In this document: positions 1 to 64,000 of the stretch, one piece after another
Numbering within the stretch: the stretch's first letter is position 1
How the letters are laid out: each line of letters starts with the position of its first letter
Source: Sulfolobales archaeon HS-7
GTDB taxonomy: Archaea > Thermoproteota > Thermoprotei_A > Sulfolobales > Sulfolobaceae
Assembly (NCBI GenBank): GCA_019704295.1
Contig: AP024596.1
Coordinates: 1,440,001 to 1,504,000, forward strand
Reading direction: 5' to 3'
DNA length: 64,000 nt
Position numbers and translations under genes: made by a program
The notes under the pieces: model-generated
Told to the model about the DNA's origin: nothing
Seen by the model: only the letters and a program-made list of their open reading frames with translations
Database searches by the model: none

Positions 1-2610
1 TGAGAGGACGGATTCGGAGATCGCCTCCCTTACCTTTTCCTTTCCGCAAATGTAATTCCCGTTGAAACCGCATATTATCGCTTCCTCTCCCAGGTAAATC
101 GCTGAGATCGCTAGTGCAGGCTTCCTCTCAACGGTGGCAACTCCTACCTTCTTCGTGTTCACTACTGTCCTATCGCACAGGTAACCCAGGTACCTTATGC
201 CGAGTTCCCTCAATTTCTCCCAGGATGCCATTTTGCTAGGCCTTATTCCCGGGTCGATCCACCTCATTATCACCTTTACTAGTTCATCTTCATTGATCTT
301 CCTTAACTCATCCTCCAATCGGCTGCAGTTCAACTCCTCGTTCCTAACGCTTATGCCCCCTTTTCTTAACCTCTCCACGAGAGCCGTTGGTTCATACTCC
401 CAGATTACCACCCTGTTCTTGGACTCCTTCCCAAGTCCCATCGGCTGTATGAAGAACCTCAGGTGATTGTGTTGTACCCCGAACTTCCTCCTTAATACGG
501 CGCTTACAAAAGCGTGACCGAGGGTTACGGATTCCTCATCGTCCCTGGGGTCTAGATCGCTTTCGTAAACGTATGTGTAGTCCTCGTACCTCCCCACTTT
601 GCTACAGGCTAATTCGATCTCCCTCGTTCTGTACTCCAGTACGCCTTTCCCATCTCCTAAGGGAATCATCTGCTTACCCTCGCTCTCCACTATCCAGCTG
701 ACCGAATGCGGAAACTCGGTATATCTGGTAAAACCCTGCTTCTCATATGAAAATCCTACGGTCACTTTCGGCTGGATCTTCCCCCTCAGTAAGTCTTCGG
801 CGAACTTCTTAACCCCCTCTTCTGTCAATTCCTCCCAGGACTTCTTCACCTGAAGGTAGGCCTGTATTCCCTGAGCTACGCAATTAGGAACGTTGTGAAG
901 CCCTTCCCTCACGGAGGTCTCGTTTACGGTGTAACCTTCCTTTTGCGTAACGGACGTAATGACAGCGTCATTTACGTGATCCAGGTATCCAGGCTGGTAC
1001 TTCTCAACCAAATCCTTCATCGAGATCTCCGTGTACTTCCTACCATCGACCACGACGGGGATCATGTTCTCATACGTTTTCCCCCTAGTGTAGAAGTTAA
1101 CTGCGTAAAACTCCTCCTCTCCCCTCTCATTTAGCCTCTCCTTGTACAGCCCCATTTCCTTTAGGAGTTCGTAACTCCCGCTTAAACCTAATTTGGCCTC
1201 AATTAGCTCTCTGAGGAGTTTCGGATACTTGTTCTCAGCTGTGTATATAAGTACCTCCGGTCCTAAGCTCTCCCACTCGTTTATGCCCCCCGCCATGATA
1301 GCCATGTCATCCTCAGTTAAGGGAAACACCACTATCTCAGAGACGGGCATCTTCTTGGGATCTCTCCCCGCCCTTCCGTTCTTTTGAATGTACTCCCTAA
1401 CGGATTGGGGTAATCCGTAGTGAACTACTCTCCCTATATTCGGGAAGTTTATGCCCTGGGAAAGCGTCCTGACGGATATCCCCACCTTTTTTCTCCCCTG
1501 CGCTAAATCCTCCTCTAGCCTCCTCCTCTCCCCCTCCGAAACGTAATGATGGTGCACTCCTGCAGAAGGCAACCATTTTTTCAACTCATTCGCTGAATTA
1601 ACCCCCTTGGTAAAGACCAGGGTCACCGCCTCATCCCTCTCGTAATTCCTTAAGAGGAGTATTACGTCATCCTTATTATAAGGTCTAGAAGATATCCTCT
1701 GTCCCCGTCTTATGAGTTGGTAATTTTTCGAGGGTCTCCACTTAAGGTCGCTGACGAACTTGTGAAAAACCCTCTTGAACTCCTCGTAATCAAGGGAGTA
1801 ATCCCCCCACTCTGAGGAAAGGGAACGGGAGATCTTGTGAAGCTCGTCAACAACTCCCCTTCTTCCCAGGATGAGGTAAGTGGTGATTTGAGGTCTCGGG
1901 GCCTTACCCTGTATTATCGCGCACTCCCTCCCAGTTAACTCTGAGAGCCTGTTTGAGAACTCCTCCGGATTGGAGAGTGTGGCGGTGACCACTACTATCT
2001 GTATTTGCCTTCCAATAACGTGAGAGATCAACAACCCCAGGAGCTCGAGGAGGAGCGAGGCCTTACTGCTTCCGTAAAAATCGAACTCGTCGAGGACGAT
2101 AAGCTGAACTGAGGAGAGGAATTTCCTGAAGGGAGAGTTCAGGTATTCGTAAGTCCTCACCCTCTTTATCTCCATGAGCAACTGCTGAGGGTTGGTCGTG
2201 ACTATGTCCGCTGACTCCAGAACTGTACCCTCTGTCTTCTCCCTTCCTGAGATCACGCCTATTGACAAATTGGTCATCTGAGCTATCTCCCTGAGCCTCT
2301 TGGTCTGATCGCTTTGAAGGGCGACAGTAGGGTAAACCGCGAGGGTTCTCACCCTTTTCGATATTGAGTAGAGGAGCCACGACTCCGTCTTACCGCTACC
2401 CGTCTCCGCCCTGAGCACAACGTTCTTTCCCTCGTTTAGGGAGTTTAACGCCTCGCATTGGTGGGCGTATAAGTTGAAGTTCTTGTCACTCGGAATGAAG
2501 TCGTTCAACGTCTTATCGCAGAGATCTACGGTATTGGGCTCCCTAACGAAGGTCAGGTATTCGAGTTGAAGACCCCTCAGCAACGGTTCAGTGGAGAGCA
2601 TAACGGTCAT
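1..2610 (-). CDS. DEAD/DEAH-box SF2 helicase (partial, runs off the left edge)
   Basis: Hand translation from ATG 2610 (or 2601) gives Q motif LYAHQ, Walker A AETGSGKTE, motif II LIVLDEFD, TATLSNP and motif VI QKNGRAGR. It is absent from the ORF track, consistent with no stop inside the window. Confidence 0.9.
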   Translation of the reverse strand, partial: MTVMLSTEPLLRGLQLEYLTFVREPNTVDLCDKTLNDFIPSDKNFNLYAHQCEALNSLNEGKNVVLRAETGSGKTESWLLYSISKRVRTLAVYPTVALQSDQTKRLREIAQMTNLSIGVISGREKTEGTVLESADIVTTNPQQLLMEIKRVRTYEYLNSPFRKFLSSVQLIVLDEFDFYGSSKASLLLELLGLLISHVIGRQIQIVVVTATLSNPEEFSNRLSELTGRECAIIQGKAPRPQITTYLILGRRGVVDELHKISRSLSSEWGDYSLDYEEFKRVFHKFVSDLKWRPSKNYQLIRRGQRISSRPYNKDDVILLLRNYERDEAVTLVFTKGVNSANELKKWLPSAGVHHHYVSEGERRRLEEDLAQGRKKVGISVRTLSQGINFPNIGRVVHYGLPQSVREYIQKNGRAGRDPKKMPVSEIVVFPLTEDDMAIMAGGINEWESLGPEVLIYTAENKYPKLLRELIEAKLGLSGSYELLKEMGLYKERLNERGEEEFYAVNFYTRGKTYENMIPVVVDGRKYTEISMKDLVEKYQPGYLDHVNDAVITSVTQKEGYTVNETSVREGLHNVPNCVAQGIQAYLQVKKSWEELTEEGVKKFAEDLLRGKIQPKVTVGFSYEKQGFTRYTEFPHSVSWIVESEGKQMIPLGDGKGVLEYRTREIELACSKVGRYEDYTYVYESDLDPRDDEESVTLGHAFVSAVLRRKFGVQHNHLRFFIQPMGLGKESKNRVVIWEYEPTALVERLRKGGISVRNEELNCSRLEDELRKINEDELVKVIMRWIDPGIRPSKMASWEKLRELGIRYLGYLCDRTVVNTKKVGVATVERKPALAISAIYLGEEAIICGFNGNYICGKEKVREAISESVLS

Positions 2611-3152
2611 AATTGACCGTAAATTAAAAGGCTTTACATTCGTGGTACAATACCTCTTTAACGAAGGCTTAGCGCGTATGCTTTTCTAGACGACATTACG
2701 GGGGCCGTAATATATCCGTTTGGTAATTCCTCCTCTACGAGTGAGCTGGCCCCTTTCACTCACTTCACTGCGCGAGGGAATAAACCCTCGTCTATACAAG
2801 GCCTTAGGTACAGGGTAGAAAAACCCACTGACGTTTAGCCTTGAAGTTTCCGTCTTGGGTTTGAGCCAAATAGACCGCGAAGAGTCACTGTCTTCAACAC
2901 GCGATCCCCTCGGAAAAATCCCTGAGGTAAGACAATGTGACCTGGATCTCCAGACACCAAAGGGTGTTAAGGATCCTATTACGTTTTAACGTGTACGGAG
3001 GGAGAGAAAGACGAACAAGAAAATCGTTGAGCGTGAATTCTCACTGCTCGTCGTAGTACCGAATTAAATTATACTAAATAAACTAAATTTGTAGGTAGAC
3101 GCTCCTCTAAACGTTACGTAAAGTTTTTAATTATCGCGTTTAAGACAAATTC

Positions 3153-4271
3153 GTGAAGGTACACCCTAACGTCGTCGAGTTGAAATACCTCGCTACGTCT
3201 CTGTTACTAGGGCTTGTGCTTTATTTCCTTTATGAGTACACTCTGTACTACCCCCTCACGTTAACTTCCCTCATATGGAATTCGATCATAGCAGTCCTTT
3301 TGGGGGCATTGACCCTCCTGTACATGAGGGAGTTCTCCTACGGAAGGGGGTTTACAACTTACCTGTGGGTAACTTTCGTTGTACTCCTAATCCTTAAGAG
3401 TCATGACATTTCCCCGGTTCTGCAGGGAGTTCCTTCCCTAGTAAGGGGATATTACCTTTTCCTCATGCCCATCGCCTACTCAATTGTATACGGCAGTCTC
3501 TTCTCCCTCTCGAGGTTCCTGATAGGAAGGAGAAGGTTGTTGTCATTACGAACAGGGCGACAGTACGCCTACGCTTCCCTCCTATACCTCCTCCTCATGT
3601 ACTTAACGTTTAGATATTACACGTCCTCCGACTTGAAGATCGTCTCTCCGGAGAGGCTTTTCCTCATCTTAGGAGTATCCTACCTGCTCTCCAACGTGAT
3701 TATCCTCTTTAACAAAATTGGGTACAACCTAGCTATAGCGGGAATACTTTTCTACGGGGTGTACCCCCTGTACGCCTTTTTAAAAACCAGCGTGAATTTA
3801 AGCGTTCTAATTCTGTTGGGAATACTAACGGCGTTCAGCTTCGCTTACTTCAGCCTAACGATGCGGGTTGAAACCAATTACAGGGGAATAGCGACGGGCA
3901 ACGTGGTTTCATCAATAAGTTCCGACGTTTACCTTCCGTTAATCGTGGTGGTAGTCTGGTCTGCGAGTTCCTATTTTCTCCACTTGAGTTCAATAAACAG
4001 CTACGATTTCCTGGTCGTGCTTTTCCCCATAGTCCTGGGTTCAGTAGTTATGGATACTGTGAAGGGATTAAAGGCGGACGTGTTACACCAGAGACAGACG
4101 GGAGAGAGAAGTTACGGAGTGATATGCGGTGTGGGGATGGCAGACGGTCTGTGGCTAAAGGTCCTTGCAATACTTATGTTCTACCTCCTTTTGGGATACC
4201 TGGGGTTACTGGAAGCCTTAGTGTTTTACGTGTTCTTATCGATTGTGATGCTAATACTCGCCAGAATATGA
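3153..4271 (+). CDS. Polytopic membrane protein of unknown function
   Basis: 372-aa ORF with roughly 10 or more hydrophobic segments and no recognisable motif. Confidence 0.75.
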   Translation: MKVHPNVVELKYLATSLLLGLVLYFLYEYTLYYPLTLTSLIWNSIIAVLLGALTLLYMREFSYGRGFTTYLWVTFVVLLILKSHDISPVLQGVPSLVRGYYLFLMPIAYSIVYGSLFSLSRFLIGRRRLLSLRTGRQYAYASLLYLLLMYLTFRYYTSSDLKIVSPERLFLILGVSYLLSNVIILFNKIGYNLAIAGILFYGVYPLYAFLKTSVNLSVLILLGILTAFSFAYFSLTMRVETNYRGIATGNVVSSISSDVYLPLIVVVVWSASSYFLHLSSINSYDFLVVLFPIVLGSVVMDTVKGLKADVLHQRQTGERSYGVICGVGMADGLWLKVLAILMFYLLLGYLGLLEALVFYVFLSIVMLILARI

Positions 4272-4750
4272 GGAACCTTAACGGATGGGGTTCGCCGGGG
4301 ATTCGAGGGTTCAAGAGAGGTTGCTCAGGTTAACCTGCATTAGCCACTTTGAGGAAAGTGGACGAGAGTTAGCTAACGAAGTAGAGGCGATCACGCGCTC
4401 GTTGCCGTTCATGAGAGTGGGATAAAAAACAGTGAATGGCTATCTAGGGCCCCTTAGTCCTTGCGTGGTACTGGTTTCCATCACAAATTGTAATTATTGA
4501 GGGAAGTATTAGATAAAGGAAATTATTAAGTGAGAATCCTCACTAGTCCTGAGGATATTCAATTAAATTTATCCTACTATTCTAAATAAACTGAATTTAA
4601 GGATGAACGGGTCGCGGTAGTATTGAGCTAGATTTGTCGTAACTAGTAAACGAGATGACATTGAGAGCGGAATTGAACGTGTTTGGCGAAATCCAGGCAG
4701 TTCTATCATACGGTAAATTACGGTAAAAAGTCCCGTAATAGTCCCTTGGG

Positions 4751-5142
4751 TTACAGTAAAATAACTCCGCTGACGTCTCTTCCCTTTTGCTTCAGGAATC
4801 TGTAAAAGGGCCTGTCCATAATAAGCAGGGATACCGTCATAGTCTTGTAGGCGGAGTAGAGAACAGCGTCGAATATATCGTTCCAGCCTGCGTGCATTAC
4901 CTGAAATACAGTACCTACGTCTATCATATCTAGTCTGCCCCAATTTATGGAAATTTGCTAGACCTTATCTTACGCCCTCAGGGGGCTCCTCAAATTTCAG
5001 CTTTTTCGCTTCTCTTGTGATACCGCTACAAGTTCGGTAAGCATCATTGTAGGATAAAATATTTTTTTCTAAGTAGGTCGTCCTTAACTCCTCTCACCTT
5101 TATCCCCCCAAAGGGGAGTAAAAACGGAGTATCAACTATCAA
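4751..5142 (-). pseudogene. vapC: VapC/PIN toxin pseudogene
   Basis: Starts LIVDTPFLLP overlapping the AbrB gene stop. Later frames read YPTMMLTELVAV and WNDIFDAVLYSAY...LLIMDRPFY...VILL*. Several frameshifts and an internal stop. Confidence 0.8.
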
Positions 5143-5551
5143 TTCCGAGATTGTTGCTAATTTGCTCTCCAACGACCTCATCTGGGTCGATCTCGGCCCA
5201 ATACTTAGATGCCTTCCTGAGGGGTACAAGCTCGATTTTGTTGTCGTCCCTTAAGATTAAGATCAGCTTATCCTTCTCCTTTAGGTTCAGTTTTTCAGCT
5301 ACGCTTTTAGGGATGAAAATCGCGTTATTTATCAACTCAACTACAATTTCCGTAGGGTTATTCTGACTTTTCTGACTATTGAGTACCTCCTGTTCATCAT
5401 CAACCGATATGCCTTCTTCCATTCTAAAGCCTGACTTCACTACATTCAACCGCTCCACCTCCGCTCTAGCCTCGCGTTCGTAATACACTACCTTGTTTTC
5501 ATAATCAATCGCGTACCAGAATTTCATCAATTTATCCAAATATTTTTCCAT
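5132..5551 (-). CDS. AbrB/MazE-type antitoxin with N-terminal extension
   Basis: C-terminal half has the AbrB signature IFIPKSVAEKLNLKEKDKL...IELVP and lies directly upstream of the PIN remnant. Confidence 0.75.
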   Translation of the reverse strand: MEKYLDKLMKFWYAIDYENKVVYYEREARAEVERLNVVKSGFRMEEGISVDDEQEVLNSQKSQNNPTEIVVELINNAIFIPKSVAEKLNLKEKDKLILILRDDNKIELVPLRKASKYWAEIDPDEVVGEQISNNLGIDS

Positions 5552-5641
5552 TTCCCTTATTTTATAATTTTGCTTACGTAAGTTTCAAATTCTAGAAGGG
5601 GAGATATAAACTGACGGTTATTATAGTGAATGACCGCGATT

Positions 5642-8409
5642 GTCTCAAAACCTGGTAGGAAGGCTACAAAACCGTTTGTCGGAAACTTCTCAGGAATGCT
5701 CTGGCTGGCTTTAAGCCGTCATAGGAAAGCTACAAACTATTCTCCTAGAAGCGAGTATTTCAAACAACTGACTAGTTTCAAGCCCTCATAGGAAAGCTAC
5801 AAACTCCTCGAGGAAATCGAAGAAAAACCAAACACATGGGGTTTCAAGCCCTCATAGGAAAGCTACAAACCATATCGTGATTTATACAAATACCTACAAG
5901 CATAGGGAGTTTCAAGCCCTCATAGGAAAGCTACAAACGATTATGAGGATATTGATTACTGCGATTTCGAGTAGTTTCAAGCCCTCTTAGGAAAGCTACA
6001 AACATGATACAAATGAGCGCTATACCTAGTATTCCGTCTTGAGTTTCAAGCCCTCATAGGAAAGCTACAAACCGCTCCCTCTTTGCCAAGCAGTTCCATA
6101 ACCCTATCTCCGTTTCAAGCCCTCATAGGAAAGCTACAAACCCAATACACATCTATCAAACCATGCAACATCGACTGGTTTCAAGCCCTCATAGGAAAGC
6201 TACAAACTCGCAAAATTATAGATTAATTGTAAATTTGTAATTTTGTTTCAAGCCCTCATAGGAAAGCTACAAACCAACCTGGTTGCTGAGATCAGGCTCG
6301 TGTACAACGGGTTTCAAGCCCTCATAGGAAAGCTACAAACGCGTCTTACCGAGATATGCGGTCGGAGCAGGGAATGGTTTCAAGCCCTCATAGGAAAGCT
6401 ACAAACCATGAGTTGGTGCGCCGGGCTCAACATATACAGCGAGTTTCAAGCCCTCATAGGAAAGCTACAAACTCGCATCTTGCACGCACTGAACAGTCAG
6501 TTCATCCTCAGTTTCAAGCCCTCACAGGAAAGCTACAAACACAGAAGAGGCAACTACTTGACCCAAAAGCGAAATAGGTTTCAAGCCCTCACAGGAAAGC
6601 TACAAACAGTGGCAAGACGTGAGGACTTTTGCGACCTAGTATCGGTTTCAAGCCCTCACAGGAAAGCTACAAACTATGAGAACATGCTGCAGGCAAAGAA
6701 AGCGGGAGAGAGTTTCAAGCCCTCATAGGAAAGCTACAAACCAATTCCGTAATTTGTATTTATGCCAGTTGGAACGGGTTTCAAGCCCTCATAGGAAAGC
6801 TACAAACAAGGTAGCCGGAAGGAAATTGGACGAAGTGGAGAGGTTTCAAGCCCTCATAGGAAAGCTACAAACGTACTCGTCTCAATGGTCTAAATATTCC
6901 AGATCAGAGTTTCAAGCCCTCATAGGAAAGCTACAAACAATATGTGTTATTAGCCCTAATACCATGGGAGACCTAGTTTCAAGCCCTCATAGGAAAGCTA
7001 CAAACCGTTAGGACCGACGCAACTTGTTCGTTCACACTAGAGGTTTCAAGCCCTCATAGGAAAGCTACAAACGCGTTACAAATTTTCCTACTAATCAAGA
7101 TGTAACTGGTTTCAAGCCCTCATAGGAAAGCTACAAACCAGGTTGGAGAAAAGGATTTTGGATGGAATTATACAGTTTCAAGCCCTCATAGGAAAGCTAC
7201 AAACGAATCCGGCGAATTTGAATCACCACGCCCCTGGCGTCAGTTTCAAGCCCTCATAGGAAAGCTACAAACTGATGAGGACATTTCAGAAGAAGTTGAC
7301 AGAATAGCCAGTTTCAAGCCCTCATAGGAAAGCTACAAACCCTCAGAGGGTTGATATAGGATGAGGATAAATTGGAGTCGTTTCAAGCCCTCATAGGAAA
7401 GCTACAAACTAATATAGCAATATATAATATACCTATATAGGAATATGTTTCAAGCCCTCGTAGGAAAGCTACAAACTTTTCGCCTTTCTCCATAAAACTA
7501 TCGATCTGTTTTAGGTTTCAAGCCCTCATAGGAAAGCTACAAACATAAGGAGGGGGTTTGAATTAGTCTCTACCAGGGATGTGTTTCAAGCCCTCATAGG
7601 AAAGCTACAAACCATTTATTCCATTTATTGCTGTCGATGATACGGCTAGTTTCAAGCCCTCATAGGAAAGCTACAAACTTAGCCGAAGCTGAACCAAATG
7701 AATTTGTGCGTATGAGTTTCAAGCCCTCATAGGAAAGCTACAAACCGAAGAGAAGGAAGAAACGCATTATTGAAAAAATTTGTTTCAAGCCCTCATAGGA
7801 AAGCTACAAACGAAAGAGTGAGGCTAGTTATGAAACGGTTATAGAGCAGGGTTTCAAGCCCTCATAGGAAAGCTACAAACGTAACAGGAAATTTTCCCGT
7901 CAATTTTACATACTATCAGTTTCAAGCCCTCATAGGAAAGCTACAAACAATTTTACATATTTACCCAAAATATTTCCGTAATTGTTTCAAGCCCTCATAG
8001 GAAAGCTACAAACATTTATAAACGAACGTAAACCGCCCATTACCGTATTGTTTCAAGCCCTCATAGGAAAGCTACAAACCAACATTAAACCGATAATATG
8101 ATGACCCGTATACGTTTCAAGCCCTCATAGGAAAGCTACAAACGTATTACACCTGCAGATCTAATTGCGTATATATCGAGTTTCAAGCCCTCATAGGAAA
8201 GCTACAAACCCGTATGCCGATTCAAATTCATACCAATATGTACACTGGTTTCAAGCCCTCATAGGAAAGCTACAAACAATGGTGTGCAACTATCGGTGAA
8301 CTATACGACCCCGAGTTTCAAGCCCTCATAGGAAAGCTACAAACGCGGACCACGATGCCTTTTACATCTACTTCTATTTGTTTCAATCCCTCATAGGAAA
8401 GCTACAAAC
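5642..8409 (-). CRISPR. CRISPR array 1: about 40 repeats plus 2 degenerate trailer repeats
   Basis: Repeat reads GTTTCAAGCCCTCATAGGAAAGCTACAAAC on +, with 34-39-bp spacers. Degenerate copies at about 5642 and 5708 and the leader on the right imply minus-strand transcription. Confidence 0.98.
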
Positions 8410-8610
8410 ACTCCTTCTTTTGTCCTTTCTCGTTCATAAATTTTTCGGTATCAAATTCGGCAATCTCGCTCTCCCTAGAGGTTACGTGAGGTTGCCGTCG
8501 ATAATTTACGTCTAAAAATATATGTTCTGTTATACATATTTTGGTATTACGTGGGGTTGCCGAATTCTTGTATGAAATAAAAAGTGAATATCAAAATAAA
8601 TAGAAGGATT
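8410..8610 (-). promoter_or_regulatory. Leader of array 1
   Basis: Near-identical to the reverse complement of 12710-12908 and to 49387-49560, each of which abuts an array. Confidence 0.92.
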
Positions 8611-9271
8611 ATTTACTACTTATGGAGTTTTCTTTCCTTCACGAGAAAAACACGTAACGCTATGATCATGATATCCAGTTCCTAGAAGGATTAAGTTATG
8701 ACGAAGTTTAAGTTATTCAAGGCCAGGAACTTCAACGATCACCACGTTGATATAGGTAAGGTTCTGGACTCGGGTGTTCCCATAGCTATGTCAGAGGGGG
8801 TGTATATAGTGCCTTTGCATGAGTATTAACCTGTTTATACAAGACAAGTACTCTCACGTTACTAGGAGAGTCTGTAGGTCTTTCCCATGCACTTTGTAAT
8901 CATCGCTAAGCCCCTAAGGAACGAGTACCAGAGTACCCTTTCCTCCCAACCTGCCCCCAGTTTGGACTAATCTCCTTAATAGCTCCCCCCTCTCAATCCA
9001 TTGTTTAATAACGCCTTCAACTAAGGGGAGACGAGCTGGAAACTCCAGTATTCAGTAAAGTTTTTCGATTCAGCGGTTTCATGACATTATTCCCTGCTAG
9101 TCCCTCATTTGGTAGTCCGGTTCAGCAGTAAATCGGTTCATTATAGGATAAGATAAAGCGAACTCGTAAACCCTTGACGGTTCCACCAAAACTGCGGATA
9201 AGGTTTCCGCGTTCTCAACCAGAACAAACGCATACACGAATCTTTTTTTGCCGAAGAGTACATAGATCACA

Positions 9272-9736
9272 ATGAAGTGGAATAAGGCGGAATTTCAGGA
9301 CGGGCTCGTACTCTTCTCCTCTGATGAGATAGAGACTACTACTATAGTTATTTCAAAAAGGGGGATACACTCCATCTCATCTAAGAGGGACGTTATTCTA
9401 ATGGGATACGTTGAGTTCGGGAGGAAGGGCGAAATACGCTATTACGAGTTCGCCTTTACTCCTCCGCACGGTAAGGCAATGCTGACCAGGAGCTTCCTCG
9501 CTAAGGACCCTGAATTGAGAGAGAAGGCCTTGAGGATTGGGGACGCTCAGGAGTACCACGAGTTCATGTTGGAACTAGAGAGGGAGAGTAAGGAAAGGGA
9601 GGAGTGTTTGAGGAAGTTGAGGAGCGTGAGGGGTAACTTGGACGTAGATGAGGACTGCTTCGTAGAGAAATGCAGGAGAGTGGAACCTATCGCCGACGCA
9701 CTGAGGGAGTGTATCAAGCAAGAAGTTGAGGAATAA
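9272..9736 (+). CDS. Hypothetical protein
   Basis: 154-aa ATG ORF with purine-rich, coding-like composition; no motif recognised. Confidence 0.7.
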   Translation: MKWNKAEFQDGLVLFSSDEIETTTIVISKRGIHSISSKRDVILMGYVEFGRKGEIRYYEFAFTPPHGKAMLTRSFLAKDPELREKALRIGDAQEYHEFMLELERESKEREECLRKLRSVRGNLDVDEDCFVEKCRRVEPIADALRECIKQEVEE

Positions 9737-10555
9737 GGTCAACCCGGCCGTTTCAAACTCTCCTGAACTAAATTTACCCTTCCCTATTTATCTCAGCCCT
9801 TATTTCAGAATTATAACAACTTCCCTGGTTAACACTCAATTACCGCACTCCTTACCCTCTAAGGGTTGATTTATCAAAGGCGTTCCGTGATAAACCTCTC
9901 TACTTAACTTACAGTGTTACTTCAGTAAACTTAAGCTATACCACAAAACAGAGGAATTAACAGGGTGGCATTTTCTTGAAACCGCTAGGATACTTCGTTT
10001 TTCATTTACCTTGAGCCGATTCCCAGGTTTGGGTATCTAAAAGGGCACCTTAACCAGGACGTTTCACGGTAGGTCGGGACTTGCACGTGAAGGCATACAA
10101 TGCGTAGTTAACATAACTAAATAAACTAAAAAGTTATAAAGCATGCCGGTTCAAAATTATGAGAAGAAATGTAATATAAAATAAGTTAATAAAAAATAAT
10201 TAATATTTTTCGTAACCTAAGGCTGAAAGAGGCTTACAACGTGAAGAGTTACGAGTTGGTAAAGGAGGCCGAACGTTTTAAGCTTATGAAATTAATCAAG
10301 TAGTTTAAATCCTCCCCCCCATTACTATAGTTGGATATACACTAAGGATCTAATTATTCCTTAGTGAAACTAAGACAATAAGGTAATAGCGTTTGTTCCA
10401 CATCATCGCGTCATTCGAGGCCGGGATCGCGCCTCCCTGTAAGAGGTAATTTGAACAGGGGCTAACGTTATGAGAATTACAATTCTCAGAGCGTAACAGA
10501 TCTAAACGTAAAGTTCGTAAGATAAGTTTATATCCTAGCCCGTAATACTTCGAGT

Positions 10556-12136
10556 GTGGAAGAGACGTGCCCCCTATGTGGGAGCAGGCTCGGAGTTGCC
10601 ACCAGGAAAAGGGTACAGTGTAGGAATTGCAGATTCACTTTTAAGTTAAGGGAAATCGACCCTGAGAGGCTAAGTAGCCTCGTGAAAACAGGGAACGAAC
10701 TCTTTCACCAGGGGAGATATTATCACGCCTTCCTGACTTACCTACAGGGATTTGAGGAGTCCTGCTGGGAAATTAAGGAGGAGAATAGGAAATACTGCTT
10801 TGGCACAGCGTACAACATGGCTGTAGCTTGTTCAAGTCTGGCAAAGAAATTCATTGAGGACTCAAATCCCTCAACCAACGGTGCCGACATTTGGATTTTC
10901 AGAGGGAAGGAACTACTCAGATGGCTCAGGAGAAAAGGGGACGAGGGCGAAGATATTCCCAAATTAGAGAAGGAGTTAAAGGAACTGGAGAGCGTGGATG
11001 GTGAAAAACAGGTAGACCACGATTCCAATTCTGGGAATAGCGAGGTGAGCGAAACGTCAAGCGAATCAAAGGATGAGTCCGAGGACGCTGAATCCAATTT
11101 TCAGAGACCACAGGTAGCGAAGAGGATTACCCCTCTCATAACCTACACGAATGAAGGGGTGATCTCCGAGATATATCCCGGAAAAAGCGTAATCGACTTC
11201 TCGTCGATCGCGGGGTATTCCTCAGTAAAGGAACAGCTCTTTGAGTTCGTGGTGCTCAGGCACAGGAAACCGGAAATAATGGAGAGATATGGGTTGGATT
11301 CTGTTGCTAACGTACTGCTCTATGGTCCTCCCGGTAACGGGAAGACCCTAATGATCGAGGCACTGGCCGGGGAGATGGGAATCCCCTACCTAATTATAAC
11401 CCCCAGTACAGTGCTTAACATGTACACGGGGACTAGCGAGAGAAACCTGGCTACGATATTCAACTTCGCAAAGAGTAACTCACCTTTACTTCTGGGAATT
11501 GACGAGTTAGATGGAATAGGATATGATAGGAATCTCAGAGTCGGAGATAGCACAATAACCGTGATTTCCCAATTACTATTTGAGATAGGGGAACTCAGGA
11601 GTTCGGCGGAATCCGTCTTCGTTGTCGGGACGAGCAACTCCCCTTGGTTAATAGATCCCGCTTTGTTGAGGACGGGAAGATTCGATAAGTGGATATTCGT
11701 CCCGCATCCCTGCAAGGAGGAGAGGAAATCAATATTTGAGTACTACCTAAAGAAACATGGGAATTTCGACCTTGAGAAGTTCGCGAAGATGACGGAATGG
11801 GCATCAGCGTCCGAGATAAGATCAATAGTTACGGACGCACTTATGAAGAAGGCAAGAGACGCATACTTGTCAGGAGACTTTCCTCCACTAACTGAGGAAG
11901 ATCTTGAGCAGGCAATCAAGGTTAGGGGGAACCTGGGAGTTGTAACGAAAAGATGGTACGTTGAGGCCTATCACGCCTTGTCGTGGAATTCCCTTGGAGT
12001 GGAGGGGCCTGTCTTAGATTTCATAGCCAAAGCTGTCAAATCCATGGAGAACGATGGTGGCAATGCCTTTTTTAAAGAGGTTGCGCTTCCGGGTTCTCAT
12101 GTCTTATCTCATTCCTCAGTCCTTGGGCTACACTGA
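10556..12136 (+). CDS. CDC48/Vps4-like AAA+ ATPase with N-terminal Zn ribbon and helical domain
   Basis: CPLC..CRNC, acidic linker, Walker A GPPGNGKT, Walker B LLGIDELD, second region of homology TSNSPWLIDPALLRTGRFD. Confidence 0.9.
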   Translation: MEETCPLCGSRLGVATRKRVQCRNCRFTFKLREIDPERLSSLVKTGNELFHQGRYYHAFLTYLQGFEESCWEIKEENRKYCFGTAYNMAVACSSLAKKFIEDSNPSTNGADIWIFRGKELLRWLRRKGDEGEDIPKLEKELKELESVDGEKQVDHDSNSGNSEVSETSSESKDESEDAESNFQRPQVAKRITPLITYTNEGVISEIYPGKSVIDFSSIAGYSSVKEQLFEFVVLRHRKPEIMERYGLDSVANVLLYGPPGNGKTLMIEALAGEMGIPYLIITPSTVLNMYTGTSERNLATIFNFAKSNSPLLLGIDELDGIGYDRNLRVGDSTITVISQLLFEIGELRSSAESVFVVGTSNSPWLIDPALLRTGRFDKWIFVPHPCKEERKSIFEYYLKKHGNFDLEKFAKMTEWASASEIRSIVTDALMKKARDAYLSGDFPPLTEEDLEQAIKVRGNLGVVTKRWYVEAYHALSWNSLGVEGPVLDFIAKAVKSMENDGGNAFFKEVALPGSHVLSHSSVLGLH

Positions 12137-12709
12137 AGTCACGGGAGAGCGTCTAATGTGCAATAAGTGTTATTTACTTTAAAAACTAAATTTTAATAAG
12201 TGGGAGTAACCTACTTTACACTACTCAATCAGGACGATAGGATAAGGAGAGCCAGAGTGAGTAACCCCCTTTACTAACTTACTATTATACTTTGTCAGAC
12301 CTTAAAAACCAAGCTTTTTAGTTTGTACATATAAACCTACCAAAACATAATTCCTATATTCCACATAGTAAGGCATGTTGTGCAACACCCCAAGAGAGAT
12401 TTTCCTTGACCCTAAGGGTATGACCAAGTATAAAATACCCGACAACAACCTCAGTAAACTTCGAGCTCGTCACGTTGAAAACTCAATTTTTACCTCTGTT
12501 CAATAAAGGATATATAGTCAGTTACGAGTAATTATGTTAACTAATTTTATATTATGTCTTCTCGTGTAATTAAGCGAATTTAATTTTGAAGAGGCGTGTT
12601 TCATAACTTTTTACTTTATCTAGTTATTCACATTAATTGTGCATCGAACACCGTCACGTGAAGTATGATTCGCGAGGGAAAATTAGAACTTCTCGATAGT
12701 GACAAATAA

Positions 12710-12908
12710 TTCTTCTATTTATTTTGATATTCACTTTTTATTTCATACAAGAATTCGGCAACCCCACGTAATACCAAAATATGTATAACAGAACATATAT
12801 TTTTAGACGTAAATTATCGACGGCAACCTCACGTAACCTCTAGGGAGAGCGAGATTGCCGAATTTGATACCGAAAAATTTATGAACGAGAAAGGACAAAA
12901 TAATGAGT
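12710..12908 (+). promoter_or_regulatory. Leader of array 2
   Basis: Inverted copy of the array 1 leader, directly before the first repeat at 12909. Confidence 0.92.
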
Positions 12909-15900
12909 GTTTGTAGCTTTCCTATGAGGGCTTGAAACTAAGTACCGGCACCGATACTTTCACAGGATAGTATGGGTTTGTAGCTTTCCTATGAGGGCTT
13001 GAAACAGGTGTAGTGGTACTGTTGTACTCTGTGACCGTTATGTGTTTGTAGCTTTCCTATGAGGGCTTGAAACTGAAAGATGTGTGATATTGTAGAGGAG
13101 GATAGTCGGTTTGTAGCTTTCCTATGAGGGCTTGAAACATGTTCCTTGTCTAGAACGTAGTAAACTATATCGTTCGTTTGTAGCTTTCCTATGAGGGCTT
13201 GAAACCAGGAACGGGATTACTACTATTATTTTGAACAACAAGTTTGTAGCTTTCCTATGAGGGCTTGAAACTTTCAAATAGTTTCTTTATTATCTTCGGC
13301 TTATTTTCGTTTGTAGCTTTCCTATGAGGGCTTGAAACCGGTTTCAAGACATAGGATAATTATGAATATTATCGAATGTTTGTAGCTTTCCTATGAGGGC
13401 TTGAAACCCACATTACTGCTTTCTTCACTCAACTCTGCCAATAGTTTGTAGCTTTCCTATGAGGGCTTGAAACATTTTGCCCTCCCCCCTGGTACCTTCG
13501 GCAGCGTAAGTTTGTAGCTTTCCTATGAGGGCTTGAAACGGTTCATAAAGAAAAACGGAAAATTGGGGGCATTAAAGTTTGTAGCTTTCCTATGAGGGCT
13601 TGAAACTTCTATCACGATAGTCCTTATATTGTTCATCTGTAAGTTTGTAGCTTTCCTATGAGGGCTTGAAACAGTCCACAGTGTTCTTAGAAGTGCCTCT
13701 AACCCACGTTTGTAGCTTTCCTATGAGGGCTTGAAACAACTCTAAGTACTCATTCAATGGTAACTCTATTTCGGGTTTGTAGCTTTCCTATGAGGGCTTG
13801 AAACAGGTGAGAGGTACGAGTGATGTTCCGGACTGGGTCGGTTTGTAGCTTTCCTATGAGGGCTTGAAACTCACAAACCCCGCGTCCTTCCACAGATCTG
13901 CGTTCCACTGTTTGTAGCTTTCCTATGAGGGCTTGAAACGGTTAAGGGCGGTAGCCCTTATACAGCGAACGAATGGTTTGTAGCTTTCCTATGAGGGCTT
14001 GAAACTTTTTCCTAACAAGCCATGAGACCAAGTCCTCCTTGTTTGTAGCTTTCCTATGAGGGCTTGAAACAAAAAGTGAAAATTAAAATCTCTTTTATTG
14101 TGAAAAGTTTGTAGCTTTCCTATGAGGGCTTGAAACTAAATATAATGGATATCCTAAGTAGATGTTTTCATCAAGTTTGTAGCTTTCCTATGAGGGCTTG
14201 AAACCCAAAATAATACATGGGAATACTAGCATGGTGAAGGGTTTGTAGCTTTCCTATGAGGGCTTGAAACAATTTTCCAGGAGCCAGAACCAGCTCTGAA
14301 TATCTTGTTTGTAGCTTTCCTATGAGGGCTTGAAACAATTTTTCCGTAATCGTGAAGTTTTCACCCTGTACGGGGTTTGTAGCTTTCCTATGAGGGCTTG
14401 AAACCTATTTTGGGTCTCTGGGGAGGCTCTGCTGTTTCAAGGTTTGTAGCTTTCCTATGAGGGCTTGAAACTATATGAAACCAATTTCACGTTCATTTTC
14501 CTATAACCGTTTGTAGCTTTCCTATGAGGGCTTGAAACAAATTTTCTAAGTTTCACGAAACTGAGACAAATACAAAAGGTTTGTAGCTTTCCTATGAGGG
14601 CTTGAAACTAGATCTTCTTTAGTCCGTCAGCCTTACTATTTTTCGTTTGTAGCTTTCCTATGAGGGCTTGAAACTTCGCTATCGTGTGGATGTCTTTCGG
14701 CGTCGCCATGTGTTTGTAGCTTTCCTATGAGGGCTTGAAACTACCGTCCCTGTAGATACTCGTGAATGAATAGATCCAGTTTGTAGCTTTCCTATGAGGG
14801 CTTGAAACCTGGGGAGGCTGCCACACAATGAAACGTGTGAAATCGTTTGTAGCTTTCCTATGAGGGCTTGAAACCTGGGGAGGCTGCCACACAATGAAAC
14901 GTGTGAAATCGTTTGTAGCTTTCCTATGAGGGCTTGAAACTCTTCCTCCGAACTCTGAAGCGAATTGATTACTTCAGTTTGTAGCTTTCCTATGAGGGCT
15001 TGAAACTTCGCCGGGTCCCACCTCATCTTCAGCGATTTGAGGGTTTGTAGCTTTCCTATGAGGGCTTGAAACTAAAGTTACGTAAAAGCACGTAAAAGAC
15101 GTGTAACGTTTGTAGCTTTCCTATGAGGGCTTGAAACACTTTCAGAAAAGCATAAATATTTCCGATAACGTTTTGGTTTGTAGCTTTCCTATGAGGGCTT
15201 GAAACATTCGTTCAATTTCGGATACTAACTTCTCTCCTTCTGTTTGTAGCTTTCCTATGAGGGCTTGAAACGTGACATCTTTCAACCATCTGGAACGATC
15301 TCATCAGGTGGTTTGTAGCTTTCCTATGAGGGCTTGAAACTCATTTTCATCGAAAACAAAATACGCTTTCTTTTTCATTGTTTGTAGCTTTCCTATGAGG
15401 GCTTGAAACAACTAGGTGATGGAGTGAAGGAAAGGGATACGCTCTTGTTTGTAGCTTTCCTATGAGGGCTTGAAACAACGTTCAGCCTGCCACATTAGAT
15501 ATATAGCAGGAAATTGTTTGTAGCTTTCCTATGAGGGCTTGAAACCAAATCGGTGACTGATTTGGGTATATGACGCGATTCTGTTTGTAGCTTTCCTATG
15601 AGGGCTTGAAACTTACATATACCTTTCCAATGTAGTATTTTCTGTTCCAGTTTGTAGCTTTCCTATGAGGGCTTGAAACCTTTCGTTTTTCCCTAGTTGA
15701 CCGCACTCGAAATCGGTTTGTAGCTTTCCTATGAGGGCTTGAAACCATTCCGTTGTATAAGGGTCTGCCTAATCTCCTAAGAGCGTTTGTAGCTTTCCTA
15801 TGAGGGCTTGAAACCTAGAATTCTTTCCTCTATGTTGCCCCCTTCTTTTAGTTTGTAGCTTTCCTATGAGGGCTTGAAACTACATCCCGGGTAATGTGGG

Positions 15901-17547
15901 TTATCCCGGCAAAAATTAGTTTGTAGCTTTCCTATGAGGGCTTGAAACAAGTATGCCCTTATAATGTACGTTTCGCTATTCTCAGTTTGTAGCTTTCCTA
16001 TGAGGGCTTGAAACTTCCCGTTCAGGAAATCGCCCAGGGCTGTAAAATGGTTTGTAGCTTTCCTATGAGGGCTTGAAACCAGAACCAATTGGAGAGTGAG
16101 AATAATGAATGATATAGGTTTGTAGCTTTCCTATGAGGGCTTGAAACCAAATATTATCATATATTTCCCTGTATCCTTGTCAGTTTGTAGCTTTCCTATG
16201 AGGGCTTGAAACAATTTCACGGGAATTTTCATACCTAAACCGAACGGTTGTTTGTAGCTTTCCTATGAGGGCTTGAAACCTTCAGGTCAAAAATTGGGTG
16301 AATACCCGTTATGAGTTTGTAGCTTTCCTATGAGGGCTTGAAACCAGAACCAATTGGAGAGTGAGAATAATGAATGATATAGGTTTGTAGCTTTCCTATG
16401 AGGGCTTGAAACGTGGAGTTTTGGCAGTTATAGGTTTGGAATAGGTACTCCGTCTATGGGGTACCCTGGTGAACTTGAAACGTGGAGTTTTGGCAGTTAT
16501 AGGATTTTGGTATGACCGTTTGTAGCTTTCCTATGAGGGCTTGAAACCAGAACCAATTGGAGAGTGAGAATAATGAATGATATAGGTTTGTAGCTTTCCT
16601 ATGAGGGCTTGAAACCAAATATTATCATATATTTCCCTGTATCCTTGTCAGTTTGTAGCTTTCCTATGAGGGCTTGAAACAATTTCACGGGAATTTTCAT
16701 ACCTAAACCGAACGGTTGTTTGTAGCTTTCCTATGAGGGCTTGAAACCTTCAGGTCAAAAATTGGGTGAATACCCGTTATGAGTTTGTAGCTTTCCTATG
16801 AGGGCTTGAAACAAAAGTAGTCATATATTGATTGTCGGTCAAACCCATGTTTGTAGCTTTCCTATGAGGGCTTGAAACCCCGTACCCAGGTGTTGGGTTT
16901 TTGTTCAATCTCCTCGTTTGTAGCTTTCCTATGAGGGCTTGAAACAGATTAGCCCTAATCCTGCATGTCTGTTAGCGTGTGTTTGTAGCTTTCCTATGAG
17001 GGCTTGAAACCTACTGACACGAGAATGCAGAAGCTGGCTTTCCTGGGTTTGTAGCTTTCCTATGAGGGCTTGAAACCAGCACCAACAACTAACACGACTA
17101 TAGCAAGGACGAGTTTGTAGCTTTCCTATGAGGGCTTGAAACTCCATCCTCTTGTTATTAGTCCTTCTTTTGCCATTTCGCTGTTTGTAGCTTTCCTATG
17201 AGGGCTTGAAACACACGAATATAGTGGAGTTTACGGCACATGGGTATTTTGTTTGTAGCTTTCCTATGAGGGCTTGAAACCTAAAGGTGAACATGTATGC
17301 CACCGGGTGATGGATGTTTGTAGCTTTCCTATGAGGGCTTGAAACATCTGTCATTTCGCGATAAAAACGATAATAAAGTTAGTTTGTAGCTTTCCTATGA
17401 GGGCTTGAAACTTTCATCATACTGCAAAACTTTTCCTTCTTCTAACCTGTTTGTAGCTTTCCTATGAGGGCTTGAAACCTCTTCACTACTTCGATTAAAT
17501 GTGAATTTTTCACTTTTGTTTGTAGCTTTCCTATGAGGGCTTGAAAC
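12909..17547 (+). CRISPR. CRISPR array 2: about 69 repeats
   Basis: Essentially invariant GTTTGTAGCTTTCCTATGAGGGCTTGAAAC at about 66-bp period. Contains duplicated spacers and one aberrant unit at 16405-16517. Confidence 0.98.
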
Positions 17548-17579
17548 ATTTTATTTTCCAAAAAATAATAGGTGGGAAT

Positions 17580-17780
17580 ATGAGTAGAGAGTCTGGATGG
17601 TACGTTCGTTATTTTTTGTACGTAATTTTGCCTGGTCTATTTGTCATAGGTTTGTGGTTTTTCATTTTTGGTAATATTTTACATAATGAATCATTAGCTA
17701 ATAGTTTTCTTGTTTTTATTGTGGTCTCCTTAGTTAGTAGCACTATGTATTATTTTTATCGAAAAAGACATTTATTATAG
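17580..17780 (+). CDS. Small two-TM membrane protein
   Basis: ATG preceded by SD-like AGGTGG; two hydrophobic helices and a basic tail (RKRH). Confidence 0.55.
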   Translation: MSRESGWYVRYFLYVILPGLFVIGLWFFIFGNILHNESLANSFLVFIVVSLVSSTMYYFYRKRHLL

Positions 17781-18852
17781 TTAATAGTAATGACAATGAT
17801 AAGAGTAGAGAAATTACTTTTAGACCTACAGAGAGAGCCCCCGTTAGATGAGCAAAGGGAATCTCAGGAGTCAGCTGCGAATTCAATTTATTTCCCTAAA
17901 AATAGATAAAAGAAATCGACTCTACATTTCGAGTAGTACTAACAGGGGACGAGGGTAAGGTAATATCATAGAAATGCTAACTGTGAACGAGGTAACCCTC
18001 CACGTCAGAATAAGGAAGTTCGTAGAGGGACAGAGCTTAACCACTACACTGGACCCTAAGATATTACTTGACGGCACGTTACTAAATAAATCGGTACAGG
18101 ACATCTAGAGGATAACTCAGGAGCAAGCCGAGAGGGTGAGTCCAAATTAAGAGGGTAAGGAAGTCAAGAGGCAGTACTACGCGAGGTACAGGTACCTCAG
18201 GGGTTCAAGATCATGATGGGAGGAAAGTAGGATTTGGAGTGGATTTTGGCGGAGTTGTACGTATTTTAAGGTGAGGAGAGGATGAGGACGTAGGTTGAGG
18301 AGACTATGGGGCAGAAGAAAGAGATTCTCGCCTTGACAGCGTCTACTCGGTGAAGGGAGGTAAGTTTAACGTCAGGCTCTGGATGCTTGAAACCTGCGTG
18401 ACTTCAAGTATGTGATAGTCGACTTGATATACGTAAAGCTTAAGGGAGTAGGTACTTAGCCTCTAACAATCTGAAGCATAACAAATACTATAGTCTCTGC
18501 CACCGTAAGAGGCCCTACATGTCTGGCCTCTAATAAAGGGTTTACAAGTTGGTATTTAGACAGCTTAAACAGTGGGTGGCTAACACATACGCCAAGGGCT
18601 GGATTTGTGTGTAGCTATCCCCAAGGGCTTTAAGCATGAGATCTCTCCAACCCAAGGCGCTACACCCTTCGCCTTAACACAGCTATGGGAACAGCGAGTT
18701 CGGAACGCTAACTATATCAACATCTCATGGATCGCTATGTTCATCCCTATACTACGTTCTCCCCCTGGAAGTACTCTTGAGGGATTACATCAGTTTATAG
18801 CACCCTTTGAGGGATTGTGACTTCACCGTTCCCTATCCTGTCTCGGCCCCGT

Positions 18853-19010
18853 TGGACTGTTCACGCGTTCATTCCAAACTCAGTTTAATTAGCAAAATAG
18901 AATGAATTTAACTGAATGTAATCGTATTTACAAGGGAATTCCCAGTTAACAATTTCCTTTATTTAATCTCCATTTGCCAAAACTACAATCCAAGCACAAC
19001 CTGAACTCCT
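18853..19010 (+). repeat. Dispersed intergenic repeat; copies at about 38249-38410 and, weaker, about 59853
   Basis: Shared GTTCACGCGTTCATT...AACAATTTCCTTTATTTAAT...TACAAT...AACCTGAA. Confidence 0.75.
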
Positions 19011-19177
19011 ACAGCGTAAATCGCCACCCAGTCATTCATTTCAATGAATTAAACATTTATTGAATTAACTGAATCTGCAATGGGGTATGGTGCCCTATTT
19101 AGTTTTCTTGTAAATAGTGCCTACGGTGAAAATGATCAGCACTCCCTAAAAACTGCACTACCCATCAGTATCATGAC

Positions 19178-20092
19178 CTACTCGCCTTCATCAAATTGCA
19201 ATAGCGAACCCCATCCTAGCTTGCTTAGTTCCCCTAATTTCCTCTTTGCGTTAACCTTAAGAATAGCCCCAGGTAAAATCGCAGGATACATAGGTCTTCT
19301 GGCCCCGACCGACATGCTAAACCCCGTTCCTATTACCCCCAGCTTACCGCTCATCAGAATATCCTTTACTTCTACGTCGTCCACCTTAAGTTTAAGTACG
19401 TCGTCCAGTGATGTTATTCTCACGTTATCCGTTAAGGGAATAAGTGCGGGGGAAACCAGAACGGACTTACCTCCCCCCTTATTCAGGGAAAGAGATACCT
19501 CACTTACCTTTGCGACTCTTCCTTCCCCGCCTATCTCGATCACGCCGTCAAAACTAATGGGCATCTCCAGGTATATTCCCCACGTTTCCACCTCTTTGAA
19601 GTTCCTTATTACCGTAGCGTTTAGGTCCTCTAATTTCGAGCTGTAAAGCATATGTTCCTTAGAGCTTCCCCTACCCAAGTCCCTACCTATCCCTATCCTG
19701 TTGATCTCGGCAGGTTCTATTTTGATGGGGTTACCGTCCTCGTCTCTAGCCAACACTACTCTATCTTCCCTCTTTTCCAGCAACAGGAGCTTCCCCGGGA
19801 AATCGTGAACCATTATGAACTCACCCTTTTGCGTTTCCCTCTTCGCGTACACCCCCTTCACGTAGATCACAGGTCCCCACACGTCAACGAAGGTCTTCTC
19901 GAATTCTTGGATCTCGTTTTGCGGCGTCAGGGTTTTAATCCCCACGTACTTCCTGTAAATTGCGCCTAACACTGTGCTCACTAGGGGAAGAGGTTCCGAA
20001 ATCCCCTTATTCATGGGTCCGCTGAAGTTGGGAGAGTATTCCCCGTACCACCTGAAGAACACGGGTTCTATAGGCCTTATGAGCAGTCCCAT
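19178..20092 (-). CDS. cmr3: Type III-B Cmr3 (Cas5 group)
   Basis: LIRPIEPVFFR..PLPLVSTVLGA, IGGEGRVA, AILPGA and C-terminal LGWGS; follows cas10. Confidence 0.9.
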   Translation of the reverse strand: MGLLIRPIEPVFFRWYGEYSPNFSGPMNKGISEPLPLVSTVLGAIYRKYVGIKTLTPQNEIQEFEKTFVDVWGPVIYVKGVYAKRETQKGEFIMVHDFPGKLLLLEKREDRVVLARDEDGNPIKIEPAEINRIGIGRDLGRGSSKEHMLYSSKLEDLNATVIRNFKEVETWGIYLEMPISFDGVIEIGGEGRVAKVSEVSLSLNKGGGKSVLVSPALIPLTDNVRITSLDDVLKLKVDDVEVKDILMSGKLGVIGTGFSMSVGARRPMYPAILPGAILKVNAKRKLGELSKLGWGSLLQFDEGE

Positions 20093-20095
20093 CCC

Positions 20096-22855
20096 TTACA
20101 CCTCCAATTGCTTAATGGCCTTGATGACCTCCGTTCTCTGATCCCTTTCCATTTGTCTTTTGTTTCGGTTTACGGGGTGATGATTGATGACCTCCGTTCT
20201 CTGATCCTCTTTTTTAGGGGAGGAGTTTGAAAAATCCATATCACGGCTCGCATCCTTTCTCTGATCCCATTTCTCCCCCTTCATCGTTATCGTCAGGTCC
20301 AGGGATACCAAATCCTGGTAAAGTCCCCTCAACTTAAGGTGAGGATCTCCGTTCCTTCGGAAAAGGTGAGCTATAGCGTCTTCAGGGAACTCCCTTATGA
20401 CCGTCACGTCAGTGGTTAACCAATCCTGTATAAAGCTAGACGTCAACTTCTTTTCCCTTCTCAGGGAGTCTAGGACGTCAAGGACTCTCAAGGAGAGCTT
20501 ACCGCCCTCCACCAGCGGATAGTTGTAGAGAATGGCCGCTTCCTCCCATTCAATTGCCCCCCTTCCCCTCAGCACCACAGTTACGTCCTTAGGTGAGCGA
20601 GTCTCCGAATTGATTTTGATTTCCAGGAAATCCTTTGTTTCCTCCAGGGAATGCGCAATTTCCCAAAGGTTATAGACTGCGTCCTTGTAGTGAGCTATGA
20701 GAACGCCGTAACTCCTACCGTATAAGGACAAAGCGTCCACTACCATCTCGTTAAATACGTGAAAACCTACGGGGGAACCCCAGTAGTTAGTCCTGGTTTC
20801 CTTAACTAGGTCGAGGGCTTCCTCAACGGGGGTAAGGAACATTACGTCGTCACCTCCAGCGAACACCAGAAATCCCTTTTTGCTTACTGTGGACGCGTCC
20901 TTCACCGCACTCAAGGCCAGAGCTCGAGAGATGGCTATGAGATATATTCCAGTCACCGGGATAACAGCACTCCTCTCTCCCTTGATGAAGTCGTCAGGAC
21001 CTAGGGAGAGATGTTTCATGAGGGATAACAGAGAGTTAAGCCTCCTTTCAATTTCCTCAGTAACACTCCCTCTCGTTTTCTCAATGTACACCTTTAGGGT
21101 CATTTCAATGCCTCCTCTCCAGACCTTCTTTCCTATGAAGTCCCCGTCCCCTCTCACTATAGCGTAGTATATTTTGATCTTCTTGGGTAATTCTCTCAAG
21201 AAATCATCGTCGTTTACGTTGCTGAATAACTCCTTGGCCTTTTTCGGTTCCCTGAGTATCGAGATAAAGGGCCTCTCCTCCCCAATGTAGAACAGGTAGC
21301 CCACGTCTTCGTATTCCTTAAGCGGTTTGGGAAGAGGTATCTTAACGTTGTCCTTTATTCCTACCTTACTCAAGACCTCCCTCCACAGGCTTAGGTTGGC
21401 TATATCTATCGTGGAGGGTATTACCTCAAAATCTTCCTCTACGTAGAAGCCCAATTCCTCCAATAGCTTCCTTTTATTGCTTTTCCCTAAAACCCTCTTA
21501 ATGTAGCAGTAAGCACAGAGCTCCTCCCTTTCGTCAAGGTTCTTATCCTCACCCCCATGTACGACTGAGGGTAGGATACCGCAAGACGTACACAGCGCGT
21601 ATTTTCCTCCTTCTTTAAAAAGGGCGTGCGTGTTCTTCCCAGCTTCCAACGCGTACGTTACACCGTAAAGTACTTTGACCGGGCTTTCCTTATTTACCTC
21701 TTTAATTAACCACTCCAAGAAGAGGGAATTAGATGGCTCAACTAAATCTGAACTCCCGCTCGTAAAACTCCCTACAGCCTCTCTGAAATCCTTAAACGCG
21801 TTATTCACGTCAATGACCTCAACCTTTATGGGCATTATGGGGAAATCCCTGATCCTCTCTCTAACGTCCGAATTGATGCACTTATCCACAAGAGTCTTCC
21901 AGGCGTTGCTGTAATTCTCCGTAATTTCCCTCTTAACGTCATCAGCCTTTTCGTAAACAGGAGGTAGTGCCAGCAGAATGGTTGCGGGCATTACGGGTTG
22001 GTATGGGGTGAGAATTTCGGAGGAGAAAAGGTTTCTGTACTTTTTCGCAACGTCCTTGGGAACTCCCTCCTCCATTTTCTTAATTACGGAGGAGATTAGG
22101 AACGGGTTAAGGCCTATGAAAGGCGAAATCATGATGTCAGCACCGTACTTGAAGATCAGGGGTTCAACCGTTCTGTATGCCAGGAAGGAGAGGGTCCAAC
22201 TGCCAGCCCACAGATCTGAGGCCCTTCTGGCCTTGCTTATCACCTGCTGAATGCCCGGTATGTCCACCTTAACTAGGTAGCCCTTGGGTTCATCCCCGTC
22301 AAGGAACCAATTTGAAAGAGTCGCCGTGCTGTAGAGGAGATCGAATAATGAGTAAGTGGGTGACCTTGGGTCGGCTACGGGAATTCCCTTAGGGTTATGC
22401 GAGTACCAAAGAAGTTCTAGAGACGTGTAAAGAGCGTTGTACCTGATCACGTCGTTCTCTATGCCTAGATATAGGTTTAAGGCGTCCTCGACGAAGCCAG
22501 GTACGTCCCTAGGTTCCTGTATATCGTACTTGTACAGGGGATTAAACATATTGAGTTTATACCTAGGGACTTGAACTTCCGCCTGGGGCGTCAAGAACTC
22601 ATCAGCGGACGTGGAGAATAGCCTAGCTACGTTCACTGTCCTCTCCAGTTTTGCAACGTCCGCCTTCCCTATGACCTTAGCTAGGGCGTATCCCTCAGAC
22701 TTCCCCAGCTCTCCCAAATCCTCATACGCGCTGCCAAGCCCCATCTTCGTCAAAACGTCTTTCACTATCCTCCTTTCCTCAATCCCCTTCAACCAAGGCC
22801 TCCACGGGGGTTCGTGAAGAAGCGCCAGGAACTTAACCTTTATTTCATTTACCAT
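20096..22855 (-). CDS. cas10: Type III-B Cas10/Cmr2
   Basis: DLWAGSWTLS, Zn finger CTSC..CAYC, RGDGDFIGK and palm motif FAGGDDV. The N-terminal HD site reads LLHEPP. Confidence 0.95.
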   Translation of the reverse strand: MVNEIKVKFLALLHEPPWRPWLKGIEERRIVKDVLTKMGLGSAYEDLGELGKSEGYALAKVIGKADVAKLERTVNVARLFSTSADEFLTPQAEVQVPRYKLNMFNPLYKYDIQEPRDVPGFVEDALNLYLGIENDVIRYNALYTSLELLWYSHNPKGIPVADPRSPTYSLFDLLYSTATLSNWFLDGDEPKGYLVKVDIPGIQQVISKARRASDLWAGSWTLSFLAYRTVEPLIFKYGADIMISPFIGLNPFLISSVIKKMEEGVPKDVAKKYRNLFSSEILTPYQPVMPATILLALPPVYEKADDVKREITENYSNAWKTLVDKCINSDVRERIRDFPIMPIKVEVIDVNNAFKDFREAVGSFTSGSSDLVEPSNSLFLEWLIKEVNKESPVKVLYGVTYALEAGKNTHALFKEGGKYALCTSCGILPSVVHGGEDKNLDEREELCAYCYIKRVLGKSNKRKLLEELGFYVEEDFEVIPSTIDIANLSLWREVLSKVGIKDNVKIPLPKPLKEYEDVGYLFYIGEERPFISILREPKKAKELFSNVNDDDFLRELPKKIKIYYAIVRGDGDFIGKKVWRGGIEMTLKVYIEKTRGSVTEEIERRLNSLLSLMKHLSLGPDDFIKGERSAVIPVTGIYLIAISRALALSAVKDASTVSKKGFLVFAGGDDVMFLTPVEEALDLVKETRTNYWGSPVGFHVFNEMVVDALSLYGRSYGVLIAHYKDAVYNLWEIAHSLEETKDFLEIKINSETRSPKDVTVVLRGRGAIEWEEAAILYNYPLVEGGKLSLRVLDVLDSLRREKKLTSSFIQDWLTTDVTVIREFPEDAIAHLFRRNGDPHLKLRGLYQDLVSLDLTITMKGEKWDQRKDASRDMDFSNSSPKKEDQRTEVINHHPVNRNKRQMERDQRTEVIKAIKQLEV

Positions 22856-23715
22856 AGTTTCACCCTGGATACCTCAATGTCCGCCCTTCCGTATCCCTTG
22901 CTTGTCCTACTGCCGATTCCCCTAGATAGGGAGTAAGTTAGCAGTAGAAAGGCCAGCTCTGCGGGTTTTTTAAGGTCGTAGTTGAAGACTGTTTTAGAAT
23001 ACCACTTTGCCTCCTCAGTAGGTTTCATCCCTATTATGAATCTAAACTTTACACCCCTCTTTACTGACAAACTGGTGATAGGATTTGGCACGACCTGCCA
23101 TTCGCTCTTCACCACTCTCCCATTACTGTAATAGTGTGGATTCACGATATCTCCCTCGAATAACTCCCCCTCACTCAACTCCACCGGATAAGCGTTTGAA
23201 ACTACGATTTCACCGACTTTACTCTGACTTTTTAGATCTTCTACTTTAAGGTACTCGAGGTCCTCCTTGTCGATAACGTCACCTGAGCCGAAGACTTTTA
23301 GTACGGATTCGACGCACCTTTTCCTCTCATTAACTTTCCTGCACAACTCTAATGCGTATGACCTCATGACTCCCTTAAGTGAGGAACCTGGTACAAAGGG
23401 CAAGTCCAGGACTGAGTCCCAGTGCATCCCGACCTCGGTGACGAGCTGAAGGAATCCCGACGCCGAACCGGTTAAAAGTCTAGATGTCAACACAGCTATT
23501 ACGTCACACCCGCTTAGCTTGAGGCCCTTAAAGGCAGTAACTACCTCGTCAAGGTAACTCCTGGCCAATTCCACGTTATTCTGGAAGTCGAAATCAAGCC
23601 CCTCATTAACTACCGTCTCCTTGATCTCTTTTCTCATGTCCTCCTTGCCAAGAGAACCCTTATACTTTTCCTTCACGGCAGATATTGAGGTAAGCATGAA
23701 GTTCCTTCCTTTCAT
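22849..23715 (-). CDS. cmr6: Type III-B Cmr6
   Basis: LPFVPGSSLKGVMR, DIVNPHY, PNPI, GIGSRTSKGYG. Confidence 0.93.
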   Translation of the reverse strand: MKGRNFMLTSISAVKEKYKGSLGKEDMRKEIKETVVNEGLDFDFQNNVELARSYLDEVVTAFKGLKLSGCDVIAVLTSRLLTGSASGFLQLVTEVGMHWDSVLDLPFVPGSSLKGVMRSYALELCRKVNERKRCVESVLKVFGSGDVIDKEDLEYLKVEDLKSQSKVGEIVVSNAYPVELSEGELFEGDIVNPHYYSNGRVVKSEWQVVPNPITSLSVKRGVKFRFIIGMKPTEEAKWYSKTVFNYDLKKPAELAFLLLTYSLSRGIGSRTSKGYGRADIEVSRVKLW

Positions 23716-25223
23716 ACTCGCCTACCCCCTCCGAAGCATTGAGTTGACTGATCCCTTTGTTCTTGTCCAGGTTTACAACACACGCCTATGTAGGCTTTGA
23801 CATACATCATGGCGTTATCCACTAATTTGCTAATACTAGTAATTTCTAAGTCGTCTCTAATCGGGATGAATATAGGCCCTCTCTTTTTATCATTTATCAG
23901 AAAGCCCTCAGATACCCCTTCCTCTTTGGGTGTCCCAGATACCTTCTCTTTGGGCACATTTGGTAGAAAAGTTAGGGCGTGAACGTTAAATCCGTTTTCG
24001 GCTTTACTCACATCTAATACAACGTAAGATTGTCTTCTCGCTATCTTCTTTTCCCCAAAGAAGATGTATCCTGTAATTTTAACATGAGGTCTTACCGCCC
24101 CCCTAGATTTATCTCCTTTCCCCAAATCAATTACATCACGCAGGCGTTCCCCTAATATCTTCTTTGCCTCTTCGATATTAGGTGTTCCTTTTCCACCCTT
24201 ACCCTCTCTGGGTAATCCTAAAACCCATGTGTCTAACTTATTACCACGCTTTTCCTGATATAATCCCTTCCACTCTGCCTTAAGGATGGCCCTTCCTATA
24301 CATTCTAAGGCATGCTCCACATTTCCTGAAACAAACCCTAATTTAACGCGACTGGTGTATACCGGAAAGGTATCTGAACGAGACAGTCTCTGGTGTAAGA
24401 GGTCCTGTGGGTCGACGCTTAACTCACTCCTGTCTAATCGCTCGAACCTCCCGAACCCTCTGTTGCCCCCCTGTCCAATTCCTAATCTAGATAATGTGAA
24501 CAGAGAGGATTTAACGAATTCCTCACCCAAGGTCTTTTCTTCCCTTTCCGCCATCACCTCCACTGTGATGGACACAGTACCTGGTCTCACAGGTAAAGCC
24601 TTTATAACATTCAACAAAGCGCTCTCTTGGGAACCCTGACGATACCAAATCCTAAGCAATTTTTCCACCTTGAGAAAAACTCTTGGAATACAGAATATTG
24701 ACAGGAAATCAAATCCTTGCTTTTCATCACAGAGACCTCTGAGGCTTCCCTCAACCTCCTTCATTTTCCTCTTTAGTTCATTCTCCTCATTCAGAGCGAG
24801 GTAAGTTACCTTTTTTCTCCCCCCGTGGCCTGTACTCGACTCCTTCTTTGCAGTTTCAGGCACGACGTCGTTCACGACCTCACCTGTCTTTAAGTCCACC
24901 TTTATAGGGCTACCAGTAATGCTAACGGTAACAGCTGACTTTCTCCTCTTCTTTGAGTCCCCCGTTATGCCTAATTTCTCTAGGAAATCGTCTCCCCTAA
25001 TAGTCCTCATGAACCAAACGGTCTTACCCATCAGGGATTTCGCATCAGGTAAATTGACGTATCCGTAATTCCCCTTTACTCTGATGACGTTACCGGAGAA
25101 ATCTCCTCCCCACCAGGGAGTGTAGTTGACGAAATTCCCCCTGAAGATTACTTCTTGTTTCGCGACTCCCTTTACCTTGTTTATCATGTTCCCTATGTCT
25201 GGATTATCACTCATTAGTGTCAC
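23712..25223 (-). CDS. cmr1: Type III-B Cmr1
   Basis: TPWWGG, glycine loop GIGQGGNRGFG, LGLPR and RRQS motifs; operon position. Confidence 0.85.
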   Translation of the reverse strand: MTLMSDNPDIGNMINKVKGVAKQEVIFRGNFVNYTPWWGGDFSGNVIRVKGNYGYVNLPDAKSLMGKTVWFMRTIRGDDFLEKLGITGDSKKRRKSAVTVSITGSPIKVDLKTGEVVNDVVPETAKKESSTGHGGRKKVTYLALNEENELKRKMKEVEGSLRGLCDEKQGFDFLSIFCIPRVFLKVEKLLRIWYRQGSQESALLNVIKALPVRPGTVSITVEVMAEREEKTLGEEFVKSSLFTLSRLGIGQGGNRGFGRFERLDRSELSVDPQDLLHQRLSRSDTFPVYTSRVKLGFVSGNVEHALECIGRAILKAEWKGLYQEKRGNKLDTWVLGLPREGKGGKGTPNIEEAKKILGERLRDVIDLGKGDKSRGAVRPHVKITGYIFFGEKKIARRQSYVVLDVSKAENGFNVHALTFLPNVPKEKVSGTPKEEGVSEGFLINDKKRGPIFIPIRDDLEITSISKLVDNAMMYVKAYIGVCCKPGQEQRDQSTQCFGGGRRV

Positions 25224-25683
25224 CCTGCGGCGTGAGCATTTCGCTAAGTTCCTTGACTCTTATGATCGGCGTGAGTATCTTCTTCTCTATTTTCACTTCC
25301 CGCTCCTCAATGCTCCTTATGCACTCTAAGATCAAATCCTCCCTGATTTCGTCACCACCACAACTTTCCACCTCCATACTGTTCAAGATGTAGAAAAGGG
25401 AACCGATAAACGCCGAATAGCCCTTATTGCTCTCCCCTTCCATGTCACTACATATCTTTTTGTCTTCAACCCTCGGAGATTCCGCTCTCCAATAATCGTA
25501 ATAGTACCCGATATCGGAGATCTTCCCCTTTGATAAGTAGAAAATCATGGCACCTACAAGACCTCCCTGCAGCATCAATGATGGGAAGTCCCTTGCTCTT
25601 CTCGTAAATCCTTTAATTCCCTCATCCCCGCACTTCCTCTTGACTTGGTATAACTTCTTAGCAATGTCTATAGCCAAATCCAA
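25207..25683 (-). CDS. cmr5: Type III-B small subunit Cmr5
   Basis: RARDFPSLMLQGGLVGAMIFYLSK motif; lies between cmr4 and cmr1. Confidence 0.9.
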   Translation of the reverse strand: MDLAIDIAKKLYQVKRKCGDEGIKGFTRRARDFPSLMLQGGLVGAMIFYLSKGKISDIGYYYDYWRAESPRVEDKKICSDMEGESNKGYSAFIGSLFYILNSMEVESCGGDEIREDLILECIRSIEEREVKIEKKILTPIIRVKELSEMLTPQGDTNE

Positions 25684-25687
25684 GTTC

Positions 25688-26596
25688 TCACTCTCTAAGC
25701 AAGGAGACCTTAATAACGCCCCTTCCGATTGTCTCCTTACCGCCCAAGTTCATGTAAAATGAGTTGCCCGACTCACTTCCCGTCGCCATCTTAAGGAACT
25801 CCTTATATTGGTTGGCGAAACAGTTATCACTGCAGATCTCCTCATGGTTCCTACAGTACTTATTGACCTTAGGAAGGGAAGGCACGAGTAGTCCGAACAT
25901 TATCGTTCCTTGCGGTAAGTACTCCTCCGTCCACAATCCTCCCTCATTCGTGGTCTTCGTACTCAGGTTTATTTTATTCCTGGTCATCCTGATGTAAGCC
26001 CTCTCCAAGATCTCCGAACCCTCGTCGTCCTCTAAGACGGTAATACCGTCATTGATCTTCTCACTAAGCTTGCCCAGTCCCGTAAACATAGTCGGATTTT
26101 CGATCTTTATTAGCGGTTTCTTCAATCCCGCCACGTCGACTTCTCCGCTGGAATTTCCGTAGAACTTTTTGATTGCGGAACGTAAGCTCTCGTTGCTTGT
26201 GAGTTCCAACAGGTCCGTAACCCTGCTGATTAGGTACCGCGACGTTCCGTAAATGTACCCGTGAGTGTTACTCGGAATGGGAACTAGTAAGGGTATCAAA
26301 TCGGTCACGCTTATTACCCCACTACCCGTCTCGTCTCCCTTCTCAGGTCCGAAAAGACAACAGCATATTCCAGCCTTCTCGCAATTGATCCTTCCATCTT
26401 CGAGTGGAGAGTTGTAAAGAGTAGCACAGAACGATTTCAACGCTCCCTTAAAGGATGAGGCGTAAACTACAGGGTAGTTAAACGGATCCCTTTGCACAGG
26501 AAGATCCACAGCTCCCCCGCTCCTCCCAGCTCCTACGTGAAGTGGAGTTATTGCGTAAATAAGTATTACGTCAACCTTCTCCTTAGGGACAGACAT
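25688..26596 (-). CDS. cmr4: Type III-B Cmr4
   Basis: TPLHVGAG, VDLPVQRD, ASSFKGALK, LWTEEYLP, LGGKETIGRG. Confidence 0.96.
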   Translation of the reverse strand: MSVPKEKVDVILIYAITPLHVGAGRSGGAVDLPVQRDPFNYPVVYASSFKGALKSFCATLYNSPLEDGRINCEKAGICCCLFGPEKGDETGSGVISVTDLIPLLVPIPSNTHGYIYGTSRYLISRVTDLLELTSNESLRSAIKKFYGNSSGEVDVAGLKKPLIKIENPTMFTGLGKLSEKINDGITVLEDDEGSEILERAYIRMTRNKINLSTKTTNEGGLWTEEYLPQGTIMFGLLVPSLPKVNKYCRNHEEICSDNCFANQYKEFLKMATGSESGNSFYMNLGGKETIGRGVIKVSLLRE

Positions 26597-26775
26597 AGCA
26601 TTTAGATAATCCTGAAATTTAAAAAATGTATCGGTCTCATCAGCTCTTACAACTTCTACATACCCTCTATCTTGTTAAGGGTTTTCACGGTTAATCGAGG
26701 ATCAACGTGAACGTATTACGCCTAATCTCGGAAACTCCAAGAGGTAAATGTCTTTAACTTTAGTTAAGTATGCAA

Positions 26776-26940
26776 ATAACAATAACGAAATTTACTTAAA
26801 ATTCTAAAGAGTTTTCTCAGGTTAACTTACCACTTTCACAATTGATTTACTCTAAATATGGGAAAAGCTTAAACCGACTTGCACATACTTCGCGATTTCC
26901 AGCTACTGCGCGATTCGTAATCCCCCAATAATTGCAGTCC
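26776..26940 (+). repeat. Dispersed intergenic repeat; direct copy at about 39504-39667
   Basis: Shared TTACTTAAAATTCTAAAGA...TAAATATGGGAAAAGCT.AAACCGACTTG...AATAATTGCA, about 80% identical by eye. Confidence 0.85.
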
Positions 26941-27330
26941 GTGGAAGAATTGGAAAGTTCCTCGCTTAAACTTTAACGTTCTCATTTCTACCCACTTATT
27001 AACACCCAGGGTATTACTATACGCGTAAACTAGGCTACTCACCTTTCTCTAAGATAAAAGTTGATCCTTTCTCCACTTCAACGAAAATTTAGCTAATTTC
27101 TACTCTCTTGAGCGAGATTTTCTCGTGCATTAGAAATTGTACCATACTTTTGGCGAAACACAACTGGATTTCATCACGGGATTTTTATAATAAGAGCAAG
27201 TGTGGTATACGACTTGTGTATTCGCGAATCATTATCACGATAAATGACTTTTTCTAAAATCAAAAATTTTATTTAAAATGTTTAGTGAGCTATCCTTTTT
27301 AATGCAAAACTAGATCATACGCACGTGTCC

Positions 27331-30255
27331 ATGAAGATATCGATTGATAACAAGGAAGCAACAGCAAATGAAGGGGAAACCATCTTATCAGTATTAAAGA
27401 GGAACGGGATATACGTACCCCACATATGTTACAATGAGGGCTTATCGCCAGTAGAGAGTTGCGATTCATGCCTAGTGGAAGTGGACAAAAGACTAGTTAG
27501 GGCTTGTTCAACAAAGGTCGAAGATGGAATGAGCATTCTAGTGAACAGTTCCAGGGCGATAAACTCTAGGAAAACTGCAATTTCCAGAATATTAAAGTAT
27601 CATAAACTCTATTGTAGTATGTGTGAAAATAACAATGGAGACTGCGAATTACATGACGCTGTAATAAAATTGGGAATAAACTCACAGAAATACGTTGAAA
27701 AACCGCACACCGTCGACGATACAGGACCCTTTTACGTTTATGATCCATCGCAATGTATACTTTGTGGGAGATGTGTTGAGGCTTGCCAGGATTTCGCAGT
27801 AAATGAGGTAATATGGATTAATTGGGATTTAAATCCTCCCCGAGTGGTCTGGGATAACGGAAATCAAATAGGGAATTCCTCATGTGTTAACTGCGGAACT
27901 TGTGTAACAGTGTGTCCTGTGAACGCTTTAATGGAGAGAACAATGCTAGGAGAAGCTGGATATCTAACGTGGATTAACAAAGAGTTAAAGAGAAGGGCGA
28001 TCGAAGCAATAGGAAAAGCTGAGGACAACTTCAGCCTGTTAATGACTTTTAGCGAAATCGAGGCAAAAGCCAGGGAAAGACAGATAAAGAGGACGAAAAC
28101 CGTTTGCGTTTACTGCGGAGTCGGTTGTTCCTTTGAGATATGGACTAAGGGGAGGAAAACACTAAAGGTGGAACCTAAGCCAGAGTCTCCAGCTAACGGA
28201 ATTCTAACGTGCGTCAAAGGGAAGTTCGGTTGGGACTTCGTTAATAGCTCAGATAGGATAACAAAACCCCTAATAAGGGAAGGAGATAGATTCAGAGAGG
28301 CGACCTGGGATGAAGCGATATCATACATTGCTAAAAGGCTAAAGGAGATAAAGGAAAAATACGGACCAGATTCCGTCGCAATCATAGCCTCAGATAAGAT
28401 GAGTAACGAGGAGGCTTACCTATTACAAAAACTAGGTAGAGCGATAGTAGGAACCAACAATGTAGATAACTCTGCAAGGTATTGCCAGGCCCCAGCCACA
28501 GTAGGGCTTTGGAGAACCGTGGGGATAGGGGCAGATTCCGGAACTATTAAGGACATAGAAATGGCTGACTTAATAATTACAGTGGGGCATAACACTACCG
28601 AAAGTCACCCCGTTATAGGAAGTAAGGTAAAGAGAGCCCAGAAAATTAGGGGGGCAAAGGTAGTTGTAATAGACGTGAGAAAGCACGAAATGGCTGAAAT
28701 GGCCGACCTATTCATAAGACCAAAACCAGGCACCGATGCGGCAATATTGGCTGCCGTTGCTAAATACATTATTGACAAAGGATGGGAAAACGCGGAGTTC
28801 ATTGAGAAGAGGGTAAAGGGATTTGATGAATTCAAGGAATCCATAAAGGGGTTCACATTAGATTACGTTGAAAGCGTTAGCGGAGTTTCAAAGGAACAAA
28901 TAATTAAATTAGCGGAAATGATACACGAAGTTAAAAACGTAGTAATATTATGGGGAATGGGAGTAACGCAGCATTTAGGAGGGGCTGATACGTCAACCAT
29001 AATATCTGACTTGCTGTTAATAACCGGAAACTACGGAAGGCCAGGGACTGGAGCGTATCCCATGAGAGGTCATAACAATGTACAAGGGGTTAGCGATTTC
29101 GGCTGTTTACCTAATTACTTACCAGGATATCAGAGATTAGACGATGAAAACGTAATAAGGAAATTCGAAGAGAGTTGGGGAGTTAGATTAAACGGAAAGC
29201 CGGGATTGCAAATACCTAAAATGATTGAGGGAGTATTAGAGGATAAAGTTCACGCCTTGTACATAGTTGGAGAGGACACCGTAATGGTGGACTGCGGAAC
29301 CCCATTGACTAAACAGGCCTTAGAGAAGGTAGACTTCTTAATAGTTCAGGACATGTTCATGACCGAAACTGCCAAATTAGCCCATGTAATATTACCGGCA
29401 GCTGCCAGCATAGAGAAAGAAGGGACATTCGTAAATACCGAGAGGAGGATTCAAAGATCCTATAAGGCCATGGAACCGTTAGGAGACTCTAAACCTGATT
29501 GGGAAATAATCCAAATGATCGCTAATGCCTTAGGGGCAAACTGGGACTATAAGCACCCCTCGGAGATAATGGATGAAATAGCTAGACTGTGTCCAATATT
29601 TGCCGGAGTTAGCTACTTAAGGTTAGAAGGATTTAATAGCCTACTATGGCCGGTACATGAGGATGGAAGCGACACTCCACTTTTATATGCTAACGCTTTC
29701 GCAACGAGAGACGGAAAGGCCGTGTTATATCCGTTAAGCTGGAAACCTCCGGAACTAAGAGATGAGGTTCATAGAGTGATCGTAAATAGCGGAAGAGTGC
29801 TAGAACACTTCCACGTAGGAAATATGACGGGAAGAGTTGAGGGATTGAGGCGAAAGGTTCCGGAAACTTTCGTTGAGGTATCAAGGGAATTGGCCGTAAA
29901 GTACTCCATAAAGAGCGGAGATCTCGTATTGGTAAAATCTAAATTTGGAGGGGAGGTAAAAGCTAGGGCTGTAGTTAGCGATAGAGTTCGAGGCGAGGAG
30001 ATATTCATACCCTTATTCGCTTCAGATCCCTCTAAAGGCGTTAATAACCTCACTGGCTTAGAAATAGACAAGGCAAGCGGTACCCCTGGATATAAGGATA
30101 CGCCGGTGGTAATAGAGAAAATAGAGGAAGGGAAGGGAGGAAGCCCGTTACCTTCAGATAATTGGAGATTTCACTTAAATGAGAGGAAAAGACAGATAGG
30201 AATAGAGGTGCAAAAGAAATGGGTGAAAGAGGAGTTCAAACCATTGACGGATTAG
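27331..30255 (+). CDS. fdhF: Formate dehydrogenase alpha subunit (FdhF/YjgC-like molybdopterin protein)
   Basis: N-terminal 2Fe-2S and 4Fe-4S motifs (CILCGRCVEAC, CVNCGTCVTVCP), CVYCGVGC, ARYCQ (Cys form) and RGHNNVQG. Confidence 0.93.
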   Translation: MKISIDNKEATANEGETILSVLKRNGIYVPHICYNEGLSPVESCDSCLVEVDKRLVRACSTKVEDGMSILVNSSRAINSRKTAISRILKYHKLYCSMCENNNGDCELHDAVIKLGINSQKYVEKPHTVDDTGPFYVYDPSQCILCGRCVEACQDFAVNEVIWINWDLNPPRVVWDNGNQIGNSSCVNCGTCVTVCPVNALMERTMLGEAGYLTWINKELKRRAIEAIGKAEDNFSLLMTFSEIEAKARERQIKRTKTVCVYCGVGCSFEIWTKGRKTLKVEPKPESPANGILTCVKGKFGWDFVNSSDRITKPLIREGDRFREATWDEAISYIAKRLKEIKEKYGPDSVAIIASDKMSNEEAYLLQKLGRAIVGTNNVDNSARYCQAPATVGLWRTVGIGADSGTIKDIEMADLIITVGHNTTESHPVIGSKVKRAQKIRGAKVVVIDVRKHEMAEMADLFIRPKPGTDAAILAAVAKYIIDKGWENAEFIEKRVKGFDEFKESIKGFTLDYVESVSGVSKEQIIKLAEMIHEVKNVVILWGMGVTQHLGGADTSTIISDLLLITGNYGRPGTGAYPMRGHNNVQGVSDFGCLPNYLPGYQRLDDENVIRKFEESWGVRLNGKPGLQIPKMIEGVLEDKVHALYIVGEDTVMVDCGTPLTKQALEKVDFLIVQDMFMTETAKLAHVILPAAASIEKEGTFVNTERRIQRSYKAMEPLGDSKPDWEIIQMIANALGANWDYKHPSEIMDEIARLCPIFAGVSYLRLEGFNSLLWPVHEDGSDTPLLYANAFATRDGKAVLYPLSWKPPELRDEVHRVIVNSGRVLEHFHVGNMTGRVEGLRRKVPETFVEVSRELAVKYSIKSGDLVLVKSKFGGEVKARAVVSDRVRGEEIFIPLFASDPSKGVNNLTGLEIDKASGTPGYKDTPVVIEKIEEGKGGSPLPSDNWRFHLNERKRQIGIEVQKKWVKEEFKPLTD

Positions 30256-30575
30256 TTGAACAACTGGCTGAAAGCAAGGACGCGTTAGAGGAGTTCTTAG
30301 CCCTATTAAACGCATTGCAGAAGTCCGGAATACTGCCGCTGTTAATTGGAATAGTGGAAAAACTGGACGAGAACTTAGCTTTCTTAGCGGAACAAAACGC
30401 TATATTCATAAGGAACGTTAACGTGATTTACAGCGTTTTAAGTGGGAAGGAAGAGGTCGGTAATGTGAGTTTAGGAGAGTTAATAAGGGAACTAAACGAT
30501 CCCGATGTCAGGAGGGGATTGCACCTAGTTTTAAAGGTACTTAAGGCGATAGGTAGTGCAAGTAAGAAAAGTTAA
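30219..30575 (+). CDS. DUF1641/YjgD-like helical protein of the fdh operon
   Basis: C-terminal LxELNDPDVRRGL..LKAIG motif; lies between fdhF and fdhD. Confidence 0.8.
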   Translation: MGERGVQTIDGLVEQLAESKDALEEFLALLNALQKSGILPLLIGIVEKLDENLAFLAEQNAIFIRNVNVIYSVLSGKEEVGNVSLGELIRELNDPDVRRGLHLVLKVLKAIGSASKKS

Positions 30576-31320
30576 TTTAACTAGGGTTAAGGAGAGGGAA
30601 GAGTTCAATGATGAGGATTTCGTGGCAGTAGAGGAGCCTTTACAGATTAGGATATGTAATGGGAGTTGCGATACTTTCGCGGTCATAATGAGGACTCCAG
30701 GAAATGATGAGGAACTCTCTTTAGGTTTCTTATACTCTGAGGGAGTGATAGATAGTGTAGAGGACGTTGAAAGCATTCAGCGAAACGGAAACGTAATGGA
30801 TGTTAGGATAAACAAACCGTTAAGGGTGAAAACCAGAGACCTAATAGTTAATTCCAGTTGCGGAGTTTGTGGAAGGGCATTCCTTTACACTATCAACATA
30901 ATAAGCTCTAAGACAAAAATTAAAAAGGAAGTGATTTTCTCCTTACCGGAGAAATTAAAGGAAAGGCAGAGCGTCTTTAACGTAACTGGAGGACTTCACG
31001 CCTCAGCCTTATTTACAATTGACGGCGAACTAATTTGCTTATACGAAGATGTCGGAAGGCACAACGCTGTAGATAAAGTAGTGGGAAGCCTCGTTTTGAA
31101 GAAAAAATTACCCGCTTATTCATATGTGATGCAAGTTAGCGGAAGAATAGGTTACGAGATCGTAAGCAAAGGAATAAAGGCGGGAATCCCAGTGATCTGT
31201 GGCATCTCAGCTCCAACTAGCCTCGCAATAGAAATGGCTGAGGAGGCTGGAGTCACGTTAATAGGCTTTCTAAGAGGGAAAAGCTTTAATATTTACACGC
31301 ATAGAGAGGCAATTTTTTGA
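30556..31320 (+). CDS. fdhD: Formate dehydrogenase sulfurtransferase FdhD
   Basis: VAVEEPL, MRTPG, SSCGVCG, TGGLHA, EDVGRHNAVDK, SAPTSLA. Confidence 0.96.
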   Translation: MQVRKVNLTRVKEREEFNDEDFVAVEEPLQIRICNGSCDTFAVIMRTPGNDEELSLGFLYSEGVIDSVEDVESIQRNGNVMDVRINKPLRVKTRDLIVNSSCGVCGRAFLYTINIISSKTKIKKEVIFSLPEKLKERQSVFNVTGGLHASALFTIDGELICLYEDVGRHNAVDKVVGSLVLKKKLPAYSYVMQVSGRIGYEIVSKGIKAGIPVICGISAPTSLAIEMAEEAGVTLIGFLRGKSFNIYTHREAIF

Positions 31321-31996
31321 ATTTTTTGTATTATTCCTGTAATTAAAAGTCAATTTTGAACCTTTGTGTAGTTATTAAAGGTATCAATAACGTTTATCAA
31401 AAATCATTAAATCACTTTACGCATTAACTCTAGCCATTTACGCGATAGAAATCAAATAAATATTTACGGGCCGTTGAGGGGTTCTGGTGTTGCATCCCAT
31501 TTAGGTATGTAATCTGGGTTAGATACCCTTCATGTTCTATGTTTACATAACCTACCATTCTTCTGTAGCTGTATTACCGTCGTTACTCACACCGATCCTA
31601 TAATATTTAATGCCATTAACATGATGAGCACTTACTCACTTTGTATCAAATATTTTACCATTAGCCGGGAATCGGTCAGAATTCTCCGGACATATTTCCC
31701 GTAATTATGCCCAGGAAATAGAGTATAGAAGCAATAAAATACCCTATTATCTCCGGAATGTTGAAACTGATTGATACTTTTTTCCTTATTTATACTAAAG
31801 AATTAAATCTTTAATTAATGCCTCGTTTATTAGCAATCTTCACAAAGCATGTACTTTAACATTCGTTACGCTTAATGGAAATTTGGAGCAAAATGATCTA
31901 AGAGCTATGAAATGCTAATCTACTTCCGTAATAATGGTCCGAAATAATCTTAATGTAATGAAAAAACTTAACTTAGAAGAGCAGTAGAATAAACTA

Positions 31997-32923
31997 ATGA
32001 GTATTTCATTTATACAGGCTATAATAAGCCTGCTGGGCGGCGGCTTTGGCGGCGGTTTTAGCGGCGGTTTTATCTCATACTGTCTTGAGAACAGGAGATT
32101 TGCTAAATTATCCTTTCATAAAAATTTAATTTTTAATACTTTTTCTAACTCCGTAAGGGTCCTTCTGAAAGTAGAAAATAATAAAGGGGTCTTTAATGCA
32201 ACCAACACATTTTGCCAGATATCAGTTGAAATGAGCTTGAAAGGTGAAAACGAAAGTAGTCAGAGAAGGAATACGCACGATGATATAAGGAATTATATCA
32301 TGAAAGAATGCAAATTCGAGGAAGAAAAGAAACCAGAAGGCTATAACGAGAGAGCATGGACTCCCTTAATAAACCCATATGATAGATACAGAGAGGTTAG
32401 CGGAGAGCCCGTTTCCTGGAATATATGGGTGAGTAATGGAACGGGAATTGAAAATATGGTGTTCAAACATGTGGGAATAATTCCGAATAGGGGTTTTAAC
32501 ATGGCAATACTAATGGATATCTACAAGACTGTAAATAAGGAATATATTTTGAGGATAAACAGCGAATATGGTCCTGAGGACAAACCCAAGCTTCTCTTGA
32601 AGTTACCAATAGGAAATGATAAGATAGAAAAGATAACGATTAGTGTTGTTGCTGCGGGTAACAATGTTGAGACACCTGCTAGAGGAGAAGTAACTATAAA
32701 GCCCGTATGCGATAAAGATAAGACAATTCAGGAGAAATCGGAGACGTCCAGAGATAAGGAATGCGATTATGAAATAGGACTCACAATTAATAAAACAGGC
32801 ATTAGTAAAAAATTGGATACCATAATAAGGATTGTTATGTGTAAAGAGGACTCGAGACAAGTAAAATTTTCTGAAATCTTCAATAAATATAACATTAAAA
32901 CAATAGACTGCAAAAGCGAATAG
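31997..32923 (+). CDS. Hypothetical protein with N-terminal Gly-rich membrane anchor
   Basis: 308-aa AT-rich ORF starting MSISFIQAIISLLGGGFGGGFSGG; next to a plasmid plrA remnant. Confidence 0.75.
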   Translation: MSISFIQAIISLLGGGFGGGFSGGFISYCLENRRFAKLSFHKNLIFNTFSNSVRVLLKVENNKGVFNATNTFCQISVEMSLKGENESSQRRNTHDDIRNYIMKECKFEEEKKPEGYNERAWTPLINPYDRYREVSGEPVSWNIWVSNGTGIENMVFKHVGIIPNRGFNMAILMDIYKTVNKEYILRINSEYGPEDKPKLLLKLPIGNDKIEKITISVVAAGNNVETPARGEVTIKPVCDKDKTIQEKSETSRDKECDYEIGLTINKTGISKKLDTIIRIVMCKEDSRQVKFSEIFNKYNIKTIDCKSE

Positions 32924-33156
32924 TTTTTATAGAATATTTTACTTTTTATTAAATTATATACTTATACTTCTTTGTTAATCCTGGATCCCGCATCTCTTAA
33001 GAAAAAGAGCTGGCTCTCGAGATATTGGCGAAAAACCTTACACTTTATCAATCCTAATATACCCGTATTAGGAACTCAATTTCAGAGTCCTTCGATTTAG
33101 GTAACACTTTGTTAATCATATTTAAGGTTTATCAATCACTTTCGCAATACAATTTT

Positions 33157-33410
33157 ATGGAAAGTAAGATTGAGAAACACAAGAAACCCTTCACAATTAC
33201 GCAGATCGTTTTGATGGTAATGGCTAAAAGTCTTGGAAGTGCTGTAGCTTAGAATATCTCACTGAGAAGACGTTGGTAGATAAAGACGAGTTGTTGGTCT
33301 ATCTGTCCAGGACGGCGCAGAGGGGTAGAGAGGAAGTGGCATAAGGAGAGAGCAGGAAAAGATAGGATGTATTGTCTGAAGTATAAGGAGGGAGATAATA
33401 TAAGTAAACC
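33157..33410 (+). pseudogene. plrA: plrA (Sulfolobales plasmid regulatory protein) pseudogene
   Basis: Across frameshifts it reads TITQIVLMVMAKS / CCSLEYLTEKTLVDKDELLVYLSR / ERKWHKERAGKDRMYCLKY, matching the PlrA (pRN1 ORF80-like) pattern. Confidence 0.75.
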
Positions 33411-33672
33411 CGATGATAAATTCCTAGAGCATGCCAAAGCTTTTTCGTAAGTAGCCTACTCTGATTTAGAAGCAAGTAAACTTCTCTGGGAAGGCAATTA
33501 TTAAGTCCAACCATATTTATCTACAATCAACTGAGAAGATGTTCAGATTATTCAGAATTATGCATTAGTATTTTTTGTAGAATTTTTCAGAACAATTACA
33601 GAAGAACTACTAGGCTTCAGTAATATTAGAGTTAATAACTTAAAGATGCATCTCCAGTCGTTAAAAAGGGAT

Positions 33673-36600
33673 TCAAAAAGGGGAATCCTTTTTCTGTCTA
33701 ACCTCGTCCAGTGTTAATATACCCTTGTCGATCAGAACATTAACGTGATCCCAAGCATGTGACCTAACGTATTCACTCGGTGATTCAAGAAGTGAGAGAA
33801 AATGGTCCTTTTTCTGTCTAACCTCGTCCAGTGTTAATATACCCTTGTCGATCAGAACATTAACGTGATCCCAAGCACGTGACCTAACGTATTCACTCGG
33901 TGATTCAAGAAGTGAGAGAAAATGGTCCTTTTTCTGTCTAACCTCGTCCAGTGTTAATATACCCTTGTCGATCAGAACATTAACGTGATCCCAAGCACGT
34001 GACCTAACGTATTCACTCGGTGATTCAAGAAGTGAGAGAAATGCCTTGGAATCCTCCCTCGTTAATATACCCTTGTCGATCAGAACATTAACAATACTCC
34101 AAGCACGTGACCTAACGTATTCACTCGGTGATTCAAGAAGTGAGAGAAAATGGTCCTTTTTCTGTCTAACCTCGTCCAGTGTTAATATACCCTTGTCGAT
34201 CAGAACATTAACAATACTCCAAACAGTGATGCAAACATACTCGTCAGTTGCGCTCAGCATCCTTAAGATTAGATTATTAAAATGTGATTTGTATGGAGAT
34301 TCACGTACAGATGTAAGCCGTGATTTAAAGTCTGGTTTGTTAATCACGCCAGCAATCGGCCTCATCATGACCTCAAAGGTCTGAATTACATCGGCTTTAT
34401 CAGAATATCTTTCCAAAAGATATGCTATTACTTCCAATATCTTGACCTTAAAATCTTCGTCACTGAAATATGGGACCACGGAAATAGCGTCGAAAAGGAA
34501 AGTCGAAACGTTATTTGGCCTGCTGAAATAACGTTGGTGATTTTTAATATAACTTTCTGAGTCTTTATAAATTTGGAGAATTAACCTCCCGTAACTATTA
34601 CACACTTCTTTTAGCTCTTCCCTAATTCTATTAAGGTATTTATCAAATTCCTCAAAATCAAAGTTCGTTTTTCCCAGCTTCGTTATTAAATTTTCGTGCC
34701 CTAATTCATCCTCTAATTTATCTGGGATTTCCTCGCCGTCTAAATACCCTACCAAAATATTGTATCCTTCCTTCACCGAGCCGTGGATAGGAGATAGTAT
34801 TCCTCGGTGGTCCATTCGGAAAAACGGGAAGAAAGCGTTAACTTCCCCATTCTCCACTCTTACTACTCCTACCGTACCCTCCTGTACCGTGTCCCTTTGT
34901 AAGGAGATTAGGGAATCCAGAGCACGGTAGAGTAGGGAACTTTCCGTATTAAGACCAACTAAGCTCAACCTCTCCTTGTCAACAGCAGCGATCGGTACTC
35001 CTTTGCTTTCCAACATAGCCCCCAGTAGGGCAAGAATTAGGAGGAATTCCTTCTTACCACTTTCTGTTTCTAGGGGAATGTCTCCATTTTTAAAGTAAAA
35101 CTGTTGAATCTTCCTAAAGGCATATGTTTTAGGGTTCCGGTCTATTTCGTCTAGGTCTTCTTCGCTTATGTTCTCCTTTCCCTCTAGAAAGTACCTTAAT
35201 ACTACAGGCAGTCTGGCCCTCTTCACTATTTTTCGCTTCAACTCATCACTGATTTTTATGTTCTCAGATAGCATACTCTCCAGAATCTTCATTAATTCGT
35301 CTTCATTCGTGTTAATGCGGATTTCCTTGAACAGATTCCCCCGCTCCCTCAGTTTTCTCCATAAATCCCCCTTATGCAGATCTGCGAATCCCATCTCAGC
35401 TTTCTCCACAACGGATCTCCACATCGTCTCTTCCGTTGTGATGAGAATCGGACATTCCGCGTTGCCCTCTATAAACGCTTCATGTAGGACATTGGTTAAA
35501 TGTTCCTGCAACATGTTCGTGGTAACTCTACCGTCATCTAAAATTAAAAGGCACTTCCCATCCCTGGAGGGAGGATATTTAAATGTCCTTGGATCTTGGA
35601 TCGAATAAACCACAAATTTTCCTCCAGTTTCTCCTTCCGCTCTCTCCATCAACTTTTTCACGACGAGATAGGAGAACCAGCTCTTTCCCACTCCTGAAGG
35701 ACCTATTACGGCATAAAATAGGGGATTTCCCCTAAAGGTGGAGAGTTCTGATAAAGTATGTTTTCTCCAGCTGAGGATCTCATTGGCCAGTTCATTGACT
35801 TTCTCTTGCTTAATCTCAACTAGAGTTTCTTCGTTTACACCATAATATTCCTTAATTGAGTCCTTATCCTCTGGTTTTAACCCGGCTTGCTTAATTTGTC
35901 CCTCCTTGAGCCTGTTTATTTCCTCTTCATGCTTTTTTATTTCCTCTTCATGCCTGTTTATTATTTCTTCGAGTTTATCTATTCTTTCCTTTATCTTCTT
36001 GACCTCGCTCTCAAGCTCTGGCACTTTCCTTATGACTTCGTTCAGCTTCTTTATGTAATCCTCGGTAAAGATCTGCTTAAGTCTAGACAAAAACTCATCG
36101 TACCCCCCTCCCGGTCCCACAGGGGATAGCCAGCTTGAGAGGAAGCTGTAGCAGTCCCCGGGGTTGAGGCCGTATTTCTCGTCCAGTTTCTCGCACAGGA
36201 TCTCCCTCTTCTCCACCGGATATTCGTTCCAGGCCTTGTGTAGCTTTACGTACTTTCCAAGACCCGCGTCTTTCCTCTCCTCGTAAAAGCTAAGTATTAA
36301 TGACACTCCGAAGAGTATTACTGATGCTGGCAATAAAAATTCCGAGATAAGGCGAGACAGAGTAGGTAACAAAGGCCCCTTAAGGTATTCCAGGGTTTCG
36401 CCTAAAGCTCCCATCCCTTCGGAAAGGCTTAAACCAAAGGTCTCAAGCAGAAGCTCTTCCCTATGTCTCTCAAGTTCTTTCAATTTTTCAAGGATCTCTT
36501 CGCTTTTGCCAGCATGCTCTTCGATTACTCTCTCCAGAAGAGGTGGTATCAACAACCCATTACCCTCTAGCGGGGAGCCACCAAAGCTGGCCAGCTCAAG

Positions 36601-37992
36601 GAGGTGACACCTCTTTCTCCTTAGCTCTTCCTCGCTGAGGCCGGTTTCTCCCCTACGCTTGTCGGCTATCTTCTTTAAAAAGTACTCGAAAAGCCCTTCG
36701 GCGTCCTCTTTAGTAATCTTCGACTCGACAAGTACACTGCCTTCAGGGATCCAGCTTCTCTTTTCTTCTTTACCCTTTTTTCCAAAGACACGATTGAGTA
36801 GATCTTTTCCAAAGATAGGATTATGTAGATCCCCCCTCTTTTCACCCTTTAGGAACCGGATCTGGTAGTTGCTCCCCTCTATTAAGACCTTCCCGTGTAA
36901 TCTGTCCTTTATCTTCTCTGCGTAACCTTCGTCCATAGAGTAGTAGGGAAGTTCAACGTAGGAGTATTCTTCTGGAAGGATTCCCTTCTTCCTCGCCCTA
37001 AGGATCGCCATGGTCTTACCGGAATAACGATGACCAAAAAGGACCACGGGCACTCCTCTCTCCTTAGCTTTTTCCAAAGCTTCCTTCAGACTCGCGTCTA
37101 CGCTCAGCTCTACTCCGTAATCCGCGTAGTTTGGAAGGTCCTTAAATCCCTTACTTTCCCTCAAATAGACCATCAGCTCCTTGAGGAACTCTGAGGAAGT
37201 CTCCGGAATTGTTACCGCTTCCTCGATGTTCTTCTCTCCTCCAGGATGCACATCAAATGTGGGGACGTCCCCCAAGGCTTTCTTTACCTCTTCGTAAACA
37301 ACCTGCAGATCCTTATCTCTGAAGCTGTGCCCCACGACCAACAGGGGTACTCCGATGATGTGTCCCTTCATGCTGATGTAGATGGCTTCTCTATCTTCTT
37401 CAAATGACTTCAAGTCGTCCTGGGTGAGGACAATTTGTTTACTTTTTTCTTTGTCCTCTTCGTATATGTCGCCGTGAACCTTGTAAATCCTGATGTAGGC
37501 GTCAGTAGGTTGAGAGAAGTCGTCTTTGCTCTTTACCACGGTGTATCTCGTCGAGCCTTCATCTAATTTATCTTTAAGGGCGTCCTCAAGCTCCCGATCG
37601 AAGTTCGTTGTTATGATGTTGACTGTCAAGTGTTTCCCCTCTCTCTTCCAAGACTCTACCAAGGCCCTCAAGATTCTGGCCAGTAAAGAATAAGGATTCC
37701 TGAGGGAATCTCTTTTTAACCCTTCTTTCCTCTTCTTATCGAATATCTCCCTTATCTTTTTAATAATGTCTTCCCTCTTCACTCCCTTGTCGATTATATC
37801 CTTTACGACCGATTCAAGGTCTCCTGTCTGGACGTCGAATTCCTGGGCAAGGGCGGAGGCGAGCTCGTAGCTGAGAGGATAACCTAGCTCATAAGACACT
37901 TCCGCCCCTATAATTATTGTAGCTCCTCTTTCAGTGAGTAGATCAGCAAATTGCCTTACCTCAAGGGATACCACATCATACATATTTCGCAT
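33673..37992 (-). CDS. SIR2-like domain, two P-loop NTPase regions and C-terminal HEAT/ARM-like repeats (putative defence protein)
   Basis: IIIGAEVS, IITTNFD, YKVHGD and VVGHSFRD (SIR2_2-like); GHRYSGKT; coiled coil; GPSGVGKS with LLILDD; 40-aa repeats. Confidence 0.88.
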   Translation of the reverse strand: MRNMYDVVSLEVRQFADLLTERGATIIIGAEVSYELGYPLSYELASALAQEFDVQTGDLESVVKDIIDKGVKREDIIKKIREIFDKKRKEGLKRDSLRNPYSLLARILRALVESWKREGKHLTVNIITTNFDRELEDALKDKLDEGSTRYTVVKSKDDFSQPTDAYIRIYKVHGDIYEEDKEKSKQIVLTQDDLKSFEEDREAIYISMKGHIIGVPLLVVGHSFRDKDLQVVYEEVKKALGDVPTFDVHPGGEKNIEEAVTIPETSSEFLKELMVYLRESKGFKDLPNYADYGVELSVDASLKEALEKAKERGVPVVLFGHRYSGKTMAILRARKKGILPEEYSYVELPYYSMDEGYAEKIKDRLHGKVLIEGSNYQIRFLKGEKRGDLHNPIFGKDLLNRVFGKKGKEEKRSWIPEGSVLVESKITKEDAEGLFEYFLKKIADKRRGETGLSEEELRRKRCHLLELASFGGSPLEGNGLLIPPLLERVIEEHAGKSEEILEKLKELERHREELLLETFGLSLSEGMGALGETLEYLKGPLLPTLSRLISEFLLPASVILFGVSLILSFYEERKDAGLGKYVKLHKAWNEYPVEKREILCEKLDEKYGLNPGDCYSFLSSWLSPVGPGGGYDEFLSRLKQIFTEDYIKKLNEVIRKVPELESEVKKIKERIDKLEEIINRHEEEIKKHEEEINRLKEGQIKQAGLKPEDKDSIKEYYGVNEETLVEIKQEKVNELANEILSWRKHTLSELSTFRGNPLFYAVIGPSGVGKSWFSYLVVKKLMERAEGETGGKFVVYSIQDPRTFKYPPSRDGKCLLILDDGRVTTNMLQEHLTNVLHEAFIEGNAECPILITTEETMWRSVVEKAEMGFADLHKGDLWRKLRERGNLFKEIRINTNEDELMKILESMLSENIKISDELKRKIVKRARLPVVLRYFLEGKENISEEDLDEIDRNPKTYAFRKIQQFYFKNGDIPLETESGKKEFLLILALLGAMLESKGVPIAAVDKERLSLVGLNTESSLLYRALDSLISLQRDTVQEGTVGVVRVENGEVNAFFPFFRMDHRGILSPIHGSVKEGYNILVGYLDGEEIPDKLEDELGHENLITKLGKTNFDFEEFDKYLNRIREELKEVCNSYGRLILQIYKDSESYIKNHQRYFSRPNNVSTFLFDAISVVPYFSDEDFKVKILEVIAYLLERYSDKADVIQTFEVMMRPIAGVINKPDFKSRLTSVRESPYKSHFNNLILRMLSATDEYVCITVWSIVNVLIDKGILTLDEVRQKKDHFLSLLESPSEYVRSRAWSIVNVLIDKGILTREDSKAFLSLLESPSEYVRSRAWDHVNVLIDKGILTLDEVRQKKDHFLSLLESPSEYVRSRAWDHVNVLIDKGILTLDEVRQKKDHFLSLLESPSEYVRSHAWDHVNVLIDKGILTLDEVRQKKDSPF
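33686..34220. repeat. Near-perfect intragenic tandem repeat (120-bp units, one 108-bp unit)
   Basis: Sequence lines starting 33721, 33841 and 33961 are identical except for one base; about 4.5 units. Confidence 0.95.
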
Positions 37993-38602
37993 TCACTATT
38001 TAATATTAACTACTATTCAGGAATATTAACTGAGCTAACTTTCTTGGCGAGTGTTCTCAGCATTCATCTTATTCTATATGTATATGTAAAGTTATATTAA
38101 TAATAGGATATATTGTATTCACCTAGAATAGCCTTATTCAATAGTATTCGTCACCTAGATGACCATACCAACAATCTCCGGTAGGGTACTCTTTAACCAC
38201 CCTCTAAAACTATACCTCCTTACTAAACCGGTTAACGAGGTTATTTACGGGCCGTTCACGCGTTCATTGCGAATTCGGTTTATTTAGAAAAATAAAGTAA
38301 ATTTAATTGAATACTATAGTATGGGCTACCAGAGATTCACACTCAACAATTTCCTTTATTTAATATCGTTTTGCAATAATTACAATTCGCAATGGAAACC
38401 TGAATCCCCCCTCTCGCATAACCTCAATATGTTTTCTCACACCTGTAATAATATTGCAGTGATCCCATTCCTCTCACTATTTTGTATGCGTTTGGATTAT
38501 TACACGCTGAACTATTCTAATTTAACGAAGAGTATTACAATTCACAATGGACATGTGAGGCCCTTTTATCGGAGAAAATGACAGTTCTTGCGAATTATCC
38601 GG

Positions 38603-38967
38603 CTAAATTATTTCTATGTTCACACCTAAAGGCTTAATGTCTTGAAAATCCCTGTCCTTTGTCAGTAATACTTCGTTATTGGCGATAACTATCGAGGCTA
38701 TTAATATGTCCGAATCGCTCTTAATTTTACCGTTACCCTTCAGTGTTTTATGCATATTAGCTGCTATTTTCACCGAGTCTATCGCAGTGGGTAAATTATA
38801 ATTTGATCAAAAAAATCCCCTATACCGATGTTGTATTTACCCCTCACAATTTCATAGAAGTTTATTACAGTAGTTGCAATATTATTGAAATTATTTTTTA
38901 TAAAATTAAGTAAGTCCTTATCCCCTTTCATTATAGAAATTATTATGTTAGAATCAAGTACTACCAT
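38603..38967 (-). pseudogene. vapC: VapC/PIN toxin with a single frameshift
   Basis: MVVLDSNIII...FYEIVRG stops at 38779. The shifted frame continues IDSVKIAA...SDSDILIASIVIANNEVLLTKDRDF to a stop at 38603. Confidence 0.85.
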
Positions 38968-39196
38968 ATTCTCTAACTCTGAAACCCTTCCTGAACTCTT
39001 CTACCTCCTTTTCCAGTTCTGTAGCCTCTTCCTCGCTCAGAGTTCCGAATATTAGGTCTAACGCCTCTACCCTCCCCTTCCTGCTCTTATTATAATATTC
39101 AATTAATTCGTTTATAGCTTGGCTAAATGACTTACTACCTTTGAGCTTAGACAGCTTCTCGTAAACGTCATCTGAAATAGTTATAACTTTCGGCAT
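38954..39196 (-). CDS. vapB: VapB-family antitoxin
   Basis: MPKVITISDDVYEKLSKLKGSKSFSQAINEL; overlaps the vapC start. Confidence 0.9.
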   Translation of the reverse strand: MPKVITISDDVYEKLSKLKGSKSFSQAINELIEYYNKSRKGRVEALDLIFGTLSEEEATELEKEVEEFRKGFRVREYGST

Positions 39197-40529
39197 ATGT
39201 AAGTATGCATATATAAAGTATTATTCATAAACGAAAGTCCAACCCTTCATCTCAACCTCCTGTATCAATGGTCCAAGTGTAGACCCTAAAGTTCAGGGGC
39301 TTTTTAGCCGAATAATGTCCTACAAAAATTGTTTATCAACACTAGGACCATTCACGCTTTCACAAATTTCACTTTATTAGTTTGAAATTAGCCCAATAAT
39401 TGTAGACTTTAACACTAAATGAGGGGCTAACAGGAAATAATACCATGGGGACTTAAATCGCCAAACTTTACCAAACATAACAATACCTTCACTCTCTCCA
39501 GTAAATAATAACGCTAATTACTTAAAATTCTAAAGAATTTTCTCAAATTAACTTACCACTTTTGCAATTGGTTCACTTTAAATATGGGAAAAGCTCAAAC
39601 CGACTTGAATGTATTCCGCAATTTCCGGCTACAGTGCGATTCACAGTCCCTTAATAATTGCAATCCCCTAGTGATAGGCACTGACTAATTCCTTAACGTG
39701 GATTGTACCCTGTAGTCACAATGGTACTTAATTAAATTTTACTTCTTTAAATAAACTAAATTTAAAATGTGAATTGCCATAGCACTTTCTTAATTTCTTA
39801 ACTTAATATCCTCAGGGAGACAATTCATCTTAGCAGTTGTTTAGCCGTTGACCTGGTATTTAGGTAATTGCCACTTTTGATCATGAAACGCTTATCCCGT
39901 ACTATTTGAGATTGGATATGACTTTTCCATAAGAGGAATGGACCCCATTTATTAGCAACCTGGGGGAGTGATTAAGGGCTCTAAATAAATCATTACATTT
40001 AACAGGAAGGAACCTTTGTTGAACTTCTCTAAGTGTTGTCTTGAACCTAGAGTTCGTTAAGGTCAAGGGGCATTCCCCACTTCCCTTTTTTTAACTGAAT
40101 AACCCATACCACGTTGGTATATTTACCTTTTGTGGGGTCATTAACCAGCGGCGAGGTTTCCCAACGAATTCGTGTAAAGTACATTTTACGTTTCATCAGA
40201 AAATTTACTCGGATACTTTCAATTCATGTAAATTCTCACCACTTTAGAAGTGACCCGGGAGTGTTCAACCCGGTCTTTTTCTACGTAACAGAGGATTAAC
40301 GTTAGATCACGTCAGAAAAGGTTTACCGCCAGATAGCGAAATGTAGAAAGATCACGTTTAAGTGTAGGGAAGCTCCATGATGGGGAACCCATGAGCGTCC
40401 CCAATCCCTTGAACAGGTAAGACTCGAACTGAGGTGAAGCTCTCCTCCCCTTTGCGTTTGCCCTAACTTTCAATACTCTATGTTGAAGTTCCCATGTGTT
40501 CACAGCTTTAACTCACTTCGCGACCCTCC

Positions 40530-42704
40530 TCACCAGAGAATCGCTGTTTCGTTCTTAAGCCTTCTAAACCCCGTGTCCTTATCGTAATACTTTTCCAGGT
40601 CCTCCCTTTTCAGCAAGTACCAACCCAACTCCTCATCCAGTTCCAGGGGAGGTTCATCCCATGCCCTGACCACGTATTGTTCAGCCAACCCCCTCTGCAC
40701 CTTTAGCAAGGCCCTTCTCTGATACCCCCTCTGCTTAAGCACCTCCTTCAGCTCCTTCAGAACTTTCTCCGCCTCCTCATCAACGTTTACGTAAACTGAG
40801 TATTTGGGTTCCTCCTTAATTACCTTTAGCTCCACCTCCCCGTAGTTCAAATCCGTTATCTCCTTCTCTAGGTTCTCCCATTCCTTGGTACGAAAGTCGC
40901 TATACCTTCTCCTAATCTCCTCGTAAAACCTTCCCAAAATTGACGAAATGTCCCTTTCATTGAACCCCTTTTCCCAACCCTTCAGTGTGGACAGAGTTAC
41001 CTCTTCGCTCAGTTTACCGTATATAAGAGAGAAATCGGTGGAATTGACGTTCTCCCTCTTTACCCTAGTTAGGATGACCTCTCCTGTCTCTCCGTAATTC
41101 CTGTTAATCCTTCCAGCCGTTTGTACCACGGCATCAATAGGCCCTAAGTCCCTGTAACCTCTTCTGAAGTCAATGTCCACACCTGCTTCAACCATTTGAG
41201 TTGTCACCAGTATTACCCTTTCCCCCTTCTCAATCTTACTCTTGATGCGCTCTATCCGCCTCCACCTCTCTAAGGGCACTATCCTAGTGGAGAGGAAGTA
41301 AGGTTTCTCTCCCCTGTCTCTGAGGACTTTGAAAACTCTTTCCGCCGATTCAATTGTGTTAAGCTCTATCATAGTCGAAGTTCTCACGTCAATTCCCGCC
41401 GCAAGTTCCTCCGGAGTCTCCACCTGATCGAATTTCCTAAACCTGACAACGTACCTGTCTGGAACGGTCGTAACAGGTCTTTCCGGTTCTACGCTAAGAG
41501 GAGGTGTAGCCGTCATCATGAGGATCTCAACGTTAAGGTGTTTCGTCATTTCCTCCAACCCCTTCTTGATGATACCCAGGTATTCCAGGGGAAGTGCCTG
41601 GACCTCGTCTAGGATTAGGAAAGAGTTTGAGAGGTTGTGTAACCTTTTCAAGTTGGAGTTCTTGGGGGAGAAAAGGGTTGCCAGTAGGGCCTCAAAGGTA
41701 GTGACAATGAAGGGAGAATCCCAGCTCTCCGCCAACATGAGTTGCGACTCTAAGTCCCTTGTCTCATCTGCCCCTTTCTTCTGGGTGAAAGCCAGGTGAT
41801 GGAACTTCATGACGTTCTCCTCACTCAGAATGTCGGATAGAACCCTCCAGTTCTGCTCTATTATGCTAATGAAGGGTAGGGAGTACACTACCCTCCTTCT
41901 CCCTCCCTTCAGAGCCACTAGGGAACCCGCTAATGTCTTCCCGCTACCCGTAGGGGCAACCAGCGTTATGAAGGGAGACTCTTGAACGTAGTTTAAAGCC
42001 CAATTCCTAAGTTCCTCTCTCATTCCTCTAATTTGAGGGTTTGGTGAGGTAAGGCTTCTTATGTGCCTTTCAAGGATTTTGTAATCAGGTAGCGGTAGAC
42101 CTCTCTCCTCCACGTTACCTGCACTGTGTTTATCCGCATCGATCAGTGATGAAAAGATGAGTAGGCCCTCCAGATACTCCTTCCACCCCTTATCCCTAAG
42201 AACAGCATTCGTTACTTTCCTATATCCTTGCCTAAGGAGTTCCTCAAGCGAGGGGAGATCTGCGGGAACCCACTCAACTTCCTCTCTGATAGTAGACCAC
42301 TTGGACTTGATATCCTGATATTGTTTTACTAAACAAGTTTGGGGGTTTCCGATGTTATCCCTGTTATTTCTAAGTACATCGCGGTAATCCCTCAGACCCC
42401 TTAGGTAACCGTGATGGGAGTACACGGAAATCGCTGACAGCACTGAGTATAGGTCGTCCTTCACAGTGTAAAGGGTAATTATTGATGAAAAGAGGGCGTG
42501 ATCTGAACAGTCGACCCTCCTCTGATCAAGCAGGTGCTCCTGAAAAAAGCGGGAGTACTTTCCTATATCGTGAAGTCCGCCTGCCATAAAGGCGAATTCC
42601 GCCAGATCCTCTCTACCCGCATCAGTTATTCTTCTCCTTGCTCCCTCCCCCACTTCCCTCAAGTGTACTCTAATTTCCTTATCAGGATGACTGTAAAACT
42701 TCAC
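40530..42704 (-). CDS. cas3: Cas3 (HD nuclease-helicase fusion)
   Basis: LHDIGK, SHHG, LIDAD, APTGSGKT, DEVQ, TQMVEAGVDID, QTAGRINR. Confidence 0.96.
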   Translation of the reverse strand: MKFYSHPDKEIRVHLREVGEGARRRITDAGREDLAEFAFMAGGLHDIGKYSRFFQEHLLDQRRVDCSDHALFSSIITLYTVKDDLYSVLSAISVYSHHGYLRGLRDYRDVLRNNRDNIGNPQTCLVKQYQDIKSKWSTIREEVEWVPADLPSLEELLRQGYRKVTNAVLRDKGWKEYLEGLLIFSSLIDADKHSAGNVEERGLPLPDYKILERHIRSLTSPNPQIRGMREELRNWALNYVQESPFITLVAPTGSGKTLAGSLVALKGGRRRVVYSLPFISIIEQNWRVLSDILSEENVMKFHHLAFTQKKGADETRDLESQLMLAESWDSPFIVTTFEALLATLFSPKNSNLKRLHNLSNSFLILDEVQALPLEYLGIIKKGLEEMTKHLNVEILMMTATPPLSVEPERPVTTVPDRYVVRFRKFDQVETPEELAAGIDVRTSTMIELNTIESAERVFKVLRDRGEKPYFLSTRIVPLERWRRIERIKSKIEKGERVILVTTQMVEAGVDIDFRRGYRDLGPIDAVVQTAGRINRNYGETGEVILTRVKRENVNSTDFSLIYGKLSEEVTLSTLKGWEKGFNERDISSILGRFYEEIRRRYSDFRTKEWENLEKEITDLNYGEVELKVIKEEPKYSVYVNVDEEAEKVLKELKEVLKQRGYQRRALLKVQRGLAEQYVVRAWDEPPLELDEELGWYLLKREDLEKYYDKDTGFRRLKNETAILW

Positions 42705-43560
42705 ATAATGAACAGGAAGGGAGAGGAAAAAAACTTTTCGTGAACGCTCGTGGTCAGAAGGTTAAGATCACTTCGTTGCCCCTTAGTTACCTATCTTAAA
42801 TGCGTTTGAGGTATTCCCTCAACTTAAAACCATTCAGCGCGTGGAAGAAAAACGTGGTAAGGCCCTGGTAATGATGAAATTCCCGTTCATGACAAAGGAT
42901 GAGACAAAAACCGATTGGAAATTCATTACAACTGTAGGTTACGCATATTACGTAAAAGCGCTTACTTCGCCTTCCTCAATCTCTCATAATTAGGGTTAAC
43001 GAGTAACAAGGGTACTTTACGAACTTGATCTGACCAGGGTGAAAAATCCATTGCCGCATAGGTGGGTCTACCCAGGGGTTTACTTGTTACATTCCTGACG
43101 TTCGAGAACTGCGGAGTACAGGGCCGCGTAAATTAGCAAAACCTCATGCAGATTTGTTGAGGTAATTGAAGATCCTTGTCCATTTTACTAAACCCATCAG
43201 AATACCTTGAAAAACTAATCACGACTTGCTTAATTAACACTAGGCAAACTAAAGAGTATTTAAATTATCCTAAAATTATGATAGTATATTATCTAACTTC
43301 AATAATAAAAGGAAACCCATAAAGGGCTTTCCGTAATCTTTAAGGGGAAAGTTAAAAATTAACCCTAGAGTTCAGCTCATACCAAGGCCTAATGGTTTAA
43401 CCAGGAAGTACAAAGGAGTTCAATTTCTTGTAACCTTCCGCGTGTTTACTGAGTTAAGATGCTCTCATCTCTTTCAGATTGACGTCTAAGCCTGGTTCTA
43501 GTGTTATTACTCCCTATTGATCTCTTTGAAGACATTACGCGTTAACTGGAATAGTGATCT

Positions 43561-43818
43561 TCATAAAACGTTGGACGGCCCTTTCTCCTCTCCAAGAATT
43601 TCCCTCTTCAGCGTTCTTTTAGATTCCGTTAAGTAAATTATAACTGAATCCCCTTCCCTCATTATTTGACGTAATTCCTCTTTTAGGGAGTAGAGCTTAC
43701 CCTCGGATATTTCCCCTTCAAATACCGACCTTTGAACCCAGGCAAGGTATTTCCTACAGATGTTAAGCGCTTTGTTTACCCGACTTTCATCAAAATCGTA
43801 AACCAGTACTACGTACAC
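43561..43818 (-). CDS. cas2: Cas2
   Basis: YVVLVYD...WVQRSVFEGEIS...DSVIIY. Confidence 0.95.
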   Translation of the reverse strand: MYVVLVYDFDESRVNKALNICRKYLAWVQRSVFEGEISEGKLYSLKEELRQIMREGDSVIIYLTESKRTLKREILGEEKGPSNVL

Positions 43819-44007
43819 TATAATTAATATGTAAATTTAATTTATACTGATTTCGCATTTTCCGATAGGTAGGACAATTTACAATTATTTTTGTTATCTT
43901 GGGGTAAATAAGATATTCGTACTGACGTTTTACCCTAGGATGGAGTATGTTCTAAAACATTGAACCAGCTGAGCATGATGTTAGTCCTAATATTTGTATT
44001 AAGGTTG

Positions 44008-44037
44008 GTTTCAAGCCCTCATAGGAAAGCTATAAAC
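44008..44037 (-). CRISPR. Orphan repeat, probably the distal end of array 3 cut off by the plasmid insertion
   Basis: GTTTCAAGCCCTCATAGGAAAGCTATAAAC, one mismatch to consensus, same orientation as array 3. Confidence 0.9.
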
Positions 44038-44201
44038 CCGGGCCATAGGCATAAGAGACTAGATAATGTTCCAATAAAATGTAAAAAAACGCTTTGTGTT
44101 GCATATTTAAACTGAAGTAGAACTAACATGTGAAAGAAAAGTAGAATAGAATAATAGCAGAAATCGGTCAGCGTTTCAAAGCATTAACTCCTTAGTTAAC
44201 G

Positions 44202-44471
44202 CTAAATGTTGATTTCCTCAAGCCTCATCATGCTTACGCAGTATAATCTTATCCTTTTCCCATTTGGGGTCCTAAGCCCTCTTCTCGTTATGTGATCCTC
44301 TTTAGCTAGTCTACTTAGTACTACCTTAGCATTGTTTTCATCTATATTTACATCTCTACAAATTTCGTCAAGCGTCTCACAGTTGTTTCGTGCTAAGTAA
44401 AATGGTATAATTCTCCACATGTTCATATCATAATTTAGGCTAGGTAGGATTACAAAAATGTTACCCTTCAT
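44202..44471 (-). CDS. plrA: PlrA-like plasmid DNA-binding protein (true start probably later; may be decaying)
   Basis: CETLDEI...NAKVVLSRLAKE..I.R....GKRIRLYC matches the PlrA pattern. Confidence 0.75.
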   Translation of the reverse strand: MKGNIFVILPSLNYDMNMWRIIPFYLARNNCETLDEICRDVNIDENNAKVVLSRLAKEDHITRRGLRTPNGKRIRLYCVSMMRLEEINI

Positions 44472-44650
44472 GGAGACGTGGAAAACCGCTTTCCCAAACC
44501 CTTTTTAGTAGGATTACAAATTTGTAACACTCTCACTATTAACGCAAGAGTCTGCCCAAACGAGAGAAAAATCAGGGATCCGGGCAGGATTAATTATCTA
44601 TCTTCTAGCGATTATACTGGAGATCATAAAATTTTCTAAAAGATGAAATT

Positions 44651-45724
44651 TTACTCTGAAACTTCAACGACTCTCCTTCTTAGAAGTGTCTCAGCTACTT
44701 TATCAGTTATTATTTTAATTAAATCTTCAACACGTGACTTATCTACTATAAATTTCTTGTTCTGCTCATCAAATTCTACTTTTAACTCCCTTTGAGTTTT
44801 ATTTTCATATTCATTCTTTACTTTTTCTATAATCTTAGGGTCGGTATTTAGATTTTGTTCGATTTCGGTTATGCCATTTTTTACAACTTTGTTTAGATTC
44901 CTTAATTGTAATGGGTCTACCTCTCTCAAACCTCTTTCGAATGCATCCGCGTTATCAACAATATTTATTACCTTTTTAAAGTTTGGCTCCTTCTTCAAGT
45001 TATTTATATAATAATCAACAAGCATTTTCTTAAAATTACTATCCTTTTGAAACTTCGATAGCGTAAAAATGATTATCTTACCTTTATAATATGTGAACAG
45101 AATATTCTTTTCTAGAATTATATAATCCTTAATATTTACTGCTTCGTAGGTGTCTTTAGACTTAAAAAAGTGTAAAATGCTAAGGTTTTTTAAAATAATA
45201 TTTCTATCAAATTTACTAAATATTAATATGTCATCCCCGCCTTCATCACTAAGTTTGAATGCTACATATTTAGTATTCTTCGTGTCGTTCTCCGGGCTAA
45301 ACTTTTCGTCAGTAGGAGGGTTCGCATTCTTGATCATTTGAATTAATTTCATAATATCACTCTCAGTATTATAGGATCCACTCTGTTGAGAAGTATTTGC
45401 TTGAATTTGAGAAGCAGCTTGAATTTGGGGGTCAGAAGATAAAATATCGAGATCTATATAGCATGGTTTTTTAGACTCAAAGTCAGCACATTCATTAATA
45501 ATATTCTCTTTTTCTAGTTTTGTAGATATTTTTTCTCTTATGTAAATAAAATTATTCCTACTTCCTCTCTCAATATTTATATACTTAGCTTCATATGTTA
45601 CACCTTTATCACTTACTCCTCCTTTAGTTCTTACAAAGAAGTATATTTCCTTGAGTTTATCTTCTAAATCAATTTTATTAGTAGCCTCGACTAAATCTTT
45701 TCCAGAGTAGCCCTCTTTGTTCAT
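44651..45724 (-). CDS. kwaB: Kiwa KwaB-like (DUF4868-like) protein
   Basis: 357-aa soluble AT-rich ORF directly downstream of the KwaA-like gene; size and C-terminal LIKIITDKVAETLL resemble KwaB. Assignment rests mainly on context. Confidence 0.6.
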   Translation of the reverse strand: MNKEGYSGKDLVEATNKIDLEDKLKEIYFFVRTKGGVSDKGVTYEAKYINIERGSRNNFIYIREKISTKLEKENIINECADFESKKPCYIDLDILSSDPQIQAASQIQANTSQQSGSYNTESDIMKLIQMIKNANPPTDEKFSPENDTKNTKYVAFKLSDEGGDDILIFSKFDRNIILKNLSILHFFKSKDTYEAVNIKDYIILEKNILFTYYKGKIIIFTLSKFQKDSNFKKMLVDYYINNLKKEPNFKKVINIVDNADAFERGLREVDPLQLRNLNKVVKNGITEIEQNLNTDPKIIEKVKNEYENKTQRELKVEFDEQNKKFIVDKSRVEDLIKIITDKVAETLLRRRVVEVSE

Positions 45725-45731
45725 TAACCTC

Positions 45732-46319
45732 TTATTCTTTATACTTTTTGTCTAAATAAATATTCTGATATAGGCGGAAAACTTCAACTATTTTACCCTC
45801 CTGTACCATCCCCTCATATATAATATAGACCGATCTGTTATGCTCCTGTACCTTCACCTTGTAAACTCTATAACCACTTATGAAAAGAATAGGGTTAAAG
45901 AGGAGCACTTCGCTGTTCTTGAATAATTCATATATAAAAACCATAATTAAGAAAAAGACTACTAGTCCATATATGTTGGCTTGGAATGTAGATATTAGCC
46001 CAAGTACGTAACTCATTATGACATTAGTATAGTTAATACTTAAGTCTTCTACCTCGGTAATGGTATATTTGAAAGATTCATCATTTCTGTTAGAGCTCAA
46101 GAACTTAAAGTAAAGATAGTTAGAAACAACTAACCATAAAATCACTATTAAGTAGATTATTAGAATTAGAATCCATGGAATTTGTAAGCTAAAGTTTTCT
46201 ATTGTAAATCTAAGCGAAGATGTTAGAATATACCTAAAATAATTTATCATAACTGCTATAAATAGTAATGTATACTCGCTTGTAAATAGTGCCAATGAAT
46301 TTAAATCAACCCTAGTCAT
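45732..46319 (-). CDS. kwaA: Kiwa KwaA-like membrane protein
   Basis: 195 aa with four hydrophobic segments, a YVLGLI segment and the C-terminal LFNPILFISGYRVYKV motif (NPxLxxxGYrxY), typical of KwaA. Confidence 0.7.
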   Translation of the reverse strand: MTRVDLNSLALFTSEYTLLFIAVMINYFRYILTSSLRFTIENFSLQIPWILILIIYLIVILWLVVSNYLYFKFLSSNRNDESFKYTITEVEDLSINYTNVIMSYVLGLISTFQANIYGLVVFFLIMVFIYELFKNSEVLLFNPILFISGYRVYKVKVQEHNRSVYIIYEGMVQEGKIVEVFRLYQNIYLDKKYKE

Positions 46320-46759
46320 GGTGCTAATTACTCTCTGATCATATAGAGTAATAAACTAGTTTTAGTTGTGAATTTTCTCGCCACTAAATTGTGGGAGTTA
46401 ACAGAATTTATTTCACGTATCATTTTTGACGACTAGACATATCTACTCTGTTAGTTCAATTTTCCTAAATTAGATGAGAAAAATAGTAAGTCCCCACTAG
46501 TACGATAATGTCAATAACTAGAAGATATACTGTAATCATGGATAGTGCAAAAAGTCTTGTATCCCAATCCGTGTATTCGTCACTTACAATATCGTCAGGA
46601 AGTACTATAGATATTCCGGAAATATCTAGAATTATAATAAATTCCATTGGGTTCATTATTTCATCTCAGTGGGCAAGAGCATTTCGTATTACCAGTAACG
46701 TGTTGAAAATCTGTAATTCCTCTACTGTAGGCAAAATCTTTATAGGCAGCTTATAGTTT

Positions 46760-47593
46760 CCGTCTCTTTCATTATCTTTATGACCCTATTCTCCAGGTCT
46801 ATTTGATTCATCTTAAGCGAGAATACTTCTCCTACCCTGAGCCCACTCTACGCCAATAATAGGAAGACAGGCTTAGTCCCTAAATGGTCTATGCTATCGA
46901 ATATCTCCCTTAAAGTCTCTAGAGAAAGCGGCTGCGGTGTTGTATCTGTACTTTGACTTAGGCACTTTGAAGGAATTATGAAGTAATTGAGCTAAGTGTA
47001 AGTTCTTTTCTCTTATAATAGTCTTAATAAATAACTTTAGGGAATAGCAGCATGCCTAGCTATATTGTTGCTTTCTTCAACCTAGTTCAGCTAATAGGTC
47101 CCGGAACCTGTCAGGGTTCAATTCATATCCTAGCCTTGTAACTCTAAGCCTTAAATACCTCATCCTCATAGCCATCGTACTCTTACTCTTGCCCTGGAGT
47201 GATTTTTCGAACTTGTTTACATCATCTTCAGTAACAATATACGTAGAAGATACATTCTTCAGATAACCTCCTAAACATTGATAGAGAATTGAGACAAAGA
47301 AATTACGGAACTTTTCGTCTTTCATCGCTTTTATAACCACTGACAAGGCAGTCGTAACGTCTACTTCCACTAATTTCAACCCGTAAATAGCATCTGAAAG
47401 TTTATCTGGTGCCGGCATATCTGCAGCCTTTCTTACTACCTCCAAAGGATATTCTGGTCCGTGTTCACGTACCTGAATAGAGTACTCCTACCTACTCCTG
47501 ACTGCTTTGAAGCTTTTGCTAGCCTAGTTCTTCTTCTACTTTCTTTAGTATCCTCCTCCGTTTCTCATCTAATTTTGATACGTCAATTAGCAT
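46760..47593 (-). pseudogene. pNOB8-type tyrosine integrase pseudogene (frameshifted, C-terminally truncated)
   Basis: MLIDVSKLDE..., GVGRSTLFRYVN (HTH), LSVVIKAMKDEKFRNFF, ...GLRVGEVFSLKMNQIDLENRVIKIMK. The distal catalytic HxxR/Y region is missing. Confidence 0.88.
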
Positions 47594-47703
47594 ATTTCTC
47601 TATCCTACTTATAAGAAAGTGACGCTTTTCCAAAAATAAGGTTTTGTGTTTTACTTACGCCTTTATAAAGAGAACGCGACGTACTTTCAATTTCAGGGAG
47701 AAT

Positions 47704-47747
47704 TGGTGCCGCGGCCGGGATTTGAACCCGGGTCACAGACTTGAGAG
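47704..47747 (-). other. att site: 3' half of tRNA-Glu(CTC), not a full tRNA
   Basis: Minus strand reads CTCTCAAGTCTGTGACCCGGGTTCAAATCCCGGCCGCGGCACCA (anticodon loop, T arm, acceptor strand, CCA). No 5' half; lies just upstream of the integrase. Confidence 0.88.
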
Positions 47748-47765
47748 AGCTTATTCGTTTTCTGA

Positions 47766-49386
47766 GTTTCAAGCCCTCTTAGGAAAGCTACAAACTGCAA
47801 ATATAGCGAAGTTTGTGGAGTCTGGAAAAATCCTCATAGGAAAGCTACAAACCAGGGGCGTGACCGTTGAACTCCGTAGACTGCGTGTTGTTTCAAGCCC
47901 TCATAGGAAAGCTACAAACGAGCCGAAAAGTATGATCTTCTTTATGGTCTCATTCTGTTTCAAGCCCTCATAGGAAAGCTACAAACAAATAAAGGAGATA
48001 GTCTGTTATGGTTAAAGTCCTAACTGGTTTCAAGCACTCATAGGAAAGCTACAAACGGTTCTATCTTGAACAATTAAGCTATATTCACACTGTTTCAAGC
48101 ACTCATAGGAAAGCTACAAACGGTTCTATCTTGAACAATTAAGCTATATTCACACTGTTTCAAGCCCTCATAGGAAAGCTACAACTAGCCCTTCTTTTGC
48201 CATTTCGCTTAAGTCTTTTTCGTTTCAAGCCCTCATAGGAAAGCTACAAACTTAGCAGGAGTATACGTTGGACATATGGTAGGATGGTGTTTCAAGCCCT
48301 CATAGGAAAGCTACAAACTCGTGCCAAAAGATCTAGAAGTTTTTCTGAATTTGGTTTCAAGCCCTCTTAGGAAAGCTACAAACAATGTAATGCATGTAAT
48401 TACACGACATATGATTATCTAGTTTCAAGCCCTCTTAGGAAAGCTACAAACCTCTAAAGAGTTGGAGGAATAGCGTAATGTGTCCTGTTGGTTTTAAGCC
48501 CTCTTAGGAAAGCTACAAACGTCCAATGCGTACAAGGGACAGGAACCGGCGGCATAGTTTCAAGCCCTCTTAGGAAAGCTACAAACATTTTACGTTTTTT
48601 TCACAAAATGATAGATTAATTGGTTTCAAGCCCTCATAGGAAAGCTACAAACATGTACACTATTGCTCTCGATTACTTAATACAGGAGACGTTTCAAGCC
48701 CTCATAGGAAAGCTACAAACATATGAAAGTGCTATATGTCGGATATCTATTTTTTTGTTTCAAGCCCTCTTAGGAAAGCTACAAACTTTTTGAAATTGTG
48801 GAGAAGGGCGATATTGATATACGTTTCAAGCCCTCTTAGGAAAGCTACAAACCAAATTCTTGTGAAACAGGCAAAAATATCGGTGGAATGTTTCAAGCCC
48901 TCTTAGGAAAGCTACAAACACAACTAATCTTCCACCGCTCTATGTGGAGGACGCTGGTTTCAAGCCCTCTTAGGAAAGCTACAAACACATAGGTGTGATC
49001 ATGCCGTTGCCCGGTCTTGCTAGTTTCAAGCCCTCTTAGGAAAGCTACAAACACATAGGGTGTTACGATCTTTCTGTTTTTGAAGCTGGTTTCAAGCCCT
49101 CTTAGGAAAGCTACAAACTCTTAGAAGCACAGCAGAAGATGTACCAGGAGTACTGTTTCAAGCCCTCTTAGGAAAGCTACAAACTCGGAAGCATAACGCT
49201 ATAGTAACTCTGCCATTCTTCGTTTCAAGCCCTCTTAGGAAAGCTACAAACTCGGTAATTAATATCGGTCCAGTGTCTTTCAGCGTTTTAGTTTCAAGCC
49301 CTCTTAGGAAAGCTACAAACTGATACTAAGGATAAACTAATGATTCAAATTCATAAGTTTCAAGCCCTCTTAGGAAAGCTACAAAC
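47766..49386 (-). CRISPR. CRISPR array 3: about 25 repeats, one truncated at about 47832
   Basis: Same repeat family; leader-proximal copies carry CTCTTAGG instead of CTCATAGG. Leader on the right. Confidence 0.97.
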
Positions 49387-49560
49387 ACTCATTGTTTTGT
49401 CCTTTCTCATTCATAAATTTTTCGGTATCAAATTCGGCAATCTCGCTCTCCCTAGAGGTTACGTGAGGTTGCCGTCGATAATTTACGTCTAAAAATATAT
49501 GTTCTGTTATACATATTTTGGTATTACGTGGGGTTGCCGAATTCTTGTATGAGATAAAAA
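49387..49560 (-). promoter_or_regulatory. Leader of array 3
   Basis: Near-identical to 8410-8583. Confidence 0.92.
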
Positions 49561-49896
49561 ATGAATAAAAAGCTAAACAGAATAAATACCTCCGAACAGA
49601 TTTATTACTCTCCTAAGGTAACGTCCAATCCAACTACACTAAGTCAGACCTTAAGGGTTAAGCGAAAATTTCTCATGAGTCAGAAATAACATGCCTAACT
49701 CCATGGATGACTAGCAATAACAGTTCAGGCGTGCTTCATATCCAAACTAATTACCTTAACCTTTAAGGTCTAACCGACATAACGCTAATAACTTAATAAA
49801 GTAAAAAGTTACAAAACATATTAGCCTGGCCTGAACCGTCATTGAAACGTGATAAAGTACCGAAATATTGTTATATTAGTAAACTGAATTAATTAT

Positions 49897-50403
49897 ATGG
49901 ATATATACCTAGCGCCTGACGTTCCTGTCACAGGTACGCTGATATGGTACCTTCACGTCTGTCCTAGGGAGGTGTGGTTTATGTCGAGGGGGATAACCCC
50001 TTATGCCTACCATAGGAGGTTGGAATATGGTAGAGCCGTACACCAGCGGCATTCTGACACAGTACCCCTATCTCTTGAGGGAATCAAGATCGATAAGTTC
50101 GATAGGGAGAGCAACGTGGTCATAGAGATCAAGTCGATGTCCAGGCATCTGGAGTCGGCTAGAGCCCAGTTGAGCTATTACTTATTCCGCCTAAGCGAAC
50201 TGGGATTGAAGGCTAAAGGTCAAGTCTGGGTACCAGATGAATCGTTAACTGAGGAAATCGACAACTTTAATGAAGATGAGGTGAGGAATGACGTGGAGAA
50301 AGTTAAGGAGATAGTTTCGATGGAAACTCCTCCCCAGCGAAAGTGGATAAAGTTCTGCAAGAAGTGTGCCTACAGGGGTTTGTGCTGGGGTGATGAAAGG
50401 TAA
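49897..50403 (+). CDS. cas4: Cas4
   Basis: VTGTLIWYLHVCPREVW, KID..EIK, QLSYYL, CKKCAYRGLCW. Confidence 0.96.
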   Translation: MDIYLAPDVPVTGTLIWYLHVCPREVWFMSRGITPYAYHRRLEYGRAVHQRHSDTVPLSLEGIKIDKFDRESNVVIEIKSMSRHLESARAQLSYYLFRLSELGLKAKGQVWVPDESLTEEIDNFNEDEVRNDVEKVKEIVSMETPPQRKWIKFCKKCAYRGLCWGDER

Positions 50404-50461
50404 TGGGCTTTAACCTCAAATCTCCACGCTCCAAGGGCGAGACCCTTTGCCTGAACCTGCA

Positions 50462-51397
50462 ATGAAGAGGATTTACATAACGTCGCACGGCACGTTAAAG
50501 CGTAAGTCCAATACCCTGGCCTTCATAACGAAGGAGGGCACGAAGTTCATCCCGATAACTCAGGTTAGGTCAATTTACGCTTTCGGGGAGATCACCGTCA
50601 ATAAGAGAGTTCTCCATTTTCTGAGCAAGTACGGTGTCCCCATCCACTTCTTCTCTAAGAGGTACATAGGTAGCTTCCTACCTAAAAGCACTAATTTGTC
50701 GGGATTCGTACTGATCAAGCAGGTTCAAGCTTACCTCTCCGAAAAGAGGGTGAGGCTTGCCAGGTCTTTCGTGGAGGGTTCGATCAAGAACATGGCTCTA
50801 ATCCTAAGGGAGAACGGGGTGGACAACAGCGGGGTAAGGGGTTTTCTAAACAGGTTAGAAAAGGCCGAGAACGTAAACGAGGTAATGGGAATTGAGGGTT
50901 TGGCAAGGGAGGAGTACTACTCCAAATTGGATAAGGTGTTAGGGGGTTTGCTGGTCAAGAGGACCAGGAGACCTCCGGAGAACTGGGTCAACTCCATAAT
51001 GAGTTTGGGAAATACCATACTTTACATGGAGACACTGGATCAGATTATCCAAACTCAGTTAGATCCGAGGATTGGTTTCCTTCACTCCACTAACCTGAGA
51101 AAGCACAGTCTTAACCTGGACATAGCTGACGTGTTCAAGCCACTTATCGTTGACAGGCTTGTAATTTCCATGGTTAACAGGAAGGAGATTAGGAAGGAAG
51201 ACTTTGAGGCTGAGGGGATTAGGCTTAAGAGGGACGGACTAAGGAAGTTCGTGGCTAAATTCGATGAAAAGCTTGAGACGAGAGTGAAGGTGGGAAGGAG
51301 GAGGTTGTCCTACTCAACCCTGCTTAGGTATGAGGCTTACAAGGTGGAGAGGGACGTGATAGGGGACGCGGTTTACGTTCCGTATACAGCAAGGTAA
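50462..51397 (+). CDS. cas1: Cas1 (I-B type)
   Basis: GTLKRKSNTL, MGIEG, RTRRPPEN..NSIMSLGN, LDPRIGFLH, DIADVFKP. Confidence 0.97.
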   Translation: MKRIYITSHGTLKRKSNTLAFITKEGTKFIPITQVRSIYAFGEITVNKRVLHFLSKYGVPIHFFSKRYIGSFLPKSTNLSGFVLIKQVQAYLSEKRVRLARSFVEGSIKNMALILRENGVDNSGVRGFLNRLEKAENVNEVMGIEGLAREEYYSKLDKVLGGLLVKRTRRPPENWVNSIMSLGNTILYMETLDQIIQTQLDPRIGFLHSTNLRKHSLNLDIADVFKPLIVDRLVISMVNRKEIRKEDFEAEGIRLKRDGLRKFVAKFDEKLETRVKVGRRRLSYSTLLRYEAYKVERDVIGDAVYVPYTAR

Positions 51398-51767
51398 TCC
51401 GGTGCATTAAGACTGCGGGTAGAAAGGTGTTGCTAGGTTTACGTACAGTAGATAGAAAGGTAATCCGGTCGGGATATTCATTTAGAGTGTGAAGCTATTC
51501 GAAACGAATTACTTGATCCCACGAATAAACTCTAAAGATCAACGCCCTTAACGCTCCTACATCCCTATCAGGGGATAACGCTTTTTGGTCTTTAAGTTAG
51601 CTGATTTAAGCGAAAACTTCCAACATATGTGAAACTCTTAAATACCCAAACTTAAGAAGACCTTACCATAATCCCTTCACTTCACTGAAGGATCATACAA
51701 AGATTTAGCAGTATGTGCCGTATCTTTTACTAGGTAAAATCGAGACCCCCATCTTTTTAAATTCAGG

Positions 51768-53516
51768 ATGCAATTTTCGATGATGTTTTCATCTCTTTTA
51801 GAACTTGGGAAAAATCGGGAGGTAACTCAGGAGGTAAAACTTCCAATAAAGAAATTGAAGAACACTAAAGGAGATCTCTGTTTCGTAATCTTCGATAACG
51901 ATAATAAACAGGTTAGGGTGGAGAGATATCGACTGTATAAAGGGGCAGAGGATGACCTTGCCTACATCGGTAATGCAGGACCTCAAAAGGATCAGGTGGA
52001 ATTAACCTCTAACAATATGAAATACGTGATCGGATTTGATAGGAAGGACAAGACTTCTCCTTCAGAAAAGTACTTAAAGAAGAAGTTCGCAATTCAGGTA
52101 GTTGCTGATAAATTGAGGGGAACGGAATTAGGTGAGATCTTAGGAAGGGTTCTAAACTGGTACAAACCAGACCCAATTAAGTATGCAGAGCTTAAACAGT
52201 ACAAAGATTGCGCACTATACTCAGTTAAGGTTATGGATCAAGGGAGGGAATTAACTGTTGCTAAAGATCCTAAGTACAGGGAATTATTATCAAAGGTGGG
52301 AGATACTGTTGATGGAGTGTGCCAGTTGTGCGGTTCACAAGGCGTACTCAAAAACCCGAATTATACTGACGGTTCAATTCTGAAAATCTTCATAACGGAT
52401 AAAAAGGGTTTCCTGCCGAATCATTCTAAAGATAACGTAATTCTCGCTCATGCGATCTGTCCTTCGTGCAAAAGGAGTCTTGAGTTAGGATGTAACTTTG
52501 TCCAGCAGGATCTGGTGGCGACTCTCGGTAAGCTTAACGCCTACATTATACCAGATTTGCCTAAGGAGGGACTCACACAATTCTTAGACCTTTACAAACC
52601 AAGTAAGGAGGGCTTCCTGCTAAAACATCTAGAAGACGTCAGAAAAGCGGAGAGGGATGTACAGGAGACTGCTGAATCCCTTGGAGTTGAGCCTAGGCTA
52701 ACTATAGTTTTCGGGAAAAGGGATAGAGCCAAATTCAGGGTATGGAGGGTAATCCCAGAGGTAAACTATATGAGACTTATCGAAGTGGTAAAGGCATTTG
52801 GCAAGGCCGCTGCCATTATGCAAGTTAAAGAGAATCCCTCATTCAATGATCTCTATTCCATTTTACCGGTAAGGGAAACCAGGAATGGCGTTGATCCCAG
52901 GTATTTTCTGGACTTCATGGAATCCCTCATTCAGGACTATCCCCTAGATCCCGGCCTGGTCTATAGAGTCTTCCTTGAGTCGATAAGGTGTAAGAGATAC
53001 AATACCTGTGAGAACAGCAAAACCAAAAAACATAGTTTAAGGAATATCGTGTTACTTCAGGAAACGTTTATATACTCAATGAAAATATTGGGTATTATGG
53101 GAGAGGAAATTGACAAGCAGGAGGAAGTAAATAAGGACAGAACTCCACAAGGAGTTGCAGATTCACTGGGTCTAAGGGGAGGGAAAAAAGGTCTATACTT
53201 ACTAGGATACCTCACAGCACAGGTAGGAAAGGAACAGGCGAAGAAGGGAGATGAGAAGAAAGCGATATTAGACAAGATAGACTTCGAGGGAATGGATTAC
53301 GATGATGTAATAACTTTCGCTAATAGACTAGTGGAGTCCCTGAGGGACTACAAAGTTTTCCACTACAATGAGGGAGTGCTGGGGGAAGCAATGAGGTTGA
53401 TCGCTGAGGACAGGAATTCCCTAGCGAATCCTCAGGAGAATGTCTTTCTGATCCTGTTAGGATACTCCTACAGTACGAAGCAGATATTCGAGAACAGTAA
53501 ACAAGTAGTTTCCTGA
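51768..53516 (+). CDS. cas8b: Cas8b (Csh1-like) large subunit
   Basis: CQLCG..CPSC Zn motif, FITDKKGF, YLLGYL..Q and C-terminal FLILLGY; upstream of cas7. Confidence 0.85.
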   Translation: MQFSMMFSSLLELGKNREVTQEVKLPIKKLKNTKGDLCFVIFDNDNKQVRVERYRLYKGAEDDLAYIGNAGPQKDQVELTSNNMKYVIGFDRKDKTSPSEKYLKKKFAIQVVADKLRGTELGEILGRVLNWYKPDPIKYAELKQYKDCALYSVKVMDQGRELTVAKDPKYRELLSKVGDTVDGVCQLCGSQGVLKNPNYTDGSILKIFITDKKGFLPNHSKDNVILAHAICPSCKRSLELGCNFVQQDLVATLGKLNAYIIPDLPKEGLTQFLDLYKPSKEGFLLKHLEDVRKAERDVQETAESLGVEPRLTIVFGKRDRAKFRVWRVIPEVNYMRLIEVVKAFGKAAAIMQVKENPSFNDLYSILPVRETRNGVDPRYFLDFMESLIQDYPLDPGLVYRVFLESIRCKRYNTCENSKTKKHSLRNIVLLQETFIYSMKILGIMGEEIDKQEEVNKDRTPQGVADSLGLRGGKKGLYLLGYLTAQVGKEQAKKGDEKKAILDKIDFEGMDYDDVITFANRLVESLRDYKVFHYNEGVLGEAMRLIAEDRNSLANPQENVFLILLGYSYSTKQIFENSKQVVS

Positions 53517-54014
53517 ATTGAACATTAAAAGGTAGGGCTTTTATTTGAAATAACCTTCTTCAAGGTCATCAATTAACATTGCACGATATAATCGTGATAG
53601 GAATAAAGTCTTGGCGTTTAGAGTCGAGGAGGTGGGTAATACTCAATAACTTAATCAGTAAAATTCGTAAAGGGATTTTGTCCCAATCCCCCCGTACCTT
53701 CTGAGCAATGAAATGTATTCATTCCTAAAGGCTCATGACGTTGTAGTTTTTATTGTTATAAAGATAAAGGGGTTTGAATTCACCCATCCATACTATCTTG
53801 AAATGGGTATACCTATTAACTGGTATGCTGAAAATACGCGGAACTCCCGGGAACTTGAGTAATGGAAGACGTGAAGGCCTATTCACAACTCAGTGAATTG
53901 CCTCACTCAGTTACATGCAAAAAACTCTAGTTCTCATACCGCATTAACTAAGGAATTTTCCTAGAGATCTAGGTCTCGTAAAGCTTTATATAGTTTTAGA
54001 TATTATCATAGTGT

Positions 54015-54950
54015 ATGAGTACAAATTCTCCTTCTAAAAACTCCGAAATATTGCTTATTTACGAGGTCAAAATGGCGAACCCGAACGGAGATCCCGACGA
54101 TGAGAATAGACCAAGAATGGATCCGAAAACGAAGACAAACATAGTTACAGACGTGAGGATAAAAAGGTTTTTCAGGGATCTCATCATAGAGAGGGAGGGA
54201 GAGAACGCGATATGGGTGTCTAAAGTTGATGGGAAAATCGTAAACGCTACTAATAAAATAGAGAAATTCCAAACTTATGAAGATATGCTAAAGTCGTGCA
54301 TTGACGCTAGGCTCTTTGGTGCTACTATACCTAAAATGGGACGTAAAAAGGGTGAAGGGAAAGAGAAGGGCGAGTCCATATCGTTTACAGGTCCTCTACA
54401 ACTGACCTGGGGTTACTCGTTGCACAAGGTAGACTTAATGGATACCAGGAGTATAACATCTACATTCTCTTCTGGAAGGAAGGAGGGTTCTGAACGGGAG
54501 GAAGATGAGGAAACAACAGGTAAAGAGTACGGAACAATAGGTAAGGATTACAGGGTGTACTACTCCCTTATAGCGTTTTACGGGGCTTTCAGCTATAGGA
54601 GAGCCTTGAAGACCAACGCGACTAAGGAGGATTTAAGGAAATTCGAAAACTTACTTTGGGATGCTATACTCTCACAATCGGTTACCAGGAGCAAGATAGG
54701 TCATTACCCCCACATCTACATGAGAGTTGAGTGGAACGAACAGGACAAATTCGAGGGAGACCTGAGGAGGTACATAAAGGTTAAGGAGAAAAAGGACGCC
54801 GTAAGATCCCTAGAGGACCTGGAGCTGGACTTCTCTCAACTAATCGCAAAGGTTAGCGGAGCAACGGTATACGGAAGGTGTTCACAGGAGATGAACTTCG
54901 TCTGCGACAAGCTAAAGCAAGTGGCAAAGTTCATCTCAATTCCGTATTAG
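54015..54950 (+). CDS. cas7: Cas7b/Csh2
   Basis: ANPNGDPDDENRPRMD, VTDVRIKR, DARLFGAT, TGPLQ, TRSK. Confidence 0.95.
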   Translation: MSTNSPSKNSEILLIYEVKMANPNGDPDDENRPRMDPKTKTNIVTDVRIKRFFRDLIIEREGENAIWVSKVDGKIVNATNKIEKFQTYEDMLKSCIDARLFGATIPKMGRKKGEGKEKGESISFTGPLQLTWGYSLHKVDLMDTRSITSTFSSGRKEGSEREEDEETTGKEYGTIGKDYRVYYSLIAFYGAFSYRRALKTNATKEDLRKFENLLWDAILSQSVTRSKIGHYPHIYMRVEWNEQDKFEGDLRRYIKVKEKKDAVRSLEDLELDFSQLIAKVSGATVYGRCSQEMNFVCDKLKQVAKFISIPY

Positions 54951-54958
54951 GTGTTAAC

Positions 54959-55657
54959 GTGAAGGTATTAAGAGCAGTAATTAAGGGTAAGATGGCTCAC
55001 TTTAGAAAGGTTTACAGTAACTCCACCTCCTTGTCTTATTACTTTCCACCTAGAACGACAGTCCTAGGAATTATCGCAGCCGCGCTGGGAAAGGAAAGGG
55101 ACAGCTACTACTCGGAGTTTAATGTCTACAATGTAGGGGTTGCGACCTTAACTCCTCTGAGGAAGTTAGTTACAGCAGAGGACATTCTAGACACGGATGA
55201 ACTTAACACAACCAAGTTTAGAGGATTTAGTAATAGAGTTCCCACGACCAAGGAAATCGTGATAGCGTCAAGGGGCGATTTCCTAAGTTACGAGATTTTC
55301 ATAAATCCCCTTAATCAAGAATTGGAAAAGAGTATGAGGGAGCCTGTCTACCCCCTATCCCTGGGCCCCGCTAACATGTTGGCCTGGGTTGATGAGGTTG
55401 AGGAGGTGGACTGTGACGAGTTGCCGTCAGGAAGCGCAGAGGTGGTAGGGGCTGTTCCGGCGGAGGTAAAGGTCAAGTTCTCCTCCAAAGTTCAGATTTC
55501 CTTAGAGGACACCGTACCCCGTGATTTCTCATCGGGGAGAGTTCCCGGAAGGGCAAGGAACTACTACTTTTCCGTAAACGGTTCGCCTTACGAAATAGAG
55601 TACAATTCTCCCTTGAATGGCGTAATGTGTAATGGGCGTGGAGTAGTATTCCTTTAA
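54959..55657 (+). CDS. cas5: Cas5b
   Basis: AHFRKVYSNSTSLSYYFPPRTTVLGIIAAALG and YPLSLG; GTG start at 54959. Confidence 0.93.
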   Translation: MKVLRAVIKGKMAHFRKVYSNSTSLSYYFPPRTTVLGIIAAALGKERDSYYSEFNVYNVGVATLTPLRKLVTAEDILDTDELNTTKFRGFSNRVPTTKEIVIASRGDFLSYEIFINPLNQELEKSMREPVYPLSLGPANMLAWVDEVEEVDCDELPSGSAEVVGAVPAEVKVKFSSKVQISLEDTVPRDFSSGRVPGRARNYYFSVNGSPYEIEYNSPLNGVMCNGRGVVFL

Positions 55658-56376
55658 GGTTTTGCATTAAACTGAGGAGTATATCAGGAGAAATACCCGT
55701 ACACTACAACTACTTCATAGAGTCGATGATCTATCGCCACCTCCCTCCGAAGACCAGGAAATCCCTACATGAGAACGGTGTCAGGCAGGGTCCAAGGAAA
55801 TTCAAGCTTTTCACGTTCTCCAGACTTTACGGGGACTTCGTCAGAAGAGACAATTCCCTGATCTTCAGGGACTTCGCTTACCTGTGCATATCCTCTGTAC
55901 TAACGAGGGAAATGAGGCTTCTCATAAACAGTCTGTCAAAGGAGTCGTCAATAAGAATTGGAAAGTGCGTTCTTAATGTGGACAGCATGAGGGTTCTTGA
56001 GTTTCCCGACAACGAGGAACGGGAGTTTTACACGTTATCGCCTATAGTAGTGACGAAGAGGACTAACGAGACCAAGTACTTATTACCCTTTGATGACGAA
56101 TACAACATGAGGTTATCCCTGAACCTAAAGAGAAAGGTTAAGGCAGTTACAGGAAGGGAACCAATGTCAGAGATCAAGTTCAGATTCCTAAAATGGAGGA
56201 GGGTGATCACCCTTTACAAGGGAAACCCCGTTATTGGAGTTATGGGAAAGTTTAAACTCTACTCAACTAAAACTGAATTGAAGGTCGGATATTTCGCGGG
56301 TCTCGGTGTGAAGAACAGTCAGGGATTCGGAATGTTCGAATTTGAAGGGATTAGCGTAAGGGATTTACTGGGATAA
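55654..56376 (+). CDS. cas6: Cas6 endoribonuclease (start codon ambiguous)
   Basis: FKLFTFSRL, TLSPIVV, GLGVKNSQGFG. Homology-like sequence extends 24 codons upstream of the first ATG at 55726. Confidence 0.92.
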   Translation, partial: LRFCIKLRSISGEIPVHYNYFIESMIYRHLPPKTRKSLHENGVRQGPRKFKLFTFSRLYGDFVRRDNSLIFRDFAYLCISSVLTREMRLLINSLSKESSIRIGKCVLNVDSMRVLEFPDNEEREFYTLSPIVVTKRTNETKYLLPFDDEYNMRLSLNLKRKVKAVTGREPMSEIKFRFLKWRRVITLYKGNPVIGVMGKFKLYSTKTELKVGYFAGLGVKNSQGFGMFEFEGISVRDLLG

Positions 56377-56593
56377 TAAGAAGAGGATGAAAGACGCCTT
56401 GAGGGCGATATTGGTTTTTCTTAAATTTGATTTACAGAAGGGAGAATGTAATAGGGTAAACCGTGAGCGTATTCCTACTTCCTGACGGATTAACTAGATT
56501 CGTTAATAATCTGAACACGGGATGGATCCTCGAAGACCGCACGTGCATCAAGTAAAAATTGCATCGTGGAATGCGTTTAAGAGCGCAACATAT

Positions 56594-57004
56594 CTATTCA
56601 ATATAAGTTACCTTAATGTACTTAACTCCAACGTCGGATTGCCTCTTATCACTACTTAGTAATTCGTCATTCATGGCCTTTGCCAATGCTATGAACAAGG
56701 AATCATAAAGGGACAACCCCTCCTTTACGCTTATATTTAATGCCTCCTTAACGTAACTCCCACTCTCCTTAATCTCCACTACACTGGTGAAAAGATCTAT
56801 TGAGGCAACTAGTTTCTCGAGGTCTACTTTTCCCCTCAATAAATACACCTTTTTCCACAAAATGTTATATAATTCTATGATGGCTAAATCAAGCGAAATT
56901 ATTTTGTTTTCTTTCTCAATTCTCTCTTCGACTTTATCCCAATTTTTCTCCCTAAATAGATACTTAGCAATAGTAGAAGTGTCAATGACCGCTATCTCTA
57001 TCAT
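56594..57004 (-). CDS. vapC: VapC/PIN toxin (appears intact)
   Basis: VIDTS..., IIELYN, LSLYDSLFIALA, LLSSDKRQ. Confidence 0.9.
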   Translation of the reverse strand: MIEIAVIDTSTIAKYLFREKNWDKVEERIEKENKIISLDLAIIELYNILWKKVYLLRGKVDLEKLVASIDLFTSVVEIKESGSYVKEALNISVKEGLSLYDSLFIALAKAMNDELLSSDKRQSDVGVKYIKVTYIE

Positions 57005-57215
57005 CCCTCAATAACTTATCGTGAAGTCCTATTTCTTCCTCCTGTAAATTCCCTAGGATTCCGTCAATTTCCTGTAATACCCTTCTCTTCTTTATCTCCC
57101 TTAATTTCTCCTCAATGAACTTCTCCATTTCCTTACTCCAATCTACTTCATGCTTATACCTCTCCATTTCATCACGCAACTCTTTTCTTATCCTAACACT
57201 GTAAACAGTTTTCAT
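56982..57215 (-). CDS. vapB: RHH/CcdA-like VapB antitoxin
   Basis: TVYSVRIRKELRDEM...VDWSKEMEKFIEEK; overlaps vapC. Confidence 0.85.
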   Translation of the reverse strand: MKTVYSVRIRKELRDEMERYKHEVDWSKEMEKFIEEKLREIKKRRVLQEIDGILGNLQEEEIGLHDKLLRDDRDSGH

Positions 57216-58145
57216 AGATGAATGTTGTATACAGGGAAATATAAATCTAAAGGGAGTACACTGATCATAAAATGAGGTTAAATATTACGCGATGATATAC
57301 TATCCGCGATAAGCGCTGTTTTAAAAACTAAATTTTGGGATAAAAATAACACCTACTGTGACTGTCAATCAGCACGATAATATAAGCGGATAATGAGAGA
57401 TTGAATATCTTTGCTGATTTCGTAAGCTGGGAAAAATCCCACTATGCCCTAATTAACCATAGAACTTATAACGCTGAAAACCCCGCTTCGACAACAATTT
57501 TTGAGTTGTGTGGTTAGATGCGACTATACTTAATGAATTAATTTTATATTATTCCTTTTATTATTAAATAAATTGAATTTTCACAAAACATTTTTATAAC
57601 CTCTTGTTTATCTAGATATTCCTACTGATTATTCATTCGACAGATCATAAGTTAGGGGACGTTATGCTTAGCCAGACACTATAGGGCAAGCGCTGATCCT
57701 CTCACCTAGAGAATGTGCTCGTTTTACACCAATAGTAGTCTTGTCCTTAATTAACTCAGCGAGCATAATTAGTCCTTACCTATTTAGGACTTGATGGGGG
57801 AAAGCTGAAACTAATTTTTAACCTCTTTGAAGACTGTAAAGCGTTTTTCAGCTGTAGCGGGGAGAAAAATGAATTTTTTACTAACATGTATATATTTTGT
57901 CAGACTTTAAAAACCAAGGTTTCCAGTTAGCATATAATAAACCTTGAAAAGTATGATTCACAGTGGTCCACAGAGTTAAACGTGTTATGTATACCTCATG
58001 AGAGATTTCCCTACCCTCAAGGTCCGACTATGTATAAGAGCTTACTAAGGAGAGGTTACTTAATTAAGCGACTTGTTAAGAGGCGACCTTTTCCCTACTT
58101 TACCTGATGTGAGCTTTTACTTCCTTCATAAATGAGGCTTGTCGT

Positions 58146-59603
58146 TCAATTGTGTTTAGGTCGCCATTTTCTATATCTTTCTCTTGGAACATACCTCACA
58201 CTTCTCCTTCTTCTCCTTCTCATAATCTTCCTTATAAGACTATAAATACCGAAAAACACCAAAAATATGAATACAAAGCCTATGATAAGATATACGACTC
58301 CAGATTGTAACTGAGATGTTGATGAGGAATTATAAACAAGATAAAGCCTCGGTAGTTCGTTTACAGTTATCTGTTTCCAAAATACGTCGTTTCCAAGTAC
58401 GACAAATGCCGTACCGTTAACGTTAACTACCATAAGGTTATCTGAGGCCTCCTCCGTCACACCAAAAGAGTAAAATGAGGAAGGTGTAATAACTGTTCCG
58501 TTGAGTAGCACCATCTGAAGTCCTAGGCTAGCATTCATCTTCTCAAAAAATGTGTGTTCCCCGTTACTTTCTCCTGCAAACACTAAGTCGAGATCGTATG
58601 GGTCGCGACTTGGCGTCATATTAAACGGGTTGATAAGCAGAGATGCAGAGACTGTGCCGAGTTGATGAATCGTGACGTTATCATACCACATTATCCCCGG
58701 ACCTAGGTTATACCCGAACGAAACGGATACGGAACTGGCGGATATGAAATCTAATCTCGTGTAGAGGATAACCGAAAACGGATACGAGTAGTTTCCGCTT
58801 GTTCCAAATGACGCATAATAATAGTCGTTTTCATTTTTGTAGAAGTATACGTGACCGTCTCCGGTTACTGTAGAGTTACTGAGAAACGACCTTTCAGCGG
58901 TATAGTTCCATACATTGTCTTCTATATAGAAGGAGTTATTGTTTGTTAGAAAGTCAACTACGTTCTGTAGCCAGTAGTCATAAGTGCCATAAGTGGTGTT
59001 AACCTGTAATACCGCGTTCATCTGTAAGCCAGCGCCCCAAGGACTTGTCCCTTTAGGCGGGGTAGAGTTGTAGGCAAGTATTGAATAAACGGTTGCATAC
59101 CCTATTGCCTCCTGATAAGGTATTATAGTTCCTACTATTGTCCCTGACTCATTTGCGACACCGTAGAAACCTAACCCTATCGGGGCTGGTAATGAGGAGT
59201 GGTAGGTTAAGGGAAGTATAGGTAATACGGTAGCTCTAAGACACGTGCTAATTACACTATTCGTGATGTTGTTATAAGCCAACACAAAATATTCCCCTTC
59301 GCTTAATGGCTTGAAGTTCTGATTAACGCTCTGCGTAACTATTGTATAAAGAGAGGAAGTTCTCTGACCTTGACGAAACTCATTGAATTGTTGCTGGTTC
59401 ATTATCATAAACGTGACTGGTGAGGAGGCGTATAATTTTACGTGAATGAACTGACCGTTGTATACCGTAACATTGTAGTAGAGATAATAGTTAGGTTGTA
59501 ATGAAGTGACCCCAGAGCTTTGGGCATTAAGTAGAGATAATGGGGTTAACGGAAGAGTTAAAAGTGCAAGAAATATCATTCGAACCCATTTAGACAATAG
59601 CAT
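58146..59603 (-). CDS. Thermopsin-family (A5) membrane-anchored protease
   Basis: Signal peptide, APIGLGFYG, LQMNAVL, YWLQNV, DNVWN, C-terminal TM helix and Arg-rich tail. Confidence 0.85.
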   Translation of the reverse strand: MLLSKWVRMIFLALLTLPLTPLSLLNAQSSGVTSLQPNYYLYYNVTVYNGQFIHVKLYASSPVTFMIMNQQQFNEFRQGQRTSSLYTIVTQSVNQNFKPLSEGEYFVLAYNNITNSVISTCLRATVLPILPLTYHSSLPAPIGLGFYGVANESGTIVGTIIPYQEAIGYATVYSILAYNSTPPKGTSPWGAGLQMNAVLQVNTTYGTYDYWLQNVVDFLTNNNSFYIEDNVWNYTAERSFLSNSTVTGDGHVYFYKNENDYYYASFGTSGNYSYPFSVILYTRLDFISASSVSVSFGYNLGPGIMWYDNVTIHQLGTVSASLLINPFNMTPSRDPYDLDLVFAGESNGEHTFFEKMNASLGLQMVLLNGTVITPSSFYSFGVTEEASDNLMVVNVNGTAFVVLGNDVFWKQITVNELPRLYLVYNSSSTSQLQSGVVYLIIGFVFIFLVFFGIYSLIRKIMRRRRRRSVRYVPRERYRKWRPKHN

Positions 59604-60108
59604 CGCTTCATCATCATATAGTAGGGTAAATAAATCTTCATATATACACGTATAATACACGTCACTATGTTTTTTGTTCTCAGTAACCTTTCGTGATTTT
59701 GGTATAAGGGCCTAAACAAAAAGGGGAAAATCACAACACTTTAGTTATGGAATGAACTCAGGGCTCAATTAAGTCTCTGAAAAACTAAATTCCCGAAGGA
59801 TAGACAATCAGGAACGCTTTTAGTGATAAAGCTAAACAAGTCGGGAGGAGGGATATTCACGAGTCCTTTCCAAATTCAGTTTATTTTAAGAGAAAGTGCG
59901 AATTTATTTGAATATTATTGAATCTACAGTGTAGGGATTTATGCGTAGTTTAATTATTATACTATCTTATTCACAAATTAAAATGTGAAAAGAACCCTAA
60001 ATTACATATTAGGATTTTCTACGCTCCCACTTACACCTTAGATGAGATATGAAGTGGGTATCATAGGATCGGATAACTCACATTTTGAGATACATCTCCG
60101 GAAATTAG

Positions 60109-61284
60109 TCACTTGACCTTCTCTCTTATTGCATCAGCAATTTTCATCAAACTATCAGGTCCTATACTATCCTCTGATTTAGGAGGTTCCTCCAATATTC
60201 CTACCAATCCCGCCCTGGGAATTCCGAAGTTCTTTATCCTCTCTAAGGCCCTTTTCCCCTCACTTTCGGTAAACCTATTCTTTACCTCATATGCAATAAA
60301 TGGCCTTCCCTTCCTTAACAGAACCACGTCTATATCCCCTTGCGGAGTGTAGCCCAGCTCTGCGTCATAATACTCAGCTAGCATTTCCCCAATGGCGAAT
60401 TGAATCTCCTTTGAGATGGGGTAGGTTAAATTGACCGGACCTACTCCTTCAGAAATCCTGTATTTAGCCTCTGCATAGAACACAACGCTCATTATCGGAG
60501 ACTCAAGATCGTAATACCACTCGCTACCCTTTCCTCCTCTGTAGACTTTGATTTTCTTTATAAGACCCATTTTGAACAGGGTTGTCAAGTAGGAGGATAC
60601 CTTAGAGGGGTTAATGTCCATTCTAGACTGTAGTTTCGCGGAAATCATGGTGGAGTTCCACATACCCTCAGATATCTCCAGTAATATGGCTTCATACGTT
60701 TGGGTCAGTTTCCTCTCCTCCTCCTGAAACACTTCCCCTATTAATCCCTTATTAATGTAGTAGAAGGATTGAGGGTTTCTCCTCACATCGTCCCAGTCGG
60801 TTGCATGTTCTGTAATCCAAGGATCTCTGAAAAGCAGGGCCTTATACGGGTCTTTGACGCTAATTAGGGCATCGCTAAATTTGATTATTCCCATCTTGTA
60901 GGGCACTACTAAACCTAAAAATGGGCTATTGCTCTCCACGACCCTATTGATTACTCCTAAAGAACTCGCCAAGAGGATCAGGGTGCCCCTAGGATAGGCC
61001 GTGGACAATAAATCAAGGTACTTCTCAGGTAATCTCTGAAATTCGTCTAGAATGACGGTCCTCCCGTTTTTGAGCGAGGATTGAATTCTGCTCATTCCTT
61101 CGTGAAGGGGTAATTCCTCATTCTCGTAAATTACGGACAAAGTTCTAGAAATCAAATAATATTCGTCGAAATCTACGCACTTCTTAACGAGGTAAGTTTT
61201 CCCTACTTTTCTCCTGCCGTAAATTAGCCTCCATCCCTTTAAATTTCTTATCTCATCGCACTCCCTTCTTCTTATGTCAAACAT
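60109..61284 (-). CDS. Archaeal ATPase with wHTH and C-terminal PD-(D/E)xK-like domain
   Basis: IYGRRKVGKT, ILDEFQRL, DIDVV...AYEVK. Confidence 0.88.
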   Translation of the reverse strand: MFDIRRRECDEIRNLKGWRLIYGRRKVGKTYLVKKCVDFDEYYLISRTLSVIYENEELPLHEGMSRIQSSLKNGRTVILDEFQRLPEKYLDLLSTAYPRGTLILLASSLGVINRVVESNSPFLGLVVPYKMGIIKFSDALISVKDPYKALLFRDPWITEHATDWDDVRRNPQSFYYINKGLIGEVFQEEERKLTQTYEAILLEISEGMWNSTMISAKLQSRMDINPSKVSSYLTTLFKMGLIKKIKVYRGGKGSEWYYDLESPIMSVVFYAEAKYRISEGVGPVNLTYPISKEIQFAIGEMLAEYYDAELGYTPQGDIDVVLLRKGRPFIAYEVKNRFTESEGKRALERIKNFGIPRAGLVGILEEPPKSEDSIGPDSLMKIADAIREKVK

Positions 61285-61647
61285 ATATTCCCCAATATAT
61301 ATTCCGGAATATAAGAATATAAATATCCACTAGAATTGCTTGATCTAAGGATGTCGTAAATTGTCTAAATTTTGCAAGGTATTCGAGGAACCCAGAAATA
61401 CGCAGTTTACGCAGTTAATGAGAGGTAGCTCTCCAATGCACAGAATACGCTCTACTAAAGAACAGGGTGGAACTTTTCTTGACCCCACTTGATAATGGCC
61501 TAAGCCCCAAAGGCTAACACAAAAGTTATTGACAGAGGGTGATGACTTCCTAAACTTTAAGAAATGATCAGAACTAAATATATCAAGAGTTGCGATTCAC
61601 TTTATAGATCTCAAAAGATTTAAATTCGTACATGTATAGGTTAACTT

Positions 61648-62874
61648 ATGAAGATCCTTATCTCCTCAATCGGAGACCCTAGATATGACGAGGTGAAGTA
61701 TCGCCTAGAAGACAAGGAATATCAGAGCAAGTTTTCAGGTGAGGCTATTTATCAGGCGTTTAACCCCGACGTAGCCATAGTAGTCGGACAGTACACCTTA
61801 GCTCATAAGTCAAGCACACCCACGAATTACGCCGATTTAAAAGAAAATTCTGAGAAATACATCAGAGAAAAACTCAATTTATCATCACAGTGGAAGGTGA
61901 TAGTTTCACCCGGCGTGTACGGTTACTCCGATGGTTGGAGTTACGTAGGGGAAATATACAACTTCTACGCGTATACCCTATACGAGCTGTATGGCATGCT
62001 CCTCAATAAAAGGGAGGACTTGGAGGTATTCCTCGATATAACTCACGGAGTCAACTACATCGGTTACCTAACTGCCAGTGCCGTACAGCAAATTCTTGAC
62101 GCCTATTCAACAGGTTTCAACGTTAGGCTCAGATTGTTCAACTCAGATCCTCATTACAAAAGCGAGAGTAAGATGGTATCGCTTTCACTTAATGAGATAG
62201 TGAACAGGGAGGTGAAACCAGCTTTCACCTACTCAACATTAGAGCAAAACGTCCTTCGTCCCGCCAGATTCTTGTCTAAAGAAATGAAGGAGGATATAGG
62301 GAAGAGGATATCCAAGGAAATTCCAGGTGAGGTAGACGACCTCTACTTAATTAACGCGATTAACTCCGGCGCACTGCTTGCAGCTTATGAGTTAGCCAAG
62401 GACTTCGGAGAGGTTATAAAAAAGAGCGTGAAACTATTCGAGGAATACGTTCATGTAGAACAGAAAAGTGTTTACCAAAAGGTAGCTTTTACGTCAAAGT
62501 TCGAGTCGTTGATAATCGCCAGCATATTGAGGGAGATCTCATTGGGGGATTTTAAAGGAGATGTGACAGTCTCAGAACTGTGGCGAAAGGCGAATCAAAT
62601 CTACAGGTACAGGGATATGCAGAGAACAATTATTAATAATGAATTGTATGAAATAAAACAAGAAGTAGAAAAGGCAACGAGTACGGTAACTCAAGATGGG
62701 TGGGAACCTCTATCGAATTTCATCAAATCGCAAGAGGAACCTGACAAGAGAACTTTCCTAGCCCATGCGGGATTACCAGGTTCCTTATGTGAGGTTAAGG
62801 TCGAAGATAAGGAGGTCAAGCTTAGATATAACCAAAAGGGTAAGGAGCGGATCAGAAATTACCTAAGAATTTAG
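61648..62874 (+). CDS. csx1: Csx1 CARF-HEPN ribonuclease
   Basis: SSIGDPRYDEVKY, LDITHGVNY, LFNSDP and HEPN motif RTFLAHAG. Confidence 0.92.
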   Translation: MKILISSIGDPRYDEVKYRLEDKEYQSKFSGEAIYQAFNPDVAIVVGQYTLAHKSSTPTNYADLKENSEKYIREKLNLSSQWKVIVSPGVYGYSDGWSYVGEIYNFYAYTLYELYGMLLNKREDLEVFLDITHGVNYIGYLTASAVQQILDAYSTGFNVRLRLFNSDPHYKSESKMVSLSLNEIVNREVKPAFTYSTLEQNVLRPARFLSKEMKEDIGKRISKEIPGEVDDLYLINAINSGALLAAYELAKDFGEVIKKSVKLFEEYVHVEQKSVYQKVAFTSKFESLIIASILREISLGDFKGDVTVSELWRKANQIYRYRDMQRTIINNELYEIKQEVEKATSTVTQDGWEPLSNFIKSQEEPDKRTFLAHAGLPGSLCEVKVEDKEVKLRYNQKGKERIRNYLRI

Positions 62875-63729
62875 GTATGCCGTAGGTAGATATTTATCTT
62901 AGTCAAAATGATGGGAAGCCTCCTGGGTATAATTCGAGTTTCTTTTGTGATTGTAATTCTTGAGATGTATATAACCAAAGTGAATTGTTAAGCGTAAACT
63001 CCTGCTAATCGATCCCGTAGCGTTTATAAAGTTTTTCAATATCCATAAATAAATTGTATCAGTAAAGAACTCTGAACGTCCTCATCTATTATGACCACTT
63101 TAACTCGCGATAATGAATATGTTTTGATGAGAATAACTAGTTAAAGTAAAAGGTATAAAAGACGTCTATCCAGAATCAAATTCATTTAATTATACTTATA
63201 CAATAAAGATAGTTTATCATATGTAGAATCGATTACGTGATTTTGGTAATTAAGGCTAAGGGAGCAAGCTTTTTGTGAGGACTTTATCCTATACTGGGAC
63301 TGCCTAACCGATTACTATATTATATTTATGAGATCAGCAAAGGTGTTTCAATATCCCCAAATCCCCTGTATTTGCCCTTAATTTCACCTCTGTAATCCCT
63401 TTAATTCACATAAAAGCTTCTTTATATCGTAACATCATTATATACGTCGGGCATCATTTCGTGTCATCATAACTTGTATACTGTAGCATTTTCCCAAATT
63501 TAAGTAGCTATGGTAAGCACCTGTTACAATAATCATATTGGAATTGAAATATTGTAATTTAAGAACCCCCTCGGAAATACGCTCATCTCGCCTAAGAGAA
63601 TACACAGCAGACAGAGGGAGATATCGGTTAGGTGGTAAGTGCTTCCCCAAGATCTCTTTAACCCCTCATTGTTGGGAAATACCGATTATCCCTCAGTTCA
63701 ATTAATTAACCTAGGGGAGATATACATCT

Positions 63730-64000
63730 ATGCGTGTAGATCCCCGCCTTTGCATCTCCTGTAGGGGGGCTAAGTACCTCTGCGGACTTAACTACTGTCC
63801 TGTCATGGTGAGAAATGCGTTACATAAAGTTAATTTGGATAAGGACATAAGTGGGAGTTCACCGCCGTCAGTTTTTGTAGGGAGATTCGGCTATCCTAGG
63901 ATTACTGTGTACCCCTCTACTCCTCCTATTGGTGGGGACACGTCTCATTACGAGGATCCGTCTGCCTGGTTGAAAATGGATATTACCTCTTTTTTATCCA
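63730..64000 (+). CDS. nreA: Nre-family DNA repair protein (partial)
   Basis: Hand translation gives LCISCRGAKYLCGLNYCP...GSSPPSVFVGRFGYP. Confidence 0.85.
   Translation, partial: MRVDPRLCISCRGAKYLCGLNYCPVMVRNALHKVNLDKDISGSSPPSVFVGRFGYPRITVYPSTPPIGGDTSHYEDPSAWLKMDITSFLS

Follow-up and report, generated by a model that had tools for sequence, protein, structure and literature searches.

Probable fossils of off-register Cas1-Cas2 integration in the type I-B CRISPR arrays of two archaeal genera

In the laboratory, spacer integration has been seen to go astray in several ways: through misplaced cuts with a second cut placed one repeat length away, through duplications of altered size, and through integration off target (PMC4872114, PMC5039180, PMC6698737, PMC7054753). 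In the type I-B system of Haloarcula hispanica, mutant arrays gave shifted or mis-sized duplications of the repeat (PMC4872114), and a two-ruler model of repeat duplication is available for the type I-E system of Escherichia coli (PMC5039180). The motifs that anchor the rulers are GTGGG in the former (PMC4872114) and GCGGG in the latter (PMC5039180). Duplications of 29-33 bp were obtained in mutant or mismatched arrays (PMC4872114, PMC5039180), and a register shift of 2 nt with non-cognate Cas proteins is among the cases described in PMC4872114. The Cas1-Cas2 proteins of Pyrococcus furiosus, a system with 30-bp repeats, integrate off target in vitro (PMC6698737). In E. coli cells over-producing the type I-E proteins, off-target integration by Cas1-Cas2 elsewhere in the genome yields 'neo-CRISPR' units (Nivala, Shipman and Church 2018, as related in PMC7054753, PMC6698737 and bioRxiv 10.1101/148544).

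Almost all that is known of the errors made by the spacer integrase comes from engineered systems. We describe here two natural units, found in orthologous type I-B systems of two archaeal genera, which we read, with a probability of about 80%, as independent fossils of Cas1-Cas2 integration, one repeat length wide and 21-22 bp off register.

The aberrant unit of array 2

The window, i.e. the whole stretch of DNA that was analysed, comprises 64,000 nucleotides of the genome of Sulfolobales archaeon HS-7 (contig AP024596.1, positions 1,440,001 to 1,504,000), a single 2.15-Mb contig with 39.6% G+C. It carries several CRISPR arrays with a common 30-nt repeat, whose first bases are GTTTGTAG and whose last are CTTGAAAC; a literature search with the repeat sequences returned no match. 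Array 2 (12909-17547, plus strand) is made of 69 identical 30-nt repeats, delimiting 68 units, with spacers of 35-40 nt. The leader is near-identical in all four arrays, and ends with GAGT before the first repeat. By this comparison, array 2 has its leader on the upstream side of 12909; counted from there, the aberrant unit is the 53rd of the 68.

This unit (region 16383-16547, plus strand) measures 105 nt between two full, intact repeats, at 16383-16412 and 16518-16547. It contains an exact direct repeat of maximal length 30 nt, with a first copy at 16405-16434 and a second at 16474-16503; the bases bordering the two copies differ, G and A before them, T and A after them. The duplicated 30-mer is composed of the 8 nt of the repeat 3′ end (positions 23-30) and the first 22 nt of a spacer, here called X. 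In the first copy, the 8 nt are those of the intact upstream repeat, whereas in the second copy they form an orphan tail (16474-16481), which precedes the complete original spacer X of 36 nt (16482-16517). The two copies enclose a unique insert of 39 nt (16435-16473), which we read as a mis-registered spacer. From one full repeat to the next, the order is the first 22 nt of X, the 39 unique nt, the 8-nt repeat tail and the whole of X, and taking 69 nt out of the unit leaves a repeat, a 36-nt spacer and a repeat.

Two lengths stand out in this anatomy. The duplication has the length of the repeat (both 30 nt), and the insert fits the spacer range of the array, where 39 nt is the length of 7 of 67 spacers (101 of 1,321 across the repeat family). 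Chance does not account for a 22-nt match of non-repeat sequence at unit spacing. The canonical register is lost in the unit, with cuts displaced 22 bp from the repeat ends, and the target lay inside array 2, 8 nt in the repeat and 22 nt in the spacer, not in non-repeat DNA outside the arrays. An earlier note on this DNA, made without database searches, had pointed to the identical 30-mers with differing flanks, to their repeat-length make-up of repeat end and spacer start, to the unique and spacer-sized insert, and to the normal 36-bp spacer obtained by removing the insert and one copy. The coordinates and all of these observations were confirmed. The genome scan that it proposed was also run: no 30-bp duplication around a spacer-sized insert was found outside the arrays, and no other off-register duplication at unit spacing was found inside them. 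A plain tandem duplication, by slippage or unequal crossing-over, was rejected, as only 30 of the 69 nt are duplicated while 39 are unique.

The CRISPR system of array 2 is of type I-B, with intact cas1, cas2 and cas4 genes. The earlier note has to be corrected on this point: the system is of type I-B, and its repeats are of 30 nt, not the usual 24-25-nt repeats of Sulfolobales. The cas4 gene lies at 49897-50403 (plus strand; Pfam PF01930, E 1e-37), and is followed by cas1 (50447-51397, plus strand), uninterrupted and present as the sole copy in the genome, whose product has a full-length match in the Cas1 encoded next to the second unit described below (75% identity over 316 residues). The sole cas2 copy, devoid of internal stops, is at 43615-43815 (minus strand). 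The effector genes cas8b (TM1802 family), cas7 and cas5, together with cas6 for the crRNA-processing enzyme, occupy 51768-56376 (plus strand), and cas3 is found at 40530-42704. The locus is split, cas3, cas2 and a lone repeat being located away from the cas4-cas1-cas8b-cas7-cas5-cas6 cluster. This lone repeat copy (44008-44037, minus strand, 1 mismatch) is ~190 bp from cas2 and far from the arrays. The window also contains a type III-B (Cmr) module (about 19178-26596). Within its cas10 (cmr2) gene, a 24-nt exact direct repeat surrounds 39 nt (20121-20267); it is not of repeat length, a partial third copy is found 60 nt further on, and a tandem repeat of coding sequence seems more likely here than a scar of integration.

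The origin of the insert was searched at several scales. The chromosome, which the earlier note had named as a source that would speak against integration, was not seen as a donor: the 39-mer is absent elsewhere in the 2.15-Mb genome, where its best other match is 13 nt long. In BLAST searches of INPHARED phages and PLSDB plasmids, in line with what the note had proposed for the 39-mer, neither this sequence nor spacer X gave anything above chance. The same was true of exact 18-23-mers of both in IMG/VR, JGI metagenomes and 185,579 species genomes, and of a 61-mer covering 16413-16473 in a BLAST against 325 genomes of the order. Among ~1,400 spacers of the repeat family, neither sequence had a relative, an 11-nt match to two spacers of one genome (G302) not extending further. 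A pre-insertion allele was not found either, as look-ups of the neighbouring proteins returned nothing or only a 2.4-kb contig. These blank searches for a source say little, because only 2 of the 68 spacers of array 2 match known viruses. The two are spacers 15206-15241 and 16946-16980, which match the Sulfolobus turreted icosahedral viruses STIV1 (89%) and STIV2 (94%), respectively; the STIV2 match falls in the B204 packaging ATPase gene, with TTA upstream of the protospacer. Both matches are in keeping with a Sulfolobaceae-like host.

Could the insert be a degraded piece of the array itself? In global and local alignments the 39-mer did no better than shuffled sequences (p 0.2-0.65), and 40-50% of ordinary spacers scored equally. 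When repeat positions 1-22 were compared to the sequence preceding the 8-nt tail, the local score was 6 (p 0.38-0.52 against shuffles), a value equalled by 53 of 134 ordinary spacers. These alignments led us to reject a decayed repeat as the origin of the 39-mer, and likewise a diverged version of the 14 nt of spacer and 22 nt of repeat that are missing. They bear also on another explanation, in which two adjacent spacers, sharing their 22-nt start, would stem from one and the same site in two variants of a virus, with a heavily decayed repeat between them. Spacers overlapping in this way, derived from related invaders, are common in these arrays. However, the 22 nt before the orphan tail are no more repeat-like than random spacers, all 69 repeats of the array are identical, and the shared parts of the two supposed spacers are 100% identical while the remainders are unrelated. 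As the build also recurs in a second genome, with an insert related to a different spacer, we hold this explanation to be very improbable.

The scar is located in a rearranged stretch (16050-16812), where the order of spacers is A B C D A X* A B C D, X* standing for the aberrant unit. Spacer A is present three times (16080, 16345 and 16548), the block A-B-C-D twice (295 nt, 100% identical), and the aberrant unit is directly bordered by identical 98-nt repeat-A-repeat units. Other DNA transactions have acted on the surroundings of the scar. Block duplications are common in all arrays of the repeat family, and always involve whole units, in register. The 98-nt flanks were considered as a 98-bp target duplication, an idea that was dropped since the order A-X-A also arises via these common block duplications. 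Spacer A (16345-16382) and the end of the array 2 leader (12883-12908) have the 8-mer AATAATGA in common; this may be chance, and is of interest in view of the local rearrangements, which centre on spacer A. In an array of the minus strand, a 94-nt gap before the terminal repeat (47796-47889) consists of a 37-nt spacer, a truncated repeat and a 36-nt spacer. The truncated repeat stops after position 21, its last 9 nt being absent, which is the same break position as the cut in the second unit described below. A short-stagger integration was rejected for it on account of position 17, where its base is not that of the adjacent full repeat, and a deletion is more likely.

A region so rich in repeats raises the question of an assembly artefact, given the exact repeats of 98 and 295 nt. 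Mis-joins are nevertheless expected within shared sequence, whereas both junctions of the 39-mer lie in non-repeated sequence, and the same build was found in an independent complete genome. We consider an artefact the least probable of all the explanations weighed here.

A second unit of the same build in another genus

The repeat family is present in 8 of the 325 genomes of the order. All arrays of six of these, totalling 1,258 repeats, were surveyed by listing the inter-repeat gaps outside 33-45 nt, the visibly decayed repeats of one array (in genome G004) being set aside. This survey revealed one further unit of ~100 nt with the same build, in a genome of another genus, G010 (L019:17111-17212, i.e. 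G010:C1:1679610-1679711, minus strand). The repeat differs there from that of the window at 2 of 30 positions, and the unit is the 18th of the 239 of its array.

In the orientation of the repeat, the G010 unit starts, after a full repeat, with 21 nt of spacer and a unique segment of 36 or 37 nt, depending on the choice of boundary; it ends with an 8-nt repeat tail, the same 21 nt plus 15 more, making up a 36-nt spacer, and a full repeat. As in the window, the exact duplication extends over 30 nt at most (L019:17126-17155 and 17192-17221), here composed of 9 nt of repeat and 21 nt of spacer, which gives an insert of 36 nt and a shift of 21 nt. The duplication starts at repeat position 22, or at position 23 if the match of the 30th base is due to chance. 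Since the spacers and inserts of the window and of G010 are unrelated, the two events are independent.

Contrary to the 39-mer of the window, the G010 insert has a relative. A genome-wide BLAST of the unit gave a single non-self match (E 7e-4), inside the same array: the insert is identical at 27 of 32 positions to a normal spacer, number 125, on the same strand and starting 3 nt further in. With 60 shuffles of the insert against ~1,400 spacers, at most 22 matches were reached. Judging from this sequence match, the G010 insert is a real invader-derived spacer in the correct orientation. Because its homologue is a normal spacer read on the same strand, the insert behaves like a prespacer that the adaptation machinery would have selected and oriented, and then placed in the wrong register. 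By likeness to it, we assume that the 39-mer of the window is of foreign origin as well.

Overlapping spacers from related invaders, which are common in the arrays of the family, also gave access to the sequences upstream of protospacers. The upstream triplet was TTA, TTG or CTA in 8 of 15 overlapping pairs (G000, G010, G011, G004, G015 and G302), so that the PAM of this type I-B family may be YTR-like; the TTA that precedes the STIV2 protospacer conforms to the same pattern. For the G010 insert, the triplet deduced from spacer 125 is CTG, compatible with YTR; little weight can be placed on this, given that 5 of 32 positions distinguish the two invader variants. A G as first spacer base is under-represented (14% overall, 8% in the genome of the window), and both spacers struck by the mis-integration begin with G.

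Taken together, the repeat-length duplication, the spacer-sized insert, the presence of the adaptation genes and the failure of the rivals tested support the proposal of the earlier note, an integration by Cas1-Cas2 22 bp out of register, and the strongest added support comes from the independent unit of G010. An error of replication or repair would dispense with Cas1-Cas2: template switching or microhomology-mediated repair would have copied 30 nt twice and left 39 nt of filler. The location of the window unit among segmental duplications (three copies of spacer A, two of block A-B-C-D), and the frequency of block duplications throughout the repeat family, are in favour of it. It leaves unexplained, however, how an exact repeat-length duplication and a spacer-length insert were obtained twice, in two genera; the genome offers no template for the 39-mer, the G010 insert is the homologue of a spacer in the correct orientation, and every other duplication of these arrays is of whole units in register. 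An error of this kind is thus improbable, albeit somewhat less so than the other explanations that we weighed against off-register integration.

Register of the cuts and fate of the scar

From the anatomy of the unit, we infer the following chemistry and order of events. In proper integration, the upstream edge of the repeat should be attacked first, and the repeat-spacer junction second. In the window event, the attacks would have occurred between positions 22 and 23 of the repeat and between positions 22 and 23 of the spacer. The staggered attacks would still have been exactly one repeat length (30 bp) apart, as in the G010 unit, the whole being displaced by 21-22 bp towards the spacer. Gap filling would then have left the 30-bp stretch duplicated on either side of the 39-bp prespacer.

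The upstream repeat would have been left intact by such an error, so that the array could keep growing, and later normal acquisitions could bury and preserve the scar, now 53 units deep. A scar at the leader-proximal repeat would be no block to acquisition, and its burial would follow; positions 53 of 68 in the window and 18 of 239 in G010 fit with this. As to the functional outcome, the orphan 8-nt tail is devoid of the repeat part that Cas6 would need, and no Cas6 cut would be expected there. The unit should yield one over-long chimeric crRNA, in which probably neither the old spacer nor the insert would work.

What sets the stagger, and what sets its position? Neither in the window unit nor in that of G010 is the second cut preceded, at a distance of 8 bp, by a motif resembling GAGGG; this position corresponds to that of the ruler anchors GTGGG of H. 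hispanica and GCGGG of E. coli. Since the 30-bp stagger was held without the anchor motif, it looks like a property of the protein complex, i.e. a protein ruler. The stagger was kept on a target that is mostly spacer, with no mid-repeat anchor motif in the right place. The first cut coincides with the 3′ edge of GAGGG, with the start of the 8-nt crRNA handle, and with a distance of ~two helical turns. Mimicry of the repeat at the shifted 30-mers, searched by eye in both orientations, was unconvincing (10 of 30 positions in the window, 13 of 30 in G010), and no mid-repeat motif was found at the shifted positions of either unit. The leader end GAGT resembles the mid-repeat TGAGGG in the genome of the window only, not in G010. 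With comparisons to repeat and leader being unconvincing, target mimicry is not claimed as the cause of the shifted register.

The coincidence of the first cut with the handle start also calls to mind an RNA-linked event at the Cas6 cut site, with a breakpoint set by a crRNA, by the R-loop that it forms on its own spacer, or by a cDNA. Cas6-processed repeats ending GAAAC follow a general rule, from which the start of the 8-nt handle was placed at position 23. The window duplication starts exactly there, and that of G010 would do so too if its 30th base matches by chance. Taken at its maximal length, however, the G010 duplication begins one base ahead of the handle; searches for a reverse transcriptase in the genome of the window and in G010 came back empty; and the length of 30 nt matches the DNA ruler and no known crRNA length. 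Such an event would also leave the spacer-sized, PAM-compatible insert unexplained. We regard it as highly unlikely.

Under the reading of off-register integration by Cas1-Cas2, the two fossils agree almost to the base in the repeat position at which the misplaced first cut fell. For two events, the probability of falling within 1 bp of each other by chance is roughly 0.05-0.1, and for this reason a preferred second register is only suggested by the two sequences. One tentative possibility, which we find somewhat less probable than its contrary, is that in this Sulfolobaceae lineage the type I-B integrase has a defined secondary docking register 21-22 bp downstream, with the first cut at the 3′ edge of GAGGG and the second placed by the 30-bp protein ruler only. 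If so, rare mis-integrations would recur at the same place across genera, and would record how the complex reads the repeat. In integration assays with archaeal systems, a small share of the products would be predicted to start at repeat position 21-23. The build also provides a simple signature for the mining of arrays, where annotation tools would otherwise call such units one over-long spacer.

Comparison with known systems

The novelty of the present units is a shift of register that is natural, large and recurrent, and that took place within arrays, on wild-type repeats. As far as the accounts cited above describe them, the neo-CRISPR units of E. coli have in common with the window unit a spacer-sized insert, a target duplication of repeat length and an integrase acting at the wrong site. 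The window unit differs from them in being natural, in belonging to an archaeal type I-B system, and in lying within an array, where its target straddled a repeat and a spacer. With P. furiosus, the common points are an archaeal system with a 30-bp repeat, and off-target sites that reveal what the integrase recognises; the products there are half-site and full-site integrations into plasmids in vitro, whereas here the product is a fossil fixed in a genome.

The mutant arrays of H. hispanica and E. coli come close in another way, as they share with our units a wrong first cut, after which a ruler positions the second. The repeats are themselves alike, with a GTTT start, a mid-repeat motif at positions 18-22 and 8 bp from there to the distal cut, and GAGGG aligns with the GTGGG of H. 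hispanica. The shifts obtained in the laboratory are nevertheless of 1-3 bp and result from engineered mutations, whereas those of the window and of G010 reach 21-22 bp, on wild-type repeats, with a 30-bp stagger that is maintained without the anchor motif.

Follow-up and report, generated by a model that had tools for sequence, protein, structure and literature searches.

An NLR-like protein with a SIR2 domain, two P-loop modules and near-identical repeats in a Sulfolobales CRISPR and defense island

In the 64,000-nucleotide stretch of the Sulfolobales archaeon HS-7 genome analyzed here (the window), a single intact open reading frame without internal stops occupies positions 33673-37992 of the minus strand and encodes a protein, P0001, of 1439 amino acids, or of 1436 in the database gene call, which starts at M4. 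The gene is present once in the 2.15-Mb, one-contig genome and is flanked by a type III-B Cmr module and by cas3/cas2 within a Sulfolobaceae defense island; these, along with three CRISPR arrays, KwaA and VapB, all lie no more than 15 kb away. The best matches of a neighboring gene likewise point to a Sulfolobaceae host. A SIR2 domain opens the protein; after it come a first P-loop, a conserved hydrophobic hairpin and a 45-residue coiled coil, and then a second P-loop and five ARM/HEAT-like units. A preliminary description of this DNA had proposed an NLR-like layout of SIR2 effector, two P-loop modules and repeat sensor, and that layout is real: the SIR2 motifs with GAE in place of GAG (G29-A30-E31) and with TTNFD and HG retained, the P-loops GHRYSGKT and GPSGVGKS, the latter followed by LLILDD, the hydrophobic segment and the coiled coil are all in the sequence. 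The same description had the reading frame ending in mid-repeat and perhaps truncated. It in fact ends three codons past a complete unit, and because relatives P0003, P0007, P0014 and P0018 end in the same repeat phase, the frame is not truncated. The features of the gene, in window positions, are as follows.

33673..37992, minus strand: whole open reading frame, 1439 aa, start at M1 (37992) or M4 (37983)
37138..37980, minus strand: SIR2 NADase-like domain of the ThsA/DSR2/Avs5 type, residues ~5-285 (Pfam, PADLOC, structure, profile)
37900..37902, minus strand: GAA codon of E31, where the NAD-binding motif GAGxS has its second Gly (family alignment)
37603-37605, minus strand: catalytic-type N130 of the SIR2 domain
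37474-37476, minus strand: catalytic-type H173 of the SIR2 domain
36403..37125, minus strand: NOD1, the first P-loop module, residues ~290-530 (family alignment, AF2, AAA+ matches, hhalign)
37012-37035, minus strand: Walker A of NOD1, G320-T327 (sequence)
36280..36372, minus strand: hydrophobic helix-turn-helix rich in Gly/Ala/Ser/Pro, residues ~541-571, predicted to act as an anchor or membrane-inserting hairpin
36073..36279, minus strand: conserved helical region, residues ~572-640, signature W..h..EKR..h...LD.K..L.PG..F.FL
35887..36063, minus strand: coiled-coil helix, residues ~644-702 (AF2 helix 658-702; weak coiled-coil-type matches)
34738..35760, minus strand: NOD2, STAND-type NTPase with lid and winged helix, residues ~745-1085 (alignment, structure matches)
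35680-35703, minus strand: Walker A of NOD2, G764-S771 (sequence)
33676..34665, minus strand: ARM/HEAT-like alpha-solenoid, putative sensor, residues ~1110-1439 (AF2, structure matches)
33685..34272, minus strand: five tandem units u0-u4, residues 1241-1436, near-identical in DNA from the second half of u0

The SIR2 assignment is supported by several comparisons. Pfam SIR2_2 (PF13289) matches residues 125-245 (E 3e-18), and PADLOC ThsA models match the SIR2 part of the protein and no other (9e-18, profile positions 10-213 of 478). In an AF2 model of residues 1-745 (pLDDT 86.6), the closest folds to this domain are those of the defense NADases ThsA, KomC, DSR2 and Avs5 (Z 19-23; profile E 3e-53 to 8e-18). 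ThsA is the best SIR2 match by both sequence and fold, with a family profile E of 3e-53 and, for BcThsA (8btp_A), Z 23.2 and an rmsd of 2.6 over 246 residues; EfAvs5 (9jap_A) gives Z 18.8, and classical sirtuins Z 14-16. The motifs T128-T-N130-F-D132 and H173-G174 are present, and the residues equivalent to N130, D132 and H173 are required in PaAvs5-1 and ThsA (PMC12931631).

NOD1 lies in a middle region of the protein for which Pfam has no model. A GxP-like motif marks its helical lid, and the family alignment shows conservation of its Walker A and of an hhhE[GA][ST] strand, here VLIEG at 370-374. The model of residues 290-512 matches the AAA+ proteins RFC, TnsC, Cdc6, DnaA and MuB (Z 8.4-9.2); one strand of the NOD1 core seems to be missing from the model. 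hhalign aligned NOD1 with NOD2 at 95.6% (E 1e-8). NOD1 alone gave no significant sequence match to the EfAvs5 NTPase. The hairpin that follows has a Kyte-Doolittle 19-residue mean of 2.15, and the aligned region reaches at least 1.6 in 38 of 42 family members; AF2 places its helices at 542-549 and 555-569, with lower pLDDT (62-71). In many members this region is a 25-39-residue stretch broken by Pro/Gly, which fits a re-entrant hairpin better than a single-pass membrane helix. A single pass is also unlikely because it would leave SIR2 and NOD1 on one side of the membrane and NOD2 on the other, when all of them need cytoplasmic NAD+ or ATP.

NOD2 has its Walker B, LLILDD, at 815-820, together with a sensor-1-like strand (PILITT) and a lid motif. 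Its Pfam matches in this protein, to nSTAND3 and AAA_16, are weak (nSTAND3 15.9 bits, below the 27.2-bit threshold), and the likeness to the nSTAND3/nSTAND5 conflict NTPases (PF20720, PF25199) comes from relatives whose NOD2 does reach Pfam thresholds: nSTAND5 at 39.6 bits in P0016 and 39.0 in P0020, and nSTAND3 at 33.1 in the homologue from genome G131. The top Foldseek matches of the C-terminal half are SAMD9 and EfAvs5, and ORC/Cdc6 (ORC2 19..388) and PP2A HEAT also match; against the STAND part of EfAvs5 the model gives Z 12.3 over 372 residues, with the STAND NTPase, lid, winged helix and helical-repeat C-terminus aligning to EfAvs5 302-837. The alignments to EfAvs5 STAND, SAMD9 and ORC2 take in the winged helix. 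As read from motifs and models, then, NOD2 has the predicted layout of a STAND NTPase, with Walker A and B, a GxP-like lid and a winged helix, followed by repeats.

The protein belongs to a rare and unnamed family, found mostly in archaea and comprising about 50 cluster representatives, whose core is modular: SIR2 or nothing, then NOD1, hairpin, coiled coil and NOD2, then either ARM/HEAT or TPR repeats, the two kinds of sensor being swapped on a conserved N-terminal half. Many members begin exactly at NOD1, with neither SIR2 nor another recognizable effector, and thus SIR2 is not essential to the family core. The P-loop/hairpin/coiled-coil module also stands alone in proteins of 372-421 aa, three copies of which are found in genome G295. 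Distribution is patchy, with a close NOD1 in only two of the 44 Sulfolobaceae species genomes searched, this one included. Among relatives, the P0015 gene adjoins cas6, while that of P0003 adjoins methyltransferases and a transposase. PADLOC gave no Avs model for our protein at E<=1 and no Dsr or other full-length defense model. Taken as a whole the family is uncatalogued, for PADLOC recognizes nothing beyond SIR2 and the middle module is missing from Pfam, and in the literature searched we found no description of two NTPase modules in tandem with a membrane-like hairpin between them.

The word "undescribed" in the earlier proposal therefore holds for the family, which as such is absent from PADLOC and Pfam, but is too strong for the kind of protein, because SIR2-STAND-repeat proteins, namely Avs5, have already been characterized (PMC12931631, PMC11897194). 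Avs5 (AVAST type 5; EfAvs5, PDB 9jap; PaAvs5-1, PDB 9nc9) is an antiviral STAND protein of SIR2-nSTAND3-repeat layout and the closest characterized relative, of which our protein is a variant architecture. Both are single polypeptides in defense-island settings, with an N-terminal SIR2_2 NADase-type domain carrying TTNxD, a STAND NTPase with lid and winged helix, and a C-terminus of variable helical-repeat sensors. PaAvs5-1 is localized to the membrane and pole and works with one Walker-B Glu (PMC12931631), as NOD1 does here. The tripartite Avs5 layout of SIR2, one STAND and repeats does not hold here, however, as there are two P-loop modules, the second of which is the structural match to the Avs5 STAND. 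Some 450 extra residues separate SIR2 from this STAND, comprising the AAA+-like P-loop module, the hairpin, the signature helical region and the coiled coil; neither tandem NTPase modules nor a conserved membrane-like hairpin has been reported for Avs5. The family profile finds EfAvs5 at 7.8e-18, a SIR2-driven match, and profiles of NOD1 or NOD2 alone do not list it. The SIR2 sequence is nearer ThsA than Avs5, the sensor resembles ARM/HEAT repeats and not TPR/Sel1/PPR, and the host, unlike that of Avs5, is a thermoacidophilic archaeon.

Two other systems share the SIR2 domain. DSR2 likewise fuses it (Z ~21) to a C-terminal helical-repeat sensor, one that binds a phage protein, but lacks any NTPase module, hairpin or coiled coil and is activated in a tetramer by direct tail-tube binding; our protein has two NTPase modules between SIR2 and repeats, and even P0007, laid out as SIR2-NOD1-hairpin-coiled coil-repeats, keeps NOD1. 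In Thoeris, the SIR2 of ThsA is joined to a ligand-binding SLOG/STALD domain and partnered by a separate TIR protein, whereas after residue 290 our protein continues with NTPase, helical and repeat regions.

On this evidence, the protein is probably an NLR-like sensor directed against viruses or plasmids, made as a single polypeptide of the SIR2-STAND kind; Avs5 is its closest counterpart, and an extra module lies between its effector and sensor. From its domains and motifs, we infer the following course of events. The C-terminal solenoid would bind an invader protein, freeing NOD2, the canonical STAND module, to bind ATP and oligomerize. The coiled coil and NOD1 might pass on or amplify this assembly, which would gather the N-terminal SIR2 domains for NAD+ hydrolysis, as in ThsA, DSR2 and Avs5, and so stop the infected cell by abortive infection or dormancy. 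The hairpin would probably tether the protein to the membrane on its cytoplasmic side, and the near-identical repeats could serve as a fast-evolving recognition surface.

A further reading, which we put forward tentatively and hold to be less than even in likelihood, takes these proteins as an uncatalogued archaeal immune family in its own right. At its heart would be an autonomous AAA+-like module that inserts into the membrane, made up of P-loop, lid, hydrophobic hairpin, signature helices and coiled coil, and that there links a canonical STAND sensor with swappable effectors. Such a protein would be a two-NTPase, membrane-tethered NLR, with the first NTPase and hairpin acting as amplifier or as a second, membrane-directed effector, and if the middle module is indeed an autonomous membrane-acting unit, it would be a new building block among prokaryotic immune domains.

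Whether this particular copy is active is a separate matter. E31 is a single G-to-A transition away from GGA. Of 69 aligned relatives, 66 have Gly there, all three close homologues among them, which casts doubt on NADase activity in this strain; the GAGxS motif contacts NAD+ in sirtuins (PMC12931631), and the change may weaken or abolish activity. We considered that the family is a defense family of which this copy has lost its NADase through G31E, leaving either a recent relic or a protein with a SIR2-independent role. We think this rather unlikely, as the 4.3-kb reading frame is otherwise fully intact with all remaining motifs kept, and relative P0040 has Asp at the same position. PaAvs5-1, moreover, can do without the "invariant" histidine of HG (PMC12931631), suggesting that SIR2 motifs are more plastic than assumed. 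The allele offers a natural comparison for how much SIR2 activity matters.

The SIR2-less members, the stand-alone modules and the widely hydrophobic hairpin would also suit a protein whose NOD1-hairpin-coiled-coil core is itself a membrane-acting effector or amplifier, for example by perturbing the membrane on oligomerization, with SIR2 an optional add-on. This seems improbable to us, as our search gave no similarity between the core and known pore-forming or membrane effectors, the hairpin is modeled at low confidence, and members that carry SIR2 conserve its catalytic residues, a sign that SIR2 is used. It is very improbable that this is a housekeeping or regulatory STAND/AAA+ protein whose SIR2 serves signaling by acting as NAD-dependent deacylase or ADP-ribosyltransferase, for although regulators occur among STAND proteins and SIR2 folds include deacetylases (hence the sirtuin matches above), SIR2_2/ThsA-type domains form the defense NADase clade, the gene sits in a CRISPR/defense island, its distribution is extremely patchy, and the sensor repeats are swappable and near-identical.

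STAND/NLR immunity has been characterized mainly in bacteria and eukaryotes, and work on Sulfolobales and their viruses has been dominated by CRISPR. We know of no characterized STAND/NLR example in the Sulfolobales, and a literature search, which was not systematic, gave no relevant paper. With an immune sensor of the SIR2-STAND kind as the preferred reading, this gene is a tractable thermophilic example, having all of its parts in one polypeptide within a CRISPR supercluster.

The repeats are a small natural experiment on how near-identical units may diversify a recognition surface. The solenoid is modeled with pLDDT mostly above 85 and matches PP2A PR65 (Z 12.3) and designed armadillo proteins, with a weak Pfam HEAT match. 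TRF finds 4.5 copies of a 120-nt period at 33686-34212 (90% matches, score 893), plus one 108-nt unit; u0 (residues 1241-1280) is diverged in its first half, u1 (1281-1316) has 36 aa, and u2-u4, of 40 aa each, differ by 1-3 nt in DNA. Variation is confined to R/H two residues before (-2) and SI/DH just after (+1/+2) an invariant Trp and to one 12-nt-shorter linker, bearing out the preliminary description of 40-aa repeats varying only at WSI/WDH, SR/SH and one 36-aa unit. Across 53 units of nine other proteins, with 35 columns ranked by entropy, the three variable helix positions take ranks 1-3, a correspondence that rests on only two or three events. Swappable N-terminal effectors and C-terminal repeats are common to this family and to fungal and bacterial NLRs, and near-identical units varying at few positions are shared with NLRs having conserved repeats; highly conserved tandem repeats diversify fungal NLRs. 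High-identity tandem repeats occur in five distinct family members, and P0010 and P0127 are identical but for one 47-aa unit, possibly a short-read assembly collapse. Together with the variable helix positions, these repeat comparisons lend some indirect support to the idea that the sensor may be diversifying by recombination.

The SIR2 gene is a single uninterrupted open reading frame of 1439 aa (window positions 33673-37992, minus strand), with one copy in the 2.15-Mb, one-contig genome; the database gene call starts at M4 and gives 1436 aa. All of the features listed for it in the preliminary description (a SIR2 domain, two P-loops, a hydrophobic stretch and repeats) were found in this frame, and the protein is a variant of the SIR2-STAND immune sensors that carries a conserved, membrane-like P-loop module. 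To our knowledge, such sensors have not been studied in the archaeal lineage of the host. The interpretation offered in that description is supported in part; its suggestion that the frame ends mid-repeat and may be truncated is not, because the stop codon lies three codons past a complete repeat unit, in the same phase as in the relatives P0003, P0007, P0014 and P0018. A T-run lies 3' of the stop; a local alignment for the relic of a sixth repeat beyond it gave just a 12-nt match at chance level.

The SIR2 domain is matched by Pfam SIR2_2 at residues 125-245 (3e-18), and the PADLOC match on the protein is to the SIR2 part of ThsA models only (9e-18). Its motifs are G29-A30-E31, T128-T-N130-F-D132 and H173-G174. 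The first P-loop is G320-T327, and the second is G764-S771 with a Walker B at L815-D820. Between them, residues ~541-571 have the highest 19-residue Kyte-Doolittle mean of the whole protein (2.15). Matches to LmuB, JetC and dynamin-like helical families at residues 437-744 were put down to the coiled coil and treated as noise.

For modelling with AlphaFold2 on the basis of family alignments, the protein was divided into two overlapping parts, residues 1-745 (pLDDT 86.6, pTM 0.84) and residues 700-1439 (pLDDT 84.2, pTM 0.80). Residues ~5-285 form a SIR2 fold whose nearest structures, by model comparison, are defence NADases: BcThsA is the top match (Z 23.2, rmsd 2.6 over 246 residues), and the others include KomC, the SPARSA SIR2, DSR2 (Z ~21) and EfAvs5 (Z 18.8). 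Family profile scores were 3e-53 for ThsA, 3e-28 for DSR2 and 8e-18 for EfAvs5. The first P-loop module (NOD1, ~290-512) resembles an AAA+ NTPase with its lid, as in RFC, TnsC, Cdc6/Orc1, DnaA and MuB, with moderate Z scores of 8.4-9.2 for a domain compared solely within the large 1-745 model. It is followed by the hydrophobic pair (helices 542-549 and 555-569, pLDDT 62-71), a confident helical region and a single 45-residue helix at 658-702. The C-terminal half opens with a P-loop NTPase, lid and winged helix (NOD2), a region that aligns over 372 residues with EfAvs5 in its STAND part (chain 302-837; Z 12.3) and also with ORC2, Hsp104 and ClpC; the top Foldseek matches of this half are SAMD9 and EfAvs5. 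From ~1110 onward the model is an ARM/HEAT-like solenoid, similar to PP2A PR65 (Z 12.3) and to designed armadillo proteins. A profile-profile comparison (95.6%, E 1e-8) shows that NOD1 and NOD2 are homologous; one strand of the core seems to be missing from NOD1. Searching a protein atlas with residues 290-745 by language-model features gave uninformative scores below 0.8, and a fold search of the atlas returned SIR2 clusters alone.

The closest characterised relative is Avs5, which consists of a SIR2 domain (PF13289), an nSTAND3 domain and TPR, Sel1 or PPR repeats, senses a phage protein, hydrolyses NAD+ in response and forms filaments; the Pseudomonas protein does its work at the membrane and at the poles (PMC12931631, PMC11897194). 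The tripartite layout of Avs5 is not that of the subject protein, since an insert of ~450 residues (AAA+-like module, hairpin and coiled coil) intervenes and the structural counterpart of the Avs5 STAND is the second NTPase. In a recent survey, the defence STANDs had no fewer than 90 sensor architectures (PMC12803255). A limited literature search turned up no account of STANDs with tandem NTPases and a hairpin, or of a SIR2-STAND protein from the Sulfolobales. By analogy, the subject protein would most plausibly work like Avs5, and we consider it reasonably probable that the family acts through an Avs5-like depletion of NAD, while the activity of the E31 allele itself is a separate doubt.

This doubt comes from the GAGxS motif, which contacts NAD+ in sirtuins (PMC12931631) and in which Glu replaces Gly at residue 31 of the subject protein. 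The equivalent residue is Gly in 66 of the 69 relatives aligned at the motif, including all three close homologues, and Asp in one relative. The E31 codon (GAA, 37900-37902) is one transition away from GGA. Judged from the motif, the change could cripple the NADase of this protein and is possibly a disabling effector mutation, and it bears directly on the catalytically dead SIR2 domain that the preliminary description had named as counting against its reading. Weighing against such an effect are the relative with Asp at this residue and the dispensability of the classical HG histidine in Avs5 proteins (PMC12931631).

A word-indexed search retrieved only three relatives, and exhaustive HMMER over 1.84 billion representatives gave 123 matches, of which about 50 truly belong to the family by more than their SIR2 domain. 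Few of the sources are named, and those are archaeal metagenome-assembled genomes of the Thermoprotei and Nitrososphaerota. The family architecture is modular. P0003 and P0006 have the full-length layout of SIR2, NOD1, hairpin, coiled coil, NOD2 and repeats; P0004 is 59% identical in its N-terminal half, but TPR repeats replace the ARM/HEAT units; P0007 is without NOD2. At least nine representatives start exactly at NOD1 with no SIR2 domain, and two of these N-termini were confirmed as complete on their contigs. The SIR2-less core also occurs in other Sulfolobaceae genera as ORFs of 1643-1652 aa, and the NOD1-hairpin-signature module stands alone in three ORFs of the Sulfolobaceae genome G295:

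L016, 3711-8669, plus strand, genome G131: SIR2-less ORF of 1652 aa
L017, 781-5712, minus strand, genome G191: SIR2-less ORF of 1643 aa
L044, 1120-2307, minus strand, genome G295: NOD1-module paralogue
L045, 1263-2516, minus strand, genome G295: NOD1-module paralogue
L046, genome G295: NOD1-module paralogue

The G131 and G191 ORFs carry P-loop 1, the hairpin, the signature, the coiled coil and an nSTAND3-type NOD2, and their C-terminal ~1000 residues have no assigned domain. Two of the G295 ORFs (395 and 417 aa) lie wholly inside their contigs, and the third (open frame of 372 aa) is ~10 nt from a contig end. These paralogues consist only of the NOD1 P-loop, the hydrophobic hairpin, the signature helices and a short coiled coil, with 27-30% identity to residues 290-678 of the subject protein. 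The module appears to be autonomous. Two apparent variants of the family were set aside: the C-half-only P0014 and P0036 are contig-end truncations and not separate genes of a split form, and the neighbour upstream of the SIR2-less P0020, considered as a separate effector, is a weak GNAT match unrelated to SIR2.

Conserved throughout the family in NOD1 are the Walker A and an hhhE[GA][ST] strand. A hydrophobic segment above 1.6 (Kyte-Doolittle) is present in 38 of 42 members, often as 25-39 uncharged residues broken by Pro or Gly, and C-terminal to it lies the signature W..LD.K..L.PG..F.FL. No Pfam family covers this middle module, and no PADLOC model matched the tested members beyond SIR2 or generic P-loop matches.

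Tandem Repeats Finder reports a repeat at 33686-34212 with a period of 120 nt, 4.5 copies, 90% matches and a score of 893. The units in the protein are:

u0, residues 1241-1280: first half diverged
u1, residues 1281-1316: 36 aa, with a linker 12 nt shorter
u2, u3 and u4: 40 aa each

Beginning with the second half of u0, the DNA is nearly identical, and u2, u3 and u4 are 1-3 nt apart. Apart from the linker swap, all variation is in R or H at position -2 of an invariant Trp and in SI or DH just after it. Five of the six nucleotides differ at the SI/DH site, which makes this a block difference and not scattered drift. The first half of u1 is of the u2-u4 type while its SI is that of u0; such a mosaic hints at exchange between units. 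An HMM that we built for the unit picked up 53 units in nine further proteins of the family. The three columns that vary within the array are those of highest entropy among the 35 (3.52, 3.45 and 3.39 bits, with the fourth close at 3.37), a coincidence with a chance of ~1 in 6500 if the sites are independent and ~1 in 200 if SI/DH is one event. The variable positions sit on each unit's long helix and would face the binding groove.

High-identity tandem repeats are also found in P0004, P0010/P0127, P0015 and P0047/P0129. From residue 1300 to each C-terminus (~400 aligned residues), P0010 (1703 aa) and P0127 (1750 aa), which come from different metagenomes, differ only by one whole TPR-like unit of 47 aa; this reflects either a real difference in copy number or a collapse of repeats in assembly.

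The patchy occurrence and the neighbourhood of the gene are typical of defence genes. Peptide patterns found no close relatives in 185k species genomes, a query of residues 250-740 found no close family member in 200 genomes of the order, and a NOD1 profile run against 43 family and 301 class genomes matched strongly in G000 and G295 only. The subject protein was not found on the viral contigs searched; the plasmid collection gave bacterial matches at the level of the SIR2 domain only and no Sulfolobales plasmid carrier. A look-up of public sequencing runs, RNA included, listed none with the gene. Among the relatives, P0015 adjoins cas6 fragments and P0003 adjoins methyltransferases and a transposase. 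In the window, the SIR2 gene has a Cmr module on one side and cas3 and cas2 on the other:

5696-8400, 12888-17500 and 47775-49421: three CRISPR arrays
20096-26596, minus strand: type III-B Cmr module, with Cas10/Cmr2 (919 aa), two RAMP proteins and further ORFs (503 and 158 aa) without assignment
27325-31320: formate dehydrogenase and FdhD, between the Cmr module and the SIR2 gene
31997-33620: 308-aa ORF, convergent with the SIR2 gene, without a Pfam or PADLOC family
33249-33514: two small ORFs with no Pfam match
38779-39196, minus strand: VapB-type antitoxin (80 aa, Pfam 2e-20), 1 kb upstream of the SIR2 gene
40530-42704: cas3
43561-43818: cas2
44202-46319, minus strand: within this span, a 357-aa ORF adjoining the KwaA homologue, with no PADLOC or Pfam match, and, next to these two, an 89-aa plasmid regulator of pRN type (Pfam 1.6e-4)
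45732-46319, minus strand: KwaA homologue (195 aa, PADLOC 4e-11)

The formate dehydrogenase adjacent to the SIR2 gene shares 77-83% identity with genes of Saccharolobus, Sulfolobales and Metallosphaera, and by this the genome belongs to the Sulfolobaceae. The 3' end of the antitoxin gene is overlapped, within 38779-39196, by a 62-aa ORF without a family match, which may be a truncated toxin partner. The three CRISPR arrays have one 30-nt repeat in common, which reads GTTTCAAGCCCTCATAGGAAAGCTACAAAC or the complement of this, and together they hold more than 130 copies of it. Repeat-spacer units duplicated exactly lie at 14779-14910 and 48027-48156.

Follow-up and report, generated by a model that had tools for sequence, protein, structure and literature searches.

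A Conjugative-Plasmid Remnant Within a Probable att-Derived CRISPR Spacer of Sulfolobales Archaeon HS-7

The Insert and Its Genes

In a 64,000-nucleotide stretch of the genome of Sulfolobales archaeon HS-7 (the window), a 3.7-kb plasmid remnant is flanked by the last two repeats of a type I-B CRISPR array (Table 1). The terminal repeat lies 3.7 kb away from the remaining array, whose first repeat right of the insert is found at 47766–47795. The leader is placed opposite the insert end, and the interrupted spacer is the oldest in the array. No further repeat was found left of position 44008, where a candidate degenerate repeat scored no better than shuffles.

Table 1. Features at the interrupted end of the array (positions in the window).
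Feature	Position	Strand	Evidence or remark
Terminal (trailer) repeat of type I-B array	44008–44037	−	1 mismatch vs. consensus
Left att core copy: 13-bp tRNA-3'-side arm, 7-bp anticodon-loop overlap (44051–44057), 1 bp	44038–44058	−	
pKEF9/pYN01/pAH1-type attP arm	44059–44200	−	72–79% over 150–210 bp vs. pKEF9, pHVE14, pAH1 and integrated copies
Decayed conjugative-plasmid repeat motif	44184–44199	−	Second copy at ~46385–46401
plrA-like plasmid regulator	44202–44471	−	PF05584 above cut-off; 42% to pAH1 PlrA
357-aa ORF at kwaB position, candidate only	44651–45724	−	3 relatives, 47–57%
kwaA-like membrane protein, intact	45732–46319	−	12 PADLOC KwaA models, best E 4e-11
Hydrophobic 63-aa ORF	46465–46656	−	No matches in profile searches (Pfam, PADLOC)
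pKEF9-type tyrosine integrase pseudogene, catalytic C-terminus deleted	46750–47593	−	
tRNA-Glu(CUC) 3' half from plasmid attP	47704–47748	−	Contains right core (47728–47748) with loop (47741–47747)
PAM-proximal 17 nt of original spacer; pNOB8/pB12E5-type attP arm	47749–47765	−	14/17 vs. pNOB8, P ~3e-6
Main array, 25 repeats	47766–49386	−	Degenerate repeats concentrated at insert end
Leader	49387–49586	−	Near-identical at 4/4 arrays of the genome

The integrase remnant shares 74% amino acid identity with pKEF9 Int and pAH1 Int but is a pseudogene with frameshifts and stops, and residues ~282–419, i.e., the catalytic third, are absent. Its decay is also visible in otherwise invariant alignment columns, 64 of 557 of which are changed compared with 9–12 in four live plasmids. 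An intact Int encoded elsewhere in the genome (2092750–2094060) could act in trans. No att site interrupts the remnant gene, and att is located upstream of its start, which is also the plasmid arrangement. Two decayed copies of a conjugative-plasmid repeat motif, of which pKEF9 has ~14, flank plrA and the cargo. Taken by itself, the motif match is weak, with 4 mismatches and 0.65 chance occurrences expected in 3.7 kb; the two copies occupy the same positions as near-perfect motifs in the homologous cassette of S. tokodaii. No transfer genes were found in the insert. At the level of sequence comparison, the insert is confirmed as the remnant of a pKEF9/pAH1-type Sulfolobales conjugative plasmid, and the assignments of plrA and the integrase remnant made in the initial annotation hold. 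That annotation had further proposed a kwaBA pair, which is only half confirmed because the 357-aa ORF has no KwaB match in Pfam, PADLOC, atlas or other profile searches, whereas kwaA is well matched. Relatives of this ORF adjoin kwaA wherever their context was read, its place and size suit kwaB, and the kwaA neighbor of a metagenome relative was called PF28043 KwaA. The AlphaFold model of the ORF (pLDDT 37) has an unusable fold and gave no fold match.

Att Cores and Junctions

The left and right 21-mers lie at the coordinates originally given, as do the repeats and the 17 bp beyond the right core, and are identical at 16 of 21 positions (P = 2.3e-7 for at least 16/21 at one fixed position). 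Genome-wide, this level of identity is reached at only five sites, four of which are att or tRNA-Glu(CUC) sites. Each 21-mer covers the anticodon loop, and the left copy is att-derived rather than of unrelated origin; its 13-bp arm probably stems from the spacer. The tRNA half on the right matches the host tRNA-Glu(CUC) gene (genome positions 2094107–2094153) at 44 of 47 positions, including the same CTCTCAA loop, in agreement with the initial assignment. No tRNA gene is present in the window; the 5' side consists of a plasmid-type arm and the repeat, and no tRNA is rebuilt.

Six plasmids share the order int-attP-plrA, and the insert reads att-plrA...int-att, opened exactly at attP. It is thus circularly permuted at attP, with direct att repeats at both ends. 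The two ends carry arms of two different plasmid subgroups, and plasmid homology does not run as one continuous, collinear piece to both repeats. The att duplication measures 21 bp (16 identical) vs. the usual 40–50 bp, presumably since no more than a part of the tRNA half was present in the spacer.

Three additional bases match the repeat end, and the crossover can be located only to within 21–24 bp, an interval that contains the anticodon loop. Of the 7 loop bases, 2 are not the same in the two copies, so that either drift after the event or an overlap with mismatches has to be invoked; the region, int included, is decayed. The left core and the att site of a pB12E5-like remnant at the host tRNA-Glu(CUC) locus share TGGCC, while the right core and pKEF9 share TGACC. 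If the lineage of this remnant donated the spacer, the difference, a single base, would place the crossover on the loop side.

Origin of the Interrupted Spacer

If the two 21-bp cores are merged into one, 38 bp remain between repeats, which is, as first suggested, a normal spacer length: 139 of the 147 spacers in the four arrays of the genome measure 35–39 nt, and nearly all fall within 35–40. Compared with plasmid attP sites and host tRNA-Glu, the rebuilt spacer matches a combination of the pNOB8 arm and the host tRNA-Glu(CUC) core at 33 of 38 positions. In the present sequence, 47728–47773 still includes a repeat handle and 38 nt that agree with pNOB8 attP at 30 of 38 positions. For the arm part, high scores among ~60 att and tRNA sites come from pNOB8-type arms only. 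The host tRNA was rejected as spacer source, with 6/17 in this part. The PAM of the system is TTN in six of the seven best spacer-protospacer matches (83–92% identity; shuffled spacers reach 77%), and the 5' flank of the att protospacer in pNOB8/pB12E5 attP, TTC, fits it. The pB12E5-like int/att remnant mentioned above (86% over 625 bp) adjoins a resident 29.5-kb element, a tandem integration in this genome. In length, PAM and plasmid source, the rebuilt 38-mer has the properties of a genuine spacer, most probably from the pNOB8/pB12E5 subgroup, although not assignable to one exact plasmid. Given the 33/38 match, the TTN PAM and the pB12E5-like remnant at host tRNA-Glu, Cas1-Cas2 would have stored a plasmid att core.

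It had been supposed that the spacer was aimed at the invading plasmid or a relative. The probable source is a cousin plasmid (pNOB8/pB12E5 subgroup), and the invader was not the target: the att site of the pKEF9-type element matches only 5 of 17 positions in the PAM-proximal part. Evasion of CRISPR as the driver of the event is therefore rejected, since the invader is not matched in the guide seed. The evasion reading is weakened further because only the terminal repeat is displaced; likewise, a split of the array is not supported, the interrupted spacer being the oldest.

How the Plasmid Entered the Array

We consider it about 75% probable that a spacer taken from the att core of one plasmid was recombined into by a cousin plasmid, most likely via its integrase. 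A pNOB8/pB12E5-subgroup plasmid very probably infected the lineage, and the type I-B Cas1-Cas2-Cas4 machinery would have taken a 38-bp spacer across its att site. This spacer, next to a TTC PAM, would comprise 17–18 bp of plasmid arm, the 7-bp anticodon loop and 13 bp of the tRNA 3' half; it would be harmless to the host, whose tRNA gene lacks a match to the PAM-proximal half. The junctions indicate that a pKEF9-subgroup element, opened in its attP core, then joined the spacer within the shared 21–24 bp, giving two hybrid att ends. The crossover was probably made by the plasmid tyrosine integrase with the spacer as a secondary attB, a role for which it would be suited because the loop is present and flanked by 13 and 18 bp. 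The invader would not have been cut because its arm mismatches the guide seed. The integrase gene decayed and conjugation and replication genes were lost, probably later, while plrA and the kwaA-like pair were retained. An anticodon mismatch does not keep pKEF9 from integrating at both tRNA-Glu genes (PMC4872121), and cleavage bordering the loop and use of secondary att sites are documented for SSV1 Int (PMC8371274). A review reports no cleavage site for a pNOB8-type integrase.

Host recombination, by RadA or mediated by microhomology, might have joined plasmid and spacer through the same 21–24 bp and would leave an identical structure. Joining at microhomologies has been described in S. islandicus (review PMC8708640), and for SiL-E1 a plasmid was proposed to have recombined with a spacer that matches it (PMC3718332). 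The three bases shared with the repeat end extend the homology. The att core is also among the most conserved plasmid sequences and therefore a likely place for homology across subgroups. We nevertheless regard this route as unlikely: the shared stretch is short and, at 16/21 today, imperfect, other spacers with 30–35 plasmid-matching bases remain intact, and the opening fell in the ~45-bp att of a ~30-kb plasmid, exactly as integrase action would predict. Identities of 80–92% to these conjugative plasmids are also seen for several other spacers, none of which is interrupted.

Cas1-Cas2 could alternatively have inserted one long piece of a tandem or cointegrate, with a pKEF9-type element in a pNOB8-type att. 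Tandem integration is real in this genome, the PAM end would fit too, and kilobase pseudo-spacers are published (SiL-E1). Such a capture is very improbable, as its far end must by chance have given a 35–40 bp collapse, cutting the tRNA half in mid T-arm. An assembly artefact fusing the array with an integrated element, conceivable with a single genome, is hardly credible: the two junctions are unique in sequence and form a coherent hybrid att structure, the genome contains one copy of the insert, and misassembly would not yield a fitting PAM, length and second arm type. Integrase-mediated entry into an att-derived spacer thus remains our preferred reading.

Searches for Further Cases

No second case was found in 46 other Sulfolobaceae genomes searched for att cores beside repeat ends; all matches were tRNA genes or plasmid att arms, with none in arrays. 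This survey used strict patterns and one genome per species and hence shows rarity only loosely. A Cas2 search revealed no sister genome, the nearest being Sulfodiicoccus at 79%. For the right junction, a metagenome scan yielded a single contig, unrelated and matching by chance. Scans of viral and GTDB sequences produced no relevant pNOB8-arm protospacer, and the uninterrupted spacer allele was found on no contig in the metagenome, viral or GTDB scans. The published 899-bp insert of S. solfataricus was not found in locus F (89 repeats, largest gap 106 bp) or in the 7-repeat locus of the same, probably S. solfataricus P1, genome, these being the two arrays covered.

Implications

In this hot-spring archaeon, a stored 38-bp snippet would have been a plasmid docking site, so that the immune memory itself would have opened a place of entry to foreign DNA. 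A tyrosine-recombinase core fits within the length of a spacer; storing an att site would thus build a new attB, a cost of CRISPR memory of which we found no earlier description, nor any literature report of a spacer acting as attB. This offers a concrete mechanism by which some plasmid-derived segments may have come to lie in archaeal arrays, a question that stood unanswered in 2013. The event has the look of a single accident long ago and not of a proven strategy of evasion; evasion and generality are not yet shown because it is a single decayed event in the oldest spacer with little immune consequence. That att-derived spacers are a recurring, self-inflicted weak point of arrays across prokaryotes, an undefended landing pad through which arrays gain cargo, is rather doubtful; if true, arrays would capture and keep genes such as the Kiwa-like pair in this way.

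Comparison With Known Systems

The insert resembles pNOB8-type (class II) integrase elements (pKEF9, pAH1, pARN3, pHVE14, pMGB1, pYN01; PMC8371274, PMC4872121) in its integrase family, the int-attP-plrA layout with a tRNA 3' half in attP, an integration geometry that leaves int intact, and a probable decay after integration. Those elements integrate at a tRNA gene and restore a complete tRNA; here neither holds, and it would have been CRISPR adaptation that placed the target in the chromosome.

Segments of plasmids have been reported from Sulfolobus arrays before. Two examples from Sulfolobales, the pseudo-spacer SiL-E1 in S. islandicus LAL14/1 (PMC3718332) and a pNOB8-like piece of 899 bp described for S. 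solfataricus locus F (PMC4390879), are likewise conjugative-plasmid DNA between two CRISPR repeats. SiL-E1 is described as following the plasmid collinearly up to each repeat, with no mention of att and an unclear mechanism; the present insert differs in the permutation at attP, the att duplication and the residual spacer from another subgroup. What is new is that the right-hand 17 bp match the attP arm of a different subgroup (pNOB8/pB12E5).

Phage PhiAP1.1 of Streptococcus pyogenes shares att recombination into a CRISPR array, and natural cases are often at the terminal array end (bioRxiv 10.1101/2020.10.09.333658). Its attB is 8 bp of the repeat and the normal target of the phage, with a demonstrated immune effect, whereas the attB proposed here would be a secondary site, provided by a unique spacer that the array had acquired. 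Cyanobacterial array-targeting Tn7-like transposons (PMC11837452) and IS elements in spacers (PMC4390879) also enter a spacer and leave the repeats intact, but use transposase chemistry, and their site is set by the repeat or by selection, not by a spacer copying att. Finally, the csa3 element of S. islandicus M.16.4 (PMC4390879) is likewise att-bounded and lies within a Sulfolobales CRISPR-Cas locus; its target, however, is a host gene and not an acquired spacer.

The interrupted array and its surroundings

The source genome (Sulfolobaceae) is one contig of 2.15 Mb, and the window holds a type I-B module (cas3, cas2, cas4, cas1, cas8b, cas7, cas5, cas6) and a type III-B module. All four arrays of the genome share a 30-bp repeat and, on one side, a near-identical flank, the leader. 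The leader of the interrupted array begins at 49387 and transcription therefore runs on the minus strand. No further repeat was found beyond 44008; this repeat is the terminal one and the interrupted spacer the oldest of the array. The best spacer-protospacer matches gave TTN as PAM in 6/7. Further spacer matches are to STIV, STIV2, SIRV2, SBRV1, and SRV.

Features of the interrupted array and related loci (window coordinates unless marked)
Feature	Coordinates	Strand	Remarks
Insert with both flanking repeats	44008-47795		3.7-kb plasmid remnant between the repeats
Left and right cores	44038-44058, 47728-47748		21-mers
17-bp arm	47749-47765		adjoins right repeat (47766)
Repeat at 47823	47796-47852		adjoins insertion; first 9-10 consensus bases gone; unit shortened to 57 bp
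Tandem spacer-repeat duplications	48027-48156, 16050-16812, genome 1373874-1374471
Array with repeated block of several spacers	12909-17547		among the tandem duplications
Spacer at 7477	array 5642-8409		with other spacers, matches pB12E5 (35/38), pNOB8, pHVE14 integrase
Csx1	61648-62874	+	contains CARF and HEPN domains; accessory nuclease of type III-B module
1439-aa protein	33673-37992	-	N-terminal SIR2-like domain (PF13289), ThsA-like match
Plasmid-like piece	33003-33404		78% to pB12E5; adjoins 1439-aa gene
tRNA-Glu(CUC) locus with integrated elements	genome 2064028-2094201		outside window
Further plasmid att/int-upstream remnants	genome 1950787-1951070 and 1819474-1819552		at tRNA-Arg(CCG) and tRNA-Asp
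kwaA-like pair, S. tokodaii	L071:7860-10300 (STK_13050 region)		between two plasmid repeat motifs near tRNA-fragment att remnant

A probable att-derived spacer split by a plasmid

The initial annotation located the repeats, 21-mers and 17 bp correctly throughout. As it stated, the two 21-mers agree at 16 positions (chance at one fixed position, 2.3e-7); the whole genome has five matches this good, of which four fall on att or tRNA-Glu(CUC) sites. Collapsing them yields the claimed 38 bp, within the length range of other spacers. The 17-bp arm is not pKEF9-type and, among ~60 att and tRNA sites, matches only pNOB8 (14/17, P about 3e-6), pB12E5, and one chromosomal remnant. At the host tRNA-Glu(CUC) locus, a pB12E5-like int/att remnant (86%) lies behind, and in tandem with, a resident conjugative plasmid of 29.5 kb whose 436-aa integrase ORF is intact (82% to pARN4 Int); hence the pNOB8/pB12E5 subgroup did infect the HS-7 lineage. 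This tRNA gene has a D-loop intron, and ARAGORN miscalls it as Phe. The rebuilt spacer matches the pNOB8 arm joined to the local host-locus core at 33/38, and TTC precedes the att protospacer. Given their length, PAM and source, the 38 bp are most simply read as a genuine spacer. The host tRNA gene is ruled out as target (6/17 in the arm). The pB12E5-like remnant lacks its far att end, which, speculatively, would have been the broken spacer's target.

Against Sulfolobales plasmids, the insert comprises two matching pieces, one beginning at the first base past the left repeat. In pKEF9, pAH1, pMGB1, pARN3, pHVE14, and pYN01, whose layout is int-attP-plrA, the two pieces adjoin each other and their overlap lies in attP, which identifies the insert as an element of the pKEF9 subgroup that was opened at attP. 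Past the left core, the arm is of pKEF9 type. The integrase (74% identity to pKEF9 Int) carries frameshifts and stops, lacks its catalytic third, and has drifted far more than those of live plasmids. The element may have shrunk once it was inserted, or it may have come in as a small circle whose integrase was supplied in trans; relatives contain att-bounded remnants of a few kb.

Between plrA and int, the annotated kwaBA holds for kwaA, while the tests run gave no support for KwaB identity of the 357-aa partner, which has three known relatives. The setting of the kwaA-like pair in S. tokodaii suggests a mobile cassette encoding a Kiwa-like system of archaea whose second gene has gone unrecognised. 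The SIR2-like gene is likely a defence gene on another element remnant.

Route of entry

Insertion at an att site into an att-derived spacer is well supported. The crossover joined a pKEF9-type attP to the spacer inside 21-24 common bases including the 7-bp anticodon loop. In the spacer this loop is flanked by 18 and 13 bases, which gives roughly the dimensions of a tyrosine-recombinase core; loxP is laid out as 13+8+13. SSV1 Int makes its cuts where the loop begins and ends and also accepts secondary sites (PMC8371274); for pKEF9, both tRNA-Glu genes serve as integration sites (PMC4872121). We infer, at a probability of roughly 0.75, that the plasmid's own integrase catalysed the crossover. 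If the local remnant's lineage donated the spacer, one polymorphic base would place the crossover on the loop side. The chief alternative, host short-homology recombination, is known in Sulfolobus and would yield an identical product, but spacers with better matches remain intact and a plasmid opened precisely at att fits it less well, making it an unlikely route. Giant-spacer capture requires a length coincidence and is highly improbable.

Consequences for immunity

The proposed CRISPR evasion was not borne out. The invader's arm matches the PAM-proximal guide bases at 5/17, so it had no need to escape this spacer; it exploited a site stored against a cousin plasmid. Damage is limited to one spacer and the terminal repeat. 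The leader-side copy retains a repeat handle and 38 nt (30/38 to pNOB8 attP), so even the guide may survive.

Comparison with known systems

Searches of an open-access library turned up no account of a spacer that, once acquired, acted as attB, and 46 other genomes of the family yielded no further case; generality is unsupported. The recombination chemistry is already known, and what is new is where the target came from. Plasmid pieces between Sulfolobus repeats have been published without an att mechanism, namely SiL-E1 (PMC3718332) and an 899-bp piece (PMC4390879); SiL-E1 is collinear, whereas the HS-7 insert is not. Tn7-like elements, which recognise the repeats, insert within spacers (PMC11837452). 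In PhiAP1.1 the repeat is attB, whereas in HS-7 it would be an acquired spacer.
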